In this document: piece after piece, positions 1 through 64,000 of the stretch | Numbering within the stretch: position 1 is the stretch's first letter | How the letters are laid out: every line of letters begins with the position of its first letter | NCBI GenBank assembly: GCA_964395625.1 | Contig: CAYNAR010000005.1 | Coordinates: 6,537 to 70,536, forward strand | DNA: 64,000 nucleotides | Source of the DNA: an uncultured Gammaproteobacteria bacterium | GTDB lineage: Bacteria; Patescibacteriota; Patescibacteriia; Patescibacteriales; WJLG01 | Reading direction: 5' to 3' | Notes under the pieces: generated by a model | Seen by the model: only the letters and a program-made list of their open reading frames with translations | What the model was told of the DNA's origin: nothing | The model's database searches: none | Translations under genes and position numbers: made by a program

Positions 1-4
1 CAAT

Positions 5-628
5 GTGCGTGACATAATGGACAAGCAGAAGATTCTTCTAGTCGATCTTTCTAAAGGCAAGATAGGTGACATGAACGCCCATCTTCTAGGTTTGATAATC
101 GTCGGAAAGATATTGATGTCGGCTTTGTCGCGTGCCGATATGCCCGATACCGCTCGCAAGGATTTTTATCTGTATATCGACGAGTTTCAAAATTTCACCA
201 CTGATTCCATTAACACCATTCTATCCGAGGCTAGAAAATATGGTCTTAATTTGGTCATAGCTCATCAGTATCTTGGACAGCTTGGGCGCGAGGCGGATAA
301 CATAAAGTCGGCCGTCTTCGGAAACGTCGGGTCTTGGTTCACCTTCAAGATCGGTTCGGAGGATGCCGAGGTATTGGAGAAAGAGTATTCACCGGTCTTT
401 AATCAATACGATCTGATAAATATCGAAAATCGCACATGTTACGCCAAACTCTTGATCGATAACACCGCTAGTCGTCCATTCTCTATGCGTACAGCCACTT
501 GGCCACCGGAAAATAGTAATTTAATTCCCGGTCTATCCGACAAGATAAAGGCCTTATCTCGTTTAAAGTATGGTCGTGACAGGGCTCTGGTGGAGGCGGA
601 GATAAACGCAAGACTTAAATTCTTTTGA
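5..628 (+). CDS. C-terminal fragment (5' truncated by window edge) of a TraD/VirD4/TrwB-like type IV secretion coupling-protein-family ATPase
   Basis: Translation has a Walker-B-like 'LYIDEFQNF' and an 'IAHQYLGQL' motif resembling the TrwB/TraD Q-x-x-QL region. The ORF runs to the window start with no upstream start. Family assignment rests on motif memory only. Confidence 0.5.
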   Translation: MRDIMDKQKILLVDLSKGKIGDMNAHLLGLIIVGKILMSALSRADMPDTARKDFYLYIDEFQNFTTDSINTILSEARKYGLNLVIAHQYLGQLGREADNIKSAVFGNVGSWFTFKIGSEDAEVLEKEYSPVFNQYDLINIENRTCYAKLLIDNTASRPFSMRTATWPPENSNLIPGLSDKIKALSRLKYGRDRALVEAEINARLKFF

Positions 629-745
629 CGATAATTCCAAAAAGGAGTCGATAAAAGGGCGTTAAGCCTTTTTATTTTTTAAAAGCCATTATTTAAGGAG
701 CGCTAATTTTTGCTAAAAACATTTTTTGTGCTAGTGTAAAAGAAT

Positions 746-2647
746 ATGAACGATAAAAAGATAAAACTCGAATTATTAGCCCCGGCCGGTAATTTGGAAT
801 CAGGGAAAGCGGCTATCTTGGCCGGTGCCGACGCCGTCTATGTGGGCGGTCCGGATTTTTCGGCGCGCGTAGCCGCCGCCAATAGATGGGACGACGTCAA
901 AAGCTTAGTTGATTTCGCTCACCAATATTACGCTCGCGTCTATTTGGCCTTGAATACTATATTGTTTGATAACGAGCTTTCCGCCGCCAAGAAGGCTATA
1001 GAAAAGGCTTATGAGATAGGTGTCGACGCTGTGATAATTCAGGATCTTGGTATTTTGAATATGGAACTCCCGCCGATTAAGTTGTTCGCTTCCACACAAA
1101 CGGATAATTACGACGTAGAGAGGATGAAGTTTTTAGCTTCTGCCGGACTGGAGAGGATTATTTTGGCTAGAGAATTGTCTCTAGAACAAATTAAGAGTAT
1201 TAGCGCTCAATTGCCTGGCGTCGAATTGGAGGCCTTCGTCCATGGGGCTTTATGCGTTTCTTTCTCCGGACGTTGCTTTTTTTCTGCCGCCCTTTCCGGC
1301 CGTAGCGCCAATCGCGGACAATGTCAGCAGGTCTGTCGCTTGCCTTTTGATCTGATCGACACCGGTGGCAAGGTTTTAGCGAAGAATAAATATCTCTTAT
1401 CCCTTAAAGATTTTAATTTATCCGGACATCTCGAGGAGTTGGCTTCTGCCGGCGTATCTTCTTTTAAGATAGAAGGACGACTTAAGGATGCCGTCTATGT
1501 AGCCAATGTTACGGCCAGCTATCGTAAGGAACTCGATTCTCTGATAGCTTCCAATAGCGATAAGTACGAAAAAGCCTCCTCCGGTAGGGTGGAGTTGTCT
1601 TTTAGCCCTGACGTCAATAAGACCTTTAATCGCGGATATACGGAATACTTCTTTTCCGGACGTAAGAAAGAGCCGGTCATCTCTCCTGATAATAATAAAT
1701 CCTTGGGCGAGCTTATCGGTGTCGCAAGAGCTTGTGTCCCACCGAAGAAGATAAAGGGCGATTTGAATAAGGATGGCTATTTCGTCATGGAGGAGGAACA
1801 TGATTTGAAAAATGGCGACGGCATCTGCTGGCTTTCATCGAGTGGCGAACTGATCGGAACTAATGTCAACTTGGTAGAAGAAGGACGTATCTATCCGAAT
1901 AAGTTGCCGTTACCGACTAACGGGGTGGAAATCTATCGCAATCAGGATCTTGCTTTCGAGAGGGCGGTGACGGCCGGATCGAAGAGGGCAGTGAGGGTTG
2001 ATTGGTCGGTTAGGGAGCTTGAAAAAGGTTTGTCGATAAGCGTCGAGGACGAGGATGGTAATTTTGTGGAAGAGATGTTTCCTTGTGAGAAGAGGATAGC
2101 TCAAAAGGGTCCGGCCGCCGAAGACGATTGGCGAAAACAGCTGTCGAAAAGTGGTGTTTCAATTTTTTATACAGGAGAAGTCGAGTTTTCTTGGGAAAAA
2201 CCATTGTTCGCTCCAGTCTCCGTAATCAACGACTATCGAAGAAAATTATTGGAATCTTTGTTCAAGAAAAGAAAGGAGAACTATCCAAGAAAGACAGGAC
2301 GAAGGGCGGAGTTGGAAAAACAATATGCTAACGAATCTTTTTGGCCGGTCGGCAAAAAGATAGACTATTCTTTCAATATAGCCAATTCTTTGGCGAAGGA
2401 TTTTTATAGTTCTCGCGGTGGTGAAGACATCGAAGAGGCTTTCGAGAAGCTTCCGGGCGGTAAAGGCAGACGCTTGATGACGACGAAGCATTGTTTGCGC
2501 CATTGGCTGGGGTACTGTACAAAAAATGTAGACAATGGAAAAGCTCCTTTTAGGGAGCCGTTATACCTGGTCAGAGATGGCAAAAAGTATCGACTTCGCT
2601 TCGATTGCGCGAATTGTCAGATGGAGATCTATGGCGAGAACGATTAG
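746..2647 (+). CDS. Peptidase U32 family protein, long form (RlhA/YdcP-like)
   Basis: N-terminal 'LELLAPAGNLESGKAAILAGADAVYVGG' is the hallmark U32 motif. The 633-aa length with a C-terminal Cys-containing extension matches the long U32 (RlhA-like) architecture. Confidence 0.85.
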   Translation: MNDKKIKLELLAPAGNLESGKAAILAGADAVYVGGPDFSARVAAANRWDDVKSLVDFAHQYYARVYLALNTILFDNELSAAKKAIEKAYEIGVDAVIIQDLGILNMELPPIKLFASTQTDNYDVERMKFLASAGLERIILARELSLEQIKSISAQLPGVELEAFVHGALCVSFSGRCFFSAALSGRSANRGQCQQVCRLPFDLIDTGGKVLAKNKYLLSLKDFNLSGHLEELASAGVSSFKIEGRLKDAVYVANVTASYRKELDSLIASNSDKYEKASSGRVELSFSPDVNKTFNRGYTEYFFSGRKKEPVISPDNNKSLGELIGVARACVPPKKIKGDLNKDGYFVMEEEHDLKNGDGICWLSSSGELIGTNVNLVEEGRIYPNKLPLPTNGVEIYRNQDLAFERAVTAGSKRAVRVDWSVRELEKGLSISVEDEDGNFVEEMFPCEKRIAQKGPAAEDDWRKQLSKSGVSIFYTGEVEFSWEKPLFAPVSVINDYRRKLLESLFKKRKENYPRKTGRRAELEKQYANESFWPVGKKIDYSFNIANSLAKDFYSSRGGEDIEEAFEKLPGGKGRRLMTTKHCLRHWLGYCTKNVDNGKAPFREPLYLVRDGKKYRLRFDCANCQMEIYGEND

Positions 2648-2748
2648 AGGAGGGCAGTCGTCCTTTTTCTTGATAAAAAGTTTTTTTTAGGATATTATTT
2701 AGTTGTGAATTAAAAACAAAAAAATAAAGTCAAAAACAAAATAAAAAT

Positions 2749-3486
2749 ATGAGCGAGGTGATTTTAAAACAGTCCGGGGCGTCCGGCGATGAGGATTTGG
2801 GCGCTTATGGATTCCACGAAGAAAAAGACGACGAAGTCCTGGAGGACGATGACGAGGTCGGCGGAGTGCTATCCGATTATGACGATGACGATGAAAGCGC
2901 TGACGATTCGGAATTCGAAGAGGATGATGGTTTTATTTCCTTATCCAAGAATAAGGTAGTCATAATAAAGAAACTTTTGGAGAATATTAAAGATAGTAAC
3001 GAGAAATTGATCGCTTTACTGGGAGGTTTGGTTTCCCCGGAAGACGAGGCTAGAATAGGTCTATCGGAAGTTTCCGATGGTATTGAGGCGGTCCAGCAGT
3101 CTTTCAGCGATTCGGATAATGTCATAGAAGGCGTCTTCGACGGTCAGAATATGATCGGTCCGGACGGTAAACAATACAGCATTCCGGCTAACTATGCCTC
3201 TAAATCGAAATTGGTCGAAGGAGATATGTTGAAATTGACCATTACCGATCGAGGCGCTTTCGTCTATAAACAGACTAAGCCGATAGATAGAAAAAGAGTG
3301 ATGGGTGTATTAGAGAAGGACGAGGAAGGGAATTATATGGTAGTCAACGAGACTGGAAAATGGCGCGTATTGACCGCCAGTATAACTTATTTCAAGGGCG
3401 TTCCCGGAGATAAAGCTGTGGTTCTTGTGCCGTCTTTCGGGGAGAGTCAATGGGGTGCTGTCGAGAATGTCATTAGAAACGGATAG
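2749..3486 (+). CDS. Hypothetical protein with a strongly acidic N-terminal low-complexity region
   Basis: Clean 245-aa ORF in the same orientation as its neighbours. Residues ~20-65 are D/E-rich (DDDEVGG...DDDDESADDSEFEEDDG). No recognisable catalytic motif. Confidence 0.5.
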   Translation: MSEVILKQSGASGDEDLGAYGFHEEKDDEVLEDDDEVGGVLSDYDDDDESADDSEFEEDDGFISLSKNKVVIIKKLLENIKDSNEKLIALLGGLVSPEDEARIGLSEVSDGIEAVQQSFSDSDNVIEGVFDGQNMIGPDGKQYSIPANYASKSKLVEGDMLKLTITDRGAFVYKQTKPIDRKRVMGVLEKDEEGNYMVVNETGKWRVLTASITYFKGVPGDKAVVLVPSFGESQWGAVENVIRNG

Positions 3487-3598
3487 GCAAGATTAAAGAT
3501 GTAAAATGCTAAGTTTGGAATGAATAAACAAGGGGAGAATGTTTTGCCTTAGCTTGTTTTTTTCATTTTAAATTTTCATTTTACTTTTTTTATTTTTT

Positions 3599-5332
3599 AT
3601 GGCGACTCTATACAGAAAATATCGTCCTCAGGCTTTTGCCGACGCTGTGGGCCAAAATCATATCAAATTGACGGTTCAAAGCGAGTTGGCGACGGGTAAG
3701 ATTGCTCACGCCTACCTGTTTTGCGGTCCGCGAGCGGTCGGAAAGACGACATTTGCTCGTCTTTTGGCTAAATCGATAAATTGTTTGAATAGAAAGGAGA
3801 ACGAATTCGAGCCTTGCGGACAATGCAGTTCTTGTTCGGATATCAGCGATGGTCGGGCCTTGGACGTCATAGAGATAGATGCCGCTTCCAATACTGGCGT
3901 GGATAACGTTCGCGAAAACGTCATCGCTTCGGCTAGGGTCTCTCCGTCGAAATCCAAATTCAAAGTCTTCATCATCGACGAGGTACACATGCTTTCGATT
4001 TCGGCTTTTAACGCTTTGCTTAAAGTATTGGAGGAGCCACCGCAAAGAGTCGTCTTCGTTCTTTGCACGACGGAGACTCATAAGGTTCCAGCTACGATCA
4101 TATCTCGTTGTGAGAGATTCGATTTTAAGCGCATAGGACAGGCCGATATAATCAAAAAGCTCTCTCGTATCGCCCGTGAGGAAAAGATAAAAGTCAGTGA
4201 CGAGATCCTTGAGGCTGTCGCCAGACAGTCCGAGGGACATATGCGTGACGCCGAGAGTCTATTCGGTCAATTGGTCGCTATCGGCGGACAGGAGATAAGC
4301 GCTAAGGAGGCCGATTTGGTCATTCCTCGTTCCGCCGTGGGCGAGATAGTGAAGCTCGTCGAATGTTTGACTAAGAAGGACGGTTCAACAGCTATCGCTT
4401 TAGTTAATAAACTGTTAGACGATGGCGTCGATTTGGAGAAGTTTTTATCGGACTTGATAGAGTTGATGAGGAAGATTTTGATATATAAGATAAATCCGGC
4501 ATTGGGGGAAAAGCTCGGCTTGGATATTGGAGAGTCTTATGAGATTAAGATAAACGAACTCAAGAAGGATATATCCATCGAAAGAATGGTCTTGTTTCTG
4601 GAAAAGATGATGTCCGCGAGAGTGGCGATGAAGAGTTCCTTTATAACGCAATTGCCTTTGGAGATGGCTATAGCGGAGCTTTGTTTGGATAATGCTCCGG
4701 TTTCTCGCGCTTTGCCGACATCCGGCGTCGTTCCGCAAGCCGCTCCACGCGCCTATTCGGCACCGGTTCAACATGTGCAACCGGTTGTTTCAACTCCTCA
4801 GCATCAATCGGCCCCCAGTGTGCAAGCAGAGGCTCCACAGGCCACTCAGAACGTCGGCCCAGCTTCGGACCTTAAAATGACTAAGGAGGATTTTGGCGTT
4901 CGCTGGGGTGAATTTTTGGCCAAGATGAAGACTAGTAATCATGCCCTTTCTTTTATTTTGCGTACTTGTCAACAGCGCGGTGTCGACGGTGGTAAGGTTT
5001 GTTTGGCTTTTAAATATAAATTCCATAAAGATCGCGTCAATGAGGCTAAGATGAGAGAGGCGATACAGCAGACTTTGCGAGAAGTATATAATTCTAATTT
5101 ATCCTTCGAGGCCATTATAGACGAGACTATGGAAATAGAAGGCGGAAATAGTGCGAATAGCGGAGGAGTGGAGACGGGTTCTCCTTCCTTCTCCATGGAT
5201 TCTTCGAACATCCCTCTTCCTGACGAAAATCAATCCGGCGCCCAGGCTAGTTCCGAGACTCCTGCAACTCCGGCCGGCGGAGATTTGATGAGTGACCTTC
5301 TAAAGACTTTCGGCGGCAAGGTCGTCGGCTAA
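3599..5332 (+). CDS. dnaX: DNA polymerase III subunit gamma/tau
   Basis: 'YRKYRPQAFADAVGQNHI' followed by a Walker A 'GPRAVGKTT' and the Zn-module 'CGQCSSC' are diagnostic of DnaX. The C-terminal half is a Pro/Gln-rich linker. Confidence 0.9.
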   Translation: MATLYRKYRPQAFADAVGQNHIKLTVQSELATGKIAHAYLFCGPRAVGKTTFARLLAKSINCLNRKENEFEPCGQCSSCSDISDGRALDVIEIDAASNTGVDNVRENVIASARVSPSKSKFKVFIIDEVHMLSISAFNALLKVLEEPPQRVVFVLCTTETHKVPATIISRCERFDFKRIGQADIIKKLSRIAREEKIKVSDEILEAVARQSEGHMRDAESLFGQLVAIGGQEISAKEADLVIPRSAVGEIVKLVECLTKKDGSTAIALVNKLLDDGVDLEKFLSDLIELMRKILIYKINPALGEKLGLDIGESYEIKINELKKDISIERMVLFLEKMMSARVAMKSSFITQLPLEMAIAELCLDNAPVSRALPTSGVVPQAAPRAYSAPVQHVQPVVSTPQHQSAPSVQAEAPQATQNVGPASDLKMTKEDFGVRWGEFLAKMKTSNHALSFILRTCQQRGVDGGKVCLAFKYKFHKDRVNEAKMREAIQQTLREVYNSNLSFEAIIDETMEIEGGNSANSGGVETGSPSFSMDSSNIPLPDENQSGAQASSETPATPAGGDLMSDLLKTFGGKVVG

Positions 5333-5358
5333 AAATTATTAAAGTAAGAATAAAAAAA

Positions 5359-6042
5359 ATGGAAGTTTTCACTAAAGGCTTTAGCGTGATAATTCCCACT
5401 CGAGAAGAGGAGTCGACTATCGGCGATATGGTGAAGAAGTGTCGTATCTATTGCGATGATGTGATAGTCATCGACGGGCATTCCAAAGACAAGACTCGGG
5501 AGATTGCACAATCTTTTGGGGCTCGCGTCGTTTTGGATAACAAGAGAGGGAAAGGTGATGCCATGAAGGTCGGCGTCGGCGCTTCTAATAATCCTATAAT
5601 AGTTTTTATCGATGCCGACGGATCGCACGAGCCTTCGGATATTCCCGCTATGGTAGAAAAGATAAGGCAAGGTAACGACTTAGTCGTCGCCTCGCGCATG
5701 CTCGGTGGTAGCGACGAGCTTCATGGGACATTGGATAACGTCGTTAGGGCTACGGCCAGCGGTTTGATGGCTGTGGCCATAAATTGGCGCTGGAAGCCCG
5801 GGATAACGGACGTTTTGAACGGTTTTCGCGGGATTAAAAAGGAAGTTTTTGAAAAGATAGATTTGAAGCAGGATGGTTTTCTGATAGAACATGAAATGAT
5901 CGTGAATACCCTGAAGAAAGGATTCAAGATGGCCGAGATATCCTCTCATGAATATGAAAGAAAGGGAGGTTGCTCTAAGTTGCCGACTTCGCAAGGATGG
6001 AAATTCGTCTTCCATTTTTTGTGGCAGATGCTAACGAAATAA
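5359..6042 (+). CDS. Glycosyltransferase family 2 (dolichyl/polyprenyl-phosphate sugar transferase-like)
   Basis: 'VIIPTREEESTIGDMV...VIVIDGHSKDKTREIA' and the 'DADGSH' (DxD-type) motif are typical of GT2 DPM1-like enzymes. Confidence 0.85.
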   Translation: MEVFTKGFSVIIPTREEESTIGDMVKKCRIYCDDVIVIDGHSKDKTREIAQSFGARVVLDNKRGKGDAMKVGVGASNNPIIVFIDADGSHEPSDIPAMVEKIRQGNDLVVASRMLGGSDELHGTLDNVVRATASGLMAVAINWRWKPGITDVLNGFRGIKKEVFEKIDLKQDGFLIEHEMIVNTLKKGFKMAEISSHEYERKGGCSKLPTSQGWKFVFHFLWQMLTK

Positions 6043-6052
6043 TTTTACATCG

Positions 6053-7492
6053 ATGAAGATACTCTTAATAAATCCGCCTACGCCTGACAATCAAACTTGG
6101 GTTAGGGAGGGGAGATGCCAACAATACGATATTTGGGGTGCTCCTTTCGTACCGCTCAGTCTGGCTTCCATAGCCGGTCAGATCAAAGACGAGCACGAGG
6201 TTTTGTTGTTGGACTGCGCTCCTGAGAAGATTCCTTTGGCGGATGTCTTGAAAAAGATAGAGGATTTTTCGCCGGAGTTGATTTTTTTAAGCACTGCGAC
6301 CCCGACCATAAAGAACGATTTGGGTTGGTTTGTTCCGGCCGTCAAAGAAAGGAAGCCGAATATCAAGATTGCGGCGATAGGTATTCATGTCTCCACTTTG
6401 CCTAAAGAAGTGCTGACGCAGTTTTCCGGATTGGATTTTATCGTTATGAGCGAGCCGGAAATGATAGCTAAAGATTTGGTCGAAAAGATGTCGACCGGTG
6501 AAGATTTTTCTATTGTAAACGGCTTGGCTTGGAGGAATGGTTCTAGCGTCGTCGTCAATCCGCCTAGGGCTTTTTTGGAGAATTTGGACGATTTGAAGTT
6601 TCCTTTTTGGAAGGGCGTCGATTTCAAGAATTATATAATGCCGATAATAGGCCGTCCTTTCGTTTTGATTTCCGTCATGCGCGGTTGCCCGTTCAATTGT
6701 AAGTTTTGCGCTTCGCATTCTTATAACGGAAAAAAGATAAGGAAAAGAAGCCCGAAGAATATAATCGCCGAAATAGAGGAGTATGTAAGGAATGGCATAA
6801 CCGATTTTTTGTTTTGGGCGGAATTTTTGACCTCCGACTTCGACTATTTGAACGAATTGTTGAGTGAATTGGAGAAAAGCGGCTTGACCGAGAAAATCCG
6901 TTGGGTCACTAATAGTCGCGTCGATTACGCCGACGAGGCGTTATTCAGGAGAATGAAGAAGGCGGGCTGTTGGCAGGTCGTCTATGGGATAGAGTTCGGA
7001 TCCGATGAAATATTGAAGCTTTCGGCCAAAGGTGGAAAAGCCAGTGTCGAGCAGGCTCGCAAAGCGGTCGATGCCGCTAAAAACGCCGGTTTGGTCGTCG
7101 ATGGTCATTTTGTCATGGGTTATCCAGGAGAAAGTAAGACGACGCTTGCCCAGACTATTGATTTGGCCGTTTCCCTGCCTTTAACCTTCGCTCATTTTTA
7201 TGCCGCTTCGCCGTTTCCAGGCTCTGAATTGTACGTCGAAGCGTTGAATAATGGTTGGGTGATAGAGAAGGACTTCGGTAAGGTGAATCAGAACGAATAC
7301 AATATGAAGGTCGGAGAGCTCGATCCGCAAACGATCCATTCGTATATCGGCATGGCCTATAAGAAATTCTATATGCGCCCGGTAGTCTTTTGGAGGATAG
7401 CCACAATAGCTAAAACTCTTGCGGAATTTTTCAATATAACTCGTCTCGGTCTTAAATTTTTCGGACAATTAGCCTTAAAAAGGAAGGATTGA
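6053..7492 (+). CDS. B12-binding domain-containing radical SAM protein
   Basis: N-terminal Rossmann-like B12-binding region (MKILLINPP...) followed by a radical SAM 'CPFNCKFC' cluster. Confidence 0.85.
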   Translation: MKILLINPPTPDNQTWVREGRCQQYDIWGAPFVPLSLASIAGQIKDEHEVLLLDCAPEKIPLADVLKKIEDFSPELIFLSTATPTIKNDLGWFVPAVKERKPNIKIAAIGIHVSTLPKEVLTQFSGLDFIVMSEPEMIAKDLVEKMSTGEDFSIVNGLAWRNGSSVVVNPPRAFLENLDDLKFPFWKGVDFKNYIMPIIGRPFVLISVMRGCPFNCKFCASHSYNGKKIRKRSPKNIIAEIEEYVRNGITDFLFWAEFLTSDFDYLNELLSELEKSGLTEKIRWVTNSRVDYADEALFRRMKKAGCWQVVYGIEFGSDEILKLSAKGGKASVEQARKAVDAAKNAGLVVDGHFVMGYPGESKTTLAQTIDLAVSLPLTFAHFYAASPFPGSELYVEALNNGWVIEKDFGKVNQNEYNMKVGELDPQTIHSYIGMAYKKFYMRPVVFWRIATIAKTLAEFFNITRLGLKFFGQLALKRKD

Positions 7493-7518
7493 ATTTTTTT
7501 TCATCTTTTGCTAAATTA

Positions 7519-7547
7519 TTGACAAGAGACATTGCCTCTGTTAAGGT
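7519..7547 (+). promoter_or_regulatory. Putative sigma70-type promoter for tRNA-Gln (-35 TTGACA, 17-nt spacer, -10 TAAGGT)
   Basis: TTGACA at 7519-7524 and TAAGGT at 7542-7547, about 25 nt upstream of the tRNA 5' end. Read by eye from the sequence. Confidence 0.35.
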
Positions 7548-7572
7548 GATGTCTGTCTGTCGTTTTTATTTT

Positions 7573-7644
7573 GGGAGATCGTCCAACGGTAGGACGCCGC
7601 GCTCTGGACGCGGTAATCATGGTTCGAATCCATGTCTCCCAGCA
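7573..7644 (+). tRNA. tRNA-Gln (anticodon CUG)
   Basis: Cloverleaf read directly. Acceptor stem GGGAGAU/GUCUCCC with a U7:G66 wobble. D-loop AACGGUA. Anticodon stem CCGCG/CGCGG with loop CUCUGGA (U33, anticodon CUG). T-arm AUGG-UUCGAAU-CCAU, discriminator A, then GCA (CCA not encoded). Short 3-bp D-stem as in E. coli tRNA-Gln. Confidence 0.8.
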
Positions 7645-7655
7645 GATACAACAAG

Positions 7656-7682
7656 ATCCCAGCCCAAAGCTGGGATTTTGTT
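7656..7682 (+). terminator. Rho-independent terminator hairpin after tRNA-Gln
   Basis: AUCCCAGC-CCAAA-GCUGGGAU perfect 8-bp stem followed by UUUUGUU. Confidence 0.6.
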
Positions 7683-7720
7683 ATATAATTCTGAGAACAT
7701 TGTGTATTATTTTTGGTAAT

Positions 7721-7762
7721 AAAAAACCCGCCGACCTCTTCGATCGAGCGGGTGTTTTTTTA
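7721..7762. terminator. Bidirectional terminator (A-run / GC hairpin / T-run) between tRNA-Gln (+) and ankyrin gene (-)
   Basis: AAAAAA-CCCGCCGA...UCGAGCGGG-UGUUUUUUU. The stop codon of the minus-strand ankyrin gene (7760-7762) lies in the T-run. Confidence 0.6.
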
Positions 7763-8782
7763 TTTCCACCATTTTTTCTTAGGAGATTCGGTTAAACTAT
7801 TCAAGTATTGCTCTATTCTTGTGTATCCCTTGCTTTTCGCATATTGCGATAGCGTCATGCCTTTGTAATAGCCTTTATAATCGGCTTTGCATTCCCCGAT
7901 CAGTACTTTCACGGAGTCGAGATGATTTCCGTCTATGGCTTTTGTTAAGGCTGTGTTGAATGAATCGTCGACCGATGTTACGGCAGCTTTATGTTTAACG
8001 AGAAGTCTTATTCCTTCTTCCCATCCGTGACTGGCGGCTATGATGAGCGCCGTCAATCCGCCTATATATCTGTGATTGACGTCGGCCTTTCTTTTTTCTA
8101 TGAATAATTCGACCATCCTCGCATTCTTAGCTTCAACGACTCCTTTCAATAAGTAGTTCGGATCGGTTACTGGGATAATGGGCTTATCTTTGATGTCTTT
8201 GAGGTCTAAAAAGTATTCGACTATATCGCTATGACAATTCGTCACCGCAATATTGAAAGGTGCCGGGTTAGGGTTTTTGCTGAAGTTTACATTCGCTCCG
8301 TTCTCGACAAGAAGCTTGACTATATCCAATCTTCCTTTCTCCACGGCTATTCCTAGCGGTGTTTGTCCTTGTTTGTTGGAGATATCGGTCTTCGCCCCGT
8401 TTTTTAAGAGGCATGATATTATGGATATTTCCCGATACTCGTCTTTGATAGCGACGAGAAGCGGAGTGTTTTCGTTTGTGTCGGTAAAATCCAAGTTAGC
8501 CCCTGCTGCGATAAGAATCTCGAGATCTTTGATTATTAGGTCGGGTAGATTGTTAACCCTTCTTGTTATCGCGAAAAAAATCGCTGACCTGCCAGTCTCT
8601 TTGGGGTCGGCAGAGTTGGGATTCCCGCCATTGTTCAAGAAGGTTTTGAGCCATTTGGTGTTGCCTCCTTTTTTGGCTATTTCTGCCACCCAGTCATTCA
8701 CCTGATCATTGTCGCAGGAATCATCACTGCTTATTTCGAACATCGGCTTTTTGTCTTGGTTCGTTTTTTCCGTGGTGATCAT
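7760..8782 (-). CDS. Ankyrin-repeat protein
   Basis: Multiple ~33-aa repeats with the ankyrin signature (e.g. 'GQTPLGIAVEKGRLDIVKLLVENGANVN', 'NTPLLVAIKDEY...CLLKNGAKTD', 'GLTALIIAASHGWEEGIRLLVKHKA'). Confidence 0.75.
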   Translation of the reverse strand: MITTEKTNQDKKPMFEISSDDSCDNDQVNDWVAEIAKKGGNTKWLKTFLNNGGNPNSADPKETGRSAIFFAITRRVNNLPDLIIKDLEILIAAGANLDFTDTNENTPLLVAIKDEYREISIISCLLKNGAKTDISNKQGQTPLGIAVEKGRLDIVKLLVENGANVNFSKNPNPAPFNIAVTNCHSDIVEYFLDLKDIKDKPIIPVTDPNYLLKGVVEAKNARMVELFIEKRKADVNHRYIGGLTALIIAASHGWEEGIRLLVKHKAAVTSVDDSFNTALTKAIDGNHLDSVKVLIGECKADYKGYYKGMTLSQYAKSKGYTRIEQYLNSLTESPKKKWWK

Positions 8783-8975
8783 TTTATTCTCCTTTGTTTG
8801 TGGTAATTATATTCTTTTTAAAGAGCTACTTTTATTGGTTTATTTAATAATATTTTTTGTTTTTTGTCAATAGTCGTTGTCGGATGGGCTTTAGGTTGGC
8901 TTTTTTGATTTTTTGATATATAATTTTCTTATCACCTCGTTTATCTATAAAATTTTCGAGGTTTATTTTTTTCAA

Positions 8976-10220
8976 ATGAAGATAATAAAAATAAGTTTTA
9001 TTTTAGCTGTAATAGTAGCTGTGCCGGTTTTTTTTATTAGCAAGAATAAGGCTAAAGATAATAAGAACGAGACTTTGCAGGTATCCGCATCACAAGAAGA
9101 AGTTCCAGTGCAAAAAGTGGAAGATAAAAGAATATATCTTGAAGTTAAAGAGAAGGACACTTACGGAAAGTTGATGGAAGATGCTGGTATGGGCGGTAAT
9201 ATGGCCAATGCCATATATGAAGCGGCGGAAAGTATATACGACCTCTCCAAGGTTCGTTTGGGCAAGTCTTTAGAATTTGTTTACGAAAAAGACACCTCAG
9301 AGCTTAAAGAATTAGTCTATAAGGTAGACTCCGAGGAAGAATTGTCCGTTAAGAATACTAAATTCTACCCCCAAGCCTCTTCTGGTGTTTCCTGGGTGGC
9401 GGAAAAAAGGAAAATCGCCTATGAGGTGAAATTGGTGGTGAAGGGTGGAGAGGTACAGAGTTCCATGTATCAAGCCGCTTTGGATAACGATATCGACGAG
9501 AGAGCTATTATCGAGTTGGCCGACGCCTTTCAGTGGTCTATAGACTTCGCCCTCGACCCAAGGGTCGGTGATGAGTTTAGGTTTGTATACGAGGAAAGAT
9601 ATCTTGATGGGAAATATGTGGCCCCTGGCAAAGTTTTGGCTGGTTACTATATAAACGCCGGTCAAAGATATGAGACCTATTATTTTCACGAGAGCGACGA
9701 CAATAAGGGTTATTTCGACGCCGAAGGTAATTCGGCGCAGAAGATGTTCTTAAAAGCCCCAGTCTCTTTTAAATATATATCGTCGGGATTCACTACCGGA
9801 TTGAGATATATCGAGGCCTTCAATGTGTCTACCGGACACAGAGCCGTGGATTATGCCGCGGCCAAAGGAACGCCTATTAGGGCTGTTGGAGATGGAGTTG
9901 TCACTTTTGCCGGCTGGAGTACTGTTGGCTACGGAAATTTAGTCTCTATAAGGCATAATGGCACATATTCCACTAATTATGCTCATCAATCAAAGATGGC
10001 AGTGAAAAAAGGCGATCATGTTAAACAAGGCCAAATCATTGGTTATGTAGGCTCTACCGGATTCTCGACCGGTCCGCATTTGCATTATGAGATGGTCAAG
10101 AATGGCGTAAAGATAAATCCTTTGGCCGAGGTTATGCCTCCTGGTCAGGCTATTAAGGATGAAAACAGGGAGAGGTTTGAAAAGGAAAAGGGGGAGTTGA
10201 TGGAAATGTTGAATGAATAG
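8976..10220 (+). CDS. M23 family metallopeptidase (LytM/NlpD/EnvC-like murein endopeptidase), N-terminally membrane-anchored
   Basis: C-terminal 'HRAVDYAA...GTPIRAVGDGVV...GYGNLVSIRH...YAHQS...GQIIGYVGSTGFSTGPHLHYE' is the classical M23 HxxxD...HxH domain. Start placed at ATG 8976 (MKIIKISFIL, TM helix) rather than the track's upstream TTG at 8913. Confidence 0.85.
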   Translation: MKIIKISFILAVIVAVPVFFISKNKAKDNKNETLQVSASQEEVPVQKVEDKRIYLEVKEKDTYGKLMEDAGMGGNMANAIYEAAESIYDLSKVRLGKSLEFVYEKDTSELKELVYKVDSEEELSVKNTKFYPQASSGVSWVAEKRKIAYEVKLVVKGGEVQSSMYQAALDNDIDERAIIELADAFQWSIDFALDPRVGDEFRFVYEERYLDGKYVAPGKVLAGYYINAGQRYETYYFHESDDNKGYFDAEGNSAQKMFLKAPVSFKYISSGFTTGLRYIEAFNVSTGHRAVDYAAAKGTPIRAVGDGVVTFAGWSTVGYGNLVSIRHNGTYSTNYAHQSKMAVKKGDHVKQGQIIGYVGSTGFSTGPHLHYEMVKNGVKINPLAEVMPPGQAIKDENRERFEKEKGELMEMLNE

Positions 10221-10247
10221 AGTTTAATCTTTTTTAGAGGTGTCTTT

Positions 10248-10775
10248 ATGGATTTTTCCTATATCATCAAGGAATCTCTGCGCGCTAAGCACTTGCGTTT
10301 AACCGTCACTAGGTTGGGCGAGGTTGTCGTCACTAAGCCGAAAAGGGCTCCATTGGCTTTGGTTGAAAGTTTTATTCGTGGCAATAAAGAGTGGGTATCG
10401 AAATATTTGGAGAAGGTCGCTGCCGAGAAAGCCGATAAATTGGTATTGCCGGATAAGAGCGACTTTTTGGCTAATCGTTATAAATTTCAAAGCCGTATCA
10501 GGGAGAAGATAGAGTGTATAAATAAATTGTACGGGTTTAAATATGGGTTGATTAGCGTCAATAATGCCAAAACCAGGCTCGGTAGTTGTTCTAGAATCGG
10601 CAGGCTTAACTTCAGCTATCGCCTTAGTGCTTATCCTGATGATATAATAGATTATGTCGTGGCTCATGAGCTTTGCCATTTAAAAGAGTTCAATCATTCT
10701 CGTCGTTTCTGGGATTTGGTGGCGTTGGCCATCCCGGATTATCGACAGAAAAGGAGGCTGATGAAAAAGTTGTGA
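10248..10775 (+). CDS. YgjP-like (DUF45/M48-like) metal-dependent hydrolase
   Basis: 'VVAHELCHLKEFNHSRRFWDLV' is an HExxH...H motif in a ~170-aa protein typical of the YgjP/DUF45 family. RBS AGAGG upstream. Confidence 0.75.
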   Translation: MDFSYIIKESLRAKHLRLTVTRLGEVVVTKPKRAPLALVESFIRGNKEWVSKYLEKVAAEKADKLVLPDKSDFLANRYKFQSRIREKIECINKLYGFKYGLISVNNAKTRLGSCSRIGRLNFSYRLSAYPDDIIDYVVAHELCHLKEFNHSRRFWDLVALAIPDYRQKRRLMKKL

Positions 10776-10850
10776 TTTTTTAGCCATTTTAAATGCTCTT
10801 GCCCATTTTTTTTAAAAAAGTTAATATATTAAAACATTAAGCTTAAAAAC

Positions 10851-11408
10851 ATGGAAACAAAACCAAATTTATTAAAGGCTATAGCCGGCGAGTCTATGGC
10901 TAGGAATAAGTATACGTATTTCGCTAAGATCGCGAACAAGGAAGGTTTAATATGGATATCGAAGGTGTTTGAAGAGACGGCTGATCAGGAGCGCGCTCAT
11001 GCCGAGGAGGAATTGGAGCAATTGGATAAGGTTACGGAAATGACTAATACTTACGACATACATCCGTTGGCCGGCACATTGGAGAATTTACGCAATGCGG
11101 CAGCTGGCGAGAAGTATGAATTCGAGGTGATGTATCCGACTTTCGAGAAAATCGCCAAAGAAGAGGGCGATGAGGCTGCAGCCACACTTTTCCATGAAAT
11201 AGCCGAAGTGGAGGAGAAGCATTATGAAAGATATGTCAAATTGGCGGATCGCTTGGAGGCCGGCAATCTTTTGAAAGGACAGAGCGAGGAGACGGAATGG
11301 AAATGTTTGAATTGCGGATATATACACAAAGGTTCGGAAGCTCCGCATGTTTGTCCGGTGTGCAAAAAACCGCAAGGCTGGTATATGCAGATCGGTTTTG
11401 TTAGATAG
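10851..11408 (+). CDS. Rubrerythrin
   Basis: Ferritin-like di-iron E...ExxH motifs (ERAHAEEE / EEKHYERY) plus a C-terminal rubredoxin-like 'CLNCGY...CPVCKKP' centre. Confidence 0.9.
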   Translation: METKPNLLKAIAGESMARNKYTYFAKIANKEGLIWISKVFEETADQERAHAEEELEQLDKVTEMTNTYDIHPLAGTLENLRNAAAGEKYEFEVMYPTFEKIAKEEGDEAAATLFHEIAEVEEKHYERYVKLADRLEAGNLLKGQSEETEWKCLNCGYIHKGSEAPHVCPVCKKPQGWYMQIGFVR

Positions 11409-11455
11409 ATTAAATACCCTTAGGGGTTTTTATAAAAATAATTTAAAAAACGAGT

Positions 11456-11647
11456 ATGTTTTTTGATCCAAACGAAGAAGATTTAGAAGATGACGTCGCC
11501 ATCGAAGAAGGTGGTGATGAATATGCCAGCGATGATACGGACGATGGCGATGATGCCGACTCCGATAATGACATCGATGTTAGCGATGATGCTGATTTCT
11601 CGGACGACTCCTCTGATGAGGAAGAAGATGAGGATGATGAATTCTAG
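11456..11647 (+). CDS. Extremely acidic 63-aa protein (about 60% D/E), possible DNA-mimic-like protein
   Basis: ORF 'MFFDPNEEDLEDDVAIEEGGDEYASDDTDDGDDADSDNDIDVSDDADFSDDSSDEEEDEDDEF' with its own intrinsic terminator immediately downstream. Low-complexity, so coding status uncertain. Confidence 0.4.
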   Translation: MFFDPNEEDLEDDVAIEEGGDEYASDDTDDGDDADSDNDIDVSDDADFSDDSSDEEEDEDDEF

Positions 11648-11659
11648 TCTATTTACGGT

Positions 11660-11691
11660 CGCCTCGCTTTTATAGCGGGGCGATTTTTTTA
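11660..11691 (+). terminator. Rho-independent terminator
   Basis: CGCCUCGC-UUUUAUA-GCGGGGCG (8-bp stem with one G:U) followed by AUUUUUUU. Confidence 0.6.
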
Positions 11692-11720
11692 TTTTGATTT
11701 TTTATGATATGATTTAAAAT

Positions 11721-12365
11721 ATGTTTGAGCATTTTTTGGCCGGTGAATTAGTTTTTTTAATTATCGGTTACTATCTTGGTTTTGATATTACCCCGACTTT
11801 TCTGATGTTCGGTGCTTTTTGTGGTTTTTTTCCGGATTTATTGAGTTATTTTTTAAACAAGCGCATTAATTATGGGCGCTGGTACCATTCTCATCGCGAT
11901 AATTTCTCCCATTCCGTTTTTTTGCCTTTGCTAATATTTTTCGCCACGGCTTTTTGGTTGGGGTGGAAGATGTCTTTATTAGTATCTTTGGCCATAATGA
12001 CGCATCCATTGTTGGATCTTTATGGCATAGGTTGGGGCGTAAAGTTGTTTTTACCTCTATCGGACAATATATATAAAGTTTTTTATCACAAAAAGATTGT
12101 CTATACTTTCGATAACGACGAGGAGCGCAATGCGAGGATTAAGAAGCATCAGACCGATGATTGGGTAAAGAGGATATATTTTCAACCCTGGAAGGTTTTG
12201 TCTTTTCCGAAGAGAGGACAAATAGAAAAGGTGAGAAACAGCCTTGAGAATGGCGGTAAGAATTTCTTTAGTCCTTGGATAGTCTGGTCGGTCCCGCGTT
12301 GGTGGGGGATAATGGAATGGTTGAGTCTTGTCTTCGCTATTTGGTTGATTTTCGGTTTAATATAA
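11721..12365 (+). CDS. Membrane-bound metal-dependent hydrolase, YdjM/DUF457-like
   Basis: Four or five predicted TM helices with conserved His residues (HSHRDNFSHS, MTHPLLD) as in the LexA-regulated YdjM family. Family call from memory. Confidence 0.5.
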   Translation: MFEHFLAGELVFLIIGYYLGFDITPTFLMFGAFCGFFPDLLSYFLNKRINYGRWYHSHRDNFSHSVFLPLLIFFATAFWLGWKMSLLVSLAIMTHPLLDLYGIGWGVKLFLPLSDNIYKVFYHKKIVYTFDNDEERNARIKKHQTDDWVKRIYFQPWKVLSFPKRGQIEKVRNSLENGGKNFFSPWIVWSVPRWWGIMEWLSLVFAIWLIFGLI

Positions 12366-12371
12366 TTTTTT

Positions 12372-12833
12372 ATGTTCGATGTGAGAATAATAGCCGTGGA
12401 TAGTGTTAGAAATAACGATTTATCTGGGGCTATAAGTGAGTATCTGACACGACTGAGGCCTTATGCTTCGGTGAAGGTGGAGGAGGTTAAGCCTGAACCA
12501 TTTTCTGTTGGTACGAAGGAAAAAGCTAAAAAAATAGAAGGGGAGAGACTCGAGAAGCTTCTTTCTAAACATTCGAGGGAGTCGGTGCATCTTTTGCATG
12601 AGAAAGGACAAGAGTTCACTTCCGAGGATTTTGCTCAAAAAATAGAGGCCGCCAACGGGCATGCCGTGTTCGTTATAGGTGGTGCGTTGGGTTTTTCTCA
12701 GGAATTGCTTGAAAAATATCATCAAATATCCTTATCCAGAATGACTTTTCCTCATGAATTGGCGAGGTTGGTCCTCTTGGAGCAGATTTATCGCGCCGCT
12801 ACGATAGTTAGGGGTAAGGAATATCATTATTAA
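12372..12833 (+). CDS. rlmH: 23S rRNA (pseudouridine1915-N3)-methyltransferase
   Basis: ~153-aa SPOUT-fold protein. 'HAVFVIGGALGFSQELLEKYHQISLSRMTFPHELARLVLLEQIYRA' matches the RlmH C-terminal signature. Confidence 0.85.
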   Translation: MFDVRIIAVDSVRNNDLSGAISEYLTRLRPYASVKVEEVKPEPFSVGTKEKAKKIEGERLEKLLSKHSRESVHLLHEKGQEFTSEDFAQKIEAANGHAVFVIGGALGFSQELLEKYHQISLSRMTFPHELARLVLLEQIYRAATIVRGKEYHY

Positions 12834-12853
12834 AATAATTTATCCACTGTTTT

Positions 12854-14098
12854 TTGTCATTTGGCATTGTTATAATACCGAGTATGGAAAATTTCATTAA
12901 AAATTATCCGCGTCGCATAGGTATAGACGGTCGTTTCTATGGTCCTCTAGGGAAAGGTCTTGGCAGATATATACAAGAGATTGTGGATAATATTATAAAG
13001 ATAGATCAAAAGAACGAGTATGTGGTTTTTTTGAGTAAGGAGAATTTTGACGAGCTGAAAGTAACGAGTCCGCTGGTAAAAAAGGTTTTGGCTAACGTCA
13101 AATGGTATTCCTGGCAAGAGCAGCTTCTTATGCCTTTCCTGATTTTAAAGGAGGGGGTTGATTTGATGCATTTTCCGCATTTCAACGTGCCGATATTCTG
13201 TCCTACAAAATTCGTCGTCACCATACACGATTTGATTTTGACTCGTTTTCCAACGGTTCGTGCCAGCACTTTAGCTCCTTGGTTTTACAAATTGAAGAAT
13301 TTAGCATATCAGGCGGTTATATTTTTAGCCATAAAACGTTCCGAGAAGGTTATCGCGGTTTCGAATTTTACCAAAAGCGATATTGTGGAAAAGTTTAAAA
13401 TTAAGCCCTCGAAGATAGAAGTGACATATGAAGGTGTCACTAATTTGGCGCGAGAAAACGATTCTTTGTTCGTTAAAAAAGTCGATGACAAGGATGTCCT
13501 TTTAAGGTATAATATAACTACGCAAGAAGAGCGAGATGGGGATAAATTCATTCTTTATGTCGGCAATGTCTATCCCCATAAAAATTTAGAGAGTTTGTTG
13601 TCCGTTTTTTCCGGTTTTTGCAAGAAGTATCCGAATTATAGTCTAGTTTTGGTTGGTCGCGAAGATTATTTTTACAAAAGATTGAAAGATCGAGCAAAGG
13701 AGTTGAATCTTTGGCACGATGGTAACAGTAATAATCCAGTGATTTTCCCTGGCTACGTTCCCGACAGGGACTTGGAGGTTCTATATCGGTTGGCCGATTT
13801 TTATATTTTTCCGTCGCGCTATGAAGGGTTTGGTTTGCCACCGCTCGAGGCTATGTCCAAAGGATGTCCGGTAACGAGCTCCAATCAATCTTGCCTTCCC
13901 GAGATACTAGGGGATGCGGCACTGTATTTTGACCCGGATGACAAGTCTGATATTTTTGAAAAAATGGAAAGAATGGTTAGTGATGTGGAATTAAAGGATG
14001 TTTTAAGGAAGAAGGGGTACAGACAAGTTAAGCGGTATGATTGGTGGGAATGCGCTAGGCGTACGCTTAAAATATACGAGAGTGTTTTATTAAAATAA
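12854..14098 (+). CDS. Glycosyltransferase family 4 (GT-B, GT1 superfamily)
   Basis: C-terminal 'PSRYEGFGLPPLEAMSKGCPVTSSN' is the EX7E-type GT4 motif. Confidence 0.85.
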   Translation: MSFGIVIIPSMENFIKNYPRRIGIDGRFYGPLGKGLGRYIQEIVDNIIKIDQKNEYVVFLSKENFDELKVTSPLVKKVLANVKWYSWQEQLLMPFLILKEGVDLMHFPHFNVPIFCPTKFVVTIHDLILTRFPTVRASTLAPWFYKLKNLAYQAVIFLAIKRSEKVIAVSNFTKSDIVEKFKIKPSKIEVTYEGVTNLARENDSLFVKKVDDKDVLLRYNITTQEERDGDKFILYVGNVYPHKNLESLLSVFSGFCKKYPNYSLVLVGREDYFYKRLKDRAKELNLWHDGNSNNPVIFPGYVPDRDLEVLYRLADFYIFPSRYEGFGLPPLEAMSKGCPVTSSNQSCLPEILGDAALYFDPDDKSDIFEKMERMVSDVELKDVLRKKGYRQVKRYDWWECARRTLKIYESVLLK

Positions 14099-16638
14099 TG
14101 TTTTTAAAGGAAAAAGAAAATAAAAACGAGGTGTTTTTGGCACAGAGATCTATTGGAAGGGTTGTTGATCTAAGGAAGAAGGTTTTAGATTGCGTTAACG
14201 ACGAAGTTGCGCCTATTTGTCGTAAAGAAAAGAAGTTGAGGGCAAGAATCTTCGGCGCTAAGGGAAAAAAGCTTGATTTGCTTAAACCTTATCTTTTATT
14301 GGAAAAGAAGGACGAATTTATCGACAAGGAATTAATGGTCGAGGATTTGGATGAGAGGGAGGAGGCGCGTAAACACAGTCTTTTGACTCGTTTTTTCGGG
14401 TTTATTACGGGTGCTGCCAAATTTTGGTGGTTACCGATTTTTGTTATTAGACCGATCTGGAGATTGATTTGGAGAGTGAGGCGTGGGGATTTTGTCGGTG
14501 ATAAGGTTTTTTATAAAAAAGTAAGGAATCAAAAAGGTAATGACCGGAGAAGCGGCTTTTTTTATCCTTTTAAGCCTTTTAAACCTTTTAAACATGTCAT
14601 ATCCTTTTTAGTCGTGTCTTTGCTGGTGATCATTCCGATAAAAGTTTTCGGTTATTACAAAATTGTCGATATCGATAGTTTTAAAAGTAAGATGTTCGGA
14701 ATAGGGGGGAGTGGGCTCGAGAATCTTGGTTCTGCCGCCGATGCCGCCTCAATATTTAAACTTAACGCGGCCGCGGCTAGTTTTTCTTCGGCTAAAAATG
14801 ATTTCGCTAGGGCGGGAGAAGAGATGGGTAAGATAAATTCTCTTTTACTCGAAGCTGGAAAATTAGTACCTAATAAGAAAGTTCGTCTTGCCTCCTATGG
14901 TAAGGATTTCGCGGTTGCCGCGGAGTCAGCCGCTTCTTTGGGGGAAAATCTTTCCTTAGCTGCCAACTCTTTCTTTTCGGGGAAAGATAAGAAATTTTCG
15001 GAGATGGTGGAAGATTTTATTCGATATGAGCGCGCCGCTTCCGCTGACGCCACCAAACTGAATGATTCTTTATCTAGAATAGATTCTAAAGTTCTTCCCA
15101 AGGAGTATAGTGAGATTTTTGATAGAATAAAGGAAATATCCACCGATCTTGCCATGTTGATCGATAGTTCTTGCGATGCCGCTTCAAAAATAAATATATT
15201 TTTAGGGGCCGAAAAGGACAAACGCTATTTATTTGTTTTCCAAAATAACAGCGAAATGAGGGCTTCAGGCGGTTTTATAGGTAGTTTTGCCTTAGTAGAT
15301 TTTTCTCAAGGCAAAATAAAGAATATAGAGGTTCCTGAGGGTGGTAGCTATGATACTGAAGGTGGGCTCAGGGATTTTGTCACTGCGCCGGAGCCTTTGT
15401 GGCTTGTGAATCCTTTGTGGCATTTTTGGGATGCCAATTGGTGGCCAGATTGGAAGAAGAGTGCTCAAAAGTTGTCTTGGTTCTATGAGAAGAGCGATGG
15501 TCCGAGTGTGGATGGTGTAATATCCTTCACTCCGACTGTTTTGGAGAGGATATTGAAAGTTATCGGTCCTATAGATATGACCGAGGAGTACGGTGTCATT
15601 ATGGATTCTGACAATCTGTGGTTTAATCTGCGAGACATAATAGAGAAGGAAAAGGCTCAAGACTTAAAGATTTCCAACGAGGTTGCGGAAAAGAAGCCTA
15701 AAAGGGTGGTTGGTGATTTATTGAGGAAGATTATGGAGGAAATGCCGAAACGTTTGGATAAGGATAAATTCATCCAGCTTACCATGGTCTTGAATGATAG
15801 CTTGAATGATAAACAAGTTTTGTTTTATTTCGAGAATGAGGATTTACAGAAAGAAGCCGAGAAAAGAAATTGGGCGGGTAGAATTAAGGATACCGGAAAA
15901 GATTATTTGAGTGTCGTCAATACTAATATAGCTGGGGGTAAGAGTGATGGCAAAATGGAGGAAAAAATCAGTCATGAAGCTAAGGTTATGGAGGACGGTT
16001 CAATAATAGATACATTAATAATAAAAAAGAAGCATTTAGGCGTCGATGGAGAGCCTTATTTTGGCGTGCGCAATGTGAATTGGATGAGGGTCTATGTTCC
16101 CGAGGGTAGCGTCTTGCTAGAAGCTTCTGGGTTTAGAGGGCCAGATCCTATATATTTCGATTATCCTAGCGATGAATGGGGTGTCGATATTGACGTTGAG
16201 GAAGAGAATGGTGAAAATGCCGAAATAGATAGAAAGAATTTGAACACTAAGATATATAAAGAGAGCGGTAAAACGGTTTTTGCCAATTGGGTTATGGTGG
16301 ACCCGGGGCAGGAGGTCGTTATAAAGATAAAATATAAATTGCCTTTTAAGTTCGAGAAAAAGAGTCTTTATAGTGAAAAGAAGACGATTTTCGACGAGTT
16401 TATAGAGAAGGCCACGAAGACTAAGAAGAAAGATTTGTATATCTATTCGTTCATGGCTCAAAAGCAACCGGGAATGATATCTTCCTCTATAGAGTCTGAG
16501 TTCATCCCACCAGCGGAGTTCTCCACTGTTTGGAGCTATCCGGAGTCTTCCGGTGTTAAGGCTGGTTGGGTTGTGGATGAAAAATTTGATAGCGACAAAT
16601 ATTGGGCCTTGATGTTGGAAAGAGTGGATTCAGAATAA
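14098..16638 (+). CDS. Large membrane-anchored extracytoplasmic protein, DUF4012-like
   Basis: 846 aa with two N-terminal hydrophobic segments. Central 'YLFVFQNNSEMRASGGFIGSFALVDF...WLVNPLWHFWDANWWPDW' region matches what I recall of DUF4012; the family call is tentative. Tandem PFKPFKPFK repeat near 14565-14595. Confidence 0.55.
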   Translation: MFLKEKENKNEVFLAQRSIGRVVDLRKKVLDCVNDEVAPICRKEKKLRARIFGAKGKKLDLLKPYLLLEKKDEFIDKELMVEDLDEREEARKHSLLTRFFGFITGAAKFWWLPIFVIRPIWRLIWRVRRGDFVGDKVFYKKVRNQKGNDRRSGFFYPFKPFKPFKHVISFLVVSLLVIIPIKVFGYYKIVDIDSFKSKMFGIGGSGLENLGSAADAASIFKLNAAAASFSSAKNDFARAGEEMGKINSLLLEAGKLVPNKKVRLASYGKDFAVAAESAASLGENLSLAANSFFSGKDKKFSEMVEDFIRYERAASADATKLNDSLSRIDSKVLPKEYSEIFDRIKEISTDLAMLIDSSCDAASKINIFLGAEKDKRYLFVFQNNSEMRASGGFIGSFALVDFSQGKIKNIEVPEGGSYDTEGGLRDFVTAPEPLWLVNPLWHFWDANWWPDWKKSAQKLSWFYEKSDGPSVDGVISFTPTVLERILKVIGPIDMTEEYGVIMDSDNLWFNLRDIIEKEKAQDLKISNEVAEKKPKRVVGDLLRKIMEEMPKRLDKDKFIQLTMVLNDSLNDKQVLFYFENEDLQKEAEKRNWAGRIKDTGKDYLSVVNTNIAGGKSDGKMEEKISHEAKVMEDGSIIDTLIIKKKHLGVDGEPYFGVRNVNWMRVYVPEGSVLLEASGFRGPDPIYFDYPSDEWGVDIDVEEENGENAEIDRKNLNTKIYKESGKTVFANWVMVDPGQEVVIKIKYKLPFKFEKKSLYSEKKTIFDEFIEKATKTKKKDLYIYSFMAQKQPGMISSSIESEFIPPAEFSTVWSYPESSGVKAGWVVDEKFDSDKYWALMLERVDSE

Positions 16639-16642
16639 AAAT

Positions 16643-18634
16643 ATGGCAAATAAGATAAGAATCGAAAAACAAAAAGAAAGCGATGATGTTGGGAGTACTT
16701 CCGATGATTTTGTTAATGTGAGAGGGCGGGTTTCCAATGATGCGGAATCCCACCGCGAGGAAGAGATAGAAAAAAGCTTGGAAGAGATCTATCGCGATAA
16801 GGATGGTAAGAAGATCGATGTCGACAGGATAAACATAAATCGTCGCCAAGGTTTTATTTTTTGGTTTTTCAATCTCATAGTGTTTAGTTTAATAGCTATA
16901 GTCATAGGTCTTGGCGTTTATTACTATTTTGTCTATGGCAAGGTCGGTGATTCCTCATCATTGGATCTCAATGTCAAATGTCCGGAGGATGTGGTGTCTG
17001 GCGAGGAGTTTAAGTGCTACTTTACTTATAAAAATCCAGAATATGTGGCACTGAAGAACGTCACACTGTCTTTAAGCTATTCCGAAGATTTCATTTTTAT
17101 TTCCGGGCAACCACAAGCTTCCGGCGGACAGAATAATTGGGATATAGGACGAATAGAGGCTAAAAGCGAGGGGGTTGTTGAAATTATAGGCAAGATAATA
17201 GATAAAACCAAATCATCGTCGGTCATCCTGGCCAAAATGTCTTATGTGCCTGAGAATTTTTCCAGCGAGTTCAAGAAAGAGGCGTCTGCCACTATAAACA
17301 CTCGTAGTATAGGTTTCGATGCCAGTTTTAATTATTCGAATACGGCCTTAATCAATCAACAGGGGGAGATTAAAATCGATTTTACGCCATTGGAGAAAAA
17401 CTATTTTTCCGATTTTATAATTCGTCTAGAGAGAAGTGATAATTTTGAGATAAAAAACACTATAGTCAGTGGAAGGAGGCAGGGTGATAAGACGCCTCAG
17501 CCTAAGTTTAAAATAGAAAAGATTAAGGAAGAGGCTGTGGACTCTTGGATGGTTTCCGGTTTAGAAAAGGCTGAAAATTTCGAAATAATATACAAAGTCA
17601 AGGAGAAGAGCAATGAAAAGGAGAATTTGAAAATAAGCTTCGAACAGAATATTGGCGGAAAAAGATATGTTTTTCTGGAAAAGCCCATCGTTTTGGATTT
17701 AATGAAGAGCGATCTTAACCTTTCCTTGATAATGAATGGTTCACAGTCCGATAAGCCGGTTAACTTTGGCGATCGCCTTAACTATTCCATCGCTTACTCC
17801 AATAGGGGCGAGACGGCCTTGAAGGATGTCGCTATAACGGTCGCTTTAGATGGTGATTTTGTAGATTGGACGACATTGCAAGACAAAAACAAGGGGCGCG
17901 AGAAGGGGAATACGATAACTTGGACAAGTGATGAGTTGACAGCTTTGAAGGATATCGATGTTAACGAGAGCGGTTCGATAGATTTTTCTGTGGATGTCTT
18001 GCCTTTTTCGGAAAGCGATCTTTCTAAGGATTTTCAGATAAAGGCATTCGCTCAGTACAATATAAATAATTCCGGTGACGACGTCGGATCTTCAAGTGCT
18101 TCGATTGGGGCACAGGATAATCGTAGCAACACCATAACCAGTCTTATAAATAGTGATTTTAGCTTCAAGGAGGAGGCTCGCTATTTCGACGAGGACAATC
18201 TTCCCGTCGGCAACGGTCCTTTACCGCCGAAGGTTGGCGAAAAGACCAGTTTTAAAATATATTGGACCATAAATAATAATTTACACGATCTTAATGAGGT
18301 TTCAGTGGAGACCGTATTGCCAATAGGCGTAGAGTGGGATAGTCATAATCGCACTTCCGTCGGCACACTATCCTATGACGAGTCGAATAGGAAGGTCTAT
18401 TGGCAGATAGGTAGGTTGCCGATAACGGTTTTTAGGGCTGACGCCGAATTCAACATTTCTATTACCCCAAGCGATGAGAATAGAAATAAAATAATGGTTT
18501 TATTAGTTAATAGCAAGACGAGTGCTGTAGACGCCAAAACAGGTTCTTCTCTTGAGAAAATGGTCAAGGGTCAAACGACCAAATTGGATAGCGACGATAT
18601 CGCCAATATGTCGTCAGATGGTTTGGTGCGTTAG
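16643..18634 (+). CDS. Membrane-anchored protein with DUF11-type ('conserved repeat domain') repeats
   Basis: TM helix (FIFWFFNLIVFSLIAIVIGLGVYYYF). Two segments ('PEDVVSGEEFKCYFTYKNPEYVALKNVTLSLSY', 'PVNFGDRLNYSIAYSNRGETALKDVAITVAL') fit the DUF11 repeat pattern. Confidence 0.55.
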   Translation: MANKIRIEKQKESDDVGSTSDDFVNVRGRVSNDAESHREEEIEKSLEEIYRDKDGKKIDVDRININRRQGFIFWFFNLIVFSLIAIVIGLGVYYYFVYGKVGDSSSLDLNVKCPEDVVSGEEFKCYFTYKNPEYVALKNVTLSLSYSEDFIFISGQPQASGGQNNWDIGRIEAKSEGVVEIIGKIIDKTKSSSVILAKMSYVPENFSSEFKKEASATINTRSIGFDASFNYSNTALINQQGEIKIDFTPLEKNYFSDFIIRLERSDNFEIKNTIVSGRRQGDKTPQPKFKIEKIKEEAVDSWMVSGLEKAENFEIIYKVKEKSNEKENLKISFEQNIGGKRYVFLEKPIVLDLMKSDLNLSLIMNGSQSDKPVNFGDRLNYSIAYSNRGETALKDVAITVALDGDFVDWTTLQDKNKGREKGNTITWTSDELTALKDIDVNESGSIDFSVDVLPFSESDLSKDFQIKAFAQYNINNSGDDVGSSSASIGAQDNRSNTITSLINSDFSFKEEARYFDEDNLPVGNGPLPPKVGEKTSFKIYWTINNNLHDLNEVSVETVLPIGVEWDSHNRTSVGTLSYDESNRKVYWQIGRLPITVFRADAEFNISITPSDENRNKIMVLLVNSKTSAVDAKTGSSLEKMVKGQTTKLDSDDIANMSSDGLVR

Positions 18635-18639
18635 TTTTT

Positions 18640-21600
18640 TTGTGTTATAATTTAAAAAGAAAAGTTCTCAATAAAAATTATATAAAAAATATGACAAGGA
18701 GAGTTTACTCGTTTTTTATCTATTCAGCGGTGCTGCTGTTTTGTTTTTCTTTGTTTTTAGTCAAGCCTTTTTCAAACGGGTCCGTTTCGGCTCAGGTCGG
18801 CGATGCCATAGCTGTTAGAGTCTTGCCTAATCCAAAGCATTATAGCGCCATGGATTGGTACCTTAATCAAGGCTTTAAGGGAACTCCTACGCCGATGAAG
18901 GTGGATGGCTATGACGCCGTGAAGGATGGGCGCACGGTCTATGTCAATGTGGCCAATGTCATTAATGCTTGTGAATGTTATAACGAGAGCGAGACTTGTA
19001 ATTGTACTAAGAATACTCCGATTTGTAATTCTAAGATAAATTATAATTTTACGATAATTCCTGCCAGCGCTTTTTCTTCTAATTTGACAGCGGATTGTTT
19101 TAGAGGATATATCCCTAATTATATATCTCCTGGTTCTGCCTCTGATAATCCGGCAGGAATGGAAGCCAGATTTGTTCCTAATAGCTATGTTTCTCACTGC
19201 TCGACCTCTATAGCGCCGAATATCGAGTGGAGTTCTTCATACGATACCATTCCTCCGGATTGCCCTTCCTGCCCCTATAGCTCTGTTTATGAGATGAAGA
19301 CGGTTTCCGTGAGATATACTGGCAATATAAATCTCACAGAAACGGGAAAGTGGATGTTTGGTGCGGTTTGTGACGATAATTGTGAGCTTTATATAGATGG
19401 AAGCAAGGTTATGTCTTGCTATCAGCCATCTCGCATTCCTTTAATAACGGATGATGATGCTTGTAAGGGTAGTGTTAATTTATCAAGCGGAAGCCATTCG
19501 ATTGTTTTTAGGACGGCCAATAAGACTGATGATGGCCCAATGTCGGCTAGACTTTATTGGATAACACCAAGCAATCTCGCAGCCCAAGAAGGCTCTCCGA
19601 CAGTGACTTGCACACCTAATTATACCTCTTGCCCATGTAATGGAAGTGAGGATACTAGGTCGTGTGTAACTTCACGTACTCCAGTATCTTGTAGTTCCCC
19701 TCATGATGTTACTGATTGTTCCGGAAGCACCATCTATACGAATATTTATTTGATTTCTTATAATCAGGATGCCGATCCTGGTACTTTGTCTATTTTTGAC
19801 GGAGTCCTGTCTAAATGGAGGTTCAACACTAATTTGAATATCCCCGGTAAATGTTTTAACAGTGAAAAGGAGACCGTGTCCTGTTTGGCCGATGCCGATT
19901 GCGAATCCGGTTATTTCTGTAATAGCGAAAAAGCCAAATTGGTCCGTGATGTCATAAGGCTTGGCAACATCGTCGGCATTCGCGGAAAGATAGAGAATTA
20001 TGGAAAGAAGAATGGTAGATATCCAACCCTTTCCTCTGGTTCTTATTTGCCTGGGAAAACGGTCTCCACTTGGCCTTCGTGGAACTCAGCGCTTGGCTCC
20101 GCCTTGGGTGTGGAGCTTCCAGTCGATCCCGTTAATTTCTTGGGTAGGTGTAGTAGTGATGAGGCTTTGAATGCAAAGTACGATAAAAATACTTGCTGGA
20201 GCGACTCTGACAAGTCTTTTGCCGATTCTGACACCATCGACCCCAGCTTGAATTTACCTCCAGGAAGCAGTGCGATGGTCTACGAGTCTCGTAATGATGG
20301 TTTGGAGTATAACGCCTGTGCCTATATGGAATCCGGCTATCTGGTTGATGGGGAGATGGGGGCATGTAATGGGAGCTTTAATCCGAATCAAGCTCCGGTT
20401 ATAGACTGTGGAAGTCTTAAGGCCGTCGCCGGTCAACCGTTCGAGGGGTATGTGACTGCGAGAGATTCCGATGATTCCAATGTGACGCTTACTGTTTCTT
20501 TGCCTGAATCTACAGCTGCCATCTTCTCCGTTAAGAATACGCCGAGTACGGCGATAAAACAGATTTTTGCCGCTTATATCGAGGGCGGAGTTTCTGGGAC
20601 ATATGAATTGAATGCTACAGCTAGCGATAGTCATGGAAATACTGTCAATAAAGTTTGTAGCATTAACACACAAACACAAACTTTTACGACATATCCGGTG
20701 CCAGATCAAAGGGTTTTAGTCGGCAAGGCTTTGGATTTTCAAGTTTACGCCTTTCATTCTAATAAGAATTATTCCGGTTTAACCTTTAATTTTAGCGACC
20801 CGAGATTCTCTTGTTCTTATTCGCCAACTTTGATTTCCGATGGGCGAATGCGTTGCGATGTTAGCGTGACTGCCAATGCCAGGGTGTTGCCGACACAAAT
20901 CGAGGTTCATGTTTCAAATGCCGCAGGGGAGAGGTCTCCTTCACAAACTTTCTATTTCGAGGCGTATAATAACCCCCCAGTGATCAATCCTTTGAAATGT
21001 GCCAATAAGGTCAGGGTGAGCACCCTCCCTTCTGGAGAAGCTCCTGGTCATTATAATTACGAATGCAGAGTGACAGCAACCGACCCCGATGGGCATACTG
21101 TATCTTTTCCTCCGGGATCGATAACTGGCGATTTGAGTGCCGCTGGCCTAGTTCATAGTAATGCCGGTGTTATAAGTGGATTTACTTCTGCCAATTATCC
21201 TGGTAATTATAATATAAGGATAACGGCCGTCGACTCTTATGGTGCGGTGAGCGATCCGGTGGACCTCCCTCTTAAGATAGTCGATTTTTGTGGCGATGGG
21301 GTCAAGCAGACTTTGAATATGGAAGGTAAAGGAGGTCCTAAAGACGATGGTTACGAGGATTGTGATGGTTCTGATGGCGTTCCAACACCACAACAGTCTA
21401 GCCCGACATGGCAATATGGGTGTGGCGCCGACAATTGTGCGTATTTGAACGCCGGTTATTGCGGAGATGGTGTTCTGCAGTGGACTTATGGCGAGCAATG
21501 CGACGATGGAAACAATATAGATGGTGATGGTTGCAACACTTATAACGGTGAGACCCCGTCTTGTCAATGGGAGTGCAACGACGGAACCGTTACTAACGAA

Positions 21601-22767
21601 GGTGCAATTCATGAACAGTGCGATTTCGGACATGATATCAATTGTTGTGCCTCCTGCAACTACACAACAGGCCCAACGCAGTGGGTTGAAGTTGCAGGTG
21701 GGGATTCTTTGGCTAGTGGTGAGTCTACGTCTTTGAATATTCCTAGCTGTCGCGGAGTTGTTGGCGGAACTTTTGACGCCACTCCGATGCCTTATGGTGG
21801 ATCTGCCTCGGAGGAGTCTGGTCCGGCTATAGTTTTTATAACCGATCTTTCCGGAAGTATGTTTGATTCGACGTATGCTATCACTAAAGAAGCTATTAAA
21901 GAGAGTATAAACAGATTTTACAACGAAGCCAATGCTAAAGGGATAAGCATTCATGTTGGGACAATTACGACCTATTCGGGTGGAGTTCATGATATTATTA
22001 ATATTGGGAACATGAATGATGATTACGGTGGAAGTGTTAAAAAAGGTCAGCTAGACGGCAGTGTGACTACGTATGGAGCGCGAAGTGATCAACCAGCATT
22101 TATGGCATCGTTTAATCAAGCGGCCAAGATGCTTAATGATTACGGAGCTAAAGCGGCTGATGGGGAAAAATATATAATATTTGCCACCGATGGTTGGGAT
22201 AATAGTCCAGGAAACGAGCTTACCGGTGTACAGGCTATAAAAGACTCGGGAATAAAAATTTATATGGAGACCTTTAACAATTGGACAGCTGGTTTTAATA
22301 ATGGTTCTTTGAATATTAGTTCTTGTAGTTTGAATTTATGCTATTCACTACAGGATATTTGTAAATGGTCCAGTGATAATGGCGATTTCAATCTTTGTTT
22401 TAAAAATATCAACGTCGACGACTCTATTAACGCATCTTATAATGGTTATTGCTATTACGTTGGCAATAAGACGGCCGCCAACCCTCCCAGTGCGGCAGTC
22501 GTTCAGAGTCGTTTAGCTGCAATAAACACAAGAGTGGTGAATTTGATTTTGACTCGCATACCAAGCAATATAACTTACGCGGTCAATGGAGTCTCCAATC
22601 CCTTGTCTTCTTATAAAGATTCTCCTTTTACGCCTCCTAATCCTTGTGATATTTCCGGCTCCGGTTGTTCGCCATCGGTCTTTAATTTCTCCACGGCTTT
22701 TACTGGCAGTGGCGAGATGAACTATAGTAATTTTAAATTGAACATAATACCGCTTTGTAGTGAATAA
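18640..22767 (+). CDS. Giant (1375 aa) secreted Cys-rich surface protein: signal peptide, PA14-like, pseudopilin-like motif, Ig-like repeats, Myxococcus-type cysteine-rich repeats, vWA/MIDAS domain
   Basis: Signal peptide 'MTRRVYSFFIYSAVLLFCFSLFLV'. PA14-like 'GKWMFGAVCDDNCELYIDGSKV...ARLYW'. 'NGRYPTLSSG...LPVDPVNF' resembles the GspG/pseudopilin core. 'CGDGVLQWTYGEQCDDGNNIDGDGCNTY' is a cysteine-rich-repeat signature. 'AIVFITDLSGSMFDS...IIFATDGWDN' is a vWA MIDAS (DxSxS...T...D). More than 70 Cys. Confidence 0.85.
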   Translation: MCYNLKRKVLNKNYIKNMTRRVYSFFIYSAVLLFCFSLFLVKPFSNGSVSAQVGDAIAVRVLPNPKHYSAMDWYLNQGFKGTPTPMKVDGYDAVKDGRTVYVNVANVINACECYNESETCNCTKNTPICNSKINYNFTIIPASAFSSNLTADCFRGYIPNYISPGSASDNPAGMEARFVPNSYVSHCSTSIAPNIEWSSSYDTIPPDCPSCPYSSVYEMKTVSVRYTGNINLTETGKWMFGAVCDDNCELYIDGSKVMSCYQPSRIPLITDDDACKGSVNLSSGSHSIVFRTANKTDDGPMSARLYWITPSNLAAQEGSPTVTCTPNYTSCPCNGSEDTRSCVTSRTPVSCSSPHDVTDCSGSTIYTNIYLISYNQDADPGTLSIFDGVLSKWRFNTNLNIPGKCFNSEKETVSCLADADCESGYFCNSEKAKLVRDVIRLGNIVGIRGKIENYGKKNGRYPTLSSGSYLPGKTVSTWPSWNSALGSALGVELPVDPVNFLGRCSSDEALNAKYDKNTCWSDSDKSFADSDTIDPSLNLPPGSSAMVYESRNDGLEYNACAYMESGYLVDGEMGACNGSFNPNQAPVIDCGSLKAVAGQPFEGYVTARDSDDSNVTLTVSLPESTAAIFSVKNTPSTAIKQIFAAYIEGGVSGTYELNATASDSHGNTVNKVCSINTQTQTFTTYPVPDQRVLVGKALDFQVYAFHSNKNYSGLTFNFSDPRFSCSYSPTLISDGRMRCDVSVTANARVLPTQIEVHVSNAAGERSPSQTFYFEAYNNPPVINPLKCANKVRVSTLPSGEAPGHYNYECRVTATDPDGHTVSFPPGSITGDLSAAGLVHSNAGVISGFTSANYPGNYNIRITAVDSYGAVSDPVDLPLKIVDFCGDGVKQTLNMEGKGGPKDDGYEDCDGSDGVPTPQQSSPTWQYGCGADNCAYLNAGYCGDGVLQWTYGEQCDDGNNIDGDGCNTYNGETPSCQWECNDGTVTNEGAIHEQCDFGHDINCCASCNYTTGPTQWVEVAGGDSLASGESTSLNIPSCRGVVGGTFDATPMPYGGSASEESGPAIVFITDLSGSMFDSTYAITKEAIKESINRFYNEANAKGISIHVGTITTYSGGVHDIINIGNMNDDYGGSVKKGQLDGSVTTYGARSDQPAFMASFNQAAKMLNDYGAKAADGEKYIIFATDGWDNSPGNELTGVQAIKDSGIKIYMETFNNWTAGFNNGSLNISSCSLNLCYSLQDICKWSSDNGDFNLCFKNINVDDSINASYNGYCYYVGNKTAANPPSAAVVQSRLAAINTRVVNLILTRIPSNITYAVNGVSNPLSSYKDSPFTPPNPCDISGSGCSPSVFNFSTAFTGSGEMNYSNFKLNIIPLCSE

Positions 22768-22779
22768 AAAAGCAAAAAT

Positions 22780-23436
22780 ATGAACAACAAAAAAATATAT
22801 TTTATACTTTTGCCGGCGATATTGGTTTTATTTGTTCTAGTGGCGGTGATTTATTTTTCTGGCGCGACAAAGCCCAAGGAAATAGGAAAAGATCTTGGGA
22901 AAAATACAATCGTCGAGGATCCTGATAAGGTTGAGGTCAATTCTGCGAAAAATAATGTCGGCGGAAAGAAGTCCGGTAAGGCCGGTATTTTGAAGAATGC
23001 CGAAGAAGAGCGTAATGCCTCGATTTGTTTGGATTATGAAGACGAGGAGTATGCCGTCGGATGTATTTCCTTGGTAGCTCAAAAGACAAGAGATCTTGGC
23101 GCCTGCTCTTTAATAAAGAATCAGATGGAAATGGTTAAATGTTTTGATATGACATTGTTTAGTAAAGCGGCAGATGAAGGGAACGTTGAGTTTTGCAAGG
23201 AAATGAAGGAAGACGAGATGTCTAGGTCTTGCGTGGTTAATTTAGTGGAGCTTGGTAAAATTCAAAAAGGGGATTGCGGTAAATTTGAAAAAAGAGAGAA
23301 GGAGTATTGTGATAATTATTATTCCTATCTTGGCGATGTTGCAGCGGCTTATTCAGCTAATAACGAAGGAGATTGTGGCAATATTAATAACGAATCAGCC
23401 AAGGCTTATTGTCTTGACAAGTTCGCCGTCAGATGA
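22780..23436 (+). CDS. Small Cys-rich membrane-anchored or secreted protein
   Basis: N-terminal TM or signal anchor (IYFILLPAILVLFVLVAVIYF) then ~190 aa with 12 Cys. Immediately downstream of the giant surface protein and followed by a terminator. Confidence 0.55.
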   Translation: MNNKKIYFILLPAILVLFVLVAVIYFSGATKPKEIGKDLGKNTIVEDPDKVEVNSAKNNVGGKKSGKAGILKNAEEERNASICLDYEDEEYAVGCISLVAQKTRDLGACSLIKNQMEMVKCFDMTLFSKAADEGNVEFCKEMKEDEMSRSCVVNLVELGKIQKGDCGKFEKREKEYCDNYYSYLGDVAAAYSANNEGDCGNINNESAKAYCLDKFAVR

Positions 23437-23456
23437 TTTATTTGATGAATATAAAA

Positions 23457-23490
23457 ACAGCCGACAATCAAGCTGCCGGCTGTTTTTTTG
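23457..23490 (+). terminator. Rho-independent terminator closing the surface-protein cluster
   Basis: ACAGCCG...CGGCUGU stem followed by UUUUUUU. Confidence 0.55.
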
Positions 23491-23500
23491 ATAAAATGAT

Positions 23501-24577
23501 ATGAACAAAAAAATAGAGACAAGACACGGAAAATTAAAGATCCCTTTTTTTATGCCAGACGCGACTCGCGCCTTGGTGAAGTTTCTTTCCGTTGACGAAG
23601 TCGGTCGTGTCGGTGCTTCGGCTCTTGTCGTCAATACATTGCATCTTTACCTCGAGCCAGGCATGAAGGTGATAAAAAAAGCTGGTGGTGTCCATAAGTT
23701 TATGAATTGGAATGGTCCTTTACTTTCCGACTCAGGTGGTTATCAGGTTTTTTCCCTGATTCATAAGAATCCGAAGATGGGCAAGATAGATGATGAAGGC
23801 GCTATTTTCAAGTCCACCTCGGACGGCTCGACTCATGTTCTGACACCGGAGAAATCTATCCAAATACAATTCGATTTAGGTGTGGATATGATGGTTTGTT
23901 TGGATGATTGTCCACCTAATGAGTTTTCTCGCGAGCAAATAGAGAAGGCTATCGATAGAACGGTGGCTTGGGCTAAGAGATGTAAGATGGAATACGAGAA
24001 ACAGGTAAAGAAGCGGAGGATTAAGAATGCGGAAAGACCGTTGTTGTTTGCCGTGGTTCAAGGCGGTCCTTATCCGGAATTAAGAAGGGATTGTGCTAAG
24101 CGTCTGGTGGAGATTGGCTTCGACGGTTATGGCTTCGGTGGACGTCACTTTGATAAAGACGGGGTATTTCTAGAATCCGCCCTTAAGGCTGCTATAGAGC
24201 TTTTACCCAAAAATTCCTACAAGTTTGCCCTTGGAATAGGTGCTCCGGAGGATATTTTCCGTTGCTATGCCATTGGTTGGGAAATGTTCGACTGCGTGAT
24301 GCCGACGAGAGAGGGGCGCCACGGTAAGCTTTTCTATTGGAAGGGGCAGATTCCTGAAAAAATAACGAAAAAAGATTTCTATAAGACTATTAATATAGGT
24401 AATAGTCGTTTTGCTATGGATTTTTCCCCTATAAATAAAGATAGTTCTCTGCCGGAATTAAGAAATAATACTAAGGCTTATTTGCATCATTTGTTCAAGG
24501 TTGGTGATCCTTCTGGGTCGCGACTGGCCAGTCTTAATAATTTAGAGTTCTATTATCAGATAATGAAGGTTCTTTAG
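23501..24577 (+). CDS. tgt: tRNA-guanine transglycosylase family protein lacking the canonical zinc site
   Basis: 'LYLEPG', 'DMMVCLDDCPP' (catalytic Asp region), 'FAVVQGG', 'GFDGYGFGG', 'FDCVMPTR' and 'AYLHHL' are TGT signatures. The CxCxxC...H zinc-binding segment is replaced by a Cys-free 'FSPINKDSSLPELRNNTK'. Confidence 0.8.
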   Translation: MNKKIETRHGKLKIPFFMPDATRALVKFLSVDEVGRVGASALVVNTLHLYLEPGMKVIKKAGGVHKFMNWNGPLLSDSGGYQVFSLIHKNPKMGKIDDEGAIFKSTSDGSTHVLTPEKSIQIQFDLGVDMMVCLDDCPPNEFSREQIEKAIDRTVAWAKRCKMEYEKQVKKRRIKNAERPLLFAVVQGGPYPELRRDCAKRLVEIGFDGYGFGGRHFDKDGVFLESALKAAIELLPKNSYKFALGIGAPEDIFRCYAIGWEMFDCVMPTREGRHGKLFYWKGQIPEKITKKDFYKTINIGNSRFAMDFSPINKDSSLPELRNNTKAYLHHLFKVGDPSGSRLASLNNLEFYYQIMKVL

Positions 24578-24669
24578 GTAATAAAAGCCAGATTTTATCA
24601 GACCCTTATTTTGCGGGGGTTGGAATTTTTTTATTAAGACATTATTTTAAAGATAAGTCAATTTTAAGT

Positions 24670-24698
24670 TTGACTTTTGGTGGTATAAGTGATATATT
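24670..24698 (+). promoter_or_regulatory. Putative sigma70 promoter upstream of RNase P RNA (-35 TTGACT, 17 nt, -10 TATATT)
   Basis: TTGACT at 24670-24675 and TATATT at 24693-24698. A second TTGACA at 24721-24726 abuts the RNA 5' end. Confidence 0.4.
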
Positions 24699-24730
24699 AG
24701 CCATATTGATATTTTGGATTTTGACAATTT

Positions 24731-25129
24731 CCAGGTAAGCAGATAGTCGCCCGTGTATAACGGGAGGAAAGTCCGGACTTCGAGGTTTTTGCTTTTGCAG
24801 CGACCGAAAGCGGCGGTGGGTAACGCCCACGAGGAGTAATCCTACGGAAAGTGCCACAGAGACTATACTAATTCCAAGCAATTGGAATAAAAGGTGAAAA
24901 GAATCTGGGTGCGGATGTTGGTTTTTAGGATATCCTGATCAATTTTCGCTACCGGATTCGCCCCCGAGCGATCGGGGTGACGCGGTAAACCCCGCCTGAA
25001 GCAAGGGCAAATTCTTCGTGTCAAAACGAAGAGGAACGTAGCCCGCACGAGCTACTGAGTAATCAGTGGCCAAGATTAATGACTATCACTTTGGCGACAA
25101 AGACAGAATCCGGCTTATAGTTTGCCTGG
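24731..25129 (+). ncRNA. rnpB: RNase P RNA (bacterial type, M1 RNA)
   Basis: Direct sequence match to universally conserved RNase P RNA blocks: 'GGGAGGAAAGUCCGG' (P4 5' strand), 'GGGUAACGCC', 'GAAAGUGCCACAGA', 'AGGGCAAA' and 3' 'ACAGAAUCCGGCUUAUAG' (P4 3' strand). P1 pairing CCAGGUAAGC...GUUUGCCUGG. No real CDS; only spurious overlapping minus-strand ORFs in the track. Confidence 0.85.
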
Positions 25130-25154
25130 AAATTATTAAAATTCAATAAATGTT

Positions 25155-26570
25155 ATGAAAAAATCAGGTCTTTTCTTCTCCGTTCTGCTTTTGCCGCTTG
25201 ATTACATAATGATAGTTTTGGCCGGTTTGACGGCTTATTATTTGCGTTTTTCGGATTTATTCAGCTCTTGGCGCCCGGCCATATTTGAATTAACGCTGGA
25301 GGATTATCTAAAGATTCTTTTGCCTTTGGCGTTGTCTTGGATTATTGTTTTCTCTTTGTCCGGTCTCTATGCGATTAAAAGCGCTCGTCGGCTTTTTAAG
25401 GAGGTTTATAGAGTCGTTTTGGCTTGTTCAACCGGATTCATGTTGGTAGTTATTTTAATATTCATTCGTCGCGAGTTATTCGATTCTCGTTTTATAATTT
25501 TAGCCGGATGGCTTTTGTCGATATTTTTTGTCAGTCTGGGTCGTGTATTTGTTCGTTTTTTGCAAAGGCGCTTGTATAAGGCGGGGATAGGTATAAGAAA
25601 AGTCGTCGTAGTCGGTTCCAGTAAGACCGCTGATTCTTTAATTGGTCTTTTTTCTCAAAATAAAGCTTTTGGCTATGAAATAGTTAAAAGATTGAGGGAC
25701 TTTGAATTGGAGACGGCTCAGGAACTATCTGATTTTATTAAAATAAATGAAGTCGATGAAGTTTTGCAGGCTGACCCTAATTTAACGAAGGCCGAGGTTC
25801 TTAGGCTTTACGATTTTGCCGATGAGAATCATCTTACCTTTAAGTATGTAGCCGATCTCCTGGATACAAAAGTGTTAAAGACCGAATTTTCGGAATTTGA
25901 CGGAATTCCGGTTATGGAGGTTAAAAAAACCCCCTTGGATGGTTGGGGGCGCGTGCTCAAGAGAACGTTCGATATCATCCTTTCTTTGCTGTTGTTGATT
26001 TTGTTTTCGCCGGTATTGGTTGTTTCTGCCATCTTGATAAAGCTCGAATCTTCTGGGCCGATATTCTTTTCTAGTCGCGACGACGGCTCTCCGTTGTATC
26101 GCGTTGGGCAGGGTGGAAAATTATTTCGTTATTTCAAATTCCGCTCTATGATAGATAAAAGTGATAGCATGCGCTATAATGAGCTATCCGACAGGAATTT
26201 GCGCAAGGACGGCCCATTGGTTAAAATAAAAGATGACCCCCGCGTCACTAGGTATGGCAAGATTATGCGTCGTTTTTCCATAGATGAGTTGCCGGAGTTC
26301 TTCTTGGTGCTGAAAGGGGATATGTCATTGGTTGGTCCAAGACCACACCTTCCCGAGGAGGTGGCTAAATACGAGCGTCACCACAAGAAGGTGCTTTCTA
26401 TAAAACCCGGAATAACCGGCATGGCACAGATATCCGGAAGATCGGATTTGTCATTTGAAGAAGAGGTTAAATTAGATACATATTACATAGAGAATTGGTC
26501 TCCTCTTATGGATTTGACTACAATACTAAGAACTCCTTTGGCGATATTTAAAAAGAGGGAAGCCGAATAA
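25155..26570 (+). CDS. Polyprenyl-phosphate glycosyl-1-phosphate transferase (WbaP/WcaJ 'bacterial sugar transferase' family), initiating enzyme
   Basis: Multi-TM N-terminus. C-terminal 'FKFRSM...DELPEFFLVLKGDMSLVGPRP...KPGITGMAQ' is the sugar-transferase signature. Confidence 0.9.
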   Translation: MKKSGLFFSVLLLPLDYIMIVLAGLTAYYLRFSDLFSSWRPAIFELTLEDYLKILLPLALSWIIVFSLSGLYAIKSARRLFKEVYRVVLACSTGFMLVVILIFIRRELFDSRFIILAGWLLSIFFVSLGRVFVRFLQRRLYKAGIGIRKVVVVGSSKTADSLIGLFSQNKAFGYEIVKRLRDFELETAQELSDFIKINEVDEVLQADPNLTKAEVLRLYDFADENHLTFKYVADLLDTKVLKTEFSEFDGIPVMEVKKTPLDGWGRVLKRTFDIILSLLLLILFSPVLVVSAILIKLESSGPIFFSSRDDGSPLYRVGQGGKLFRYFKFRSMIDKSDSMRYNELSDRNLRKDGPLVKIKDDPRVTRYGKIMRRFSIDELPEFFLVLKGDMSLVGPRPHLPEEVAKYERHHKKVLSIKPGITGMAQISGRSDLSFEEEVKLDTYYIENWSPLMDLTTILRTPLAIFKKREAE

Positions 26571-26588
26571 ATTTTTTATACACATAAA

Positions 26589-27716
26589 ATGAATATAGCT
26601 TTGGTTCATGACCACCTAGCTCAAGACGGTGGTGCGGAGAAAGTTTTAAAGGTCTTTACGGAGATGTTCCCCGAGGCTCGCATTTATACTTTGCTTTCTG
26701 AAAAAAATAATGTAGAGAAAAACTATCCAGGTTGCAAGATAGATACGTCGATAATTCAAAGATTGCCAGGTGGCGTAAAACATTATCAGTGGTATATGCC
26801 GTTTATGCCGATGGCGGTGGAGTTTTTCGATTTGACCAGTTACGACTTGGTGATATCCGATTCCTCGGCTTTTTCCAAGGGGATTATAACGAGACCGGAG
26901 ACCATGCATATAGACTATTGTCATACACCGACTCGTTATCTTTGGAGTGATACCCATAAATACATAAAAGAGCTCGGCTATAATAAGTTTCTTAAAAAAA
27001 TCATATTTTTAGTTTTGAACTATATTCGTCTTTGGGACAGGCAAGCCGCGCAAAGACCGGATTTCGTCATAGCCAACTCTAAGACCGTACAAAAGCGAAT
27101 CAGTAAATATTATGATCGTGACAGTGAAGTTATATACCCGCCGGTGGACACCAAGAGATATAATGTGACTGGTGAGCTTTTTGATGAAGGGTTGCACAAA
27201 GAGGATTATTTCCTTATCGGGTGTCGTTTGGCCCCTTACAAGAGGGTTGATATAGTCATAGAGGCTTTCAAAAAGATGCCGGAGCGTAAATTGAAGATAT
27301 TCGGTTCAGGCGTCGATTTCGAAAGATTGAATAAATTAGCCGAAGGAGCTTCGAATATCGAATTTTTAGGAAGAGTGGAATGCGATCGTCTCGCTAAACT
27401 TTTTTATAATGCCAAGGCTTTTATTCATCCGCAGGAAGAGGATTTCGGTATCAGTGCCGTGGAGTCCATGGCTTGTGGGACTCCGGTCATAGCCTATGGG
27501 AAAGGTGGCGCGACCGAGATAGTGACTAATGGAAAGAGTGGCATCTTTTTCGACAAGCAGACTCCGGAGGCTGTCATTGTCGCGGTGAATAATTTTTCAA
27601 GAGATGGATTCGATAAGCTGGTTGTTCGCGCGGAGGCGGAAAAATTCAGCGCAGATAGGTTTAAAGAAGAGATTAAAATGTTCATTAATAGAAAGTTCGA
27701 GGATTTCAAAAAATAA
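26589..27716 (+). CDS. Glycosyltransferase family 4
   Basis: 'HPQEEDFGISAVESMACGTPVIAYGKGGATEIV' is a GT4 EX7E motif. Confidence 0.85.
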   Translation: MNIALVHDHLAQDGGAEKVLKVFTEMFPEARIYTLLSEKNNVEKNYPGCKIDTSIIQRLPGGVKHYQWYMPFMPMAVEFFDLTSYDLVISDSSAFSKGIITRPETMHIDYCHTPTRYLWSDTHKYIKELGYNKFLKKIIFLVLNYIRLWDRQAAQRPDFVIANSKTVQKRISKYYDRDSEVIYPPVDTKRYNVTGELFDEGLHKEDYFLIGCRLAPYKRVDIVIEAFKKMPERKLKIFGSGVDFERLNKLAEGASNIEFLGRVECDRLAKLFYNAKAFIHPQEEDFGISAVESMACGTPVIAYGKGGATEIVTNGKSGIFFDKQTPEAVIVAVNNFSRDGFDKLVVRAEAEKFSADRFKEEIKMFINRKFEDFKK

Positions 27717-27744
27717 ATTTCACAATTCCACAAAGGAAGGGTCT

Positions 27745-28077
27745 ATGAGATCTAAAGAGCGTAGGGTTTTTGATTTTCGTATTTTTCTCGGTAAAACATC
27801 AGAGAAGTATGGTATGTCTCCTGCCTATAAAGGGAGGGTGAGAATCGGTATCGATGGTGGTGTTTCGGCGACGATGCTCGGCGAGAAGGGGGATGCCTTG
27901 TCTACGGTTTGTGGTAATGCGACAGGTGTAAAAATAGAATTTTCCTTTGGCAACGACGTGACCTTTTCTTTTCCTTTCAGTAAAGTCACTTATCCTGGTT
28001 TACCGCTCGGTAATTACATGATAGGAAAGTATGGCAATGATTCATTTTGTGATGAAGCGCTTGCTGTCTATAAATGA
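27745..28077 (+). CDS. Small hypothetical protein (110 aa) within the glycosyltransferase cluster
   Basis: ATG at 27745 preceded by AAGGAAGG RBS. The track's longer 27604 start would overlap the upstream glycosyltransferase. No recognisable family. Confidence 0.45.
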   Translation: MRSKERRVFDFRIFLGKTSEKYGMSPAYKGRVRIGIDGGVSATMLGEKGDALSTVCGNATGVKIEFSFGNDVTFSFPFSKVTYPGLPLGNYMIGKYGNDSFCDEALAVYK

Positions 28078-28131
28078 GAAATTCGATCAAGGGAGCCTCA
28101 AAAGCTCCTTTTTTAAACTAATAAGCTTCTT

Positions 28132-29274
28132 ATGAATATAGGAGTCGACATTAGGGTTTTGACGGACAAAAAGTATAGTGGAGTATCTTGGCATGTACTG
28201 GAGCTATTGTCCGCTATTTTGGCGATCGATAAGGATAATCGATATTTTTTGTATTATAATTCTTTTCATGATTTGCGTAGTCGTTTGCCCTTATTGGATA
28301 ATTCCGTCGCCAAGATCGTTTCTACGAAATTCCCCAACAAGGTATTTAATTATTTTTTGCAAAAGATTTTTCGTTGGCCTAAGTTGGATGTGGTTGTCGG
28401 AGGGTCTTCTGATAAAATGGATTTGTTCTGGTTGCCTCATATAAATTTTTCTTCGATTTCCGATGGTTGCAAGAAAGTTCTGACTATTCATGACCTTTCG
28501 TTTTTGATTTATCCTGAGTTTTTTTCTTTTCGCAAGAACCTTTGGCACCGTTCTCTCGGCTTGAGAAGATTGGTCAAGGAATCAGACGTCGTGGTGGCTA
28601 TTTCCGATAGCACGAAAAACGACATAATGAAGATTTTTGATGTTTCCGAAGATAAAATAAGAGTTATACCACCGGGTGTCGATAGTAGGTTTGTAAAAAA
28701 GGAGCTTTGTGAATTGGAGGGCGTTAAAGAAAAGTACAAATTGCCTGAAAAATTTATTTTCAACATTGGTAATTTGGAGCCGAGGAAGAATATCGCCGGT
28801 TTGATTCGCGCTTTCGATTCTGTCGCCGATAAAGTAGATGATTATTACTTAGTACTGGCTGGCGGGGTGGGGTGGAGGAATAGAGAAATCCTTTCAACTA
28901 TCGATAAATCCAAAAACAGAGAGAAGATTAAGGTTTTGGGTTACATTGACGATGTCGATAGACCGGCTTTGTATAATTTAGCTAAGTTATTTACTTACCC
29001 GTCTTTCTATGAAGGATTCGGCTTGCCGATTCTGGAGGCGATGGCCTGTGGCTGTCCTGTAGTGACTGGCAATGCGTCGTCTTTGTCGGAGGCGGCCGGC
29101 GATGCCGCTTTATTAGTGGATATCAACAACGAAAAAGCTATTGAAGAGGCTTTGATGACTTTGATTAACGACGGGGATTTGAGATGTCGTTTGTCGGAAA
29201 AAGGACTAGAGCAGGCTAAAAGATTTAAATGGGTGGAAGCAGCTGAAAAATATCTTGAAGTTTTTAAAAAATAG
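28132..29274 (+). CDS. Glycosyltransferase family 4
   Basis: 'PSFYEGFGLPILEAMACGCPVVTGNASSLSEAAGDAALLVD' is a GT4 motif. Confidence 0.85.
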   Translation: MNIGVDIRVLTDKKYSGVSWHVLELLSAILAIDKDNRYFLYYNSFHDLRSRLPLLDNSVAKIVSTKFPNKVFNYFLQKIFRWPKLDVVVGGSSDKMDLFWLPHINFSSISDGCKKVLTIHDLSFLIYPEFFSFRKNLWHRSLGLRRLVKESDVVVAISDSTKNDIMKIFDVSEDKIRVIPPGVDSRFVKKELCELEGVKEKYKLPEKFIFNIGNLEPRKNIAGLIRAFDSVADKVDDYYLVLAGGVGWRNREILSTIDKSKNREKIKVLGYIDDVDRPALYNLAKLFTYPSFYEGFGLPILEAMACGCPVVTGNASSLSEAAGDAALLVDINNEKAIEEALMTLINDGDLRCRLSEKGLEQAKRFKWVEAAEKYLEVFKK

Positions 29275-29295
29275 CTTTGACTTGTAATTTTTTTA

Positions 29296-30375
29296 TTGAC
29301 AAAGATTATGAAAAAAGAGATAAAAATCAAAACCAAGCCACGCGTGGCTATCGCTATGTCGGGCGGTGTCGACTCGTCTACGGTCGCTAAAATGCTAAAA
29401 GACAAAGGTTACGAATGCCTGGGTGTCTTTATGCGTCTTGGTATAGAGCGCGGTTGCTGTGATGAGGATGCCGCCAGAAGGGTGTGTCAGAAAATCGGAA
29501 TAAAATTCTACCCAATCGACGTAAGGACTAGATTCAAGAAGGAGGTTAAGGATTATTTTTTAGAATCTTATAAAAAGGGGGTAACACCTAACCCGTGCGT
29601 TAAGTGCAATCAACTGATAAAATTCGGGGAGCTCTTGCAGAAGTCCCTGTCTTTAGGTTGCGACTATTTGGCCACCGGTCATTATATAAAGCTAAAGAAG
29701 GTTAGAGGTAAGTATAGACTCTTTCGGGCAAAAGACATCACCAAAGATCAGACTTATTTTTTGTACAACCTAACTCAAGACGAACTCAGTCATTTGATGT
29801 TTCCGATAGGTGATTCAATAAAGGAAAAAATCAAGAAAGTCGCCGAGAAGGACGAGTTGCCCCACTTGAAGCACGAGAGTCAGGACGTTTGCTTTTTGTC
29901 TGGCGAGCACAACGATTATCTCAAGGAGAATTTGAAGATGAAGGTCGGGCCGATAAAAAATGCCGAAGGAACCGTTATCGGTGAGCATCAGGGCTTGCCT
30001 TTGTATACCATCGGTCAGCGCAAGGGGGTCGAGGTTGGCGGTACTGGTCCTTATTATGTGGTTAAGAAGGATTTTAAGACTAATACTCTTTTCATCACGA
30101 ATAAATCCGATGACCCGGCTCTAAGTTCTCAGGAGTTGATGGCTGAAAATGTCAATTGGATATCCGGTTCGGCTCCCAAATTTCCTTTTAAGTGCCAAGC
30201 CGTGATTCGTTATCGTCATCCGGCCGTACCTTGTTTGGTTAGCAAGGTTTCTTCCTCTAAAAAAGAAGATAAGGTCAAGGTGGAGTTTTCCGTGCCACAA
30301 CGCGCTATAACTTCCGGTCAAAGTGTGGTTTTCTATAAGGGTAATGAGCTTTTGGGAGGAGGAATCATTGAATAG
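29296..30375 (+). CDS. mnmA: tRNA 2-thiouridine(34) synthase
   Basis: PP-loop 'VAIAMSGGVDSS' and the catalytic Cys region 'NPCVKCN' are diagnostic of MnmA. Confidence 0.9.
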   Translation: MTKIMKKEIKIKTKPRVAIAMSGGVDSSTVAKMLKDKGYECLGVFMRLGIERGCCDEDAARRVCQKIGIKFYPIDVRTRFKKEVKDYFLESYKKGVTPNPCVKCNQLIKFGELLQKSLSLGCDYLATGHYIKLKKVRGKYRLFRAKDITKDQTYFLYNLTQDELSHLMFPIGDSIKEKIKKVAEKDELPHLKHESQDVCFLSGEHNDYLKENLKMKVGPIKNAEGTVIGEHQGLPLYTIGQRKGVEVGGTGPYYVVKKDFKTNTLFITNKSDDPALSSQELMAENVNWISGSAPKFPFKCQAVIRYRHPAVPCLVSKVSSSKKEDKVKVEFSVPQRAITSGQSVVFYKGNELLGGGIIE

Positions 30376-30446
30376 TAGATTTTTTTTGTTTAATATTAGT
30401 TAATGAATTACAAAATGTGTTTTGCTTGGCAACGTTTGTTCTTTTG

Positions 30447-30580
30447 TTGACATTTTTCTTTCATTGTATTAAACTACTAATATAAAGGAAAAGCCCGTTA
30501 GATGGCCTTTCCGCTTTTAATTTTAATCTCTCATATCTTGAGCGCTAAGGGTAAACCTTGTCCGTTCTTAGCCTGAACGG
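30447..30580 (+). promoter_or_regulatory. Candidate promoter (TTGACA...TAAACT) and structured 5' leader upstream of rpsB-tsf
   Basis: TTGACA at 30447-30452. Leader hairpin CCGUUC-UUAGCCU-GAACGG at 30562-30580 with no T-run, so not a terminator. The 240-nt ORF-free spacer is unusually long for this genome. Confidence 0.3.
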
Positions 30581-30616
30581 ATTTATTGGTCGAGGTAGAG
30601 GAAAAAAGGAAAAACT

Positions 30617-31312
30617 ATGGCTAAATTGCCAAAAATCGAGGAGATGTTGGCGGCCGGTATGCATTTCGGCCACAGCACTCAAAGATGGCATCCTAAGATG
30701 AGGCCTTTCATCTTCGGTGCTAGAAAAGGGATTTACATCATTGATTTGAGCAAATCTCAGAAATCTCTAGAGAACGCTTTGGTTTTCATGGAGAATTTGG
30801 TTCGCGAGGGTAAGACGATTCTTTTCGTCGGCACCAAGAATCAAGCTAAAAAACAGATCAAGGAGTCCGCTTTATTGATGGACATGCCTTATATCTCTGA
30901 GAAGTGGCTTTGTGGTCTTTTGACCAACTTCGTCGTCTTCAAAAAGATGATTAAGAAATACAAGGATCTTTTGGAGGAAAAGAGAAGCGGAAAATTGGAC
31001 AAGTACACCAAGAAAGAGAGATTGGATTTTGATAAGGAAATAGAACGTTTAGAGAAGAAGGTCGGCGGTTTGATTAATTTACACAAACTCCCTGATGCTT
31101 TGTTTGTTTGGGATATCAAGAAGGAAGCTACCGCTATCGCCGAGGCTAAAGTGAAGAATATTCCGATAGTTGCCGTTTGCGATACTAACGTTAATCCTAC
31201 CTTGGTTAATTACCCGATACCGTCCAATGACGACGCCACCAAAGCCGTGAATCTTCTTTTGAATTGCATCAAGGACAACGTCAACGATGCTAAGAAGGTA
31301 GAGTCTAAGTAA
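30617..31312 (+). CDS. rpsB: 30S ribosomal protein S2
   Basis: 'MLAAGMHFGHSTQRWHPKMRPFIFGARKGIYIIDL' is the canonical uS2 N-terminus. Confidence 0.95.
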   Translation: MAKLPKIEEMLAAGMHFGHSTQRWHPKMRPFIFGARKGIYIIDLSKSQKSLENALVFMENLVREGKTILFVGTKNQAKKQIKESALLMDMPYISEKWLCGLLTNFVVFKKMIKKYKDLLEEKRSGKLDKYTKKERLDFDKEIERLEKKVGGLINLHKLPDALFVWDIKKEATAIAEAKVKNIPIVAVCDTNVNPTLVNYPIPSNDDATKAVNLLLNCIKDNVNDAKKVESK

Positions 31313-31377
31313 AAAACAAAATAAAACAAGAAATCGTGCCCTTGCTTTCGAGTAAGGTTCGGTTTCCAATTAAATCT

Positions 31378-32172
31378 ATGGAACTCATAAAAGAATTGCG
31401 TGAAAGAAGTGGCGCCGGTATGATGGATTGCAAGAAGGCTTTAGAAGAAGCTGGCAACGATATAGATGCTGCTATGGAGCTTTTGCGCAAGAAAGGTATA
31501 GCGAAAGCCGCTAAAAGAGAGGGGAATGAGGCCAAAGAGGGTGTCGTGGAATTATCGATAAGCGAGGCTGGTGATGAAGGTTATATGGTCGAGTTGAACT
31601 CGGAGACCGACTTTGTCTCCAAGAATGAGAAGTTTCGCGATTTGGCGAAGTCCGTTTTGGAAGTCATTAAAGCCAATAAACCGGCCGATATGGATGCTTT
31701 GATGTCTCTGCCGATGGGTGTTTCGACTGTCAAGGAATCCATTGATGAGCTTTCTGGTAAAATCGGCGAGAAGATAGTTCTCAAACAGTTCGCCGTCCTT
31801 GCCGGAGGTACTGTCGCCGCCTATTCTCATATGGGTGGTAAAATCGGCGTCTTAGTTTCTCTTGATGTGGCCGGGAAAGCCGATTTGGCTAGCGACATTG
31901 CTATGCAAGTAGCTGCCGCCAATCCTTTGTACATCTATCCTTCTGAAGTTCCGACTGAGAACATCGACAAAGAGAAAGAGATCGAGCGCGAGGTTTTAGT
32001 CAAAGAAGGGAAGCCTGCCGGCGTCATCGATAAAATTCTCGAAGGCAAGGTCAATAAATATTTAGAAGGCATTTGTCTTGTCAGGCAGGAGTTTATAAAG
32101 GACGACAAGAAGAAAGTGGAGCAAGTTTTGGATGGTGCCACTATTACCGCTTTCAAGAGATTTGGTGCTTAA
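31378..32172 (+). CDS. tsf: Elongation factor Ts
   Basis: 'MELIKELRERSGAGMMDCKKALEEAGNDIDAA' is the canonical EF-Ts N-terminus. Start placed at ATG 31378 rather than the track's upstream GTG at 31336. Confidence 0.9.
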   Translation: MELIKELRERSGAGMMDCKKALEEAGNDIDAAMELLRKKGIAKAAKREGNEAKEGVVELSISEAGDEGYMVELNSETDFVSKNEKFRDLAKSVLEVIKANKPADMDALMSLPMGVSTVKESIDELSGKIGEKIVLKQFAVLAGGTVAAYSHMGGKIGVLVSLDVAGKADLASDIAMQVAAANPLYIYPSEVPTENIDKEKEIEREVLVKEGKPAGVIDKILEGKVNKYLEGICLVRQEFIKDDKKKVEQVLDGATITAFKRFGA

Positions 32173-32192
32173 TCACTATAGTGTTTTTCAAA

Positions 32193-32229
32193 GATGCCGC
32201 CGCTTAGACATAGCAGCGGCATCTTTTTA
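32193..32229 (+). terminator. Rho-independent terminator after tsf
   Basis: GAUGCCGCCGC-loop-GCAGCGGCAUC followed by UUUUU. Its position argues against the track's 32194 start for the downstream gene. Confidence 0.6.
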
Positions 32230-32262
32230 GAGAGTATTATTTTTTTAAATACACCTAAATAT

Positions 32263-33054
32263 ATGCGTATAGCAGAAGTTCAATTCTCGAAGTGGGATAA
32301 GGTCTACGACTTTTCTTTAGGGCATCTGGAGTTAAAGGCTGGTAATATGGTTGTTGTTGATACGGAGTTGGGACAAGAGATCGGTGAGGTTGTTAGAATC
32401 GTCGATAAAAAAGATGTTCCGGATGTTTTGAAGCCAGTCGAAAGACTCGCTACTCAAGAAGACTTGGCGAAATTACCTTCAAAGAGAGAGAAAGCTGAAA
32501 TCGTTGGTGCTTGTCGTGATTTGATAACCAAGCATAATTTGCCGATGAAACTGATAGACGTCCATTCTTCTTTTAGTGGGAATCGTTTGAATTTCGCTTT
32601 TATAGCTGATGGAAGAGTAGATTTTAGGGATTTGGTAAAAGACCTTACCTATCAATTCAATAAGACTATTCGCTTGACTCAGATAGGAATCAGAGATGAG
32701 GCCAGATTCTCCGGAGATTGCGGGCATTGTGGTAGACCTTTGTGTTGCAGGGGGTTTTTAAAAGACTTTTCTTCGATAAGCTCGGAGATGGCCGAGGCGC
32801 AGCAGGTTATACATCGCGGTAGTGAGCGTATTTCCGGTTGTTGCGGTCGTTTGATGTGTTGCTTGTCTTACGAATACGAAGGATATAGAGATTTAGCTTC
32901 TAAATTGCCGATGCCGGGAGATAAAGTTAATGTAGACGGTAAGAGGGGTACTGTCGTCGGGTGTCAGTTTTTGAAACAAAGCGTTAGTGTGGAAATAGAT
33001 GATGCTAAAGAGGGGCGCATGATAATCGATGTAGATTATAGCAAAAAAGGTTAG
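32263..33054 (+). CDS. PSP1 C-terminal domain protein (RicT/YaaT-like)
   Basis: 'MRIAEVQFSKWDKVYDFSLGHLELKAGNMVVVDTELGQEIGEVV' matches the PSP1/YaaT N-terminus. Cys-rich C-terminal half (CGHCGRPLCC...CCGRLMCC). Confidence 0.7.
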   Translation: MRIAEVQFSKWDKVYDFSLGHLELKAGNMVVVDTELGQEIGEVVRIVDKKDVPDVLKPVERLATQEDLAKLPSKREKAEIVGACRDLITKHNLPMKLIDVHSSFSGNRLNFAFIADGRVDFRDLVKDLTYQFNKTIRLTQIGIRDEARFSGDCGHCGRPLCCRGFLKDFSSISSEMAEAQQVIHRGSERISGCCGRLMCCLSYEYEGYRDLASKLPMPGDKVNVDGKRGTVVGCQFLKQSVSVEIDDAKEGRMIIDVDYSKKG

Positions 33055-33127
33055 TGCTATTAGTCGTTTGCAGGTATCGACAAAAACATGCTATAATTTT
33101 ATAGCAGAAAAACCTAAATAAGAATTT

Positions 33128-33514
33128 ATGCCAATAATTGGTAAGGAGGTTAAAATACTCATTGTTGAGGATGATGAGTTTTTACTTAATATTTACCTGA
33201 CTTCTTTTAAGAAGGAGGGGTTTAGGGTTTTTGTAGCCAAAACAGGCGAGGATGGTCTTAAAATGGCCATCGAAGAGCGTCCGAGTGTTATATTGTTGGA
33301 TATTCTTCTTCCTGGAGAAAAGAATGGCCTAGATGTGATGAAGTCTCTTGCTAGCAAAGTGGAGACGGCGGAAATACCGGTGATGATAATGAGTAATTTG
33401 GCGGATGATATCACTATTAGCGAGGGTATGGCTCTCGGTGCTAAGGGGTATTTTATCAAATCTCAATTTAGCCCCAAAGATGTCGTGCGTAACGTCTTGA
33501 CTTTCTTGAAATAA
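33128..33514 (+). CDS. Single-domain response regulator (REC/CheY-like receiver only)
   Basis: 'KILIVEDDEFL...VILLDILLPGEKNGLDVMKSL...YFIKS' carries the receiver acidic pocket, phospho-accepting Asp and conserved Lys. No output domain. Confidence 0.85.
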   Translation: MPIIGKEVKILIVEDDEFLLNIYLTSFKKEGFRVFVAKTGEDGLKMAIEERPSVILLDILLPGEKNGLDVMKSLASKVETAEIPVMIMSNLADDITISEGMALGAKGYFIKSQFSPKDVVRNVLTFLK

Positions 33515-33614
33515 ATAGTATTCTGTATATAAAGACAAGCCAATAGTTTTGGTTTGTTTTTTAGTAGTGAAAGTTAGAACATTGAAAATTTATCAACTTG
33601 GACGGAGGATTGTT

Positions 33615-34580
33615 ATGGAGAAGAAGGATCAGAATTTGATGGCAGGTAAGACTATTTGCCCAGTACTACAAAAGCATTATGAATTGCCAGCATCTGAGAA
33701 GGAGAAATTTTTAAGGACTAAAGAGGCGATTTTTCTTTTAGATGGTCTGCCTCAAAAGACTAGGGAGATTGTAGTTTATGGCTTCCTTAACGGATTGCAT
33801 GGTGAAAATGTCAAAGATTGGAAGGAGGTAGTCGATCGTTTTATGGAAAGCCGTGTCATGAGGAATTTATCTATTAATCCGGGAACGTCATTCGGAACAG
33901 ATCTTATGTATAGATTGATACCGATTCAGGATTCTGTAGAAAAATATTTCCTTATGTCGAAGGCTGGAGGCATCTCATTGCGTGGTCGTTTTGATTCCGT
34001 GGTTGGCAGAAGCATTAGGATGATAAGAGAAATTCTTGACAAGCATAGTCATTGTCATCTCGCTGATTTTGGAGCGGGGGCTGGGACGACCGCCATGGAA
34101 ATTCTTCGTCTTATGAATGAAGAGAGGGGTTTTATTAGTATCGATTGTATTGATATTGATGAAAAGTCTTTATCCGTTGGAAGAGAAAAGAGTAGGATCG
34201 GAGGATTTGACGAGATAGAGTTTGTTAAATCCGATATGACTAAGATGAAAGATTTTTACAAAGAAAACAGTAAGTTGGACATAGGTCTTCTTATTGGAGT
34301 TCTTTGCGGTATGCCTCATCGTCACAGGGTTTTACTTCTAAAGACTTTGAAAAGATATTTTAAACCCGGTGGAAAAATGATTGCAGCCGCTTTGCTTGAA
34401 AAAATGGCTCAAGACGATCTTTTTAGCGCCTATCTTCTTAGAGAGATAACCGGTTGGCAGTTACAATATCGTAGTCTCGGTGATCTTGAGAGTGCTTTCG
34501 TAGAGGCTGGTTGGAAATATCTTAGTTATTTTCAAGAAGAGCCGACTAGGTTTTACGAAATAGGGATAGCTGAGGCTTGA
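33615..34580 (+). CDS. Class I SAM-dependent methyltransferase
   Basis: Motif I 'LADFGAGAGTTAMEIL'. Strong RBS GGAGGA 5 nt upstream of ATG 33615, so the track's 33549 start was rejected. Confidence 0.7.
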   Translation: MEKKDQNLMAGKTICPVLQKHYELPASEKEKFLRTKEAIFLLDGLPQKTREIVVYGFLNGLHGENVKDWKEVVDRFMESRVMRNLSINPGTSFGTDLMYRLIPIQDSVEKYFLMSKAGGISLRGRFDSVVGRSIRMIREILDKHSHCHLADFGAGAGTTAMEILRLMNEERGFISIDCIDIDEKSLSVGREKSRIGGFDEIEFVKSDMTKMKDFYKENSKLDIGLLIGVLCGMPHRHRVLLLKTLKRYFKPGGKMIAAALLEKMAQDDLFSAYLLREITGWQLQYRSLGDLESAFVEAGWKYLSYFQEEPTRFYEIGIAEA

Positions 34581-34652
34581 ACTTTTTTATGACTCCGAAT
34601 TTTGCTATAATGAAAATGCAAGATTCGGAGTTTTTTATTTTTTTACAAGGAG

Positions 34653-36860
34653 ATGTATTCATTTTTTATTTTTAGCGCGATTTTCAACGCTCTTATCAGT
34701 CTTTGTTTGGGTATTTTTGTGTTATCGAAAAACATAAACAGCAGAGTCAATAAAATTTTCGCCTTTCTTTGTTTATCTGTCGCTGTTTGGTCGTTTTTTT
34801 ATATTGGATGGCCGTTATCCAGGGATGCCGAATCGACTTTATTCTGGTTCCGACTTTTGCACATTGGGGCATCTTTCACTCCGATAGCTTATTTTCATTT
34901 CGTCACGAGCTGGCTTGGCATAGAGAAGAAGGGTAGAGTTGCCATAGTAATCGGCTACGTTCTTTCTTTTATTTTTTCCTTCCTGTCATTCTCGCCATAT
35001 TTTATCATGGGAATGGTTCCTAAATTCCAGATGAGGTTTTGGGCGGAGCCGGGAATTATCTATCATTTTTATTTATTATATTTTTTCTTTTATTTTGTCT
35101 CATCTTCGGTTTTACTCTATTTAAGCTACAAAAAATCATTTGGTATAAAAAAGAAGCAAGTTTTTTACATAACACTCGGAACTATTTTTTCAATAATTGG
35201 CGGTTCTACTAATTATTTTCTTTGGTACGATATCAATATTCCGCCATACGGAAACATCCTAGCCGGTTCTTTTGTTATTTTTTCGGCATATGCGATTATC
35301 AGATATCGTTTTATGGATATTAGGATAGTGGCAAAGAGATCCTTTATGTATTTTAGCTCCGCCTTATTCACATTCTTCTTTCTCTCCCTGTCTTTGTGGT
35401 TGTTCGAGTCTTTCTTTAGTGGGTATAGCGGGTTTTCTCTATCGGTGGCCTCGGCTGTTTTAGCTGCCGTTTTTACGATAATATTCTATTATTTAGAGGT
35501 GCTCTTGAAGGATTTGGCGGATAAGCGTTTTTTTTCTGATATACACAACTACGAAGAAACTGTGAGGGTTGTAGCTCAGGAGCTTACCAGGCATAACGAT
35601 GCCGGGGAAATCGCCGATTTGATTTTTGACACAATTAAAAAAACCATTCCTGTCAGAAGGATAGGCGTCTTTTCTTTGATGGGCGGGGATTTTTTGTCTG
35701 TACGTTATCAAGCTATTAAAATTTCAGGATTCGATAAAATTCGTTGCCAGAAAATACTAAAGGATGATTTTTTTATCAAGTATTTGGAAAAAACATCTTC
35801 GCCGTTAGTCACGGAAGAGTTGCCTTTTTTAAGTGAGACCTCCGCTTATTTCAAGAATAAAAATCAGTTATTAGGGGTTGCTTTAAGAATGAATGAATGC
35901 AAAGCTTCCGTATGTCTACCTCTTATGGTCGACAATAAGGTGGCCGGGATGGTGTTGCTGGGCAGAAAGCTTTCCGGCGACTCCTATAACAAGGAAGACT
36001 TGATGCTCTTATCTACTCTTGCCGATCAGGCCGGCATAGCCCTTAATAATGCTATGCTATATCAGTGCATTAAAAAATTTGGCAAGGAATTACAGGGCAA
36101 GGTAGATGAACAAACAAAGGAACTAAAGAAAAAAGCTGAAGAGTTGGAGGAAAAAAATAAAAATCTTAACAAGCTCCTAGGTGTTAAAAATGAATTTTTA
36201 AAGATAGTCAATCATCAGATAAATACCCCGCTTTCTATTATAAAGAATTCGGTTTTTATGGTGCGTAATAAGTCGTTTAGCGTCGAAAAGGGGCTGTCTT
36301 TCGTAGAAAAAGGAGCAAAAAGGATTGACGATGTTTTGAATGAATTTTGGAAGGCTTTTTATGTTGGTGGCGAGGGCGTTAAGTTGAAGCCGAGAAAGAT
36401 CGATTTGGTTAGATTGGCTAGTAAGACGATAAAGGATTATGCGACCGCGGATAAAATAAAGGATGGAAGAATTGTAATTAATTTTATAAAGGATGATAAA
36501 ATTCCGCTCGTTAAGGCCGATCCGGTTCAGTTGTCTCAGGTTTTTGGCAATCTGATTGATAATTCGTTGTGCTATACTAAGTCTGGCTCTATCGATGTAA
36601 ATATTAAGAGAAGTGATAATTTTATTAAAGTTTTTGTTTCTGACACTGGACAAGGAATAGAAAAGAATGATATAAAGCATATTTTTGAAAAATTTTTTCG
36701 TAGCGCAGCCGCTAAAAAAACTCAACCGAGTGGTTCGGGATTGGGTCTCTATATCATAAAAAAGATAGTTGAGGCTGGTGGAGGAGTCATGAAGCTGGAG
36801 AGAACTGAAGTCGATAAAGGGACAACTTTCAGTTTCACTGTGCCGATTTGGAAAAAATAG
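34653..36860 (+). CDS. Sensor histidine kinase with multi-TM N-terminal sensor, GAF-like region, coiled coil, HisKA and HATPase_c
   Basis: About 7 N-terminal TM helices. 'VNHQINTPLSII' (H-box). 'VFVSDTGQGIEKNDIKHIFEKFFR...GSGLGLYIIKKIVEAGGG' (N, G1, G2 boxes). RBS AAGGAG. Confidence 0.85.
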   Translation: MYSFFIFSAIFNALISLCLGIFVLSKNINSRVNKIFAFLCLSVAVWSFFYIGWPLSRDAESTLFWFRLLHIGASFTPIAYFHFVTSWLGIEKKGRVAIVIGYVLSFIFSFLSFSPYFIMGMVPKFQMRFWAEPGIIYHFYLLYFFFYFVSSSVLLYLSYKKSFGIKKKQVFYITLGTIFSIIGGSTNYFLWYDINIPPYGNILAGSFVIFSAYAIIRYRFMDIRIVAKRSFMYFSSALFTFFFLSLSLWLFESFFSGYSGFSLSVASAVLAAVFTIIFYYLEVLLKDLADKRFFSDIHNYEETVRVVAQELTRHNDAGEIADLIFDTIKKTIPVRRIGVFSLMGGDFLSVRYQAIKISGFDKIRCQKILKDDFFIKYLEKTSSPLVTEELPFLSETSAYFKNKNQLLGVALRMNECKASVCLPLMVDNKVAGMVLLGRKLSGDSYNKEDLMLLSTLADQAGIALNNAMLYQCIKKFGKELQGKVDEQTKELKKKAEELEEKNKNLNKLLGVKNEFLKIVNHQINTPLSIIKNSVFMVRNKSFSVEKGLSFVEKGAKRIDDVLNEFWKAFYVGGEGVKLKPRKIDLVRLASKTIKDYATADKIKDGRIVINFIKDDKIPLVKADPVQLSQVFGNLIDNSLCYTKSGSIDVNIKRSDNFIKVFVSDTGQGIEKNDIKHIFEKFFRSAAAKKTQPSGSGLGLYIIKKIVEAGGGVMKLERTEVDKGTTFSFTVPIWKK

Positions 36861-36865
36861 TGATT

Positions 36866-36897
36866 AAAAAAACACCGGCTAGTGCCGGTGTTTTTTT
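36866..36897. terminator. Bidirectional terminator between the histidine kinase (+) and clpB (-)
   Basis: AAAAAAA-CACCGGC-UAGU-GCCGGUG-UUUUUUU. The clpB stop codon sits in the T-run. Confidence 0.65.
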
Positions 36898-39565
36898 AAT
36901 TCTTAACGCTTAGGACGACTTTATTCTCTAGTCCGAGATCGATTGACACTTTTGATCCTTCTTTAATCTTTCCCTCTATTATTTCCAGCGACAGTTCATC
37001 GAGTATTTTGCTCTGTATAAGTCTTTTGAGTGGTCTGGCTCCAAAGGTTATATCATAGCCCTCGTTGGCCAGCATCTTTTTCATCTTAGGGCTTATTTTT
37101 AGGACGATGTCTTTATTCCTTAGTCTGCTTTGAACCTTGGAAAGCTCTAGGTCGACTATGTTTTCCAAAGACTCTTTGTCGAGCGCTCTGAAAACCACTA
37201 TTTCGTCGATACGGTTCAAGAATTCCAGTTTGAAGTATTCTCTTAATTTGCCGTCTATTTGATTTTTCATCTCCTTGAAATCGTTTTCTTTGGCATTTTG
37301 GCCCTCGTTGTCTTTGAAGCCTATGGAGAATTTTTTGATTATCTCATTACCAAGATTCGAAGTCATTATTATGACGGTGTTCTTGAAATTTACGGTTCTA
37401 CCCTTGGAGTCGGTCAAGCGTCCATCGTCCAATAATTGCAGTAAGATGTTGAACACTTCCGGGTCGGCTTTCTCTACTTCATCGAAAAGTATTACGCTAT
37501 ATGGGCGTCGACGTATCTTTTCTGTCAATTGTCCGCCGTCGTCATGCCCGACATAACCCGGAGGTGAGCCGATTAGCTTGGCTACGCTATGTTTCTCCAT
37601 GTATTCGCTCATATCCACTCTGATCAAGGAATTTTCGTCGTCGAACAGGAAAGAGGCTAGTGATTTGGCTAGCTGCGTTTTTCCGACGCCGGTCGGGCCT
37701 ACGAATAAGAACGAGCCTATTGGTCTTCCTTCCTCGCCAATGCCTGCGCGAGAACGACGTATCGCATTAGCGATCGAATGTATGGCATCGTTTTGACCGA
37801 TGACTTTTTTCTTCAATTCTTCTTCCATGTGCGAAAGCTTGCTGATTTCGCTTTCCATCATTTTGGATACAGGAACACCTGTCCAGCGAGAGACTACTTT
37901 TGCGATGTCCTCGGCGTCTATCTCTTCTTTAAGGATGGATTGTCCTTTTTTCTGGATTTCCGATAATTCTTTTTCGGCTTTTTTGACTTGTTTTTCCAGT
38001 TCAGGAATTTGTCCGTAACGTATTTCCGCCACCTTCATTAAGTCGTCACCGCGTCTTTCGGCTATTTCCGATTGTATCTTTAGTTCGTCTATCTGCCTCT
38101 TGGATTGCCTTATTTTGGCGATGGCGTCTTTTTCATTCCGCCAATGCAATTCTAATTGATTCGCTTTTTCTTTCAGCTCTTCCAGTTTTTTATTTAATTC
38201 TTTTTCCGAGAAGTCGTTCTTCTTGTCTTTGAATCCGCCCATTTTTATTATCTCTAGGCGGCGAATCTCTTTTTTCATTTTTTCCAAATCTTCCGGAGTC
38301 GAGTCGACTTCCATGCGCAAGGCGGAAGTGGCTTCGTCGATCAGGTCGATGGCCTTGTCGGGAAGGAAACGATCGGATATATAACGACTGGAAAGTTTTA
38401 CGGCCGATATTAAAGCTTCATCGGTGATGCGTATGCCGTGATGTATTTCGTATTTTTCTTTAATGCCACGTAAAATATCCACTGTATCCTCCTCAGTTGG
38501 TTCGGCGACATAGACCGGCTGGAAACGACGTTCCAAGGCGGCATCTTTCTCGATGTATTTTTGATATTCTTTGGTGGTCGTAGCTCCTATGGTGCGTATT
38601 TTACCGCGAGCCAAGGCCGGTTTTAACATATTGGAAGCGTCCATAGCCCCCTCACTGGCACCGGCACCGACGATAGTGTGCAATTCATCGACGAACAATA
38701 TGATATTACCATCTTGAGATTCGATCTCTTTCAGGACGGCCTTCAGTCTTTCTTCGAACTCGCCACGGAATTTGGCACCGGCGATCAATGCGCCAAGATC
38801 AAGCGATACTAGTTTGCGGTTGCGTAAATTCTCCGGAACGTCATTGGCTATGATACGTTGCGCCAAGCCTTCCACGATGGCCGTTTTTCCTGTTCCGGCG
38901 TCTCCGATGAGGACAGGGTTGTTTTTTGTGCGTCTGAGTAAGACCTGCATTATCCTTCTGATTTCTGAATCGCGACCGATTACGGGGTCCAGTTTTTTTT
39001 GTTTGGCCAGCTCCGTCAAATCAACGGTGTATTTTTCCAAGACGCGATATCTTACCTCCGGATCCGGATCGGTTATCGTTTTATTTCCTCTTAATTCCGT
39101 TAAGATTTTAGCGACTTGCTCGTATTCCACGCCATACTTGTTCAATACTTCCTTGGCTATGGATTTTACATTGAGAATGGATAGGAAGATGTGCTCGGTG
39201 GAGATGAATTCATCCTTCATTTTGTCCGCTTCTTTTTTTGACCCCTCCAATACGAAAGCAGCCTCAGCGGTTCCTGACACTGTGCCTACATTGCCATTAT
39301 TAAAGGGGGAGTGGTTGTTTATTTGCGGTTTTGCCGGATTCTTTTTGGCCGTCTTTTCCAATTCATCTAAAATTTCTTCATGTATATCTTCGGGGTCTAT
39401 AGCCATTTTTTCGAGAATCGGTTTCACCAAGCTCTCGTCTTGCTCCAAAAGGGAGCAGAGGAGGTGGGAGGCCTCGATATTTACTTGCCCGTATTCTTGG
39501 GCTATTATTTGAGCATTTATTATAGCTTCCTGAGACTTTGTAGTGAATTTATTGAACATATTCAT
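36896..39565 (-). CDS. clpB: ATP-dependent chaperone ClpB (Hsp100 disaggregase)
   Basis: Clp N-domain, two AAA+ modules (Walker A 'GDAGTGKTA' and 'GPTGVGKTQ') separated by a long coiled-coil M-domain. 889 aa. Confidence 0.95.
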
Positions 39566-39587
39566 AATATGGATTTATTGTCGTATA

Positions 39588-39614
39588 TTAGCACTCTTTA
39601 TTATAGAGTGCTAA
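39588..39614. promoter_or_regulatory. CIRCE element (HrcA operator), perfect consensus TTAGCACTC-N9-GAGTGCTAA
   Basis: Read directly: TTAGCACTC (39588-39596), tttattata, GAGTGCTAA (39606-39614). Lies 23 nt upstream of the clpB start on the clpB-coding strand. Confidence 0.8.
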
Positions 39615-39618
39615 TATA

Positions 39619-39648
39619 AATATACATTATATATTATTACGGTGTCAA
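39619..39648 (-). promoter_or_regulatory. Putative clpB promoter (minus strand: -35 TTGACA, 18-nt spacer, -10 TATATT) just upstream of CIRCE
   Basis: The reverse complement of 39619-39648 reads TTGACA-N18-TATATT. The predicted TSS falls inside CIRCE, the classic HrcA-repressible layout. Confidence 0.5.
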
Positions 39649-39675
39649 GGAGATTTTTCGTAAAGAAAGGTTTAA

Positions 39676-39704
39676 TTGACAAGAGTATGAAAATATCCTA
39701 AAAT
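39676..39704 (+). promoter_or_regulatory. Putative sigma70 promoter (TTGACA, 17 nt, TAAAAT) for the 39749 ORF and downstream plus-strand genes
   Basis: TTGACA at 39676-39681 and TAAAAT at 39699-39704. Confidence 0.4.
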
Positions 39705-39748
39705 AGAAAAAGGTGTTTTTTGTACATTTTAACTAAAAAGGAGCTGTT

Positions 39749-40057
39749 ATGGTGGAAGTGGTCGGCGAAGATTTGGGCAGTATTATCACCCGCTTGAACT
39801 CTAAAATGGATCAAAAGATGGAGTTTAACGAGTCTTTTTTTGAAGATGTTAAATTTCTTGTTCTTGCGGGTGGAAAAACTGAATGTGTGGTAGATGTAAT
39901 TCAGAGGGTATTCTGTGTCATTAAAAGCAAGAAAATGAAAGAAGAAGTTCCTTCTCCTCTTAATGAAAAAATTAATAAGTTCATAAGAGATTGTTTCGAC
40001 ATAGATGAAATAGGTTATATTAGCTTTAAAAAAGCAAGCCCAAGTCTTTGTCGCTAG
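39749..40057 (+). CDS. Hypothetical small protein (102 aa)
   Basis: ORF with its own upstream promoter-like hexamers and a downstream terminator. No recognisable motif. Confidence 0.45.
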   Translation: MVEVVGEDLGSIITRLNSKMDQKMEFNESFFEDVKFLVLAGGKTECVVDVIQRVFCVIKSKKMKEEVPSPLNEKINKFIRDCFDIDEIGYISFKKASPSLCR

Positions 40058-40064
40058 AATAAGT

Positions 40065-40097
40065 TCCTCCCCGATAAAAAGGGAGGACTATTTTTTT
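40065..40097 (+). terminator. Rho-independent terminator
   Basis: UCCUCCC-CGAUAAAAA-GGGAGGA followed by CUAUUUUUUU. Confidence 0.6.
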
Positions 40098-40102
40098 AAC
40101 AG

Positions 40103-41347
40103 ATGACAAAAGAAGATAAGTCGTTTATAATTAAAATGATGGAAAAAATAACTATTTTAGGGATAAAAATAGACAATATTGATAGGAATGGTGTTGTCGG
40201 CGAAATCGATCGCCTGCTTAATGGCGGGCAACATTTAGTTTTTACCCCTAATCCGGAGATAATATTAGAGGCTAGTAAGGATGAAGAGTTATTCTATATA
40301 TTAAATCAAGCCGATTTATCACTTCCGGATGGTTTTGGGTTGAAAGTAGCGGCTTTCCTGTGTGGTAAAAAGATAGCTAGGGTTTCCGGTTCGGATGTGG
40401 TTGTCGATTTATTGCAGAAGTGCGAAAAAAGTTTAATTCCCGTCGGTTTTGTTATTTGGGAGAATGGGCTGTCCACTAAACAGGATGTCGTAGATGGTGT
40501 AAGTAGGAAGTATCCGAAACTGGAGTTTAAAGTTCAAGTAGGTGGTCGTTCTAATAATTTTGAGCCGAATGAGGAGTTCTTGTCGATCAATCCTGGTGTC
40601 GTATTTTTTGCTCTGGGCTGTCCTTGGCAAGAAAAAAACGCCTATCATTCGATATCTAAGATAGGCTCAGCTAAGGTTTTAATGGGCGTTGGGGGAGCGA
40701 TCGACTTTATATCCGATAAAGTGCGAAGAGCCCCGAAATTCATGCGCTATTGTGGATTAGAGTGGCTATGGAGATTAATTTTGAATCCTGGGAGGGTGAA
40801 AAGGATTTTTAACGCGGTAGTCGTTTTTACTTGGCGCGTTCTTGAAAGCCGGTTCATTCAACCATTTTTGTATCGTTCTTGTGTGTCTTGTCTTTTATAT
40901 AAAAGAAACAGCTCTGGAAAATACGACATCCTTGTTGTTGAAAGACAGGGCGAGCTTGGGCATTGGCAGCTTCCGCAAGGAGGAACCGATGGCGAGGAAA
41001 TTCTTAAAGCGGGGGAGAGGGAATTGCGAGAAGAGCTTAATACTGATAGGATAATTCCCAAACGCGTCTTTAAGCATCTGTATCGCTATAAATTCGGTGT
41101 TGGCGTCGGTATCAAAAAGAATGAAAAAAACGGACGAAATCGTCACATGGGTTACAAAGGGCAAAGATTGGGTTTGTTTATAGGCGAGTTCGTCGGTTGC
41201 GACGAGGATATAAAGGTGAATTTTTGGGATCACTCGGCTTGGAAGTGGGTAGATTCCGAAGACTTGGTTAATCAGGTGCATTTAGTTAGGCGAAGATCGG
41301 CTGAGATTTTTTTGAAAAAATTCAAAGAATTTGTTAAGAAAAAATAA
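40103..41347 (+). CDS. Fusion protein: WecB/TagA/CpsF-family glycosyltransferase (GT26) N-terminal domain plus C-terminal NUDIX hydrolase
   Basis: N-terminal 'ILGIKIDNIDRNGVVGEIDRLL...LVFTPNPEIILEA' is GT26-like. C-terminal 'LPQGGTDGEEILKAGERELREELN' is a complete Nudix box GX5EX7REUXEEXGU. Confidence 0.7.
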   Translation: MTKEDKSFIIKMMEKITILGIKIDNIDRNGVVGEIDRLLNGGQHLVFTPNPEIILEASKDEELFYILNQADLSLPDGFGLKVAAFLCGKKIARVSGSDVVVDLLQKCEKSLIPVGFVIWENGLSTKQDVVDGVSRKYPKLEFKVQVGGRSNNFEPNEEFLSINPGVVFFALGCPWQEKNAYHSISKIGSAKVLMGVGGAIDFISDKVRRAPKFMRYCGLEWLWRLILNPGRVKRIFNAVVVFTWRVLESRFIQPFLYRSCVSCLLYKRNSSGKYDILVVERQGELGHWQLPQGGTDGEEILKAGERELREELNTDRIIPKRVFKHLYRYKFGVGVGIKKNEKNGRNRHMGYKGQRLGLFIGEFVGCDEDIKVNFWDHSAWKWVDSEDLVNQVHLVRRRSAEIFLKKFKEFVKKK

Positions 41348-41360
41348 TATCATTAAACAT

Positions 41361-42899
41361 ATGGACAATAAAAAGATTCGTACGCGCTTCGCGCCATCTC
41401 CGACAGGCTTCTTGCATATAGGCAATTTGCGCACTGTTTTATTCGAGTATTTGACCGCTAAATCTTTAAAAGGGGATTTTATCCTTCGTATCGAGGATAC
41501 TGATCAAAAAAGAGAGGTGAAAGGTGCCGTCGAAAAACTTATAGATGTCTTGGATTGGGTCGGTATCAAATTCGACGAGGGTCCGCATGTCGGTGGGGCT
41601 TATGGTCCGTATATTCAGACGGAGCGTTTGGATGTGTATAAAAAATTTACACAGCAATTAATTGATAAAGGCGAGGCTTATTATTGTTTCTGTACCGAAG
41701 AAAGATTGGCTAAAATGCGTGAGGAGCAGGAGGCCATGAAGAAACCGCCACGCTATGACCGTTGTTGTCGTGATATTTCGATAGAGGAGGCTAATAAAAG
41801 AATCGCCAATGGTGAAAAATACGTCGTGCGTCAAAAGATGCCGCTTAGCGGTAAATTTACGTTTCACGAAGAATTGCGTGGAGATCTCGAGTTCAATGCC
41901 GAAGAGCTCGATGATCATGTCTTGATTAAATCCGATGGTGTTCCGACTTATCATTTCGCTTCCGTAGTCGATGATCACCTGATGGAAATAACTCATGTCT
42001 TGCGCGGTTCCGAGTGGTTGCCGTCTTTCCCGAAGAATGCGCTTCTATACCGTTCTTTCGGATGGGAAGCTCCAAAATTCTACCACCTATCATTAATAAT
42101 GAATAAAGAGGGCGGTAAGTTGAGCAAGCGCCAAGGGGATGTTGCCGTGGAGGATTTTCGTAAGAAAGGCTACTTAAAGGAGGGTTTGATAAATTTCATG
42201 CTTCTTTTAGGCTGGCATCCGGAAGGGGATAATGAAATAATAAGCCTATCGGAAGCGGAAAAACTTTTTAAACCGGAAAATATCGGTGTTTCTCCAGCTA
42301 TCTTCGATATAGAGAAGTTAGATTTCTTCAACGGTTATCATATTAGGCAAAAGGGTCTCGACGAATTAGTTGATCTTTGTCGCCCTTATTTGAGCGATAA
42401 TCTAGGATTAACCTCTCGTGAGGATAAAAAAGGAGATGAATTTTTGAAGAGAGTTATATTTTTGTCTCGTGAACGTCTAAAGAAACTTTCGGAGATTTCG
42501 GAGCAGACTAGATATTTTTTTACGGAGAAGTTGGAGTTCGATCCGGCTATGCTTGTTTGGCGCAAGTCTGACGCTGCTGGGGCTAAATCGGCGCTTAGCG
42601 ACCTTAAATTAGTCATAGAGGGTATTCCTGAAGATTGTTTCTCTTTTGGTTTAGACGAGTTAGCCGGTGTCGGTTCTATCGAAAATGGTAAGGCTGTGGT
42701 TAATCCGAATGTCGCCAAAATACAGGACATAATCATGGAGTATTTGCAAAAGAATGAAAAAGGGACAGGGGATTATCTTTGGCCCATGCGGGTTGCCTTG
42801 ACTGGCGAGAAGGCTTCTCCTTCTCCGTTCGAGATGGCATGGGCTCTTGGCAAAGAGGAGACGATATCCAAGATAACTAACGCGATCAGCAAGCTTTAA
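41361..42899 (+). CDS. gltX: Glutamate--tRNA ligase
   Basis: 'IRTRFAPSPTGFLHIGNLRT' (HIGH) and 'KLSKRQ' (KMSKS) are class I GluRS signatures. Start placed at ATG 41361. Confidence 0.9.
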   Translation: MDNKKIRTRFAPSPTGFLHIGNLRTVLFEYLTAKSLKGDFILRIEDTDQKREVKGAVEKLIDVLDWVGIKFDEGPHVGGAYGPYIQTERLDVYKKFTQQLIDKGEAYYCFCTEERLAKMREEQEAMKKPPRYDRCCRDISIEEANKRIANGEKYVVRQKMPLSGKFTFHEELRGDLEFNAEELDDHVLIKSDGVPTYHFASVVDDHLMEITHVLRGSEWLPSFPKNALLYRSFGWEAPKFYHLSLIMNKEGGKLSKRQGDVAVEDFRKKGYLKEGLINFMLLLGWHPEGDNEIISLSEAEKLFKPENIGVSPAIFDIEKLDFFNGYHIRQKGLDELVDLCRPYLSDNLGLTSREDKKGDEFLKRVIFLSRERLKKLSEISEQTRYFFTEKLEFDPAMLVWRKSDAAGAKSALSDLKLVIEGIPEDCFSFGLDELAGVGSIENGKAVVNPNVAKIQDIIMEYLQKNEKGTGDYLWPMRVALTGEKASPSPFEMAWALGKEETISKITNAISKL

Positions 42900-42942
42900 C
42901 GCTTACTGATTTTTGCATTAATAATTGATTAATTTTAAAGAT

Positions 42943-43248
42943 ATGGAAAAAATAAATATCGGAGATATCGAGAAAATTATCATTCCTCTAGAAAGTGATT
43001 TTGGTATAAGTTGCCAAAAAGGAGATAGGTCTTTGGAGCTTTCCGTTCCACCTCTAATCATTGATGGGTTAGATACTTTTGAAATAGCTGAGGCGTTGGA
43101 TGGTTATTTTCCCCTAGGCGCAAGAAAAGTAGAACAAGCCAACGGGTATTATATTGTCGAATTTTCTCTTGGAACAAAATCCGAGGAAATCCAGTCTTTG
43201 GTTAAAAAAATAGAGAGGGCTTACAAGGATAAAACTTTAAAAGAATAA
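42943..43248 (+). CDS. Hypothetical small protein (101 aa) between gltX and asnS
   Basis: Short ORF conserved in orientation. No recognisable motif. Confidence 0.4.
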
Positions 43249-43252
43249 CCAT

Positions 43253-44638
43253 ATGTCGACCATAAAAGATATTTTTAAAGGATTCAATGTTCTATTGGAT
43301 GAAAAGATTAGGATTTCCGGTTGGATAAGGACGTCTCGTTCTTCGGGGGAGATCGGTTTCATCGAATTGAACGACGGTACTTTTTTTAAAAGCCTGCAAG
43401 TGGTTTTTGATACTAAATTATCTAATTTTTCAGAGGTGGAGGGTTGGGGTACTGGTTCTTCTATTGAAGTCGAAGGTATTTTAGCGTCATCTCCCGCCGC
43501 CGGACAGCCATTCGAGCTACGTGTCGAAAAGATAAGTTTGATTTGTGCCGCTCCAGAGGATTACCCATTACAAAAGAAGAGACATAGTTTTGAGTTTTTG
43601 CGCGATATAGCCCATTTACGTCCTCGTTCTAATACTTTTTCCGCAGTTTTTCGCCTAAGATCCGTTTTGTCTTTTGCCATTCATAAATTCTTTCAAGAAA
43701 AGGGCTTCGTCTATGTCCATACCCCGATCATAACGACCAGTGATTGCGAAGGTGCCGGAGAGATGTTTCAGGTCACCACTATAGATTTGAAAAAAGCTCC
43801 GTTAGACGAAAAAGGCGATGTGGATTTTAAGGAGGATTTTTTTGGTGCACGGGCCGGATTAACCGTTAGCGGACAATTGAACGGCGAAGCCATGGCCATG
43901 GCTTTCAATAAAATTTACACCTTTGGTCCGACTTTTAGAGCTGAAAATTCCAATACAACTCGTCATGCTTGCGAATTTTGGATGATAGAGCCGGAAATAG
44001 CCTTTGCCGGACTGGCCGAAAATATGGCCTTGGCCGAGGAGATGATGAAATATTTGATTAACTATGTCCTTCGGGAACTGCCTGAGGAGATGGAGTTTTT
44101 CAATAAGTTTATCGATACTACCTTATTAGAGCGTCTTAATGGTATAGTTAAATCTGATTTTGGCAGGATAACGTATACGGAAGCTATAGATATTTTGAAA
44201 AAAGCCGACAAGAAGTTCGAATACCCGGTTGAATGGGGCATCGATCTGCAGACCGAGCATGAAAGGTATTTGACCGACGAGGTCTTTAAAAAGCCACTTT
44301 TTGTAACGGACTATCCTAAGGCGATAAAGGCTTTTTATATGAAAGAGAACAGTGACGGAAAGACTGTGGCCGCTATGGATTTGCTCGCTCCAGGTATTGG
44401 TGAAATAATCGGTGGCTCTCAACGTGAGGACGATTTTAATAAGCTGGAGAAGAGGATGGAGGAGGTCGGATTGAATAGGAATGATTATTATTGGTATTTG
44501 GACTTGCGAAGATATGGAGGGGCACCGCATGCCGGCTTCGGCTTGGGCTTCGAGCGTGCTATTATGTATCTTTCCGGTATGGCGAATATTCGAGACGTGA
44601 TTCCTTTTCCGCGCACCCCGAAGAACGCAAAATTCTAA
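43253..44638 (+). CDS. asnS: Asparagine--tRNA ligase
   Basis: Class IIb aaRS with an OB anticodon-binding N-terminus. 'GGSQREDD' and its 461-aa length favour AsnRS over AspRS. Confidence 0.85.
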
Positions 44639-44733
44639 TCCCTGTTTTGCTGAAGGATGGTTTTTCCGAGAATGATTTTATCGTTCTCGGATTTTTATTT
44701 TATTTATAAAAATGATATACTATCGGTATAGTT

Positions 44734-45096
44734 ATGAACAACTCCAATTCTTCCACTACCTCAATCGTTATAGCGGATATTTTTTGGAATATCTTGTTTT
44801 TTCCTATCTGGTGGTATTCCATCGGGTTAGTAGAATTCTTAAAAAAAATAAAAGTTTTTTTAAGCGATAAGCAAAAGTCGCTCGGCCTTTTCGTTTGGAT
44901 AAAGAATATTTTTGTCCCCATGTACGGACAGAAGGATTTTCAGGGTGTCATGATAAGTATCGTAATGCGCTTCATTCAAATAGTGTTTAGATTTTTGGCG
45001 ATGGTTTTTTGGTGTTTGGTGTCTTTTGTCGCCGTACTAGCGTGGTTGTCTTTTCCGATTTTATCGGTTTGGGGGATATTTTATCAAATCTTTTAA
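44734..45096 (+). CDS. Hypothetical small membrane protein (3 TM)
   Basis: Hydrophobic 120-aa ORF immediately upstream of the membrane-anchored Clp-like ATPase. Confidence 0.45.
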   Translation: MNNSNSSTTSIVIADIFWNILFFPIWWYSIGLVEFLKKIKVFLSDKQKSLGLFVWIKNIFVPMYGQKDFQGVMISIVMRFIQIVFRFLAMVFWCLVSFVAVLAWLSFPILSVWGIFYQIF

Positions 45097-45101
45097 TTCT
45101 T

Positions 45102-47846
45102 ATGGAGGAAATTAAGGATAAAATCGAATTCGTGAACTGTGACGAATGTAACGGCACTGGTTTTTCTGACAAGAAAAAAGTTTGCAATAATTGTCACGGA
45201 CAAGGCCTTGGGGCTTTTTTTCTTGGTAATTTTTTGTATTGCAAATCCAGTATCGACAGGGAGAGTATCTCTTCGCGGGCTATGCGAAAGAGGATTATTT
45301 CCGCCATTGATGTTATCTCCTATATCTTTTTTGTCGTCGGCATAGGCTCTATTTTTTTCTATTTGATAAAGAACGATGTTGTTAGTAATTCTCGCTGGAC
45401 GGATGTCTTACAAGACAAGAGTATTTTTATTTTATTTTTCTATTTTTCCTGTCTGTCTTTTTCTTTCTTGATCTATAGAAATAGTCAAAAAAGGCAAGAG
45501 AGGGAAAAGATAAAGAAGCTTCATGAGAGCGAGACTTTTCCGGATAATTGGGGTGATTTGCGCAAATACAAAAGAAGCGTCGAAGTTTTGTCGATGTGCA
45601 ATGAAAACACTTTTCATCTATTGGAGTGTTCTTACCTTTTGGCACGTCGTCTTAAAAATAAGGAAATCAGAGCTCTTCATGTTTTTTCGGTATTTATAGA
45701 AAAGTCCGTGGAAGTAAAATCCCTCCTATTTCGTTTAAATGTCGATTTGTCCGCAATTAAGGAGAAAATCGATAATCAACTTTCTTTGCTTGAGAAAGAT
45801 CTTGTTTCTGGTGAAAATGTCGAATTCGGCTTATCGACCAAGGAAGTTTTAATAGAATCTTTTATAGACGCTTATAATAACAAACAAAAAGACATAAAGG
45901 CATTGAATGTTTTTTCTTTTTGTTTTGAAAAGGAGTCTATAATAAAGGAGATTCTCCTTGATTTTAAAGTCAATGAGAACAAGATAAAAAACACGATAAC
46001 TTGGTTTCGTATAAACGATAAACAGATAGAGAATTATAAGCTGTATAAAAAATTAGCACATTATAAGCCGTCGTCTTCGATGGATCGCGCTTACACTGCG
46101 GTAGCAACTCCTTTTTTGAATAATTTCGGCTATGATTTGACCTTGGCCGCCAAGTGGGGGCGTCTTGATGTTTGTGTCGGCAGGGACAAGGAAATAAGAA
46201 GTATTTTTGAAGCTTTAGAAGGTGGTAGCGCCGGAGCCCTACTTACTGGCCCAGATGGAGTTGGTAAGCGCTCCGTTATTAATGGTATTGCCAGGGAGAT
46301 GGTTATGGAGGAGGATATTCCTATGATTTTGAAAGATAAGCGACTCATTGAGTTGGATGTCGCAAGATTAGTTTCTGGCGCTTCGCCGACTGTCGCCCAA
46401 GAAAGGATGTTGACCATAATAGATGAGATAAATCGTGCCGGCAATATCGTTCTTTTTCTTGAGAACCTTGAAAATATCGTCGGCATAGCAGCGGGAGGTG
46501 AGGAGAGTTTAGAGCTTTCGGAAGTTCTTTCCGGAGAGTTGGATAGAGGGGCTCTGCTTTGTTTTGCCACAGTCTCGGAAAGTAATTATATAAAGTATAT
46601 AGACAATAAGGCTATTGGAAATGTTTTTGCCAGGATAAAGATAGGCGAGCCGGTCGGAGATCAAGCTATGATGATGTTAGAAAGCAAAATAGGATATATA
46701 GAGGCAAAACACGGCGTATTTTTCTCTTATAACGCGGTAGAGGCGGCAAGGGATCTTTCCGTTAAATTCATCCATGATAAATACCTTCCGACTAAAGCAG
46801 TCGATATTCTGGAAAAGACAGCCGCTCGTCTTAGTAGTAGAAAGAAAGGCGAGACCGTGGTCTGCGATCGCAACGATATCGCCTTGACCATAAATCAGAT
46901 GACCGACATTCCGGTACAGGACTTGGAGGAGGGTGAAGGCGAGAAATTATTAAATCTGGAAGAGGAGATGCATAAGTACATGATCGGTCAGCACGAAGCC
47001 GTGCAAATGGTAGCCGACGCTTTGCGTCGTTCTCGAGCGGAACTGCGTTCAGGAAATAGACCGATAGCTAATTTTTTATTCCTTGGTCCGACCGGTGTCG
47101 GTAAGACGGAATTGGCTAAAACTATAACTAGGGTTTATTTTCAAAAAAAGGACTTCATGATTCGTCTTGATATGAGTGAATATCAGCACGAGGACAGTGT
47201 TAAAAAGATGATTGGCGATGTCGACGGTGTTCAAGGGTATTTGACTGAGTCTGTCCGCCAGAAGCCTTTTTCTCTTGTTCTGCTTGACGAATTCGAGAAG
47301 GCTAATCCCAAGATATTCAACCTTTTTTTGCAAGTAATGGATGATGGACGTCTCACTGACGGCCAAGGAAGAACGATTGATTTTACAAATAGCATAATAA
47401 TAGCTACCTCCAATGCTGGTTCTGATTATGTGCAGGAACAGGTTCGAAATAATGTGCCAATGGAACAAATAAAGGAAGTTTTGATAAATGATCATCTATC
47501 AAAGGTGATGAGGCCGGAGTTGGTGAATCGTTTTGACGGAATAATCATATTCAAACCGTTAACCGAGAGTGATATTGAACAAATAGCTGGTTTAATGTTA
47601 AAAGATATAAAATCACTTCTCGAGGAGAAGGGCGTCGGTTTGGAAGTTTCACCAAGTGGTCTTAGTGTTTTGGCGGCTGCCGGATATGATCCCAAATTCG
47701 GTGCACGCCCATTGCGTCGCCTGATCCAAGAGAAAGTAGAGAATGAGATCGCTAAGAAACTTCTTTCCGGCGAAATAAAGAGGCGCGATGTGGTCTTTAT
47801 AGACGACGCGGCCGAGATAGTAGTTAAAAAAGGAATGGAGCTTTAA
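45102..47846 (+). CDS. Membrane-anchored Clp/Hsp100-family AAA+ ATPase with N-terminal DnaJ-type zinc finger and degenerate first Walker A
   Basis: N-terminal 'CDECNGTG...CNNCHGQG' (two CxxCxGxG repeats) then two TM helices. Clp-N-like repeats. D1 'LLTGPDGVGKRS' (Walker A Thr/Ser replaced by Arg). D2 '[18 protein letters not shown]' intact. No long M-domain and no IG[FL] ClpP loop. Confidence 0.8.
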   Translation: MEEIKDKIEFVNCDECNGTGFSDKKKVCNNCHGQGLGAFFLGNFLYCKSSIDRESISSRAMRKRIISAIDVISYIFFVVGIGSIFFYLIKNDVVSNSRWTDVLQDKSIFILFFYFSCLSFSFLIYRNSQKRQEREKIKKLHESETFPDNWGDLRKYKRSVEVLSMCNENTFHLLECSYLLARRLKNKEIRALHVFSVFIEKSVEVKSLLFRLNVDLSAIKEKIDNQLSLLEKDLVSGENVEFGLSTKEVLIESFIDAYNNKQKDIKALNVFSFCFEKESIIKEILLDFKVNENKIKNTITWFRINDKQIENYKLYKKLAHYKPSSSMDRAYTAVATPFLNNFGYDLTLAAKWGRLDVCVGRDKEIRSIFEALEGGSAGALLTGPDGVGKRSVINGIAREMVMEEDIPMILKDKRLIELDVARLVSGASPTVAQERMLTIIDEINRAGNIVLFLENLENIVGIAAGGEESLELSEVLSGELDRGALLCFATVSESNYIKYIDNKAIGNVFARIKIGEPVGDQAMMMLESKIGYIEAKHGVFFSYNAVEAARDLSVKFIHDKYLPTKAVDILEKTAARLSSRKKGETVVCDRNDIALTINQMTDIPVQDLEEGEGEKLLNLEEEMHKYMIGQHEAVQMVADALRRSRAELRSGNRPIANFLFLGPTGVGKTELAKTITRVYFQKKDFMIRLDMSEYQHEDSVKKMIGDVDGVQGYLTESVRQKPFSLVLLDEFEKANPKIFNLFLQVMDDGRLTDGQGRTIDFTNSIIIATSNAGSDYVQEQVRNNVPMEQIKEVLINDHLSKVMRPELVNRFDGIIIFKPLTESDIEQIAGLMLKDIKSLLEEKGVGLEVSPSGLSVLAAAGYDPKFGARPLRRLIQEKVENEIAKKLLSGEIKRRDVVFIDDAAEIVVKKGMEL

Positions 47847-47849
47847 AAA

Positions 47850-48875
47850 ATGTTTCAATATATCGCAATTTGTCTAGTCGCTTTTTCTTTGTCTTTATTG
47901 TTTACACTTATAATTGAGAAAGTAGCTTGGAAGTTTAAGGCGCTTGATTATCCATCAGCAAGAAAGATACATGTCGGTCCAACACCCCTTTTGGGTGGAG
48001 TGGCTGTTTTTTGTTCTTTCTTTGTATCGATATTTCTTTTTAAAAACAACCTTTTGGTTGGTGATCTTGGTGCATGGAATTGGGTTTGGTTTTTTGCCGG
48101 TGGTGTTTTCTTAATTATTGGTGGTGTTTGGGATGATTTTAAGAATCTACCACCATCCAAACAGCTTGTGTTTCCGTGTTTAGCCGTAATTTGCGTTTTG
48201 ATTGGTGATATAGGCATCGAAAAAATAGGCAATCCTTTTGGCGGACTGCTTTTTTTTAATAGTGTTTTATCCGATGTCCTTACTGTCGTTTGGTTGATGT
48301 TGATGATGTATACGACAAAACTATTGGATGGGGTCGACGGATTAGTGACGGGCGTGTCGGTCATTGGCGGTTTTACTATCTTTTTATTCACTGCAACCAC
48401 TAAGTATAGCCAGCCGGATATAGCATTGGCCTCGATTGCTTTAGCTGGGGCCGGTATTGGTTTTTTGATTCGTAACTGGAATCCGGCTAAGATTTTTCTT
48501 GGCGAATCTGGTTCATTGTTTTTTGGTTATTCATTGGGTGTCCTGTCTATAATATCTGGTGGTAAGATAGCTATCGCTTTGCTTGTTCTCGGATTACCTT
48601 TATTAGATGTCGTTTGGACGATATTAAGAAGGTTGTTAGCTGGCAATAATCCATTCAAGGCTTCTGACAAGAAGCACTTGCACCATCGTTTTATGGAGTT
48701 GGGTCTTTCTCAAAGAAAGACAGCCTTGCTGTTTTATTTTGTTTCCGCCTTTTTCGGTTTGAGTGGTTTATTTTTGCAGAGTCTGGGAAAGCTGGCGGCT
48801 GTTTCAGCCCTATTTTTATTAATGGCTGTTTTTGTTGTTTTCTTTTCGATACATGAGAGGAAAAAAAAATCTTAA
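47850..48875 (+). CDS. MraY/WecA-family polyprenyl-phosphate N-acetylhexosamine-1-phosphate transferase
   Basis: 10-11 TM helices. 'DDFKNLPPSKQL' and 'LDGVDGL' are conserved MraY/WecA cytoplasmic-loop motifs. Confidence 0.85.
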   Translation: MFQYIAICLVAFSLSLLFTLIIEKVAWKFKALDYPSARKIHVGPTPLLGGVAVFCSFFVSIFLFKNNLLVGDLGAWNWVWFFAGGVFLIIGGVWDDFKNLPPSKQLVFPCLAVICVLIGDIGIEKIGNPFGGLLFFNSVLSDVLTVVWLMLMMYTTKLLDGVDGLVTGVSVIGGFTIFLFTATTKYSQPDIALASIALAGAGIGFLIRNWNPAKIFLGESGSLFFGYSLGVLSIISGGKIAIALLVLGLPLLDVVWTILRRLLAGNNPFKASDKKHLHHRFMELGLSQRKTALLFYFVSAFFGLSGLFLQSLGKLAAVSALFLLMAVFVVFFSIHERKKKS

Positions 48876-48876
48876 T

Positions 48877-49788
48877 ATGAGAAAAAGACTATATATTTTT
48901 ATTTTAATTTGCTGGTTAGTTGGAATATTTTCCCTCATGCTCGTTCCTATGCCACCAGTTCCGGATGTTGTCAAAAAGATAACTCTCTATGATAAAGGGG
49001 CTCATCTTATCTTTTTTTCAGTGACTAATTTTTTATTATTGACGATTATTTACAGATTTAAAAAATTCAATTTTTTCATATCGGCGGTTTTGGCATCCTT
49101 CATCTCTTTGGCCTTAGCTTTTTTGGCGGAGGAGATGCAAACCTTTATTCCGGGAAGAGAAAATTCCTCTTTGGATTTTTTGGCCGGAGCCATAGGAGTG
49201 GCTATTTCTTGTCCAATAGCCTACGTGTTCAATCATGATCCGAGAAAGAGATTGGCTCTTCATGTCTGCTGTGCGCCTTGCACTACGGCCGTCTATGAGG
49301 ATTTATCCAAAGAATACAATATCGAATTCTTTTTTTCCAATGCCAATATTTTTCCAAAGAGCGAGTATGAAAAGAGACTTAGGGAGGTTAAAAAGCTTGG
49401 TAAGATATTCAACGTTAGGGTTGTAGAGGATAGGTATTCTCATAAGGCGTGGAGGAAGTTTATTTCCGGAATGGAAAACGATAAGGAGGGCGGTAGTCGT
49501 TGCGATCATTGTTTTTCTTTTAGGTTGAGTAGGGTGGCTGCAAAGGCGAAGAGTATGGGTTTTAGCATGTTTGCCACAACTTTAAGTATTAGTCCTCATA
49601 AAAATACTGAAAAAATAAATAGATGCGGCAGGGAGGCTGGCGAAAGATACGGCATGAGTTTCTTAGGTTATGACTTCAAAGAGAACGATGGTTTTAAAAG
49701 GTCCATCGTTTTGTCAAAGAATTTTGGCTTATATAGGCAAAAATATTGTGGGTGTGAATTTTCTATGCCAGATAGGGTTAAAATTTGA
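48877..49788 (+). CDS. queH: Fusion: VanZ-like membrane domain plus epoxyqueuosine reductase QueH (DUF208)
   Basis: N-terminal ~130 aa with 3-4 TM helices (VanZ-like). C-terminal 'LHVCCAPC...FFFSNANIFPKSEYEKR...CDHCFSFR...YCGCE' matches QueH Cys motifs. Start at ATG 48877. Confidence 0.75.
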   Translation: MRKRLYIFILICWLVGIFSLMLVPMPPVPDVVKKITLYDKGAHLIFFSVTNFLLLTIIYRFKKFNFFISAVLASFISLALAFLAEEMQTFIPGRENSSLDFLAGAIGVAISCPIAYVFNHDPRKRLALHVCCAPCTTAVYEDLSKEYNIEFFFSNANIFPKSEYEKRLREVKKLGKIFNVRVVEDRYSHKAWRKFISGMENDKEGGSRCDHCFSFRLSRVAAKAKSMGFSMFATTLSISPHKNTEKINRCGREAGERYGMSFLGYDFKENDGFKRSIVLSKNFGLYRQKYCGCEFSMPDRVKI

Positions 49789-49820
49789 TTTATAGCCGGT
49801 AAATAAGGTATAATTAAAAC

Positions 49821-50147
49821 ATGACTAAAGAAAAATGGAGTAGTATTTTAGGTAATGTTTTGGACAATTTTGACGTCTTGGAGCATGAGAAGGGTTTCAT
49901 CGAAGAAGAGGGTGGAATAGATTTGGAATACGTGGTTTTTAATGGTCCGATCGGCAAAATGAGGCTTGAATTTGTCGAGAAGCCGGTGGTATTGGGAAAG
50001 AAGACTAATTATTCCAATAGAATAGGTTCTGAAACTGCAGTGGAGTATGTATATAGCGATAGCGAAAAAACATCGCGTCTTATGGCCTACAAATGGAGTG
50101 ATGAGGATGATGATTGGGTTGAAGTAAGCGAGAAAAGCTTCCAGTGA
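49821..50147 (+). CDS. Hypothetical protein (108 aa)
   Basis: ORF only. Acidic C-terminus. Confidence 0.4.
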   Translation: MTKEKWSSILGNVLDNFDVLEHEKGFIEEEGGIDLEYVVFNGPIGKMRLEFVEKPVVLGKKTNYSNRIGSETAVEYVYSDSEKTSRLMAYKWSDEDDDWVEVSEKSFQ

Positions 50148-50148
50148 T

Positions 50149-50892
50149 ATGAAAAAAAGTTTGTTTTTATTGTTTTTGACGCCGATTTTCGTCTTATTAC
50201 TATTAGAGGTTTTTTGTTTTAAGCCGGAATTGTCGTATTTGCCTTTTTTCGTTCTAACTGTTCTAATGGCGTTTGTCGTAAAAAAAATGATTGGTGGGAG
50301 TTTTTTTTCGTGGGAATATGTTGCCACCCTGGGATTCCCTTTAATGTTTATATTTTTTTCGGCAGCATATTCGATGCTGACTCCATTAGCCGTAATAAGA
50401 CAAGCAGTTTTTGGTCTAGTAATGATTTTTACCTTTCTTTATTTAAGGAATATTAGCAAAGAAGATAAGAGTGTATTCATTGAGAATATTTTTTCGTATG
50501 CCGGTTTTCTGTTGGTATTTTTCGCATTTTCATTTTTTTACGGATTAAGGGTTTTTCTTGGAACGTCTATAGTTTTACTGGTATGCCTAATTATGGGCTT
50601 GGTCGTATTGGTGATTTTGAATGTTTTTTGGGCAAATAGAATTGCGATAAAAAACTCGATGATTTATATTTTTTTAATTTCTTTGTTAATGACTCAAATA
50701 GCTTGGTCTCTTTATTTTCTATCCTTATCGTATAGCTATCTGGGGTTGATATTGGCCATGTGCTATTATATGGTTATCGGAGTGGTTAAGCCTTATTTGA
50801 GGGATTCACTAACTAAAAAAACAGTTATAGTATATTTGACTTGCGGAGTATCTGGCATAATGATTGTCATTTTTTCCGCCCAATGGTTATGA
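50149..50892 (+). CDS. Hypothetical polytopic membrane protein (about 8 TM)
   Basis: Highly hydrophobic 247-aa ORF. Its stop overlaps the next start (ATGA). Confidence 0.5.
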   Translation: MKKSLFLLFLTPIFVLLLLEVFCFKPELSYLPFFVLTVLMAFVVKKMIGGSFFSWEYVATLGFPLMFIFFSAAYSMLTPLAVIRQAVFGLVMIFTFLYLRNISKEDKSVFIENIFSYAGFLLVFFAFSFFYGLRVFLGTSIVLLVCLIMGLVVLVILNVFWANRIAIKNSMIYIFLISLLMTQIAWSLYFLSLSYSYLGLILAMCYYMVIGVVKPYLRDSLTKKTVIVYLTCGVSGIMIVIFSAQWL

Positions 50893-52046
50893 TAAATAAA
50901 AAAATGCCAACATGGATGATGCTATCATTAATGGTTTTGCTTTGTTTAGCCGCTGGTGTAACCGGCTCTTTATTGGTGAGAGCATATTTGCCAAGTGGAC
51001 AAGTGAATTCATTGAGTAGCGACTTGAATATATCAAGGGATAGTTTGAAGAGAGCTAATTTGATAATAGAAAATGCAAAAAAAATAGTTGTTGAGCAGGA
51101 TAGTAAAGTCAAAGAGACAGTCTCGTCTGGCAGAAATAGTATTGTTGGCGTATTTAAAAAGAAAAAAGAGGTGAGCGCCTCATCCGAAAAGAACTCCTTC
51201 TTGATTAATGACTATTATCATATGAACGGAGAGGAGACCGAGGGGCTTATAGTCACTAGCGATGGCTGGATTATCGCACCAAATCCGGAAAAGGGTCTTA
51301 GTGTTGACGAGTTGATAAAAAATTATGTCGTTGTCACTAAATCAAAAGATGTCTATTCTATCGACAGAGTAGAAAAGGCGGGGGTCGAGCCATATATTTT
51401 CATGCACCTTTCTTCCGTTAAAGATTTGCCGGTGAAACAGCTGGCTTCAAATGATTTATTATCCGATGGGCAGATGTTGGTTGCGGTCAATTGGGAGGGG
51501 AAGAGCTATGTGACTTCGCTTTTTGAAAAAAACAAACAAAGTTTCTATTACGAATCCAGTGATTCGCTTTCTGACAAGATTGTGCTTTCCGATAATTTAA
51601 ACAGCTTCTTTCAGACGGCTTTCGTTTTTAGTCTTAATGGCGAAGTGGTGGCGATATACGATCAAGGATCGGGTGTTACTTCGATGGGTTTATTTTTGCC
51701 GTTCATAAAAGGATTATTGGAAAATAGTGATTTTAAATACCCATCTCTTGGTTTTAATTATGTCGACCTTGGCTCATTGGTCACTAAAGACTCTAGGTAT
51801 GAAAAGGGCGCTATGATTATTTCTGATGGCAAGAGACCAGCTTTGGAAGTCGACAGTGCCGCAGCTGAAGCAGGCTTAAGGGAGGGTGATATAATTTTGT
51901 CGATCAATGGCGCTTCTGTGAATTCTGAAAATCATTTGTCTGCTCTACTGCAAAAATATCAAGCTGGCGATAGTGTGAGCTTGATTTATTTGAGAGAAGG
52001 GCAAGAGAGGAAAGTTGACGTTAAATTAAAAGAGTTGAAAAAATAA
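50889..52046 (+). CDS. Membrane-anchored PDZ-domain protein
   Basis: N-terminal TM (MMLSLMVLLCLAAGVTGSLLV). C-terminal 'GLREGDIILSINGASVNSENHLSALLQKYQAGDSVSLIYLREGQE' is a PDZ fold signature. No S1 protease triad. Confidence 0.55.
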   Translation: MINKKMPTWMMLSLMVLLCLAAGVTGSLLVRAYLPSGQVNSLSSDLNISRDSLKRANLIIENAKKIVVEQDSKVKETVSSGRNSIVGVFKKKKEVSASSEKNSFLINDYYHMNGEETEGLIVTSDGWIIAPNPEKGLSVDELIKNYVVVTKSKDVYSIDRVEKAGVEPYIFMHLSSVKDLPVKQLASNDLLSDGQMLVAVNWEGKSYVTSLFEKNKQSFYYESSDSLSDKIVLSDNLNSFFQTAFVFSLNGEVVAIYDQGSGVTSMGLFLPFIKGLLENSDFKYPSLGFNYVDLGSLVTKDSRYEKGAMIISDGKRPALEVDSAAAEAGLREGDIILSINGASVNSENHLSALLQKYQAGDSVSLIYLREGQERKVDVKLKELKK

Positions 52047-52053
52047 TATAAAG

Positions 52054-53220
52054 ATGCAAAAAATGAAAACAAAAACACTAAACAAAAAAGACGTAAAGGA
52101 TAAAGTAGTCTTTCTGCGGGTCGATTTCAACGTACCCATGAAAAATGGCAAGGTTAAGGATGAGACTAAAATAGTGGCGGTCTTACCTACTATAAGATTT
52201 TTGTCTCGTTATGGGGCGAAAATAGTGCTATCAACACATCTTGGTGATCCTGCCGGAAAAAAAGACAAGAAATTTTCTATTGCTCCTGTGGCAAGAAGGT
52301 TGTCTTCTATTTTGGGTGAAGAGAATAAAAAAGTTTATATAATGAGTGATATTTTTGGCGAGAAAGTCGAAAAAACCATTAATAAGGCGAAAAGTGGAGA
52401 GATTGTGTTTTTGGAAAACTTGCGCTTCGATAAGGGCGAGGAGGAGAATGACGATGTTTTTGCCGGTAAATTAGCTGCCATGGCTGATTTGTATGTCAAT
52501 GAAGCTTTTTCCGTGTGTCATCGAAAACATGCCTCGGTCAATGCAATTAAAAAGCACCTACCATCATATAGTGGACTTCTCTTGACTAAGGAAGTGGAAA
52601 TGCTCAATCGCGTTTTGAAGCCGGCGAAACCTTTAGTCGTCCTTATGGGTGGTGCCAAGATAAAGACAAAGATAAATTTGATAAAGAATTTGGATAAAAA
52701 AGCCTCCAAGATATTGATTGGCGGCGGATTGGCTAATACGTTTCTCAAGGCCATGGGTTTAAAAGTCGGAAAATCGTTGATCGATAAAGAAGGAATAGAG
52801 ATAGCTAAAAAACTTTTACAGAACAAAAAAATAGTCCTTCCAGTGGATGCTGTGACGAGTACTAGTCCGGACGGGAAGCCTGTTTTAAAAAAAGTCACCG
52901 ATATAAAAAAGGACGACTATATTTTTGATATTGGTCCTGAGACCATCCGTCTATACTCAGAAATTATCAAGGGGGCTAAGACACTTGTTTGGAACGGTCC
53001 ATTGGGAATGTTCGAAAAAGAATCTTTTAAGCATGGCACTCTCGCACTCGCTTCTTTGATAGCGTCAAAGTCGAAGGGAAGGACTTTTGGCGTTGTTGGT
53101 GGAGGGGAGACTATTGAGGCTATAAACATGACAAAGATGCAATCCCATGTGGATTGGGTCTCTACTGGCGGAGGAGCTATGCTGTCTTATCTTGGTGGTG
53201 AAAAGATGCCAGGACTATGA
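52054..53220 (+). CDS. pgk: Phosphoglycerate kinase
   Basis: 'VFLRVDFNVP' N-terminal signature and C-terminal 'GGGA' nucleotide-binding motif. Confidence 0.95.
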   Translation: MQKMKTKTLNKKDVKDKVVFLRVDFNVPMKNGKVKDETKIVAVLPTIRFLSRYGAKIVLSTHLGDPAGKKDKKFSIAPVARRLSSILGEENKKVYIMSDIFGEKVEKTINKAKSGEIVFLENLRFDKGEEENDDVFAGKLAAMADLYVNEAFSVCHRKHASVNAIKKHLPSYSGLLLTKEVEMLNRVLKPAKPLVVLMGGAKIKTKINLIKNLDKKASKILIGGGLANTFLKAMGLKVGKSLIDKEGIEIAKKLLQNKKIVLPVDAVTSTSPDGKPVLKKVTDIKKDDYIFDIGPETIRLYSEIIKGAKTLVWNGPLGMFEKESFKHGTLALASLIASKSKGRTFGVVGGGETIEAINMTKMQSHVDWVSTGGGAMLSYLGGEKMPGL

Positions 53221-53264
53221 TTGTATAAATTAAAAGCGACTTTTAATTTAAAATTCTTTAATCT

Positions 53265-54527
53265 ATGTCAAAAATCAAGGAGATAAAGGGAAGGGAAATA
53301 TTGGATAGTTGTGGCAATCCGACCGTCGAAGTGATTATTCGCTCCGATGATGGTTTTTTTTCTTGTGCAAGTGTCCCAACTGGCGTTTCCACTGGCGAAT
53401 TGGGTGCCTTGGAGTTGCGCGATCGAGACCCAAGAAGATATCATGGAATGGGTGTTTTGCGCGCCATCGAGAATATTGAGAAAAAAATATCTCCAGCGAT
53501 TCTTGGTATGGACGTTTTTGATCAAAAAGGTATCGATGAGACAATGATTTCTTTAGACGGTTCCGATAATAAGATGAATTTGGGTGCTAATGCTGTTTTC
53601 TCGGTTTCTTTAGCTGTATCACGTTTGGCTGCTAAGGTGAAAGGATTAGAGCTTTACGCCTATCTGGGTGAAAGCTTTGATTTTGGTGCTCCGTCACTAC
53701 CGACACCTTGTTTTAATATGTTCAATGGCGGGAAATATGCCGACACCAATCTTGATTTTCAAGAATTCATGATAGTACCGTTGGGTAAAAAAACAGTATC
53801 TGAAAAAGTAAGGATGGGTTCTGAAATATTCTGCGAGCTTGCTAAAGTTTTAAGAAAAGGTGGTTTTGACACCGATGTAGGAAGTGAAGGAGGATATTCT
53901 CCTGATATAAGTTCTAGTGTTCAAGCGATAGAATTTATGTTATCGGCTTCGATAAATGCCGGTTACAAACCGAAGATCGATGTCGGAGTTGGTATAGATA
54001 TCGGCTCTTCGGAATTATTCGATTCCTATAAGAATAGTTATATTTTTAAATTGGATAGAGCTGTTTTTTCAAGTAAAACTTTGATTGGTCTTTATAATGA
54101 GTGGCTTAAGGATTTTCCAATCGTTTTTCTGGAAGACGGATTGTCTTATGACGATTGGAGTTCTTGGAGTGAACTCACTTCTGAGCTTGGTGGCAAAATA
54201 ATGGTAGTCGGGGACGATGTTTTCTCTTCGGACCAATCTAGGCTCAGAAAAGGGCTAAAGGAAAAGGCCGGCAATTCCATTGTTGTCAAACCAAGTCAGG
54301 CTGGAACTGTGACCGAGACGATGGATTGTGTAAAATTAGCAAAAAGACATAATTATAAAATAGTTATTTCTCATAGTTATGGCGAGACTAACGATGATTT
54401 TATAGCTGACTTATCTGTCGCTGTTGGAGCGGATTTTATAAAAGCAGGGTCGCTTTCTCGAGGTGAGAGAGTTTCCAAATATAATAGATTGATGGAGATA
54501 GAAAGAATAATGAAAATAAAAATATGA
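53265..54527 (+). CDS. eno: Enolase
   Basis: 'KGREILDSCGNPTVEV' N-terminus and 'SHSYGETNDDFIADLSVA...KAGSLSRGERVSKYNRLMEIE' C-terminal signature. Confidence 0.95.
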   Translation: MSKIKEIKGREILDSCGNPTVEVIIRSDDGFFSCASVPTGVSTGELGALELRDRDPRRYHGMGVLRAIENIEKKISPAILGMDVFDQKGIDETMISLDGSDNKMNLGANAVFSVSLAVSRLAAKVKGLELYAYLGESFDFGAPSLPTPCFNMFNGGKYADTNLDFQEFMIVPLGKKTVSEKVRMGSEIFCELAKVLRKGGFDTDVGSEGGYSPDISSSVQAIEFMLSASINAGYKPKIDVGVGIDIGSSELFDSYKNSYIFKLDRAVFSSKTLIGLYNEWLKDFPIVFLEDGLSYDDWSSWSELTSELGGKIMVVGDDVFSSDQSRLRKGLKEKAGNSIVVKPSQAGTVTETMDCVKLAKRHNYKIVISHSYGETNDDFIADLSVAVGADFIKAGSLSRGERVSKYNRLMEIERIMKIKI

Positions 54528-56107
54528 AAATAAAAAATACATGCCAAGCAAATCTGTTTAATGAGGATTATATCCTCCCAATGATTTTGATAGTTTTGGA
54601 TGGATGGGGGATTGCTAAGCCTAGTCGAGGGAATGCCATAACCATAGCTAAAACTCCAACAATAGACTCCCTTATTAAAAAGTATCCCTTCACTAAATTA
54701 TTCGCCCACGGCAAATATGTCGGTTTACCGGTTAAACAAGTTGGTAATAGTGAGGCTGGGCATATGAATATGGGTGCTGGCAGGGTAGTCGAACAGGATG
54801 CTGTAAGGATCAATGATAGTATTGTCAACGGAACTTTCTTTAAAAATCCAGCCTTTAAAGAGGCTATTAATCATGCCCATAAAAACCATTCCAGATTACA
54901 TTTAATGGGAATGCTTTCTGATGACATGAGTCCTCACAGTGACATGAGCCATCTCGTGGCACTTATCAAGATGGCTAAGGACAATGGATTGATAAATAAT
55001 CTATATCTGCACTTATTCACCGATGGTCGTGATTCTCCGCAGCACGAGGCTTTGCGCTTGATAATGGAGTTGCGTCGCAGGTCAAAAGATAAAGTACCGA
55101 TTTCCACTATAATGGGTCGTTTTTATGCCATGGACAGAAAGAAGTCTTGGGGCAGAACCAATGATGCTTATAATGCGATAGTTATGGGAAAGGGGTTGCA
55201 AGCAGACGATGCGGCTCAAGCCATAGTCGAAAGTTATAACAGGAATGAAACTGATGAGTATATAAAACCATATGTCATAGATAAGAAAGGAGTGATAAGC
55301 GACAATGATTCCGTAATTTTCTTTAATTTAAGATCTGACAGGGCTCGTCAACTTGCTAAAATATTCGTTCAGAAAGACTTTAACAAAAAAAATCCAGGGT
55401 CTCTTCCTAGGGCAAGATTGGTTAAAAATCTTTGTTTTGTTTCAATGACTGATTTTGGTCCTAATCTTGAAGAGATACATAAGGCGTATCAATCCGATGA
55501 CTTGACTAGCACTCTTCCAATAGCTTTAGGAGGGTATTCCCAGGCTTATATGGCGGAGTCGGAAAAATTCGCTCATGTGACTTATTTTTTTAATGGAGGA
55601 TATCCTGGTCGCATAGGAGGAGAAGAGCAATATGTCATTCCATCTCCGAATGTGAATTCTTATGACAAGACGCCAGGAATGAAGTCTGTCGCCTTAACGA
55701 AGAAAGTTTTGGAAAATTTAAAAAATAGCAAATTTGATTTTACTCTGTTGAATTTTGCTGCCTCGGATATGGTTGCTCATACTGGTAACCTTAGAGCTGG
55801 TGTTAAGTGTTGTGAAATACTGGATGATTGTATTAAAAAGATAACCGACGCTTATTTAAAGAATGATGGTACTGTTATAATAACGGCTGATCATGGAAAT
55901 ATAGAAGAGATGATCAATCTTGAGACTGGAGAGGTTGACACGGAACACTCGACTAATCAGGTGCCATTCATTCTTGTTAACAAGAGCCTGAAAGGGATTA
56001 AAATAAATAATGGCGGTGCCTTGTGCGATATAGCGCCTACCATTCTTGACTTATTGAATCGAAAAAAACCCAAAGAAATGACCGGAAAAAGTTTAATAAA
56101 AAAATGA
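54524..56107 (+). CDS. gpmI: 2,3-bisphosphoglycerate-independent phosphoglycerate mutase
   Basis: 'LIVLDGWGIA', 'GNSEAGHMNMGAGRV' (catalytic Ser) and 'TADHGN' are diagnostic. Overlaps eno by 4 nt. Confidence 0.95.
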   Translation: MKIKNTCQANLFNEDYILPMILIVLDGWGIAKPSRGNAITIAKTPTIDSLIKKYPFTKLFAHGKYVGLPVKQVGNSEAGHMNMGAGRVVEQDAVRINDSIVNGTFFKNPAFKEAINHAHKNHSRLHLMGMLSDDMSPHSDMSHLVALIKMAKDNGLINNLYLHLFTDGRDSPQHEALRLIMELRRRSKDKVPISTIMGRFYAMDRKKSWGRTNDAYNAIVMGKGLQADDAAQAIVESYNRNETDEYIKPYVIDKKGVISDNDSVIFFNLRSDRARQLAKIFVQKDFNKKNPGSLPRARLVKNLCFVSMTDFGPNLEEIHKAYQSDDLTSTLPIALGGYSQAYMAESEKFAHVTYFFNGGYPGRIGGEEQYVIPSPNVNSYDKTPGMKSVALTKKVLENLKNSKFDFTLLNFAASDMVAHTGNLRAGVKCCEILDDCIKKITDAYLKNDGTVIITADHGNIEEMINLETGEVDTEHSTNQVPFILVNKSLKGIKINNGGALCDIAPTILDLLNRKKPKEMTGKSLIKK

Positions 56108-56970
56108 AAAGAGAATCTTATAAAAAAAACGAGCAACTAGTGGTTTTGGTTTTGGATGGCTTTGGAATAGCTCCTGATGGCGAAGGGAACGCATTATCCA
56201 AAGCGGTTATGACCAACTGGAAGAGAGTTGTCTCGAAATATCCTTCAGCCTCGTTGGAATCTTTGTATAGAGTGAATAAAAATATTAGTCAATCGGAAGT
56301 TTATTCGATTTTTGGTGGTAATTTTATGATTGACGATGCGGAAAGGGGGTCTTTGTGTAAGATTCTATCGGAACAGAACACCCCGGTCTCCATTATGGCT
56401 GAACCGGATAGATTGCCTTTGTCCGGCTTCTTCTATAATAACGGAGGTGATTTTCCGGAGTCTATTGTATTTTCTCCGCAAAGCGAAGAAGGTGCTAAAA
56501 TTGATTGTCTACCACTTAGAGTGATATTTAAAGAGTTAATAGGAAGAATAAAAAATAGGGAACGCGGTTTAAAGATTGTTTTTAGTTCTGTGATAGAGAT
56601 GGCCGCCAGAAAAGGCGACATGGGTCTAACTATTTTAATTCTCGAGGAAATGGATAGAATGATTAAATCCGTTATCGATGCGGTTTTGAGTGTTGATGGT
56701 CATGTTATAATTATGGCCACAAACGGTCAGGCCGAAGAGGTTATCGATATGAAGACTGAAAAGGCGAACAAGGAAATATCAAGAAATAAAACACCTTTTG
56801 TTCTGGTGGGAAACGATTTAGAAGGAAAGACAATGGGTTTCCCTGAGGCTTTGAGCGGTGATTTATCGGTGTGCGATAGTGTTGGGACTGTGGCAAATAT
56901 TCCTTCTACTATCTTGTCTTTTTTTGGTATAGATTCTGCTATCTATTACGACAAAAAAAGTTTATTGTAG
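56104..56970 (+). CDS. Truncated or degenerate iPGM-like paralog (288 aa), probable pseudoenzyme or phosphatase-domain-only protein
   Basis: N-terminal 'VVLVLDGFGIAPDGEGNAL' parallels the iPGM N-terminus. The catalytic segment is degenerate ('SQSEVYSIFGGN' vs GNSEVGHxNxGAGR). It is about half iPGM length and overlaps the gpmI stop (ATGA). Confidence 0.55.
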   Translation: MKRESYKKNEQLVVLVLDGFGIAPDGEGNALSKAVMTNWKRVVSKYPSASLESLYRVNKNISQSEVYSIFGGNFMIDDAERGSLCKILSEQNTPVSIMAEPDRLPLSGFFYNNGGDFPESIVFSPQSEEGAKIDCLPLRVIFKELIGRIKNRERGLKIVFSSVIEMAARKGDMGLTILILEEMDRMIKSVIDAVLSVDGHVIIMATNGQAEEVIDMKTEKANKEISRNKTPFVLVGNDLEGKTMGFPEALSGDLSVCDSVGTVANIPSTILSFFGIDSAIYYDKKSLL

Positions 56971-56993
56971 GGTGTTCGATTTATATCTATTTT

Positions 56994-57030
56994 AAAAAAC
57001 ACCCCCTCTTTTAGGAGGGGGTGTTTTTTA
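56994..57030. terminator. Bidirectional terminator between the gpmI-like gene (+) and the PAP2 gene (-)
   Basis: AAAAAA-CACCCCCUC-UUUUAG-GAGGGGGUG-UUUUUU, a perfect 9-bp GC-rich stem. Confidence 0.65.
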
Positions 57031-57456
57031 AAATATGAAGCTTCCGATTATACTCACACAAAGACCTATGAATGATCCGGCCAGAACTTGCATCGGTGTG
57101 TGTCCCACTTGTTCCAATAGTCGTGGGTAGTGGCTGTCCAAGACCTCGTCATCTCTTAGGTCTTTAACCAAGATGTTTAGTGTTTTTCCGTGCTGACCGA
57201 GGTAGCGTCGTAGGCCAACGGCGTCACGTATTACCACCACGGCGAAGACGAACGATAGCGCGAATATCGGAGAGTATAAGCCGTCTTTTATTCCTATTAT
57301 GGTTACCAGAGAAACCACTAAGGCGCTGTGGCCGGAAGGCATTCCTGAATAGGCCAATAGATTTTTAATGTCTATCTTACGATGATTTGATTTTATGAAA
57401 CATTTCATCGTTTGAGCAATCAGCGCCGATAAGATGGGTAAAACCAAGTAGGCCAT
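57028..57456 (-). CDS. Divergent PAP2 family membrane protein (YuiD/DUF212-like)
   Basis: 'AYSGMPSGHSALVVSL' (PAP2 SGH motif) in a ~140-aa 3-4 TM protein. Confidence 0.7.
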   Translation of the reverse strand: MAYLVLPILSALIAQTMKCFIKSNHRKIDIKNLLAYSGMPSGHSALVVSLVTIIGIKDGLYSPIFALSFVFAVVVIRDAVGLRRYLGQHGKTLNILVKDLRDDEVLDSHYPRLLEQVGHTPMQVLAGSFIGLCVSIIGSFIF

Positions 57457-57462
57457 ATTTTT

Positions 57463-59499
<2,037 letters not shown>

Positions 59500-59649
59500 C
59501 TATTATTAGGTAATAATAAATAAACAACCCGCTATCTATTAATAATGGGCGAAAAAGCTGTCAATATTCATATTTTATCAAAAAAACCTTGTAAAGACAA
59601 GTATTTTGACGAGCTTGATTTATAGCTTAAAAAACAGTAAAATATAATT

Positions 59650-60594
59650 ATGATATATAACGAAGACAATAAAAAAGAAGATTCCATGGAAGGTGTTGTT
59701 ACGGGTCCCGATATTAAAAGATACGAGACTGATGTGTCCGGCGTCTCTTTGAATAATTTGAAGATAGGCTTGTGGCTAGCTAAGAGAAAGGGGATTTTTA
59801 AGAATTCGGTCTTGATTTTATTCGGTGCGGTCGCAGTGTCTTTGGCTGTTTATGGTTTGTTTGGCATCGGCTATTATTATTTAAAGGGTGCCGTCGACGA
59901 CAAAAAGATGGTAGCCGAAATGGTTTCTATAAAAACAGTGCCACAAGAGTTTCTTTTAGAGAGGGCCGCTAAGAATTTAGCTATTTCTTCGTTATCCGTA
60001 ATCGACAATAAGGGTTCTTACGATCTTTATGTGGAGTTAAAAAATCAAAATCTTAAACACTGGGGAATTGTCGACTATTGTTTTAAGTCGGGTGAAAAAG
60101 AGCTAGAGTGTGGGAAAGGTTTTATTTTACCCAACGAAAAAAAATACTTTACCGCGCTTGAGTTAAAGTCGGAAGATCGTTTGGTTAATCCAAAATTTAT
60201 CGTTAACGACGTTGTCTGGAAGAAGCTTGACCCGCATAAAATATTCAATTGGGAGGCCTTTAAAAGTGAAAGACTGAAGATAAAAATCGAAGATATAACC
60301 TTTAATGCCGGGGCTTCTAGTGAATTATCCGAAAAAATCAACATCAATCAGCTGTCTTTTTCTATAAAAAATCAAAGCGCTTATGGTTTTTGGGAGGCAC
60401 CGCTCGAGATAATACTCTACAGAAATGATAGGATAGCTGGTATTAGTCGGTATGTTCTGAAGGAATTTTCTTCTTATGATGAGAGGAAAATAGACATGTC
60501 TTTAGTCGGCGAGTTCTCCGGTGTCAACAAAATAAGCATATTGCCTTATATAAATATCATGGACGATAATAATTATTTGAAACCTGGGAGGTAG
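59650..60594 (+). CDS. Hypothetical membrane-anchored protein
   Basis: Single TM (VLILFGAVAVSLAVYGLFGIGYYY) followed by a ~230-aa extracytoplasmic domain with no recognised motif. Confidence 0.5.
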   Translation: MIYNEDNKKEDSMEGVVTGPDIKRYETDVSGVSLNNLKIGLWLAKRKGIFKNSVLILFGAVAVSLAVYGLFGIGYYYLKGAVDDKKMVAEMVSIKTVPQEFLLERAAKNLAISSLSVIDNKGSYDLYVELKNQNLKHWGIVDYCFKSGEKELECGKGFILPNEKKYFTALELKSEDRLVNPKFIVNDVVWKKLDPHKIFNWEAFKSERLKIKIEDITFNAGASSELSEKININQLSFSIKNQSAYGFWEAPLEIILYRNDRIAGISRYVLKEFSSYDERKIDMSLVGEFSGVNKISILPYINIMDDNNYLKPGR

Positions 60595-60606
60595 GAAAGC
60601 AAATAG

Positions 60607-61710
60607 ATGGGTAAGATATTTTTTCGTTTAAAGAATTTAGACTGGGTGATGTTCTCTTCCGCCTTATTATTGGCTTGTTTTGGTTTGACGGAGATATATA
60701 GTATAGCCTTAGGGCAAGGAACGACGGATTTGCTTAATTTTAAAAAGCAGATTTTTTTTGTTTTGGCCGGTTTGGTGGTTTTTTTTGTTTTTGTTTTGAT
60801 GGATTATGAATTTTTAAAGAATTCAGTTAAGTATTTTTACGCACTGACCTTTATAGCTCTGATCGTTGTTATTTTTATAGGCAGTGGTATTCGTGGCACG
60901 AGAGGTTGGTTTTCTTTAGGGTTTTTTAATTTACAACCCGTTGAATTTGCTAAGATAGCCTTAATATTGGCTTTATCTTATTTTTTATCTAGTAGAGCTG
61001 TTAAAATAAGATCCTTTAAACAATTAATAGTGTCATTTTTTATAACGATAGCATTGGCTGTTCCGACTTTTTTGCAGCCGGATTTTGGTTCGGCGTCTCT
61101 GTTGATGATGACCTGGGTCGCTCTTTTGATTTTTTCCGGTTTTAACAAGAAATTTTTCATTGTGATAAGCACTATTGTTTTTGTGGTGGCAGGTAGTCTC
61201 TGGTTGTTTTATTTCAAAGATTATCAAAAGGAGAGAGTTAGGACTTTTCTTAACCCATCGGCAAATACCTTGTCTTCCGGGTATAATGTTAATCAGGCTT
61301 TGATAGCGGTTGGTTCTGGTGGGGTTTGGGGTAGAGGAGTCGGTTTTGGCTCGCAATCTCAGTTGAAGTTTCTTCCTGAGGCGCATACAGATTTTATTTT
61401 TGCCGTTATTAGTGAGGAGTTCGGCTTTTTGGGTGGACTCATGATATTCTTGGCTTACGCCACTATTTTTTACCGCTCATTGTCAAGTATTGCTAAAATT
61501 AGCAATGATTTTGGTATTTTTATAGTTTTAGGTAGTATGGGCTTGATTTTTATTGAAATGTTTATTAATATTAGTATGAATATCGGGATTATGCCCGTGG
61601 TTGGTATTGCACTACCTTTTGTCAGTTATGGTGGTAGTTCGATGCTGGCAAGTTTTGCCTTGCTAGGAATCGTCGAAAATATTATAATAAAAGCAAAGAC
61701 TAATTTTTAA
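60607..61710 (+). CDS. FtsW/RodA/SpoVE (SEDS) family peptidoglycan glycosyltransferase
   Basis: 10 TM helices. 'GSGGVWGRGVGFGSQSQLKFLPEAHTDFIFAVISEEFGF' is the conserved SEDS periplasmic loop. Confidence 0.9.
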   Translation: MGKIFFRLKNLDWVMFSSALLLACFGLTEIYSIALGQGTTDLLNFKKQIFFVLAGLVVFFVFVLMDYEFLKNSVKYFYALTFIALIVVIFIGSGIRGTRGWFSLGFFNLQPVEFAKIALILALSYFLSSRAVKIRSFKQLIVSFFITIALAVPTFLQPDFGSASLLMMTWVALLIFSGFNKKFFIVISTIVFVVAGSLWLFYFKDYQKERVRTFLNPSANTLSSGYNVNQALIAVGSGGVWGRGVGFGSQSQLKFLPEAHTDFIFAVISEEFGFLGGLMIFLAYATIFYRSLSSIAKISNDFGIFIVLGSMGLIFIEMFINISMNIGIMPVVGIALPFVSYGGSSMLASFALLGIVENIIIKAKTNF

Positions 61711-61778
61711 TGAAATCTGAAAACGGGTAAAAACGGCCATCTTGGCCTTTTCTTTTTTCAATTTCCAACTTAAATAAT

Positions 61779-62423
61779 ATGACAATGAGTTTAAAACTGG
61801 AATCTTTATCCAGAAAAGGTGATGAAAACACCAAGGAAATGGTTAGTAGCGGCTTTATTCCGGCCATCGTCTACGGACCTCATCTTAAAGCTAATAAGCT
61901 TGTAAAAATCAAGGCTAGCCTTTTGGCTAAAACCTTCGCCGCCGCCGGTGAATCGACATTGATCGATTTGTCTATTGATGGCAAAGAAGAAGGAAAAGTT
62001 TTGTTTAAGGAAGATCAGCGCGATATCCTTAGCAACAACATAATCCACGTCGATCTCTATGAAGTTGATATGAATAAGGAAATTTATGCCAACATCTCTT
62101 TGAATTTTGTGGGAATTCCTTCTGCAGTGGACACAGAAGGCGGTGTTTTGGTTAAGAATATAAACGAAATAGAAGTTAAGTGTTTGCCTGGCGCATTGAC
62201 TGGCGATATCGATGTCGACTTGTCCGTCTTAGCTCACATCCATGATGTCATCAAGATGAAGGATTTGAAATTGCCAAAAGGAATGAGACTTACTTCCGAA
62301 ACCGATGACGTCGTCGCCACTGTCACTGAGCTCAAGATTGAAAAACAGGAGCCGGTCGCCCCTGCTGCTGACGCCACCGCCGTCCCAGCCCAGAATCAGC
62401 CAGTTGCTGATAAAAAGGAGTAA
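61779..62423 (+). CDS. rplY: 50S ribosomal protein L25 (Ctc form)
   Basis: 'RKGDENTKEMVSSGFIPAIVYG' is a bL25 N-terminal signature. 214 aa with C-terminal extension as in the Ctc/general stress form. Confidence 0.8.
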   Translation: MTMSLKLESLSRKGDENTKEMVSSGFIPAIVYGPHLKANKLVKIKASLLAKTFAAAGESTLIDLSIDGKEEGKVLFKEDQRDILSNNIIHVDLYEVDMNKEIYANISLNFVGIPSAVDTEGGVLVKNINEIEVKCLPGALTGDIDVDLSVLAHIHDVIKMKDLKLPKGMRLTSETDDVVATVTELKIEKQEPVAPAADATAVPAQNQPVADKKE

Positions 62424-62451
62424 TTAGAATCTTCTAAATATAACAAGGGGA

Positions 62452-63570
62452 ATGTTGTCTAGCTTTAATGTTGTTTTGAAAAAAATAACAAAAAAAATCG
62501 CTGATAATAAAATAAAAATATGGAAAGCCATAATGGTGTTTTCCATATTTTTATTTTTAGCCGTCTCTGTCTTGTTTGCTGTATCTGTTTCGAATAAAAA
62601 AAAGACGGTGGCTGAAAAAAGCGATAATATAGTCGAAGAAGTCGCTGTAAAAGACGAGAGTGTTTGTTCTGAGTGTGTGAGGGGTTTATTGGATGGTTTA
62701 TGGAGAAAAGAGGAGTCCTTGGAAAAACCATTGGTTGCCATTATGATAGATAATCACCCGTCGGCACGTCCTCAATTCGGTTTTGAAATGGCCGATCTCG
62801 TCTACGAGGCCGAGGTCGAGGGCAATTATACCAGATTCATGGCGGTGTATAATCTCAATCATGCTCAGGACCTAGAGAAAGTTGGGCCGGTTAGGAGCGC
62901 TAGGAGCTATTTTCTGGATTGGGCAATGGAGTTGGGTGCTATTTACGGTCATTGCGGAGGTAGTCCAGAGGCTTTGGCTGAGATAGCTGATAGTGATATA
63001 GTGGATTTGAATGAGTTTTATAATGGCAAAAATTTTTGGCGCGATAAAGAGCGCGAGGCTCCGCATAACGTAATGACTTCTTGGGATAAGCTGAATGATT
63101 TTTCTACTTCTAAGAATATTATCATGACAAAGGATTTACGGGTTTGGTCTTTTAAAGAAGATGCCGATTATCAGGATAGGGGAGATGATGGTAAAAATAT
63201 AGCCATAGGATACAGTCATCCCTATTTCGATGTTTCTTGGGTTTTTGTCAGGGAGGATAACGCTTATGTGCGTTTTTTTGATGGAGAGCCGCAACTCACT
63301 GGCAATGGTAATAAGATAATCGCTAAAAATATAATAATTCAAACAATCTCCGCTGATGTCGTCGATGAAAAATTAAGATTAGACATGGATACTGTAGGTG
63401 ATGGTAAGGCGATTTTTTGTCTTGATGGAAAGTGTGAAGAAGGGGAATGGAAGAAGAGTTCCATCGAATCGAGAACCGAATTCTATAAAAAAGACGGCAG
63501 TGCGCCGTCTTTCAATGCTGGGCAGACTTGGTTGCAAATCGTCAGGCCGGAGGTTGTAGTGGAATATTAG
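62452..63570 (+). CDS. DUF3048 (YerB-like) domain protein, membrane-anchored
   Basis: TM anchor then 'PLVAIMIDNHPSARPQFGFEMADLVYEAEVEGNYTRFMAVYN', matching what I recall of the DUF3048 N-terminal core. Confidence 0.55.
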   Translation: MLSSFNVVLKKITKKIADNKIKIWKAIMVFSIFLFLAVSVLFAVSVSNKKKTVAEKSDNIVEEVAVKDESVCSECVRGLLDGLWRKEESLEKPLVAIMIDNHPSARPQFGFEMADLVYEAEVEGNYTRFMAVYNLNHAQDLEKVGPVRSARSYFLDWAMELGAIYGHCGGSPEALAEIADSDIVDLNEFYNGKNFWRDKEREAPHNVMTSWDKLNDFSTSKNIIMTKDLRVWSFKEDADYQDRGDDGKNIAIGYSHPYFDVSWVFVREDNAYVRFFDGEPQLTGNGNKIIAKNIIIQTISADVVDEKLRLDMDTVGDGKAIFCLDGKCEEGEWKKSSIESRTEFYKKDGSAPSFNAGQTWLQIVRPEVVVEY

Positions 63571-64000
63571 TTCAATCGCAAAATAGCTAAACGATCCTGA
63601 CTATTGAGATCGTTTTTTGTTTCCAAGACAGCTTCGGGGAGAACCTTTTTTGATAATAAAGAAAAGGTCTCTTTTTGAGTGTCGTCTATTTCACAGAATA
63701 GAAGGATTTTATTTTTTGCTTGAGCCTTTTTTTTCTTTAATTGCTCGAACAAGTGGCAATAATGATCCAGGCCTTCGGCGCCACTTTCAAGGGCGATTTT
63801 CGGCTCTTTCTGTATGGATGGGGATTCTTCGACTTGCCTTGGTGTCAGATATGGAAGGTTTGCCGTTATAAATATCGCCCCAGTTGTTTTATGGAGGTTT
63901 TTCTTTGACAATAAATCGCTGTATAAAAATTTTATACAGTTTTCTACTTCATGTTTTTTGGCATTCTTTTTTGCGATTGTCAGGGCTTTCTTGGATATAT
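63567..64000 (-). CDS. prmC: Release-factor glutamine N5-methyltransferase (PrmC/HemK family), C-terminal part; N-terminus lies beyond the window
   Basis: 'IFITANLPYL' (variant of the NPPY motif) and 'EPKIALESGAEGLDHY' (EP..AL.GG.DGL). The reading frame stays open upstream of the track's 63911 start through to the window edge (checked by hand). Confidence 0.6.
   Translation of the reverse strand, partial: ISKKALTIAKKNAKKHEVENCIKFLYSDLLSKKNLHKTTGAIFITANLPYLTPRQVEESPSIQKEPKIALESGAEGLDHYCHLFEQLKKKKAQAKNKILLFCEIDDTQKETFSLLSKKVLPEAVLETKNDLNSQDRLAILRLN

Follow-up and report, generated by a model that had tools for sequence, protein, structure and literature searches.

The window, a stretch of 64,000 nucleotides from an uncultured bacterium, carries four adjacent genes coding for a DUF4012 protein (ORF1), a DUF11 protein (ORF2), a giant Cys-rich protein (ORF3) and a small Cys-rich protein (ORF4). 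In the first-pass annotation, the four genes were regarded as a dedicated adhesion or surface-layer apparatus. This raises the question whether they form a single functional system or more than one unit. We cautiously favour the view that the locus consists of two adjoining units, a set of old and conserved envelope genes and a clade-restricted giant with its small membrane partner.

Organisation of the locus and the envelope genes

The four ORFs are indeed co-directional and tightly spaced (Table 1). They all lie on the + strand, and the intergenic distances are -1 nt (GT4/ORF1), 4 nt (ORF1/ORF2), 5 or 56 nt (ORF2/ORF3) and 12 nt (ORF3/ORF4). The GT4 stop codon overlaps the ORF1 start codon in the sequence TAATG. 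The single terminator assigned to the end of the cluster was also recovered as a hairpin followed by a T-run (AACAGCCG...CGGCTGTTTTTTT), with a minimum free energy of -17.3 kcal/mol and a fold z-score of -3.1. The length of 1375 aa reported for the giant applies to the ORF started at TTG. The ATG at position 18691 is the likelier start, giving 1358 aa, and the same start methionine is present in the 96%-identical homologue P0001. The spacer between ORF2 and ORF3 contains an extended -10-like element (TGTTATAAT, positions 18643-18651, read from the sequence). The cluster had furthermore been placed between glycosyltransferases, which is correct upstream, where the GT4 gene adjoins ORF1. Downstream, Pfam identifies a Bac_transf gene at 25155 and GT4 genes at 26589 and 28132, but tgt and the RNase P RNA separate them from the cluster.

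Table 1 Features of the four-gene cluster and of the giant ORF3
Feature	Coordinates	Strand	Basis or remark
GT4 glycosyltransferase	12854..14098	+	Pfam Glycos_transf_1, 113.7 bits; opens the conserved GT4-DUF4012-DUF11 module
ORF1, DUF4012 single-pass membrane protein, 846 aa	14098..16638	+	PF13196 profile, hydropathy
ORF2, DUF11/CLIPPER-type Ig-like type-II membrane protein, 663 aa	16643..18634	+	PF01345, hydropathy
56-nt spacer, seam of the two modules	18635..18690	+	Sequence reading
ORF3, giant, 1375 aa if started at TTG	18640..22767	+	ORF call
ORF3, Sec-type signal peptide (MTRRVYSFF...SVSA/QVGD, slash marks cleavage)	18691..18792	+	N-terminal hydropathy peak 2.18
ORF3, N-module, first half of beta-rich subdomain	18796..18960	+	
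ORF3, lineage-specific Cys-rich insert, residues 108-355, weakly PA14-like	18961..19704	+	
ORF3, N-module, second half: remaining beta subdomain, long helix and small sheet (pilin-like), disulfide knots	19705..20391	+	
ORF3, stalk of three tandem Ig-like domains	20392..21288	+	Big_9, He_PIG, AF2 model
ORF3, Cys-rich acidic repeats (CGDG...CDDGN), then short beta segment into VWA	21289..21828	+	
ORF3, VWA domain with MIDAS	21829..22269	+	PF00092
ORF3, C-terminal Cys-containing region and beta-sandwich	22270..22767	+	Strands at residues 1034-1097 of the P0003 model
ORF4, small membrane-anchored Cys-repeat protein, 218 aa	22780..23436	+	Hydropathy, Cys spacing
Intrinsic terminator-like hairpin and T-run, 3' of ORF4	23457..23489	+	Folding

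The profile assignments made earlier (DUF4012, DUF11, VWA, PA14 and TIGR02232) all score above their cut-offs, PA14 marginally so, and hydropathy analyses indicate that each of the four products is either membrane-bound or secreted. ORF1 matches DUF4012 (PF13196) with 92.4 bits (cut-off 28) over residues 374-506 and has a single transmembrane helix at about residues 165-190. Its large ectodomain contains many invariant polar motifs (QNNxExRxxGGFxGS, GGSYDT, FWDANWWPDW, TNIAGxKSD and RNVxWxRxYVPxGS), and a comparison of the ectodomain with the sequences in the PDB yielded no relative. ORF2 matches DUF11 (PF01345) in two stretches with 41.4 bits (cut-off 24.6), shows weaker matches to DUF7619 and DUF7507 and has a single transmembrane helix at about residues 70-98. 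The architecture of about 665 aa is strictly kept at approximately 40% identity through Falkowbacteria and Parcubacteria. The organism is a small-genome Patescibacterium: the named homologues are labelled as Patescibacteria, Falkowbacteria or Parcubacteria, and the few exceptions look mislabelled. The Cys content of ORF1 and ORF2 is 0.3-0.4%, and that of ORF3 and ORF4 is 4.1% and 4.6%, respectively.

DUF4012 genes are known from CPR bacteria and from Gram-positive EPS loci (PMC6744442, PMC5412050). Like BL105A_0406 of Bifidobacterium longum 105-A and the CPR-enriched family fam000574, the DUF4012 gene of the window lies among glycosyltransferases and near a Bac_transf priming transferase. Unlike in Gram-positive EPS/CPS loci, it has a fixed position beside a DUF11/CLIPPER gene, and no adjacent Wzz or Wzy gene was found among the ORFs scanned. 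Because of the glycosyltransferase neighbours and the occurrence of DUF4012 genes in Gram-positive EPS loci, the envelope module probably makes or organises a cell-envelope polymer.

Gene order in related genomes

Gene order was compared in species-level genomes harbouring the best 80 of 184 confirmed matches to the ORF2 family, which served as the query. Of 66 loci from these 80 species genomes, 56 have the DUF4012 gene on the upstream side of the DUF11 gene; the two genes are direct neighbours in 54 loci, and the GT4 gene immediately precedes the DUF4012 gene in 38. The gene following the DUF11 gene, which could be assessed in 73 loci, is tgt in 53 cases and a giant in 13. Thus, GT4-DUF4012-DUF11 is a deeply conserved unit, which in most relatives does not include the giant. 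The giant-bearing loci group together on the ORF2 tree and are concentrated in the clade of the window, where all 11 loci with data, the window included, show the four-gene order. Moreover, the wider synteny is also preserved, with rubrerythrin, YdjM and SPOUT genes upstream and tgt, the priming glycosyltransferase and the GT4 genes downstream.

These data bear on the possibility that the four proteins constitute one dedicated apparatus, in which the DUF4012 protein and the DUF11/CLIPPER stalk assemble or anchor the giant, which may be glycosylated by the neighbouring glycosyltransferases. The close packing of the co-directional genes and their common terminator agree with this idea, as does the location of the giant exactly between the DUF11 gene and tgt in its 13 species and throughout the window's clade, a position that is kept although the giants are only 33-52% identical. 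The same adjacency recurs in 4 of the 42 metagenome loci with sufficient upstream flank as judged by script, and in 5 if locus L142, recognised by eye, is included. However, the prevalence of tgt directly behind the DUF11 gene speaks against a dedicated system, and in at least one genome with this arrangement a giant homologue is apparently encoded elsewhere (P0048 and P0162 have in common a longest contig of 301,472 bp, yet are not in one 22-kb stretch). Furthermore, genes for the N-terminal module of the giant are mostly found behind genes for other large proteins: about 18 of the 42 metagenome giants follow a protein of 1,100-2,260 aa, and PF18895 was detected in four out of five such preceding proteins that were scanned. 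Outside the window's clade, the giants mostly come after huge PF18895 membrane proteins and before a small membrane protein. Since synteny persists well beyond the cluster, adjacency alone is weak evidence of joint function. The linkage of four genes asserted in the first-pass annotation therefore stands for the window's clade, where the stable gene order may reflect a coupling of the giant to ORF1 and ORF2, and breaks down across the wider giant family. We regard a single four-protein apparatus as unlikely. In the favoured two-unit reading, the giant and ORF4 would form an accessory cassette. The GC3 of ORF3 (0.40) resembles that of the neighbouring genes (about 0.43), suggesting that this cassette has long been resident.

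Domain architecture of the giant and its family

The giant carries adhesin-type modules, as had been proposed. At least 1,236 Patescibacteria clusters at 50% identity belong to its family and have the N-module in common, which is always located near the N-terminus and precedes He_PIG/Big_9 Ig domains. The heads at the C-terminus vary (VWA, NHL, SGL, CarboxypepD_reg, LVIVD, TSP1, cadherin and Fib_succ), even between giants at one chromosomal slot. The N-module has no Pfam model. It was modelled by AF2 with a pLDDT of 90.1 and a pTM of 0.88, and Foldseek detected no significant structural relative (best E = 0.067); its role as a docking end is thus a guess from its constancy.

The Ig-like stalk is recognised by Big_9 (28.1 bits) and He_PIG (26.4 bits), and it forms three beta-sandwiches in the AF2 model of the orthologue P0003 (pLDDT 81.5 for the whole orthologue). 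Foldseek matches of the stalk include cadherins, titin and the S-layer protein SbsB, and the profile of the giant family matches the cadherin-like modules of Staphylococcus aureus SraP (E = 1.6e-10). The Cys-rich repeats match TIGR02232 at residues 939-967 (31 bits, cut-off 20.8) and DUF4215 (24.4 bits), and the AF2 pLDDT of this part is below 50. The VWA domain (PF00092, 26.8 to 30.4 bits, cut-off 23.8) possesses the complete MIDAS noted earlier: DLSGS follows beta1, TTYG is part of the alpha2-alpha3 loop and TDG follows beta4. These residues are in canonical positions, in agreement with the beta-alpha topology of the model of P0003. Orthologues of intermediate distance have a degenerate MIDAS, and metal-dependent binding is therefore not shared by the whole family. 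The mature chain contains 55 Cys residues, one of which is conserved 2-4 residues before the C-terminal end; the C-terminal sequence of each of the 23 VWA-type orthologues examined is ...P-x-C-x(1-3) or ...x-x-C-x-x.

The insert of roughly 250 aa that splits the N-module occurs otherwise only in P0001 and P0004, that is, in 2 of 212 other family members. Its assignment to PA14 is marginal: the whole protein scores 26.4 bits and the insert alone 23.7 bits (cut-off 24), with no more than 41 of the 147 model positions aligned. The insert of P0004, which is 36% identical, gave no PA14 match by HMM. A search of the PDB with the insert profile returned only three matches, all to PA14 proteins (E 0.1-0.2). 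As in the PA14 lectins (anthrax PA, yeast Flo/Epa and RsgI3 of C. thermocellum), a core motif (...RYTGNINLTETGKWMFGAVCDDNCELYIDG...) can be aligned to the PA14 model and to PDB chains of PA14 proteins. In contrast to these lectins, the match is marginal and limited to a fragment, and the insert, which is unusually rich in Cys, would reside in the loop of another domain.

The pilin-like subdomain of the N-module invites a comparison with PilB of Streptococcus sanguinis, a modular type IV pilin combining a pilin module with a VWA/MIDAS module (PMC8179133). As in PilB, the pilin-like element of the giant is N-terminal to a VWA module with the DxSxS...T...D signature, and the family resembles the modular pilins in joining one constant N-terminal module to many interchangeable binding modules. 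The giant could therefore be a type IV pilus-associated adhesin whose truncated pilin-like subdomain docks on the pilus tip or on minor pilins. Such a protein would functionally resemble PilY1 or PilB, but it would be Sec-exported and not polymerised. However, the likeness to pilins is weak. The signal peptide is of the Sec type and not of class III, the prepilin motif G-F-T-L-I-E was sought in the signal region and is absent, and so is the hydrophobic alpha1N required for polymerisation. Moreover, the giant has an additional beta subdomain, three Ig domains, Cys-rich repeats and the PA14-like insert. We regard docking on a pilus as unlikely.

Comparison with other surface proteins and the role of ORF4

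The monoderm fibrillar adhesins, such as S. aureus SraP and adhesins with CLIPPER/DUF11 stalks (PMC12617251), resemble the giant in having a signal peptide, a stalk of tandem Ig-like domains and a binding domain at the terminus. Unlike SraP-type adhesins, the giant lacks LPXTG or any other sorting motif as well as a serine-rich region, its C-terminus has no transmembrane helix, and its constant module is N-terminal and unannotated. It also differs from the CLIPPER adhesins in that the DUF11/CLIPPER domains are found in the separate, N-terminally anchored ORF2. The Pam pili of CPR bacteria, which consist of donor-strand-exchange Ig pilins, employ membrane-anchored PapD-like chaperones and are reported mainly from Saccharimonadia and Microgenomatia (bioRxiv 10.64898/2026.03.03.709456), are by description similar in being Patescibacteria-specific, Sec-exported Ig-like surface proteins with membrane-anchored helpers. 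In contrast to Pam pili, the cluster contains neither a PapD/FimC-type chaperone nor a set of small pilins, as judged by Pfam scan.

ORF4 has an N-terminal transmembrane helix (hydropathy 3.16) followed by five C-x11-12-C repeats (Cys pairs 83/95, 109/121, 139/151, 166/177 and 199/211), and no relative was found in Pfam or the PDB. A gene of the ORF4 family follows the giant directly in 12 of 13 distinct close loci, some of which lack a DUF4012 or DUF11 gene. The distant giant homologues P0108 and P0048 likewise have no DUF4012/DUF11 neighbour and an ORF4-family gene directly downstream. In the wider giant family, an ORF4-family gene is next in 13 of 48 cases, and about 16 other giants precede short Cys-free transmembrane proteins. 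Since only this minority is followed by an ORF4-family gene, it is the adjacency itself that suggests a tether.

The lack of a covalent anchor motif in the giant would also suit a secreted or shed effector (toxin-like or matrix) or a scavenger of metals or ligands, with ORF4 acting as immunity, chaperone or maturation factor. A small gene immediately downstream is a common layout for immunity or chaperone functions; toxins also carry VWA and PA14 domains, and the insert profile matches Vip4Da1. However, profile scans of ORF3 with Pfam and NCBIfam detected neither an enzymatic nor a toxin domain, a CxxC redox motif is missing from ORF4, and an Ig stalk with variable binding heads is the architecture of fibrillar adhesins (PMC12617251). 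We consider a non-adhesive role even less probable than the single apparatus or the docking on a pilus.

On balance, we lean towards a composite locus, in which an adhesin cassette with a putative tether was inserted beside the core envelope module. The GT4, the single-pass DUF4012 ectoprotein and the DUF11/CLIPPER type-II membrane protein would represent a vertically inherited and translationally coupled envelope module that is conserved across Falkowbacteria-like Patescibacteria. In the window's clade, the two-gene accessory cassette would occupy the site flanked by the DUF11 gene and tgt. ORF3 would be a Sec-secreted, disulfide-rich modular adhesin, whose constant N-module, composed of a Mog1/PsbP-like beta subdomain and the truncated pilin-like subdomain, may serve as the cell-proximal docking end. 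The predicted stalk, made up of the three Ig-like domains together with a Cys-rich spacer, would present the ligand-binding parts, the VWA domain with its intact MIDAS and, in this lineage, the extra PA14-like lectin insert. ORF4, with five presumably disulfide-bridged repeats and as the usual companion in the cassette, would hold the anchorless giant at the membrane, and the putative ligands, either proteins or glycans, may belong to a host cell or to a surface.

Layout of the cluster and gene order in relatives

The ORF reading of the window bears out the four co-directional genes that the first-pass annotation had described between 14098 and 23490 (see the table). Its assignments of ORF1 to DUF4012 and of ORF2 to DUF11 also held, since both proteins exceed the Pfam gathering thresholds (PF13196, 92.4 bits versus 28, residues 374-506 of ORF1; PF01345, 41.4 bits versus 24.6, two stretches of ORF2). 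The cluster is preceded by a GT4 glycosyltransferase gene and followed by tgt, the RNase P RNA, a Bac_transf priming transferase gene and two GT4 genes, and the remainder of the window is housekeeping. The GT4 gene overlaps with ORF1, ORF1 and ORF2 are separated by 4 nt and ORF3 and ORF4 by 12 nt. A spacer of 56 nt (18635-18690), which contains TGTTATAAT, separates ORF2 from ORF3. The ATG at 18691 is the probable start of ORF3 (1358 aa), which agrees with the homologue P0001 (96% identical); the protein then starts with a classical Sec signal peptide. In a generic promoter/terminator scan, terminators were not above the shuffled expectation; the scan was not used and the terminator behind ORF4 was judged by folding. 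A repeat search across the cluster returned only short, chance-level repeats. GC3 gave no sign of foreign origin or recent import, and the higher GC content of ORF3 is an effect of its amino-acid content. Homologues with a named source are almost all labelled Patescibacteria, chiefly Falkowbacteria or Parcubacteria, and several records titled 'uncultured Gammaproteobacteria' appear to be mislabelled.

Features of the window and of related loci (bare coordinates are window positions; L numbers are loci in genomes of relatives or metagenome contigs)
Location	Feature	Length	Remarks
7760-8782 (-)	Ankyrin-repeat protein	340 aa	Ank_2, 149.5 bits
14098-16638	ORF1	846 aa	DUF4012
16643-18634	ORF2	663 aa	DUF11
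18640-22767	ORF3 (giant)		VWA, PA14 (weak), Big_9, He_PIG, TIGR02232
21148-21990 (-)	Antisense ORF inside ORF3	280 aa	
22780-23436	ORF4	218 aa	No family match
23457-23489	Hairpin with T-run		Fold z = -3.1
23501-24577	tgt		
24731-25133	Class A bacterial RNase P RNA		200 bits
36896-39565 (-)	ClpB-like AAA+ chaperone		
40103-41347	WecG/TagA-type glycosyltransferase fused to NUDIX domain		
45009-47846 (+)	ClpB-like AAA+ chaperone		N-terminal half divergent
48832-49788	queH		
L044:11859-12962	Modular type IV pilin		N_methyl and Fib_succ_major C-terminal domain
L021:5548-6456	ORF	302 aa	Signal peptide and N-module alone
L140:4976-9877, L150:3884-9838, L164:3451-9870, L167:4024-9819	PF18895 and TIG/Big_5/fn3 proteins	1,600-2,100 aa	
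L004:13292-14143, L006:12671-13525, L075:14713-15624, L036:9151-9933, L043:6178-6945	ORF4-family proteins		DxDxDG-type repeats

Several further features were recorded in the window. The RNase P RNA, which is absent from the first-pass annotation, lies between tgt and the priming glycosyltransferase gene. At their starts (22775-22797 and 23493-23515), ORF4 and tgt have a 23-nt A-rich stretch in common (78% identity), reading AAAAT(G)ATATGAACAA(C)AAAAAAATA, which is probably due to chance. The ankyrin gene encodes a eukaryote-like repeat in a small-genome bacterium and is, ahead of the cluster, the sole gene found on the minus strand with Pfam support. Moreover, two ClpB-like genes are located within 10 kb, and tgt and queH are two queuosine-pathway genes in one 64-kb window.

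For the comparison of gene order, one genome per species was scanned with an ORF2-family alignment, the best 80 loci were kept and their neighbours were classified by phmmer. Among the 66 loci with sufficient flanking sequence, 56 have a DUF4012 gene upstream in the same orientation; in 54 it adjoins the DUF11 gene, and in 38 a GT4 gene lies just ahead. On the downstream side, the DUF11 gene has tgt as its immediate neighbour in 53 of 73 loci, and a homologue of the giant is found between the two in 13 of 73. In a neighbour-joining tree of ORF2, the loci with a giant group together: the gene is present in all 11 loci with downstream data from the clade containing the window, in three further loci of a neighbouring clade and in none of the approximately 50 remaining loci. 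The proposal that the cluster is one dedicated four-gene apparatus thus stands only in part. The order is indeed stable inside the clade of the window, but in most relatives the DUF11 gene is followed by tgt and the giant is missing. A true four-gene apparatus is therefore considered unlikely, and we favour, with moderate confidence, a composite of a conserved trio and an accessory cassette.

The slot between the DUF11 gene and tgt may be a preferred site of accessory surface genes. In another species, it is occupied by a genuine modular type IV pilin gene (L044). At locus L021, the ORF consisting of a signal peptide and the N-module, i.e. the constant N-terminal part of the giant family, directly follows a full-length giant and precedes tgt, and there is no ORF4-family gene.

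The GT4-DUF4012-CLIPPER trio

The trio is strongly conserved in the sampled ORF2-bearing Falkowbacteria-like lineages. ORF1 has a single transmembrane helix near residues 165-190 and an exact-sequence look-up returned no record for it. Profile searches of PDB sequences with the ORF1, ORF2 and ORF4 families gave no match either. The DUF11 family is now named CLIPPER and comprises a CnaA-like stalk domain, in which an isopeptide bond is frequent (PMC12617251). In addition to DUF11, ORF2 has sub-threshold matches to DUF7619 and DUF7507, and the PDB search yielded no solved CLIPPER chain that can be aligned to the ORF2 family profile. The transmembrane helix at residues 70-98 identifies ORF2 as a type-II membrane protein with an N-terminal anchor and a cytoplasmic head of about 70 aa. 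The family is strictly conserved, with about 665 aa, a single architecture and about 40% identity across the group. ORF2 was also considered as a CLIPPER-type fibrillar adhesin, a possibility that was rejected because the protein has neither an adhesive domain nor a sorting motif.

CPR and Gram-positive genomes are enriched in DUF4012, and genes of this family occur in EPS loci (PMC6744442, PMC5412050). Based on these associations, the GT4 enzyme would form a core envelope module with the DUF4012 ectoprotein and the membrane stalk of CLIPPER type. For comparison with a Wzx/Wzy-type EPS locus, the Bac_transf gene and several GT4 genes are present, and no Wzz, Wzy or flippase family was detected among the ORFs scanned, which are a part of those in the window. 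The trio is a candidate core envelope-biogenesis unit for DUF4012, a domain family that still lacks an assigned function.

Anatomy of the giant protein

All homologues of the giant align to residues 25-107 (approximately) of ORF3 and then from residue 356 onward. The intervening Cys-rich insert (residues 108-355) was found in only two of 212 other members, P0001 and P0004. The PA14 signal (PF07691) falls within this insert (26.4 bits versus 24 for the whole protein, 23.7 bits for the insert alone), although it is weak and covers only model positions 44-84 (41 of 147). The P0004 insert (36% identical) has no PA14 profile match. A profile of the insert matches three PDB entries only, all of them PA14 proteins, with weak E-values of 0.1-0.2. 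A homologue search with residues 106-361 returned nothing, a result of the word-index limit, as P0001 does contain the insert.

The N-module, which corresponds to residues 53-107 and 356-584 of ORF3, has no Pfam model. At 50% identity, the proteins that contain it form at least 1,236 clusters (408 at E <= 1e-30); they have about 290-1,900 aa, and the module is always located close to the N-terminus. Its AF2 model alone is of high confidence (pLDDT 90.1, pTM 0.88) and Foldseek returned no match at E < 0.001; with the whole 1,100-aa model, Foldseek gave only tandem Ig and cadherin matches, which are uninformative on the N-module. The 2,686 ORFs searched include just two true prepilins, and both are recovered by a profile of the second subdomain, in an alignment spanning the alpha1C motif (E about 1.5e-4). 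This pilin likeness is suggestive but not established. The giant does resemble modular type IV pilins in that a constant N-terminal module bears interchangeable heads. However, ORF3 differs from them in lacking the defining class III signal peptide: it starts MTRRVYSFFIYSAVLLFCFSLFLVKPFSNGSVSA/Q, does not contain the G-[FM]-T-L-I-E motif and has no N_methyl match. A pilus-docking adhesin akin to PilY1 or to PilB, the latter being the modular pilin comparison (PMC8179133), is a possibility to which we assign a low probability, similar to that of the four-gene apparatus.

The AF2 model of P0003, an orthologue without the insert (pLDDT 81.5), consists of the N-module, three Ig-like domains, a low-confidence Cys-rich stretch, a VWA fold and a terminal beta-sandwich. 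The Ig region of the family matches the cadherin-like modules of SraP (E = 1.6e-10), and a search of PDB sequences with the giant-family profile gave matches to this region only. The Myxococcus-type repeats noted in the first-pass annotation were recovered by TIGR02232 (31 bits versus 20.8, residues 939-967), and DUF4215 remains under its cut-off (21.9 to 24.4 bits versus 27). The predicted vWA domain with a MIDAS was confirmed as well: PF00092 scores 26.8 to 30.4 bits versus 23.8, and DLSGS, TTYG and TDG are present in ORF3. In the model of the orthologue, the order is beta1-alpha1-beta2-beta3-alpha2-alpha3-beta4-alpha4-beta5, with DxSxS after beta1, T between alpha2 and alpha3 and D after beta4, which are the canonical MIDAS loops. 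ORF3 thus has a canonically placed predicted MIDAS. The motif is intact in close relatives of the window and in a distant DTSGSM group and degenerate in between. Furthermore, the heads at the C-terminus differ between members of the family, including those at the chromosomal slot of the window.

ORF3 ends in ...NFKLNIIPLCSE. A Cys lies 2-4 residues from the C-terminus in all 23 VWA-type orthologues examined (e.g. ...IIPLCSE; window 22750-22767), and no known sorting signal fits it. An odd Cys number was considered as a mark of an intermolecular disulfide and discarded, as parity is inconsistent among orthologues. In contrast to LPXTG proteins, which end in an LPXTG motif, a hydrophobic stretch and a charged tail, ORF3 has no C-terminal LPXTG motif and contains no transmembrane-like segment outside the signal peptide. 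The antisense ORF inside ORF3 is taken to be a by-product of sense-strand composition.

Partners, proposed function and significance

ORF4 has an N-terminal transmembrane helix, an ectodomain at residues 75-218 and ten Cys forming five C-x11-12-C pairs. In 12 of the 13 distinct loci of the first homologue set, an iterative profile search placed an ORF4-family gene immediately 3' of the giant; the encoded proteins have 207-303 aa and nearly all show the same Cys spacing. Among these loci are those of the distant homologues P0108 and P0048, which lack a DUF4012 or DUF11 neighbour. In the more distant partners of the ORF4 family, the C-terminus has additional acidic repeats of the DxDxDG type, which are missing in the ORF4 of the window; in the two members checked (L004 and L006), Pfam identifies them as bacterial TSP3 calcium-binding repeats.

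Metagenome contigs were scanned with the N-module and 80 further loci were kept. Here, the giant is followed by an ORF4-family gene in 13 of 48 loci and by a gene for a short Cys-free transmembrane protein in about 16. The preceding gene belongs to the DUF11 family in 4 of 42 loci according to the script, plus L142, which was recognised by eye. In about 18 of the 42, the product of the preceding gene is secreted and has 1,100-2,260 aa. Of five such upstream proteins scanned, four carry PF18895 (T4SS_pilin) at the N-terminus and TIG, Big_5 or fn3 domains behind it. In many metagenome loci, the PF18895 proteins are encoded 5-35 nt upstream of the giants. They appear to be a second, more frequent gene partner of the family, and the partner counts make the arrangement in the window a minority context.

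Our preferred reading, held with the moderate confidence expressed for the composite cluster, is a core envelope module with an accessory adhesin cassette beside it. The cassette would encode a Sec-secreted, disulfide-stabilised adhesin, with the constant N-module as its cell-proximal end, the VWA/MIDAS head and the PA14-like insert binding host or surface ligands, and ORF4 as the likely membrane tether. The locus would work like a modular fibrillar adhesin. Gene order, domain content and the predicted folds are results of the analysis, and adhesion, the way in which the protein is oriented and tethering by ORF4 are inferred from them. Alternatively, the giant could be a shed effector and its partner of the immunity or chaperone type, which we regard as the least probable of the readings. 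ORF1 to ORF4 do not match chaperone-usher families. The Pam pilus of CPR bacteria, the operon of which would contain membrane-anchored PapD/FimC-like chaperones and donor-strand-exchange pilins, was considered and set aside, as profile searches gave no chaperone or pilin gene in the cluster. More speculatively, and with a probability that we still rate as rather low, the N-module could be a Patescibacteria-specific non-covalent display adaptor that plugs Sec-secreted interchangeable heads onto a membrane-anchored partner or type IV pili. Such an adaptor may combine Mog1/PsbP-like and truncated pilin-like subdomains, and its membrane partners may be ORF4-family proteins, the short transmembrane proteins or the PF18895 giants.

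To our knowledge, little is established about host recognition and attachment by uncultivated Patescibacteria beyond the type IV pili of a few cultured Saccharibacteria, and a literature search for giant Cys-rich surface proteins of Patescibacteria returned nothing relevant. The finding is a bioinformatic description of adhesin-like genes and not a new mechanism. The N-module family and the trio are more interesting objects than the four-gene cluster itself, and both offer concrete targets for the modelling of protein complexes and for studies of relatives that can be cultivated. Starting from this locus, a large secreted family comes into view in which one constant uncharacterised N-module is combined with many different heads, as would be expected if proteins that recognise hosts or surfaces were under diversifying pressure. 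If the display adaptor exists, it would be an anchoring system distinct from sortase, S-layer-homology and lipoprotein anchoring, and the swapping of heads would set the host range in these episymbionts.

Follow-up and report, generated by a model that had tools for sequence, protein, structure and literature searches.

The window, that is, the whole 64-kb stretch (64,000 nucleotides) of DNA analysed here, contains a single 414-aa open reading frame whose product joins a GT26 glycosyltransferase to a Nudix hydrolase domain (Table 1), and its coordinates are exactly those proposed in an earlier note made from the letters of the DNA. Translation probably begins at M13, which would make the protein about 402 aa long, because 34 of the 40 homologues have their first residue at position 13 or 15, residues 1-11 of the AlphaFold model have pLDDT <50, and the phmmer alignment with TagA begins at M13 of the fusion protein. 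Upstream of the gene, a hairpin followed by a T-run reads as a predicted intrinsic terminator of a 102-aa ORF; the scan called the same stem on the opposite strand, and the plus-strand reading with the T-run was made by inspection. A promoter-like site would place the predicted transcription start at about 40136-40139 and would yield a leaderless or near-leaderless mRNA. An Rfam scan of the 36-45 kb part of the window found no RNA families.

Table 1. Features of the fusion gene and its surroundings, in positions of the window.
Feature	Position	Strand	Basis
Hairpin TCCTCCCC-GATAAAA-AGGGAGGA, then T-run (predicted)	40065..40097	+	Read by eye
GT26-Nudix fusion ORF	40103..41347	+	ATG to stop, 414 aa + stop; ORF list, two Pfam domains
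Promoter-like site ATGACA-17-TATAAT, 11/12	40103..40131	+	Consensus scan; match to consensus alone
Candidate true start M13	40139..40141	+	Homologue starts, pLDDT, TagA alignment
GT26 (GT-E fold) core, aa 13-204	40139..40714	+	phmmer to TagA 7mpk, E 4.4e-29; Foldseek TM 0.85
TagA-type C-terminal tail, aa 205-247	40715..40843	+	Aligned to TagA residues 195-236
Long helix, aa 229-255	40787..40867	+	AlphaFold secondary structure
RppH-clade Nudix domain, aa 257-414	40871..41344	+	NCBIfam, Foldseek, residue match to RppH
Nudix box GGTDGEEILKAGERELREELN, aa 293-313	40979..41041	+	Regex match
gltX (glutamyl-tRNA synthetase)	41361..42899	+	Pfam tRNA-synt_1c; 512-aa gene call
WecA/TagO-like polyprenyl-phosphate GlcNAc-1-phosphate transferase	47850..48875	+	Pfam Glycos_transf_4

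The gltX gene starts 13 nt after the stop codon of the fusion gene and lies directly downstream of it in 57 of 81 loci; no terminator-like site was seen between them in the scan, and the two genes are probably co-transcribed. The WecA/TagO-like gene scored 138.8 bits against NCBIfam TIGR02380 (wecA) versus 58.5 for mraY, below the wecA cut-off of 326, and its product may make the lipid-PP-GlcNAc on which the GT26 half would act. ORF clustering of the 81 loci revealed a conserved block of gltX, an M23 peptidase, a XerC/D-like recombinase, an FtsQ-like protein and alanine racemase, with CorA and GT1 glycosyltransferase genes as conserved upstream neighbours. This block includes neither an RNA-decay gene nor a UDP-sugar gene, so the neighbourhood does not separate the readings of the Nudix substrate discussed below. 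Genes for MnaA, TagB, TagD, TagF and LCP were not found in the window or among the conserved neighbours.

A missed stop or a frameshift, which the earlier note had raised as a possible source of the fusion, is effectively refuted by independent sequencing runs, by continuous homologues and by the nature of an apparent counter-example. The identical 414-aa product is encoded, uninterrupted, on contigs of two further runs (SRR27710297 and SRR11845623). Both domains are present in all of the 120 best-ranked homologous clusters (45-62% identity, continuous, about 400 aa; the total is at least 120), and each of the 80 best species loci in GTDB aligns across residues ~10-410. On a related contig (L081) the halves are encoded by two genes in different reading frames, but the break coincides exactly with a scaffold gap made of N's. 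The 171-aa protein P0122 (58% identical), which looked like the product of a stand-alone Nudix gene beside a GT26 gene, was considered as a natural unfused version and rejected, since the split at a scaffold gap of N's is an artefact. The same fusion in related genomes, which the earlier note had named as a check, is widespread: the two-domain architecture was seen in no fewer than 120 clusters of proteins and at least 80 species-level Patescibacteria genomes, with Falkowbacteria, Jacksonbacteria and Parcubacteria among the lineages. When the Nudix half was used as the query, 56 of its 150 nearest 50%-identity representatives were GT26 fusions, some of them only 30-40% identical. A neighbour-joining tree of 124 Nudix domains, built without support values, placed the fused domains in a cluster apart from most stand-alone RppH-like proteins, with several short sequences, probably fragments, interspersed; this arrangement hints at a single ancient fusion event or a small number of them. 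Databases name the fusion protein as a glycosyltransferase alone, and we found no paper on a GT26-Nudix fusion in the literature, in agreement with the earlier note, which knew of no such fusion among characterised enzymes. The fusion is genuine and uncharacterised, and it brings two known families together in a new combination.

The N-terminal half had been described as GT26-like, and HMM searches bear this out: Pfam Glyco_tran_WecG (PF03808) matches aa 70-235 with E 2.5e-31 (109.2 bits versus a cut-off of 27.4), and NCBIfam TIGR00696 (WecB/TagA/CpsF) scores 94.8 bits versus a cut-off of 69. The NCBIfam TarA equivalog cut-off was not reached (NF041710, 91.9 bits versus 350). TagA (7mpk) aligns over its full length with residues 13-247 of the fusion protein at about 30% identity. 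Within the core lie T48-P-N50-P-E52, the catalytic base D76 and Q176, of which N50, E52, D76 and Q176 correspond to N39, E41, D65 and Q167 of TagA, and all of these are invariant in 40 homologues. In TagA, D65 is the catalytic base, N39 and Q167 contact ManNAc, the lid over the active site consists of E210, W211, R214, R221 and R224 with R214 as the proposed lipid-acceptor-binding arginine, and I203, L209, L212 and I216 form the membrane patch (PMC8784642). The counterparts of the lid residues, E220, W221, R224, R231 and R234, form a predicted active-site lid in the tail and are likewise invariant among the 40 sequences, and the nonpolar patch F213, L219, L222 and I226 is by its TagA counterpart a putative membrane-binding site. 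Judged by its residues, the N-terminal half is a full GT26 enzyme of the TagA/TarA type that lacks none of the residues on which catalysis by TagA is known to depend.

The tail runs directly into the first Nudix strand through the helix of aa 229-255, which is predicted with pLDDT 90-97 in these blocks. At the junction, A238, F242 and Y257 are invariant among 40 homologues. The AlphaFold model of the whole protein (pLDDT 90.2, pTM 0.80) presents both halves as a single rigid unit.

The C-terminal half is a Nudix domain, as had been proposed, with Pfam NUDIX (PF00293) matching aa 258-393 at E 9.6e-9 (35.8 bits versus a cut-off of 21.1) and Foldseek giving probability 1.00 to many Nudix structures. 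The box had been called complete, which holds for its catalytic residues (R306, E307, E310 and E311 are all present, and R-E-L-x-E-E is intact) and not for its length and end: the pattern is G-x4-E-x7-R-E-L-x-E-E-x-N versus the canonical G-x5-E-x7-R-E-U-x-E-E-x-G-U, so that the G...E loop is one residue short and N replaces the last G, a change that 30 of the 40 members share. The canonical box persists in divergent fusions. Among the 40 homologues, E307 and E310 never vary, and R306, E311 and E298 are each kept in 90% or more.

The domain belongs, by these comparisons, to the clade of RppH (RNA 5' pyrophosphohydrolase/Ap4A hydrolase) rather than being a generic Nudix domain, because its best NCBIfam matches are RppH models (top NF001938, E 1.9e-16), its best match among solved structures is E. 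coli RppH (Foldseek to 4s2y, E 8.9e-12, TM 0.77, with Ap4A hydrolases next and the RppH-GDP structure 6vck also among the fold matches), and two of its nearest stand-alone relatives, P0169 (187.8 bits) and P0183 (149.4 bits), pass the RppH equivalog cut-off of 116. Its basicity is also close to that of E. coli RppH (net charge +7.2 and pI 9.2, compared with +8 and 9.8). The Nudix half itself, at 59.9 bits, does not reach this cut-off of NF001938. In E. coli RppH the metal ligands are E53, E57, Q37 and E120, the phosphate ligands are R8, R27, Y77, Q95 and K140, and the base cleft for RNA nucleotide 2 is made of R27 stacked over V137/F139, together with S32 (PMC7144940). By alignment, the metal ligands would be E307, E311, Q292 and D376 and the phosphate ligands R258, R281, Y329, Q354 and R396; at each of these positions, and at E310 (E56 of RppH), 39 or more of the 40 homologues agree when D/E are pooled at 376 and R/K at 396. 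The base cleft keeps R27 as R281, with F139 replaced by I/V, V137 by H393 and S32 by H287; stand-alone RppH-like relatives also carry His at the S32 position. The mean pairwise identity is 59.6% in the Nudix half versus 52.3% in the GT26 core. On account of this higher conservation and of the catalytic and ligand residues, we reject the regulatory pseudo-hydrolase suggested in the earlier note, and the Nudix half is apparently active. We are highly confident that the two halves exist as one fused protein and that each is able to catalyse a reaction.

What the Nudix half acts on is a question on which two lines of argument diverge. Homology favours the 5'-polyphosphate ends of RNA or nucleotides. 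Covalent fusions usually unite steps of one pathway, and because of this the logic of the fusion favours UDP or UDP-sugar. Our tentative choice, which we put at slightly less than an even chance, is that the substrate is the 5' end of RNA or an oligonucleotide rather than UDP or UDP-sugar. In this model, the fusion would be one bifunctional peripheral-membrane enzyme of Patescibacteria. As the mechanism of TagA suggests, the GT26 half would sit on the cytoplasmic face of the membrane via the nonpolar patch of its tail and would transfer a ManNAc-type sugar from UDP-sugar to polyprenyl-PP-GlcNAc, an acceptor of the type that the WecA/TagO-like enzyme, whose gene lies 6.5 kb downstream, would supply, with release of UDP. 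The least certain step is that of the Nudix half, which may hydrolyse, in an Mg-dependent reaction, a terminal phosphoanhydride of nucleotide 5' polyphosphates. The likeliest substrates would be RNAs that end in a 5' tri- or diphosphate, or Np4 caps. The Nudix half may then have the GT26 half as its membrane tether and built-in partner, by analogy to DapF, which stimulates E. coli RppH. This reading is weakened because the score is 59.9 bits versus the RppH cut-off of 116, because the Nudix box is one residue short with its terminal G changed to N, because two of three base-cleft positions differ from E. coli RppH (V137 and S32, both His), because the conserved neighbours include no RNA-decay gene, and because the positive charge would suit contact with anionic lipids equally well.

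On the other hand, the Nudix half may act on the nucleotide of the glycosyltransferase itself, a possibility that we regard as real, though unlikely. In one version the by-product UDP would be hydrolysed to UMP and phosphate, easing product inhibition and pulling the reaction forward; in another, a UDP-ManNAc-type donor would be hydrolysed for control or house-cleaning. The link to the Nudix domain, a short conserved helix modelled with confidence, starts in that part of the tail (R231, R234) which in TagA binds the diphosphate of UDP, and UDP is the last product to leave in the ordered mechanism of TagA (PMC8784642). NDPs and NTPs are bound and slowly hydrolysed by E. coli RppH (PMC7144940), and the GDP complex 6vck is one of the fold matches noted above. 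Nudix enzymes for envelope nucleotide sugars also exist, for example the UDP-X diphosphatase of S. pneumoniae (PMC3655063), and the conserved neighbours have a cell-envelope flavour. However, no NCBIfam nucleotide-sugar hydrolase model, including that of GDP-mannose mannosyl hydrolase, matched the Nudix half at E <= 0.001, and all the significant matches are of RppH, NudB or NudI type. Caps with only two bridging phosphates are poor substrates of E. coli RppH (PMC12541447), and no fusion-specific change was seen at the ligand-binding positions relative to stand-alone RppH-like relatives. The proposal of the earlier note that the Nudix domain acts on the nucleotide-sugar donor or by-product survives as a rival, without its generic view of the domain.

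A further idea, which we consider very improbable, would combine both halves on one substrate: UDP-HexNAc-type caps would be removed from U-initiated RNAs, with the GT26 pocket reading sugar-pp-U and the RppH-type site cutting the pyrophosphate, so that capped RNAs are cleared or wall synthesis is shielded from RNA-borne substrate mimics. Bacterial mRNAs carry UDP-sugar caps, for which E. coli has no fast remover, RppH being slow (PMC12541447), and the fusion protein uniquely unites a UDP-HexNAc-binding domain with an RppH-type domain. The case is argued by analogy, however, and the fusion keeps the catalytic base and the proposed lipid-acceptor arginine (R224, equal to R214 of TagA), neither of them necessary for a domain that only reads caps. 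The broader proposition, that the fusion is a dedicated link between envelope glycan synthesis and RNA 5'-end metabolism, of which reading of HexNAc-pp-U caps by GT26 and their removal by the RppH-type half would be the extreme form, appears improbable as well, though slightly less so.

Some Nudix enzymes hydrolyse prenyl diphosphates, and the Nudix half may instead cut polyprenyl-PP(-sugar) at the membrane and recycle the carrier lipid from stalled intermediates. By analogy, it would be held at the membrane beside an enzyme that handles polyprenyl-PP-linked sugars. It is strongly basic, and this charge could equally fit binding to the membrane and binding to RNA. Against this stand the kept nucleotide-binding residues of RppH (R281, Y329, Q354, R396), which have no obvious role for a lipid, and the lack of similarity of the Nudix half to IDI or prenyl-diphosphate Nudix groups in NCBIfam, and we rate this alternative as extremely improbable. 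The chance that the fusion is a sequencing or assembly error, or its Nudix half an inactive remnant, is negligible, as conservation extends to the residues at the junction and no part of the protein is more strongly conserved than its Nudix half.

TagA serves as a target for antibiotics in the synthesis of teichoic acid, and RppH starts 5'-end-dependent mRNA decay. The fusion raises a possibility that cell-wall glycosylation and mRNA decay are physically coupled in ultra-small Patescibacteria. If the Nudix half is the RppH of the cell, at least 80 Patescibacteria species would anchor the onset of mRNA decay to a membrane glycosyltransferase, extending the so far isolated E. coli case of DapF control over RppH. 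If UDP or UDP-sugar is hydrolysed, bacteria would offer an example of a lipid-linked glycosyltransferase that clears its own by-product, with the RppH scaffold re-used for a mononucleotide. Sugar-cap reading, if true, would make the protein the first fast bacterial sugar-cap decapping enzyme, and a true link between RNA and envelope would make it a covalent analogue of RppH-DapF, through which mRNA decay could respond to wall-precursor flux in genome-reduced bacteria. Either of the first two outcomes would correct the annotation that names the glycosyltransferase half alone.

Finally, the fusion can be set beside known systems. The plant and nematode Ap4A hydrolases (PDB 1f3y, 1ktg) share the WQxPQGG...RELxEE core and are the only non-TagA PDB chains matched by sequence (1f3y, E 1.6e-5), but they are free-standing dinucleoside-polyphosphate hydrolases and are structurally less similar to the Nudix half than RppH is. 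The S. pneumoniae UDP-X diphosphatase SP_1669 (PMC3655063) and Gmm/NudD are also Nudix enzymes tied to envelope glycan synthesis, by fusion or gene position; they differ in having no fusion to a glycosyltransferase and in belonging to other Nudix clades, in a comparison that covered the NCBIfam models, that of GDP-mannose mannosyl hydrolase among them. TagA/TarA (N-acetylglucosaminyldiphosphoundecaprenol N-acetyl-beta-D-mannosaminyltransferase; GT-E; PDB 5wb4, 7mpk, 7n41) resembles residues 13-247 from end to end, and its catalytic Asp, the Asn and Gln that contact ManNAc, the three tail arginines, the Glu-Trp pair and the nonpolar patch are all found in the fusion. On the other hand, the fusion has about 160 further C-terminal residues, the Nudix domain, absent from characterised GT26 enzymes; it scores far under the TarA equivalog cut-off, and the window lacks MnaA, TagB, TagD and TagF. 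E. coli RppH (NudH/YgdP; PDB 4s2y, 6vck, 7sp3) shares with the Nudix half the N-terminal YRPNV motif, the WQxPQGG motif, the Nudix glutamates, a matching length, the C-terminal helix and the strong basicity; the Nudix half is only about 24% identical to it, is fused rather than free and has an extra basic loop (aa 331-350) of low confidence in the model. E. coli RppH is bound and stimulated by DapF, a peptidoglycan-precursor enzyme (PMC6061855, PMC4227774), and in the complex the catalytic sites of both partners are far from the interface (PMC6061855). The fusion is similar to this pair in that an RppH-type enzyme is combined with an envelope-precursor enzyme whose chemistry is unrelated to RNA. 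The RppH-DapF complex is, however, non-covalent, with a soluble diaminopimelate epimerase bound on helices alpha4/alpha5 of RppH, whereas in the fusion a putative membrane-associated glycosyltransferase is joined to the N-terminus of the RppH-type domain.

The ORF list of the window holds a 414-aa frame, running from ATG through stop, which an earlier note made from the DNA alone had read as a GT26 (WecB/TagA type) glycosyltransferase fused to a Nudix hydrolase. A Pfam search bore out this reading: PF03808 (Glyco_tran_WecG) covers residues 70-235 in the N-terminal half (E 2.5e-31; 109 bits, gathering score 27.4) and PF00293 (NUDIX) covers residues 258-393 in the C-terminal half (E 9.6e-9; 35.8 bits, gathering score 21.1), both matches being far above chance. 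Among the NCBIfam models, the fusion protein passes the cut-off of the WecB/TagA/CpsF superfamily model TIGR00696 (94.8 against 69) and stays below the equivalog cut-offs of TarA (91.9 against 350) and WecG (78.1 against 323), and the top models for the C-terminal half are all named 'RNA pyrophosphohydrolase'. Curated thresholds place the protein in both the GT26 family and the Nudix superfamily; orthology to TarA or RppH is not demonstrable by the same thresholds.

The concern that a stop or frameshift had been overlooked near 40800-40900 is removed by the identical ORF in independent runs and by continuous homologues. The same 414-aa product was called on contigs from SRR27710297 and SRR11845623, two further sequencing runs. 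Searching 5.8 billion proteins gave 1279 relatives; the best 120 clusters (45-62% identity), which come from NCBI, JGI, ENA and Logan assemblies, all represent uninterrupted proteins about 400 aa long that carry both Pfam domains. Moreover, a GTDB search with one genome per species confirmed 483 candidate stretches as relatives, the best 80 of which all align over residues ~10-410. The junction residues A238, F242, Y257 and C263 are invariant. A seemingly unfused close relative at the related locus L081, where a GT26 gene (221 aa) precedes a Nudix gene (171 aa), is an artefact, because the point of the split coincides with a run of N's that marks a scaffold gap; the 171-aa product, the cluster representative P0122, only resembles a stand-alone Nudix protein. 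Public annotation calls the homologues 'WecB/TagA/CpsF family glycosyltransferase' only, or gives a TagA enzyme name. The literature search found no paper describing the GT26-Nudix combination, in agreement with the earlier note, which knew of no such fusion in characterised enzymes. It is a new and widespread domain combination, neither a new fold nor new chemistry.

The relatives carry the source names Patescibacteria group, Candidatus Falkowbacteria and Parcubacteria, and Falkowbacteria are placed within the Parcubacteria group of Patescibacteria. One divergent fused member belongs to a genome of the Parcubacteria group, and a 69-aa Jacksonbacteria fragment shares its 90%-identity cluster. 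Many loci with the Patescibacteria-type gene (L001, L003, L007, L014 and others) are titled 'uncultured Gammaproteobacteria bacterium' (TPA assemblies), and another, L019, was binned as 'Methanosarcinaceae archaeon'. Such titles probably reflect placeholder naming or mis-binned contigs, and synteny with gltX is probably common to these loci too.

With regard to the GT26 half, residues 13-247 align to residues 1-236 of full-length Thermoanaerobacter italicus TagA (7mpk; E 4.4e-29), and the AlphaFold model superposes on TagA with a TM score of 0.85. In TagA, D65 is the essential catalytic base, N39 and Q167 hydrogen-bond ManNAc, E210 and W211 serve to pack the tail at the C terminus, the UDP diphosphate is held by R221 and R224, R214 is a proposed lipid-diphosphate binder, and membrane binding is through a nonpolar patch of the tail formed by I203, L209, L212 and I216 (PMC8784642). 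The corresponding D76, N50, Q176, E220, W221, R231, R234 and R224 are invariant in 40 of 40 family members, and the patch counterparts F213, L219, L222 and I226 are all nonpolar. The GT26 half is therefore a complete TagA-like enzyme, predicted to be active. A ManNAc-type donor is plausible, although the score lies below the TarA cut-off.

Residues 250-414, spanning the Nudix half, were compared by phmmer with 1.84 billion representatives. The set of matches was small: 385 proteins reached E <= 1e-3, and 57 reached E <= 1e-10. A GT26 domain is also present in 56 of the best 150 matches, including members just 30-40% identical, seven of them Pfam-confirmed. The nearest true stand-alone relatives are RppH-like and at most 38% identical, and two of them exceed the RppH equivalog cut-off (187.8 and 149.4 against 116). 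The closest solved structure is E. coli RppH 4s2y (E 8.9e-12, TM 0.77), followed by Ap4A hydrolases, and the leading non-TagA PDB match by sequence is lupin Ap4A hydrolase 1f3y. We aligned E. coli RppH (a sequence identical to PDB 6d13_B) with 40 fused, seven divergent fused and six stand-alone domains. The 5'-phosphate residues of RppH are R8, N10, R27, Q37, Y77, Q95 and K140, and its Mg-ion residues are E53, E57, Q37 and E120 (PMC7144940). Their counterparts are R258, C260, R281, Q292, Y329, Q354 and R396, and E307, E311, Q292 and D376, respectively. Apart from the N10 position (C260 here, N in 33 of 40), each is conserved in 39 or more of the 40 members. The nucleobase cleft is partly kept (R281 retained; F139 replaced by I/V, V137 by H and S32 by H). 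The Nudix half has a net charge of +7.2 and a pI of 9.2 (+8 and 9.8 for E. coli RppH), and its mean pairwise identity is 59.6%, against 52.3% for the GT26 core.

From these features we conclude that the Nudix half is a complete predicted RppH-clade hydrolase under strong constraint. The conserved RppH residues and the identity above that of the GT26 core argue against the regulatory pseudo-hydrolase proposed earlier. Likewise, profiles, structure match and residues place the domain in the RppH clade and not in a known nucleotide-sugar Nudix family. The 'complete Nudix box' of the earlier note does lie at residues 293-313, but it departs from the canonical form by one residue deleted between the first G and E and by the last G changed to N; the canonical box is retained in more divergent fusions.

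The RppH-like Nudix subtype is fused elsewhere (cluster representatives P0187, P0233 and P0249) to a divergent polysaccharide deacetylase (Polysacc_deac_2), a LigT/2H phosphoesterase and Asparaginase_2. The partnership with LigT hints at RNA-end chemistry, and that with the deacetylase again at cell-envelope enzymes.

AlphaFold, run with the 40-sequence alignment, gave a mean pLDDT of 90.2 and a pTM of 0.80, a pTM high enough to suggest that the two domains are arranged in a defined way; uncertain regions are confined to residues 1-11 and a basic loop at ~331-350. In the model, helix 229-255 starts in the TagA-type tail, the part with R231 and R234, and stops two residues short of Y257-R258 in the Nudix phosphate site.

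The annotated start is probably too far upstream, since the equivalent of M13, or residue 15, is the first residue in 34 of 40 homologues, and the mature protein is probably about 402 aa. The hairpin before the gene looks like the terminator of the 102-aa ORF, and its 3' arm supplies a 'GGAGG' mistakable for a ribosome-binding site. Transcription from the promoter-like element would begin at ~40136-40139, on the M12/M13 ATG codons, so that translation may possibly proceed from a leaderless mRNA, as far as a consensus match can indicate.

Features of the locus and its surroundings (window positions unless stated)
Feature	Position	Strand	Remarks
Fusion gene	40103-41347	+	414 aa
Hairpin + T-run	40065-40097		terminator-like; 3' of preceding 102-aa ORF, 5' of annotated ATG
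ATGACA-17-TATAAT	40103-40131		promoter-like; 11/12 consensus positions; overlaps annotated start codon
Small ORF	39749-40057		102 aa; no Pfam match
Small ORF	42925-43248		107 aa; no Pfam match
Clp/Hsp100-type AAA+ gene	36896-39565	-	
Clp/Hsp100-type AAA+ gene	45009-47846		
WecA/TagO-like phosphoglycosyl transferase	47850-48875		6.5 kb downstream; wecA model 138.8 bits, mraY 58.5; under wecA cut-off
QueH (epoxyqueuosine reductase) ORF	48832-49788		318 aa; domain at aa 142-312 only
Further glycan-assembly genes	25155-29274, 12854-22767, 5359-6042		
1375-aa ORF	18640-22767		
Ankyrin-repeat protein	7760-8782	-	340 aa; Ank_2, E 4e-44
Phosphoglycerate mutase and paralogue	54524-56970		527 and 288 aa; 4-nt overlap
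Split fusion gene	L081 (ENA ERZ23486237 scaffold_180446), 183-1425		N-run gap; two called genes

The window (41% G+C) carries a housekeeping set typical of a small genome. The gltX gene starts 13 nt past the fusion gene stop, and a scan of the window found no terminator-like site between them; among 81 loci, gltX lies directly 3' in 57 and at most four genes away in 70. Next downstream, genes for a coiled-coil M23 peptidase, a XerC/D-like recombinase, an FtsQ-like membrane protein and alanine racemase are conserved, and CorA and GT1-type glycosyltransferases are common upstream. No UDP-GlcNAc 2-epimerase, TagB/D/F or LCP genes were found within the 64-kb window. The two small ORFs flanking the fusion-gltX pair are probably real proteins, because both are also called as genes in the independent assembly L082. 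Of the two flanking Clp/Hsp100-type genes, one encodes a standard ClpB (889 aa) and the other a paralogue of 945 aa, which is extended at its N terminus by a long stretch and matches Clp_N and the first AAA domain only weakly; upstream of the fusion gene, Clp-like genes recur in 30 of 81 loci. The QueH domain follows an unassigned N-terminal extension of ~140 aa, and the start of the ORF may be mis-set because it overlaps the end of the WecA/TagO-like gene.

The further glycan-assembly genes include a Bac_transf phosphoglycosyl transferase with two GT1 genes after it, a third GT1 gene that precedes those for a DUF4012 protein (846 aa) and a DUF11 protein (663 aa) and then the 1375-aa ORF, and a GT2 gene. 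The genome thus has both WecA-type and WbaP-type initiating transferases. Elsewhere, the cofactor-independent phosphoglycerate mutase and its Metalloenzyme-superfamily paralogue come after pgk and eno within a series of glycolytic genes. The ankyrin-repeat protein consists of repeats nearly throughout, which is unusual in a free-living bacterium and may be tied to a host-associated lifestyle.

The alignments show two intact catalytic modules in one polypeptide, conserved across deep divergence within Patescibacteria. By analogy with TagA, the GT26 half would transfer HexNAc at the membrane surface from a UDP-sugar to a polyprenyl-PP-GlcNAc acceptor and release UDP. The Nudix half may perform RppH chemistry, and homology makes RNA 5' polyphosphate ends, or Np4 caps and Np4N, its tentatively preferred substrates. 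Fusion logic suggests instead UDP or UDP-sugar, the surviving part of the nucleotide-sugar idea: UDP is the last product to leave TagA (PMC8784642), and NDPs can be slowly hydrolysed by RppH (PMC7144940). We consider this reading the less likely of the two. A speculative and quite improbable role is sugar-cap decapping, conceivable because a UDP-HexNAc pocket and an RppH site are joined in one protein: UDP-sugar caps occur on bacterial mRNAs and RppH removes them only slowly (PMC12541447), and UDP-GlcNAc-capped RNA is accepted by MurA, MurB and MurC. A lipid-pyrophosphate substrate is conceivable, though without direct support.

Finally, the protein is a clean and directly testable lead on how envelope synthesis and the metabolism of RNA 5' ends might be linked in a large lineage that is uncultured. 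Its N-terminal end would work like TagA and its C-terminal end like RppH. The pairing of RppH with a cell-wall precursor enzyme has a precedent in E. coli, where RppH is stimulated by DapF, which it contacts at a distance from the active sites of both proteins (PMC6061855).

Follow-up and report, generated by a model that had tools for sequence, protein, structure and literature searches.

The forward strand of the window (the whole 64,000-nucleotide stretch of DNA analyzed here, contig CAYNAR010000005.1) encodes, at 45102..47846, a previously undescribed kind of Clp/Hsp100 protein-remodelling ATPase. The stop-free translation gives a membrane-anchored Hsp100/Clp-like ATPase of 914 aa plus the stop. 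Its N-terminus bears one zinc ribbon built from two CxxCxGxG repeats; a membrane hairpin of two helices comes next, and a Clp_N-like domain then leads to two AAA+ rings (D1 and D2). This architecture had been recognized in a preliminary description of the sequence, and it holds family-wide. The coordinates are shown in Table 1.

Table 1. Features of the Clp-like gene and its neighbours, with coordinates in the window.
Feature	Position	Strand	Remarks
Terminator-like hairpin	44665..44691	+	after asnS; 12-bp stem, then T-run; consensus scan only
Promoter-like site TTTATA-18-TATAGT	44703..44732	+	directly 5' of the small gene; consensus scan only, 9/12 matches
120-aa membrane protein	44734..45096	+	no known family; motifs FP-WWYS-GL and VWIKNIFVPMYGQ invariant; C-terminal half hydrophobic
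N-terminal zinc ribbon	45129..45239	+	aa 10-46; repeats aa 13-20, 28-35; weak Pfam PF00684 match
TM helix 1 (predicted)	45288..45371	+	aa ~63-90; hydropathy, AlphaFold2, charge pattern
Short extracytoplasmic loop (predicted)	45372..45419	+	aa 91-106; net neutral, conserved FW motif
TM helix 2 (predicted)	45420..45476	+	aa 107-125; hydropathy, AlphaFold2, charge pattern
Clp_N-like helical N-domain	45591..46061	+	aa ~164-320; Pfam, hhalign, AlphaFold2
Family-specific linker	46062..46127	+	highly conserved KP..MDRAYTAVATP.LN.F; no ClpB counterpart
D1 degenerate AAA+ module (pseudo-ATPase ring) plus AAA_lid_9	46128..46901	+	Pfam, alignments
D1 Walker A GPDGVGKRS	46248..46274	+	R390 in Thr/Ser position
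D1 pore loop SGASPTV	46374..46394	+	ClpB AGAKYRGE; Tyr and flanking basic residues lost, one-residue deletion
D1 Walker B VLFLEN	46449..46466	+	ClpB ILFIDE; catalytic Glu to Asn
D1 arginine-finger positions N507-V508	46620..46625	+	ClpB RR
D2 catalytically complete AAA+ module (AAA_2) plus ClpB_D2-small	46935..47843	+	Pfam, alignments
D2 Walker A	47085..47111	+	invariant
D2 pore loop GDVDGVQGY	47214..47240	+	5 residues shorter than ClpB GAPPGYVGYEEGGY; canonical Tyr-Val absent
D2 Walker B LVLLDE	47274..47291	+	D729 and E730 invariant
WecA/TagO-like polyprenyl-phosphate GlcNAc-1-P transferase (Glycos_transf_4, GT4)	47850..48875	+	3 nt past the Clp-like stop codon
VanZ-QueH fusion protein	48832..49788	+	overlaps the end of the GT4 gene

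The start at ATG 45102 is backed by homologues of 911-918 aa, which align from residue ~9 on. The only other possible starts, TTG 45009 and GTG 45042, lie upstream and overlap the upstream gene; GTG 45042 is the start of the 934-aa public call P0001. Thus, re-calling the start cannot remove the zinc finger. A true start downstream of the zinc finger, which the preliminary description had left open, is contradicted by both the alternative starts and the homologues. A mis-called start is ruled out as the origin of the N-terminal extension, because the conservation of the family begins ahead of the first Cys.

The zinc ribbon contains the repeats CDECNGTG (aa 13-20) and CNNCHGQG (aa 28-35), in the overall pattern CxxCxGxG-x7-CxxCxGxG. 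The four Cys residues (C13, C16, C28, and C31) are invariant in an alignment of 64 homologues. The central cysteine-rich domain of DnaJ consists of four CxxCxGxG repeats and has two zinc centres. The family has two repeats, which would form one zinc centre, and no J-domain is seen in the sequence. The score against PF00684 is below the threshold (17.6 bits against a cut-off of 32.7) and covers positions 1-26 of the 65 in the profile; the likeness is confined to the motif level. In several plastid DnaJ-like zinc finger proteins, a CxxCxGxG motif stands beside a TM anchor and aids the assembly of membrane complexes. No ClpX-type C4 zinc domain was found in the ATPase with Pfam at E<=0.01. The preliminary description suggested looking for the combination of zinc finger and TM helices in other genomes; the N-terminal module recurs in 213 clusters at 50% identity.

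Two TM helices had also been proposed. Two hydrophobic segments are indeed present, with Kyte-Doolittle maxima of 2.37 (aa ~63-90) and 2.02 (aa 107-125), and the AlphaFold2 model places long helices (53-90 and 108-134) over them. Across 119 homologues, each K/R-rich flank of the hairpin carries a net charge of about +3, and there is no net charge on the 16-aa loop between the helices. Judged from hydropathy, charge bias, and the AlphaFold2 model, the protein is consistent with an N-in/C-in topology, in which both the zinc finger and the ATPase would be cytoplasmic.

The Clp_N match (PF02861) is marginal in the query (20.5 bits against a cut-off of 20.7), but 37 of the 52 family members scanned with Pfam show it at E<=0.01, the best at 9.9e-9. 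With hhalign, the family profile aligned with the neighbouring ClpB from the N-domain onward at a probability of 100%; the N-domain of the family pairs with aa 5-163 of ClpB, and with ClpA from residue 12. The query matches AAA_2 (173.8 bits), ClpB_D2-small (85.6), and AAA_lid_9 (45.7), and matches to these families occur in all 52 scanned members. The protein is a member of the class-I (two-ring) Hsp100/Clp AAA+ ATPases, with Clp_N counted among the defining features.

The placement among the Clp families was based on HMM scores. The best sequence matches were ClpB from T. thermophilus (437 bits) and E. coli (417 bits), and the best Foldseek matches were ClpC structures, with ClpB also among the leading ones. 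The preliminary description did not recognize the protein among characterized Clp proteins, and every curated Clp equivalog cut-off is in fact far out of reach: ClpB (TIGR03346, 538.4 vs 1232.1; PRK10865, 454.1 vs 1417), ClpA (TIGR02639, 448.6 vs 993; PRK11034, 339 vs 1350), and, in NCBIfam, ClpK and ClpG (431.6 and 423 vs 1900) and ClpV (398.6 vs 885).

The family comprises at least 120 clusters at 90% identity, and a profile for scanning genomes was built from seven sequences. All named members are from Patescibacteria (Parcubacteria group, Falkowbacteria, and Uhrbacteria). The length and the motifs are stable over more than 100 species, which excludes a pseudogene or a start-site artefact. 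In public databases, members are annotated as "ATP-dependent Clp protease ATP-binding subunit ClpA/ClpC". Full-text searches combining Patescibacteria, CPR, Parcubacteria, or Saccharibacteria with Hsp100, ClpB, ClpC, or AAA+ did not find the family, and the Patescibacteria genetics paper PMC10633639 contains nothing on it. In the ClpG papers searched, the word "zinc" has no occurrences; the N1 domain of ClpG is not described there as a zinc domain.

D1 has lost its catalytic residues. The preliminary description reported an Arg in the first Walker A (GPDGVGKRS), and that position is K, R, N, or D in the close family, never T or S, while the Walker A Lys is retained. The decay goes further than reported there: the Walker B Glu, both arginine fingers, and the pore-loop Tyr are also lost. 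Across the close family, Walker A reads GK[KRND], Walker B reads ..[EDN]N, RR is replaced by N/V, and KYRGE by SPT-V. These losses span 119 close homologues. D1 nevertheless shows good conservation, with a mean column identity of 0.69 (0.77 in D2), which argues for a retained non-catalytic role.

D2 is intact, as had been noted from its Walker A. Not only both Walker motifs but also sensor 1 (N771), the Arg finger (R810), and sensor 2 (GARPLRR) show no variation among the 119 close homologues. The pore loop is remodelled. ClpB carries pore-loop tyrosines at Y251 in KYR and Y653 in GYVG; the substrate is gripped by Y653 and V654, and the Y653A mutant has a strong defect (PMC6546751). In the family, the D2 pore region has changed from GAPPGYVGYEEGG to GDVDGVQG, and the tip residues of the short loop (aa 707, 710, and 711) vary. 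Y713, which opens the helix after the loop, is conserved, as is, strongly, the D2' secondary pore loop MSEYQH.DSVKKMIG. Some distant members still have the canonical GAPPGY loop. With neither canonical pore-loop tyrosine in place and a variable tip on the D2 loop, processive threading is not assured.

Two absences noted in the preliminary description, those of the ClpP-docking loop and of a long M-domain, are found across the family. The [ILVM]G[FLM] tripeptide is present in 0 of 119 members in the 40-aa segment between D2 sensor 1 and the Arg finger, and a partnership with ClpP was rejected on this ground. The distance from D1-small to D2 Walker A is 99-102 aa in the 119 members vs 222 aa in the neighbouring ClpB, and ~130 ClpB residues fall opposite gaps in the hhalign alignment with the family. 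This neighbour had been called a canonical ClpB 5 kb away. A second Hsp100 is indeed encoded there, at 5.5 kb (36896..39565), but it is not strictly canonical, because it has a ClpC-type IGF loop at aa ~743-755 (SIGFKD, in a 49-aa segment).

The Clp-like gene belongs to a conserved tight unit. The spacing is 5 nt from the small gene to the clp gene and 3 nt from there to the GT4 gene. The small membrane protein upstream, already pointed out in the preliminary description, is real and conserved: among 62 species-representative loci, 60 carry its gene upstream of that for the ATPase. The 120-aa protein has no match in Pfam, NCBIfam, or PADLOC, and its model has no significant Foldseek match in the PDB (best E 4.8). 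The GT4 gene, which likewise has no PADLOC match, is downstream in 51 of 53 loci. The outer flanks are variable between loci. The terminator-like hairpin after asnS appears, from its sequence, to close the upstream transcription unit, and the VanZ-QueH gene is probably the last tightly packed gene. In streamlined genomes, gene order can persist by inertia.

Two sets of relatives bear on the link with GT4. P0247, which is only distantly related (24% identical over the N-terminal region), is a Clp-like protein fused to GT4, again with the small gene upstream. The fusion point is at the DxPxxRKxH segment of GT4, past its usual first TM helix, and the fusion is known from a single MAG. In addition, D2 is missing from a related clade. 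Its zinc finger and TM hairpin are still there, as are the N-domain and the dead D1, and GT4 is again the downstream neighbour, which indicates that part of the function needs no motor. A metagenome scan for this clade gave three loci, one of them already known.

Our preferred reading, held tentatively, is that the protein may be a membrane-tethered remodeller driven by D2, free of ClpP and DnaK, acting on membrane clients and coupled, together with the small protein, to the initiation of an envelope glycopolymer. It would form a hexameric two-ring ATPase that the N-terminal helical hairpin tethers permanently to the cytoplasmic face of the membrane, with the zinc ribbon and the Clp_N-like domain placed between the membrane and the rings. 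D1, which lacks the pore tyrosine, the arginine fingers, and both the Thr that binds Mg and the catalytic Glu, would be a non-hydrolysing ring for assembly or regulation, and D2 would be the sole motor. Having neither an M-domain nor a ClpP loop, the protein would work without coupling to DnaK and without ClpP. With its N-terminal substrate-entry face pinned to the membrane, its clients would be membrane-embedded or membrane-associated proteins. The co-transcribed 120-aa protein could be an adaptor, an anchor, or a client. The WecA-like transferase starts the envelope glycopolymer, and the ATPase might, for example, remodel, extract, or control this enzyme or its complex. The tie to envelope glycopolymer initiation is probable. 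This reading draws on the homology to ClpB, ClpC, and ClpA over the N-domain, D1, and D2, the intact D2 beside the decayed D1, the missing M-domain and ClpP loop, the conserved zinc ribbon and hairpin, and the tight gene linkage with its one fusion. Against it weigh the lost pore tyrosines, the clade without D2, the possible inertia of gene order, and the single MAG behind the fusion.

The comparison with known systems shows both likeness and difference. Few protein machines have been studied as thoroughly as the Hsp100/Clp ATPases, and to our knowledge every characterized bacterial one is soluble. The family shares with ClpB/Hsp104 the layout of N-domain, D1, D2, and D2-small, identical D2 motifs, and the lack of a ClpP loop. 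Unlike them, it is membrane-anchored, has a zinc ribbon and a catalytically dead D1, and has no M-domain, hence no Hsp70 coupling. The equivalents of ClpB Y251 and Y653 are both missing, and the score against the NCBIfam ClpB model does not reach half of its cut-off. With E. coli ClpA, it shares the two-ring Clp organization, the N-domain, and the lack of a long coiled coil, and the two align in one stretch over aa 176-892. ClpE also has a zinc-binding element ahead of the rings, but the zinc domain of ClpX and ClpE is of the C4 type, in contrast to the two CxxCxGxG repeats. In contrast to ClpA, ClpC, and ClpE, the family lacks the IGL/VGF ClpP-docking loop, and has the TM hairpin and the dead D1.

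Outside the Clp families, FtsH and Msp1/ATAD1 likewise carry AAA+ rings on N-terminal TM helices that turn the entry face to the membrane, and membrane proteins are the presumed clients in all of them, the family included. They are single-ring proteins of the classical AAA clade, their pore loops are aromatic, and FtsH has a protease of its own. FtsH is presented as a membrane-anchored AAA+ machine in PMC7949044. The likeness is an analogy of geometry, and the anchor is not homologous; the family has two rings, no protease, and no canonical pore aromatics. An FtsH-type membrane AAA+ protease was rejected as an identity: the TM anchor is present, but the protein has two Clp-type rings and lacks a peptidase domain. 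In NSF, p97/Cdc48, and Pex1/Pex6, which are soluble two-ring AAA+ proteins, a non-hydrolysing ring holds the hexamer and the other ring is active. The family would share this division of labour between a structural and an active ring, but these proteins belong to another AAA+ clade, and the dead ring of NSF is D2, while that of the family is D1. Skd3 (human CLPB) retains the canonical pore-loop tyrosine. It is described, in PMC7343390 and PMC9934407, as having a single active ring of the ClpB-D2 type and a non-canonical N-terminal region, and as needing neither Hsp70 nor ClpP. Unlike the family, Skd3 has ankyrin repeats and no D1, and its mature form is not an integral membrane protein. An anti-phage defence ATPase was also considered and rejected, as PADLOC gave only partial matches in the D2 region (DolB and PDC-M37B, 116 and 113 bits, aa ~553-782).

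Threading may not be involved at all. The membrane module, the N-domain, and D1 could be a platform that, jointly with the small protein, organizes the WecA-like transferase or regulates it, and D2 could serve as a nucleotide-dependent conformational switch. The loss of the D2 Ar-Phi pore motif and of the D1 Tyr, the variable loop tip, the natural Clp-GT4 fusion, and the clade without D2, whose gene is still directly followed by that of GT4, are all in favour of such a scaffold. However, no catalytic or inter-subunit signalling residue of D2 varies, the Arg finger and sensor 2 among them; strong conservation is also seen in the D2' secondary pore loop and at the pore-proximal Y713, as expected of a working translocase; and the GAPPGY loop survives in some distant members. 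We regard a scaffold or ATP switch as rather unlikely.

By analogy of geometry, a membrane-protein extraction or quality-control unfoldase, the role raised in the preliminary description, would be the most natural reading. The lost pore tyrosines, the clade without D2, and the WecA-like glycosyltransferase partner are three complications for extraction. In its general form, the protein would act like FtsH or Msp1 but without a protease, extracting or disaggregating membrane proteins that are misfolded or orphaned, and it would have no particular connection with the glycosyltransferase. The N-terminally anchored ring, the intact D2, and the second, soluble ClpB/C paralogue in the same genome fit this role, as do the Clp_N domain and the DnaJ-like zinc motif, both of which are substrate-binding elements in other chaperones. 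But extracted proteins have no obvious fate without a protease, the pore-loop aromatics are missing, and the lasting linkage to one enzyme gene and a dedicated small partner argues for a specific role. Since the most persistent partner besides the small protein is the WecA-like glycosyltransferase, with one fusion, the role appears more specific than general quality control. A general extractase is doubtful.

It is hardly credible that the protein is simply a ClpA/ClpC-type unfoldase serving ClpP, either with its N-terminus mis-called or as a decaying duplicate: the public annotations name ClpA/ClpC and the best full-length single-stretch NCBIfam alignment is to ClpA, but the equivalog scores for ClpA and ClpB fall far short, no member has the ClpP-docking tripeptide, and the N-terminal extension is conserved with its invariant cysteines.

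A conserved integral-membrane Hsp100 would broaden the known roles of the Clp/Hsp100 proteins; this one combines a naturally "trapped" D1 with a remodelled D2 pore and has a small membrane partner dedicated to it. The family is a natural experiment on how much of the canonical pore loop a D2 motor needs and on what a dead D1 adds. It is conceivable, though improbable in our judgement, that this is an Hsp100 without polypeptide threading, in which the polyprenyl-phosphate GlcNAc-1-P transferase, the enzyme committing the lipid carrier to the envelope glycopolymer of Patescibacteria, is scaffolded or regulated in an ATP-gated manner by the membrane ring and the 120-aa subunit, the clade without D2 being the motor-free end-state. 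If true, this would be a new functional class of Clp/Hsp100 proteins and a lineage-specific control point of envelope biogenesis in ultra-small bacteria. Hardly any Patescibacteria have been cultured, and few of their conserved membrane proteins have been assigned a function. The close linkage to a WecA-like transferase offers a concrete, testable hypothesis, and the family points to a lineage-specific biology of the envelope or of membrane proteostasis in Patescibacteria.

Pfam detected AAA_2 (aa 653-812), ClpB_D2-small (820-898), AAA_lid_9 (520-588) and a marginal Clp_N in the Clp-like protein; Clp_N was matched at E<=0.01 in 37/52 family members. The NCBIfam scores are all far under the equivalog cut-offs (ClpB, 538 vs 1232; ClpA, 449 vs 993; ClpK and ClpG, about 430 vs 1900; ClpV, 399 vs 885). 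The closest relatives whose structures have been solved are ClpB of T. thermophilus (437 bits) and E. coli (417), followed by B. subtilis ClpC (~408 bits), ClpE (398) and ClpA (305). The match to ClpA is one unbroken stretch, aa 176-892, and Foldseek with the predicted model retrieved ClpC and ClpB structures. The family profile and that of the neighbouring ClpB align with a probability of 100%, over the N-domain, D1 and D2. About 130 residues of the ClpB M-domain face gaps, and KP..MDRAYTAVATP is a family-specific insert before D1. Judging from these matches, the protein belongs to the two-ring Hsp100/Clp superfamily.

The preliminary description reported neither a long M-domain nor a ClpP-docking IG[FL] loop, and both absences extend to the family. 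The distance from D1-small to the D2 Walker A is 99-102 aa in 119 members, vs 222 aa in the neighbouring ClpB, and the tripeptide [ILVM]G[FLM] is found in 0/119 members at the ClpP-docking place of ClpA/ClpC. The same description could not place the architecture among characterised Clp proteins. Indeed, by the defining tests the protein is not a ClpB, ClpA/ClpC/ClpE, ClpG/K or ClpV, none of the curated models covers its zinc ribbon-TM N-terminal module, and a literature search found no description of this family.

The ORF is open for 914 codons up to its stop. Its alternative starts, TTG 45009 and GTG 45042, are only upstream, and both overlap the preceding gene. The public call (P0001, 934 aa) uses GTG 45042, 20 codons upstream, with a 55 nt overlap with the small gene. 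The alignment with homologues of 911-918 aa begins around residue 9 (consensus QFI.CP.C.G.G) and supports ATG 45102 as the start rather than GTG 45042. No clear Shine-Dalgarno sequence was seen 5' of ATG 45102; GGAGG is present at 45104-45108, just within the ORF. All 64 aligned sequences have C13, C16, C28 and C31. This conservation and the alignment from residue ~9 rule out a true start 3' of the zinc finger, which is a genuine N-terminus and not the product of a mis-called start. The two CxxCxGxG repeats, CDECNGTG and CNNCHGQG, match only half of the DnaJ cysteine-rich domain of Pfam, below the threshold (17.6 vs 32.7 bits), and would make a single zinc centre instead of two.

The two TM helices noted earlier are seen as Kyte-Doolittle peaks at aa 63-90 (2.37) and 107-125 (2.02). 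The AlphaFold2 model (mean pLDDT 83.8, pTM 0.73) shows beta-strands at aa 10-46 and long helices at 53-90 and 108-134 with a short helix in between. Among 119 close homologues, the 16 residues N-terminal to TM1 contain 3.7 K+R vs 0.6 D+E, the 16 residues C-terminal to TM2 contain 5.9 vs 2.7, and the connecting loop is charge-neutral. By the positive-inside rule, this fits a predicted N-in/C-in hairpin with both the zinc ribbon and the ATPase in the cytoplasm.

The motifs of both rings were compared with ClpB structures and tallied over 119 homologues. In the D1 Walker A, GxxGxGK is followed by K/R/N/D and by T or S in none; the arginine described earlier in place of Thr/Ser is R390. The D1 Walker B is hhhh[E/D/N][N/D] (VLFLEN in the Clp-like protein), with the catalytic Glu in none. 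The arginine-finger pair, RR in ClpB, is N/R-A/V (N507-V508), and the pore loop, AGAKYRGE in ClpB, is SGA[TS][PA][AS]x, without Tyr and with one residue deleted. In the wider family, GKT is found in D1 of some distant members, and the D1 Walker B DE pair in only 1/83 sequences. The mean column identity in the family alignment is 0.69 for D1, 0.77 for D2 and 0.59 for the N-domain, indicating that D1 is not decaying.

D2 is intact, as first described, although its pore loop is shortened. Walker A, Walker B LLDE, sensor 1 N771, Arg finger R810 and sensor 2 GARPLRR are invariant in all 119 homologues. The pore loop is GAPPGYVGYEEGGY in E. coli vs GDVDGVQGY here, 5 residues fewer. It does not have the Tyr-Val pair, Y653/V654 of ClpB, which clamps the substrate (PMC6546751). 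The loop tip (707, 710, 711) is variable in the family, and G705, G712 and Y713 show little or no variation; the AlphaFold2 model has Y713 where the following helix begins, in its first turn. A few distant members retain a GAPPGY loop; the short loop is therefore derived.

The preliminary description saw a second Hsp100 beside a canonical ClpB. The paralogue is there, at 5.5 kb, but it is not canonical. Its M-domain (~aa 413-545) is of the ClpB type and full-length, and its ClpP-docking loop is of the ClpC type, aligning with LGF loops in ClpC1 of M. tuberculosis and Streptomyces. It scores 1189 with the NCBIfam ClpB model, slightly under the cut-off of 1232. The top PDB matches of its D2 fragment are ClpC1 chains, and Phe is present in the D1 pore loop (AKFRG). 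On these features it is a ClpB/ClpC hybrid. Neither a ClpP nor a ClpX gene was seen within the 64-kb window.

Positions of features in the window and in homologous loci (L-numbers)
Feature	Position	Strand	Remark
Ankyrin-repeat protein	7760..8782	-	340 aa
Run of very large probable surface proteins	14098..22767	+	846 aa (DUF4012), 663 aa (DUF11), 1375 aa (weak PA14 and VWA matches); adjoining several glycosyltransferase genes
Neighbouring ClpB	36896..39565	-	5.5 kb upstream
WecG/TagA-family glycosyltransferase fused to NUDIX hydrolase domain	40103..41347	+	also upstream in related loci L034, L065, L071, L078, L080
asnS	ends 44638		upstream of small gene
Terminator-like hairpin	44665-44691		between asnS and small gene
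Promoter-like site	44703-44732		directly before small gene
Small gene	44734-45096	+	5 nt before Clp-like gene
Clp-like gene	45102..47846	+	914 aa
Glycos_transf_4 (GT4) gene	47850-48875	+	3 nt after Clp-like gene
VanZ-QueH fusion gene	48832..49788	+	overlaps GT4 gene; VanZ-like membrane domain and epoxyqueuosine reductase QueH
Separate VanZ-like and QueH genes, adjoining	L001:11312-11593 and 11574-12119		example from more distant relatives
Three more genes after the unit	49821..52046	+	conserved in close relatives
D2-less loci	L088:848-2668; L089:1470-3272		
D2-less clade members			P0177, P0180, P0185, P0204, P0219, P0234, P0241, P0244, P0261, P0262
Clp-GT4 fusion P0247	L087:4001-7696		1231 aa
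Small-protein homologue upstream of P0247	L087:3607-3990		37% identity

The pairing with an upstream small membrane protein holds in 60/62 species-representative loci with enough flank, with a median gap of about 16 nt and frequent overlaps. The small-protein family (~120 aa) has 19 invariant positions in 25 sequences. No matches were found in Pfam, NCBIfam or PADLOC, and the confident all-helical model (pLDDT 88) has no significant match among PDB folds. The GT4 protein scores 138.8 bits with TIGR02380 and 58.5 with mraY, both under cut-off; MraY is rejected on this comparison, and by its scores the protein is a WecA-like polyprenyl-phosphate HexNAc-1-P transferase. A WecA-like gene is downstream in 51/53 loci with enough flank, at <100 nt in about half. 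The outer flanks vary by lineage (GluRS; CTP synthase and L27; or inserted ABC transporter/radical-SAM genes), indicating that a core of three genes is kept amid changing surroundings. With the WecG/TagA-NUDIX and WecA-like genes, the two early steps of a linkage-unit-type glycopolymer pathway are both represented close to the Clp-like gene. Of the three genes after the unit, orf108 and orf247 have no family match here (a weak DUF5656 match is recorded in L005). The third, 401 aa, matches in NCBIfam only the C-terminal PDZ-containing part of HtrA/DegP-type models (aa ~287-400), their protease domain being unmatched.

A search of 5.8 billion clustered proteins retrieved at least 120 clusters with 48-77% identity, nearly all 904-945 aa. 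Their named members are Patescibacteria/Parcubacteria, labelled 'ClpA', 'ClpC' or 'AAA family ATPase'. With the N-terminal 340 aa, 213 clusters (50% identity) were found among 1.84 billion representatives at E<=1e-3 and 132 at E<=1e-10; distant members with names are from Uhrbacteria, Falkowbacteria and 'Patescibacteria group'. A pattern scan of GTDB species representatives confirmed 108 loci and 80 were retained, many of them titled Falkowbacteria, Parcubacteria or Patescibacteria. Many representative MAGs titled 'uncultured Gammaproteobacteria bacterium' (L007, L008, L011, L017, L018, L020 and L021 among them) have the Patescibacteria-type locus with the same neighbours. These titles appear unreliable, a placeholder or wrong taxonomy.

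One clade (10 clusters at 50% identity, 588-631 aa) has no D2. It retains the four Cys, the TM hairpin, the PNNW motif, the N-domain, the AVATP motif and a still more degenerate D1, and terminates in VPYTKILK at the D1/D2 junction. Glycos_transf_4 is the next gene in 2/2 contigs, and neither has a small-protein gene called immediately upstream. As the clade shows, the D2 motor is dispensable for part of what the family does. In P0247, a distant member is fused in frame to a WecA-like Glycos_transf_4, although this is seen in one MAG only and an assembly or frameshift artefact is possible. The transferase part begins at the DxPxxRKxH segment. This segment is cytoplasmic in the usual WecA topology, so the fusion would be topologically consistent.

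The Clp-like protein may be an Hsp100 tethered to the membrane, with D2 as the sole motor and D1 as a non-hydrolysing ring for assembly, in the manner of NSF-D2 or p97-D1. It would be uncoupled from DnaK because it has no M-domain, and from ClpP because it has no docking loop. Twelve helices per hexamer would pin the N-terminal entry face to the membrane, and membrane proteins are therefore the expected clients. From the operon and the fusion, the prime candidates for partner or client are the small protein and the WecA-like enzyme. Such a D2-driven Hsp100 for membrane clients, these two foremost, is our tentative preference. In the main rival reading, the ring no longer threads polypeptide and serves the transferase as an ATP-gated scaffold. 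A scaffold is favoured by the D2-less clade and by the loss of the pore aromatics, but the perfect conservation of the D2 catalytic and signalling residues, and that of the D2' loop and Y713, make it rather improbable. Third, and unlikely, is an extractase for general membrane quality control that has no particular link with the transferase. The idea of an ordinary ClpA/ClpC linked to ClpP, or of an annotation artefact, can in effect be dismissed.

The family is a new, Patescibacteria-specific, membrane-integral Hsp100 subfamily with a putative pseudo-ATPase D1 and a remodelled D2 pore, and its operon, shared with a small membrane protein and an envelope glycosyltransferase, is conserved.
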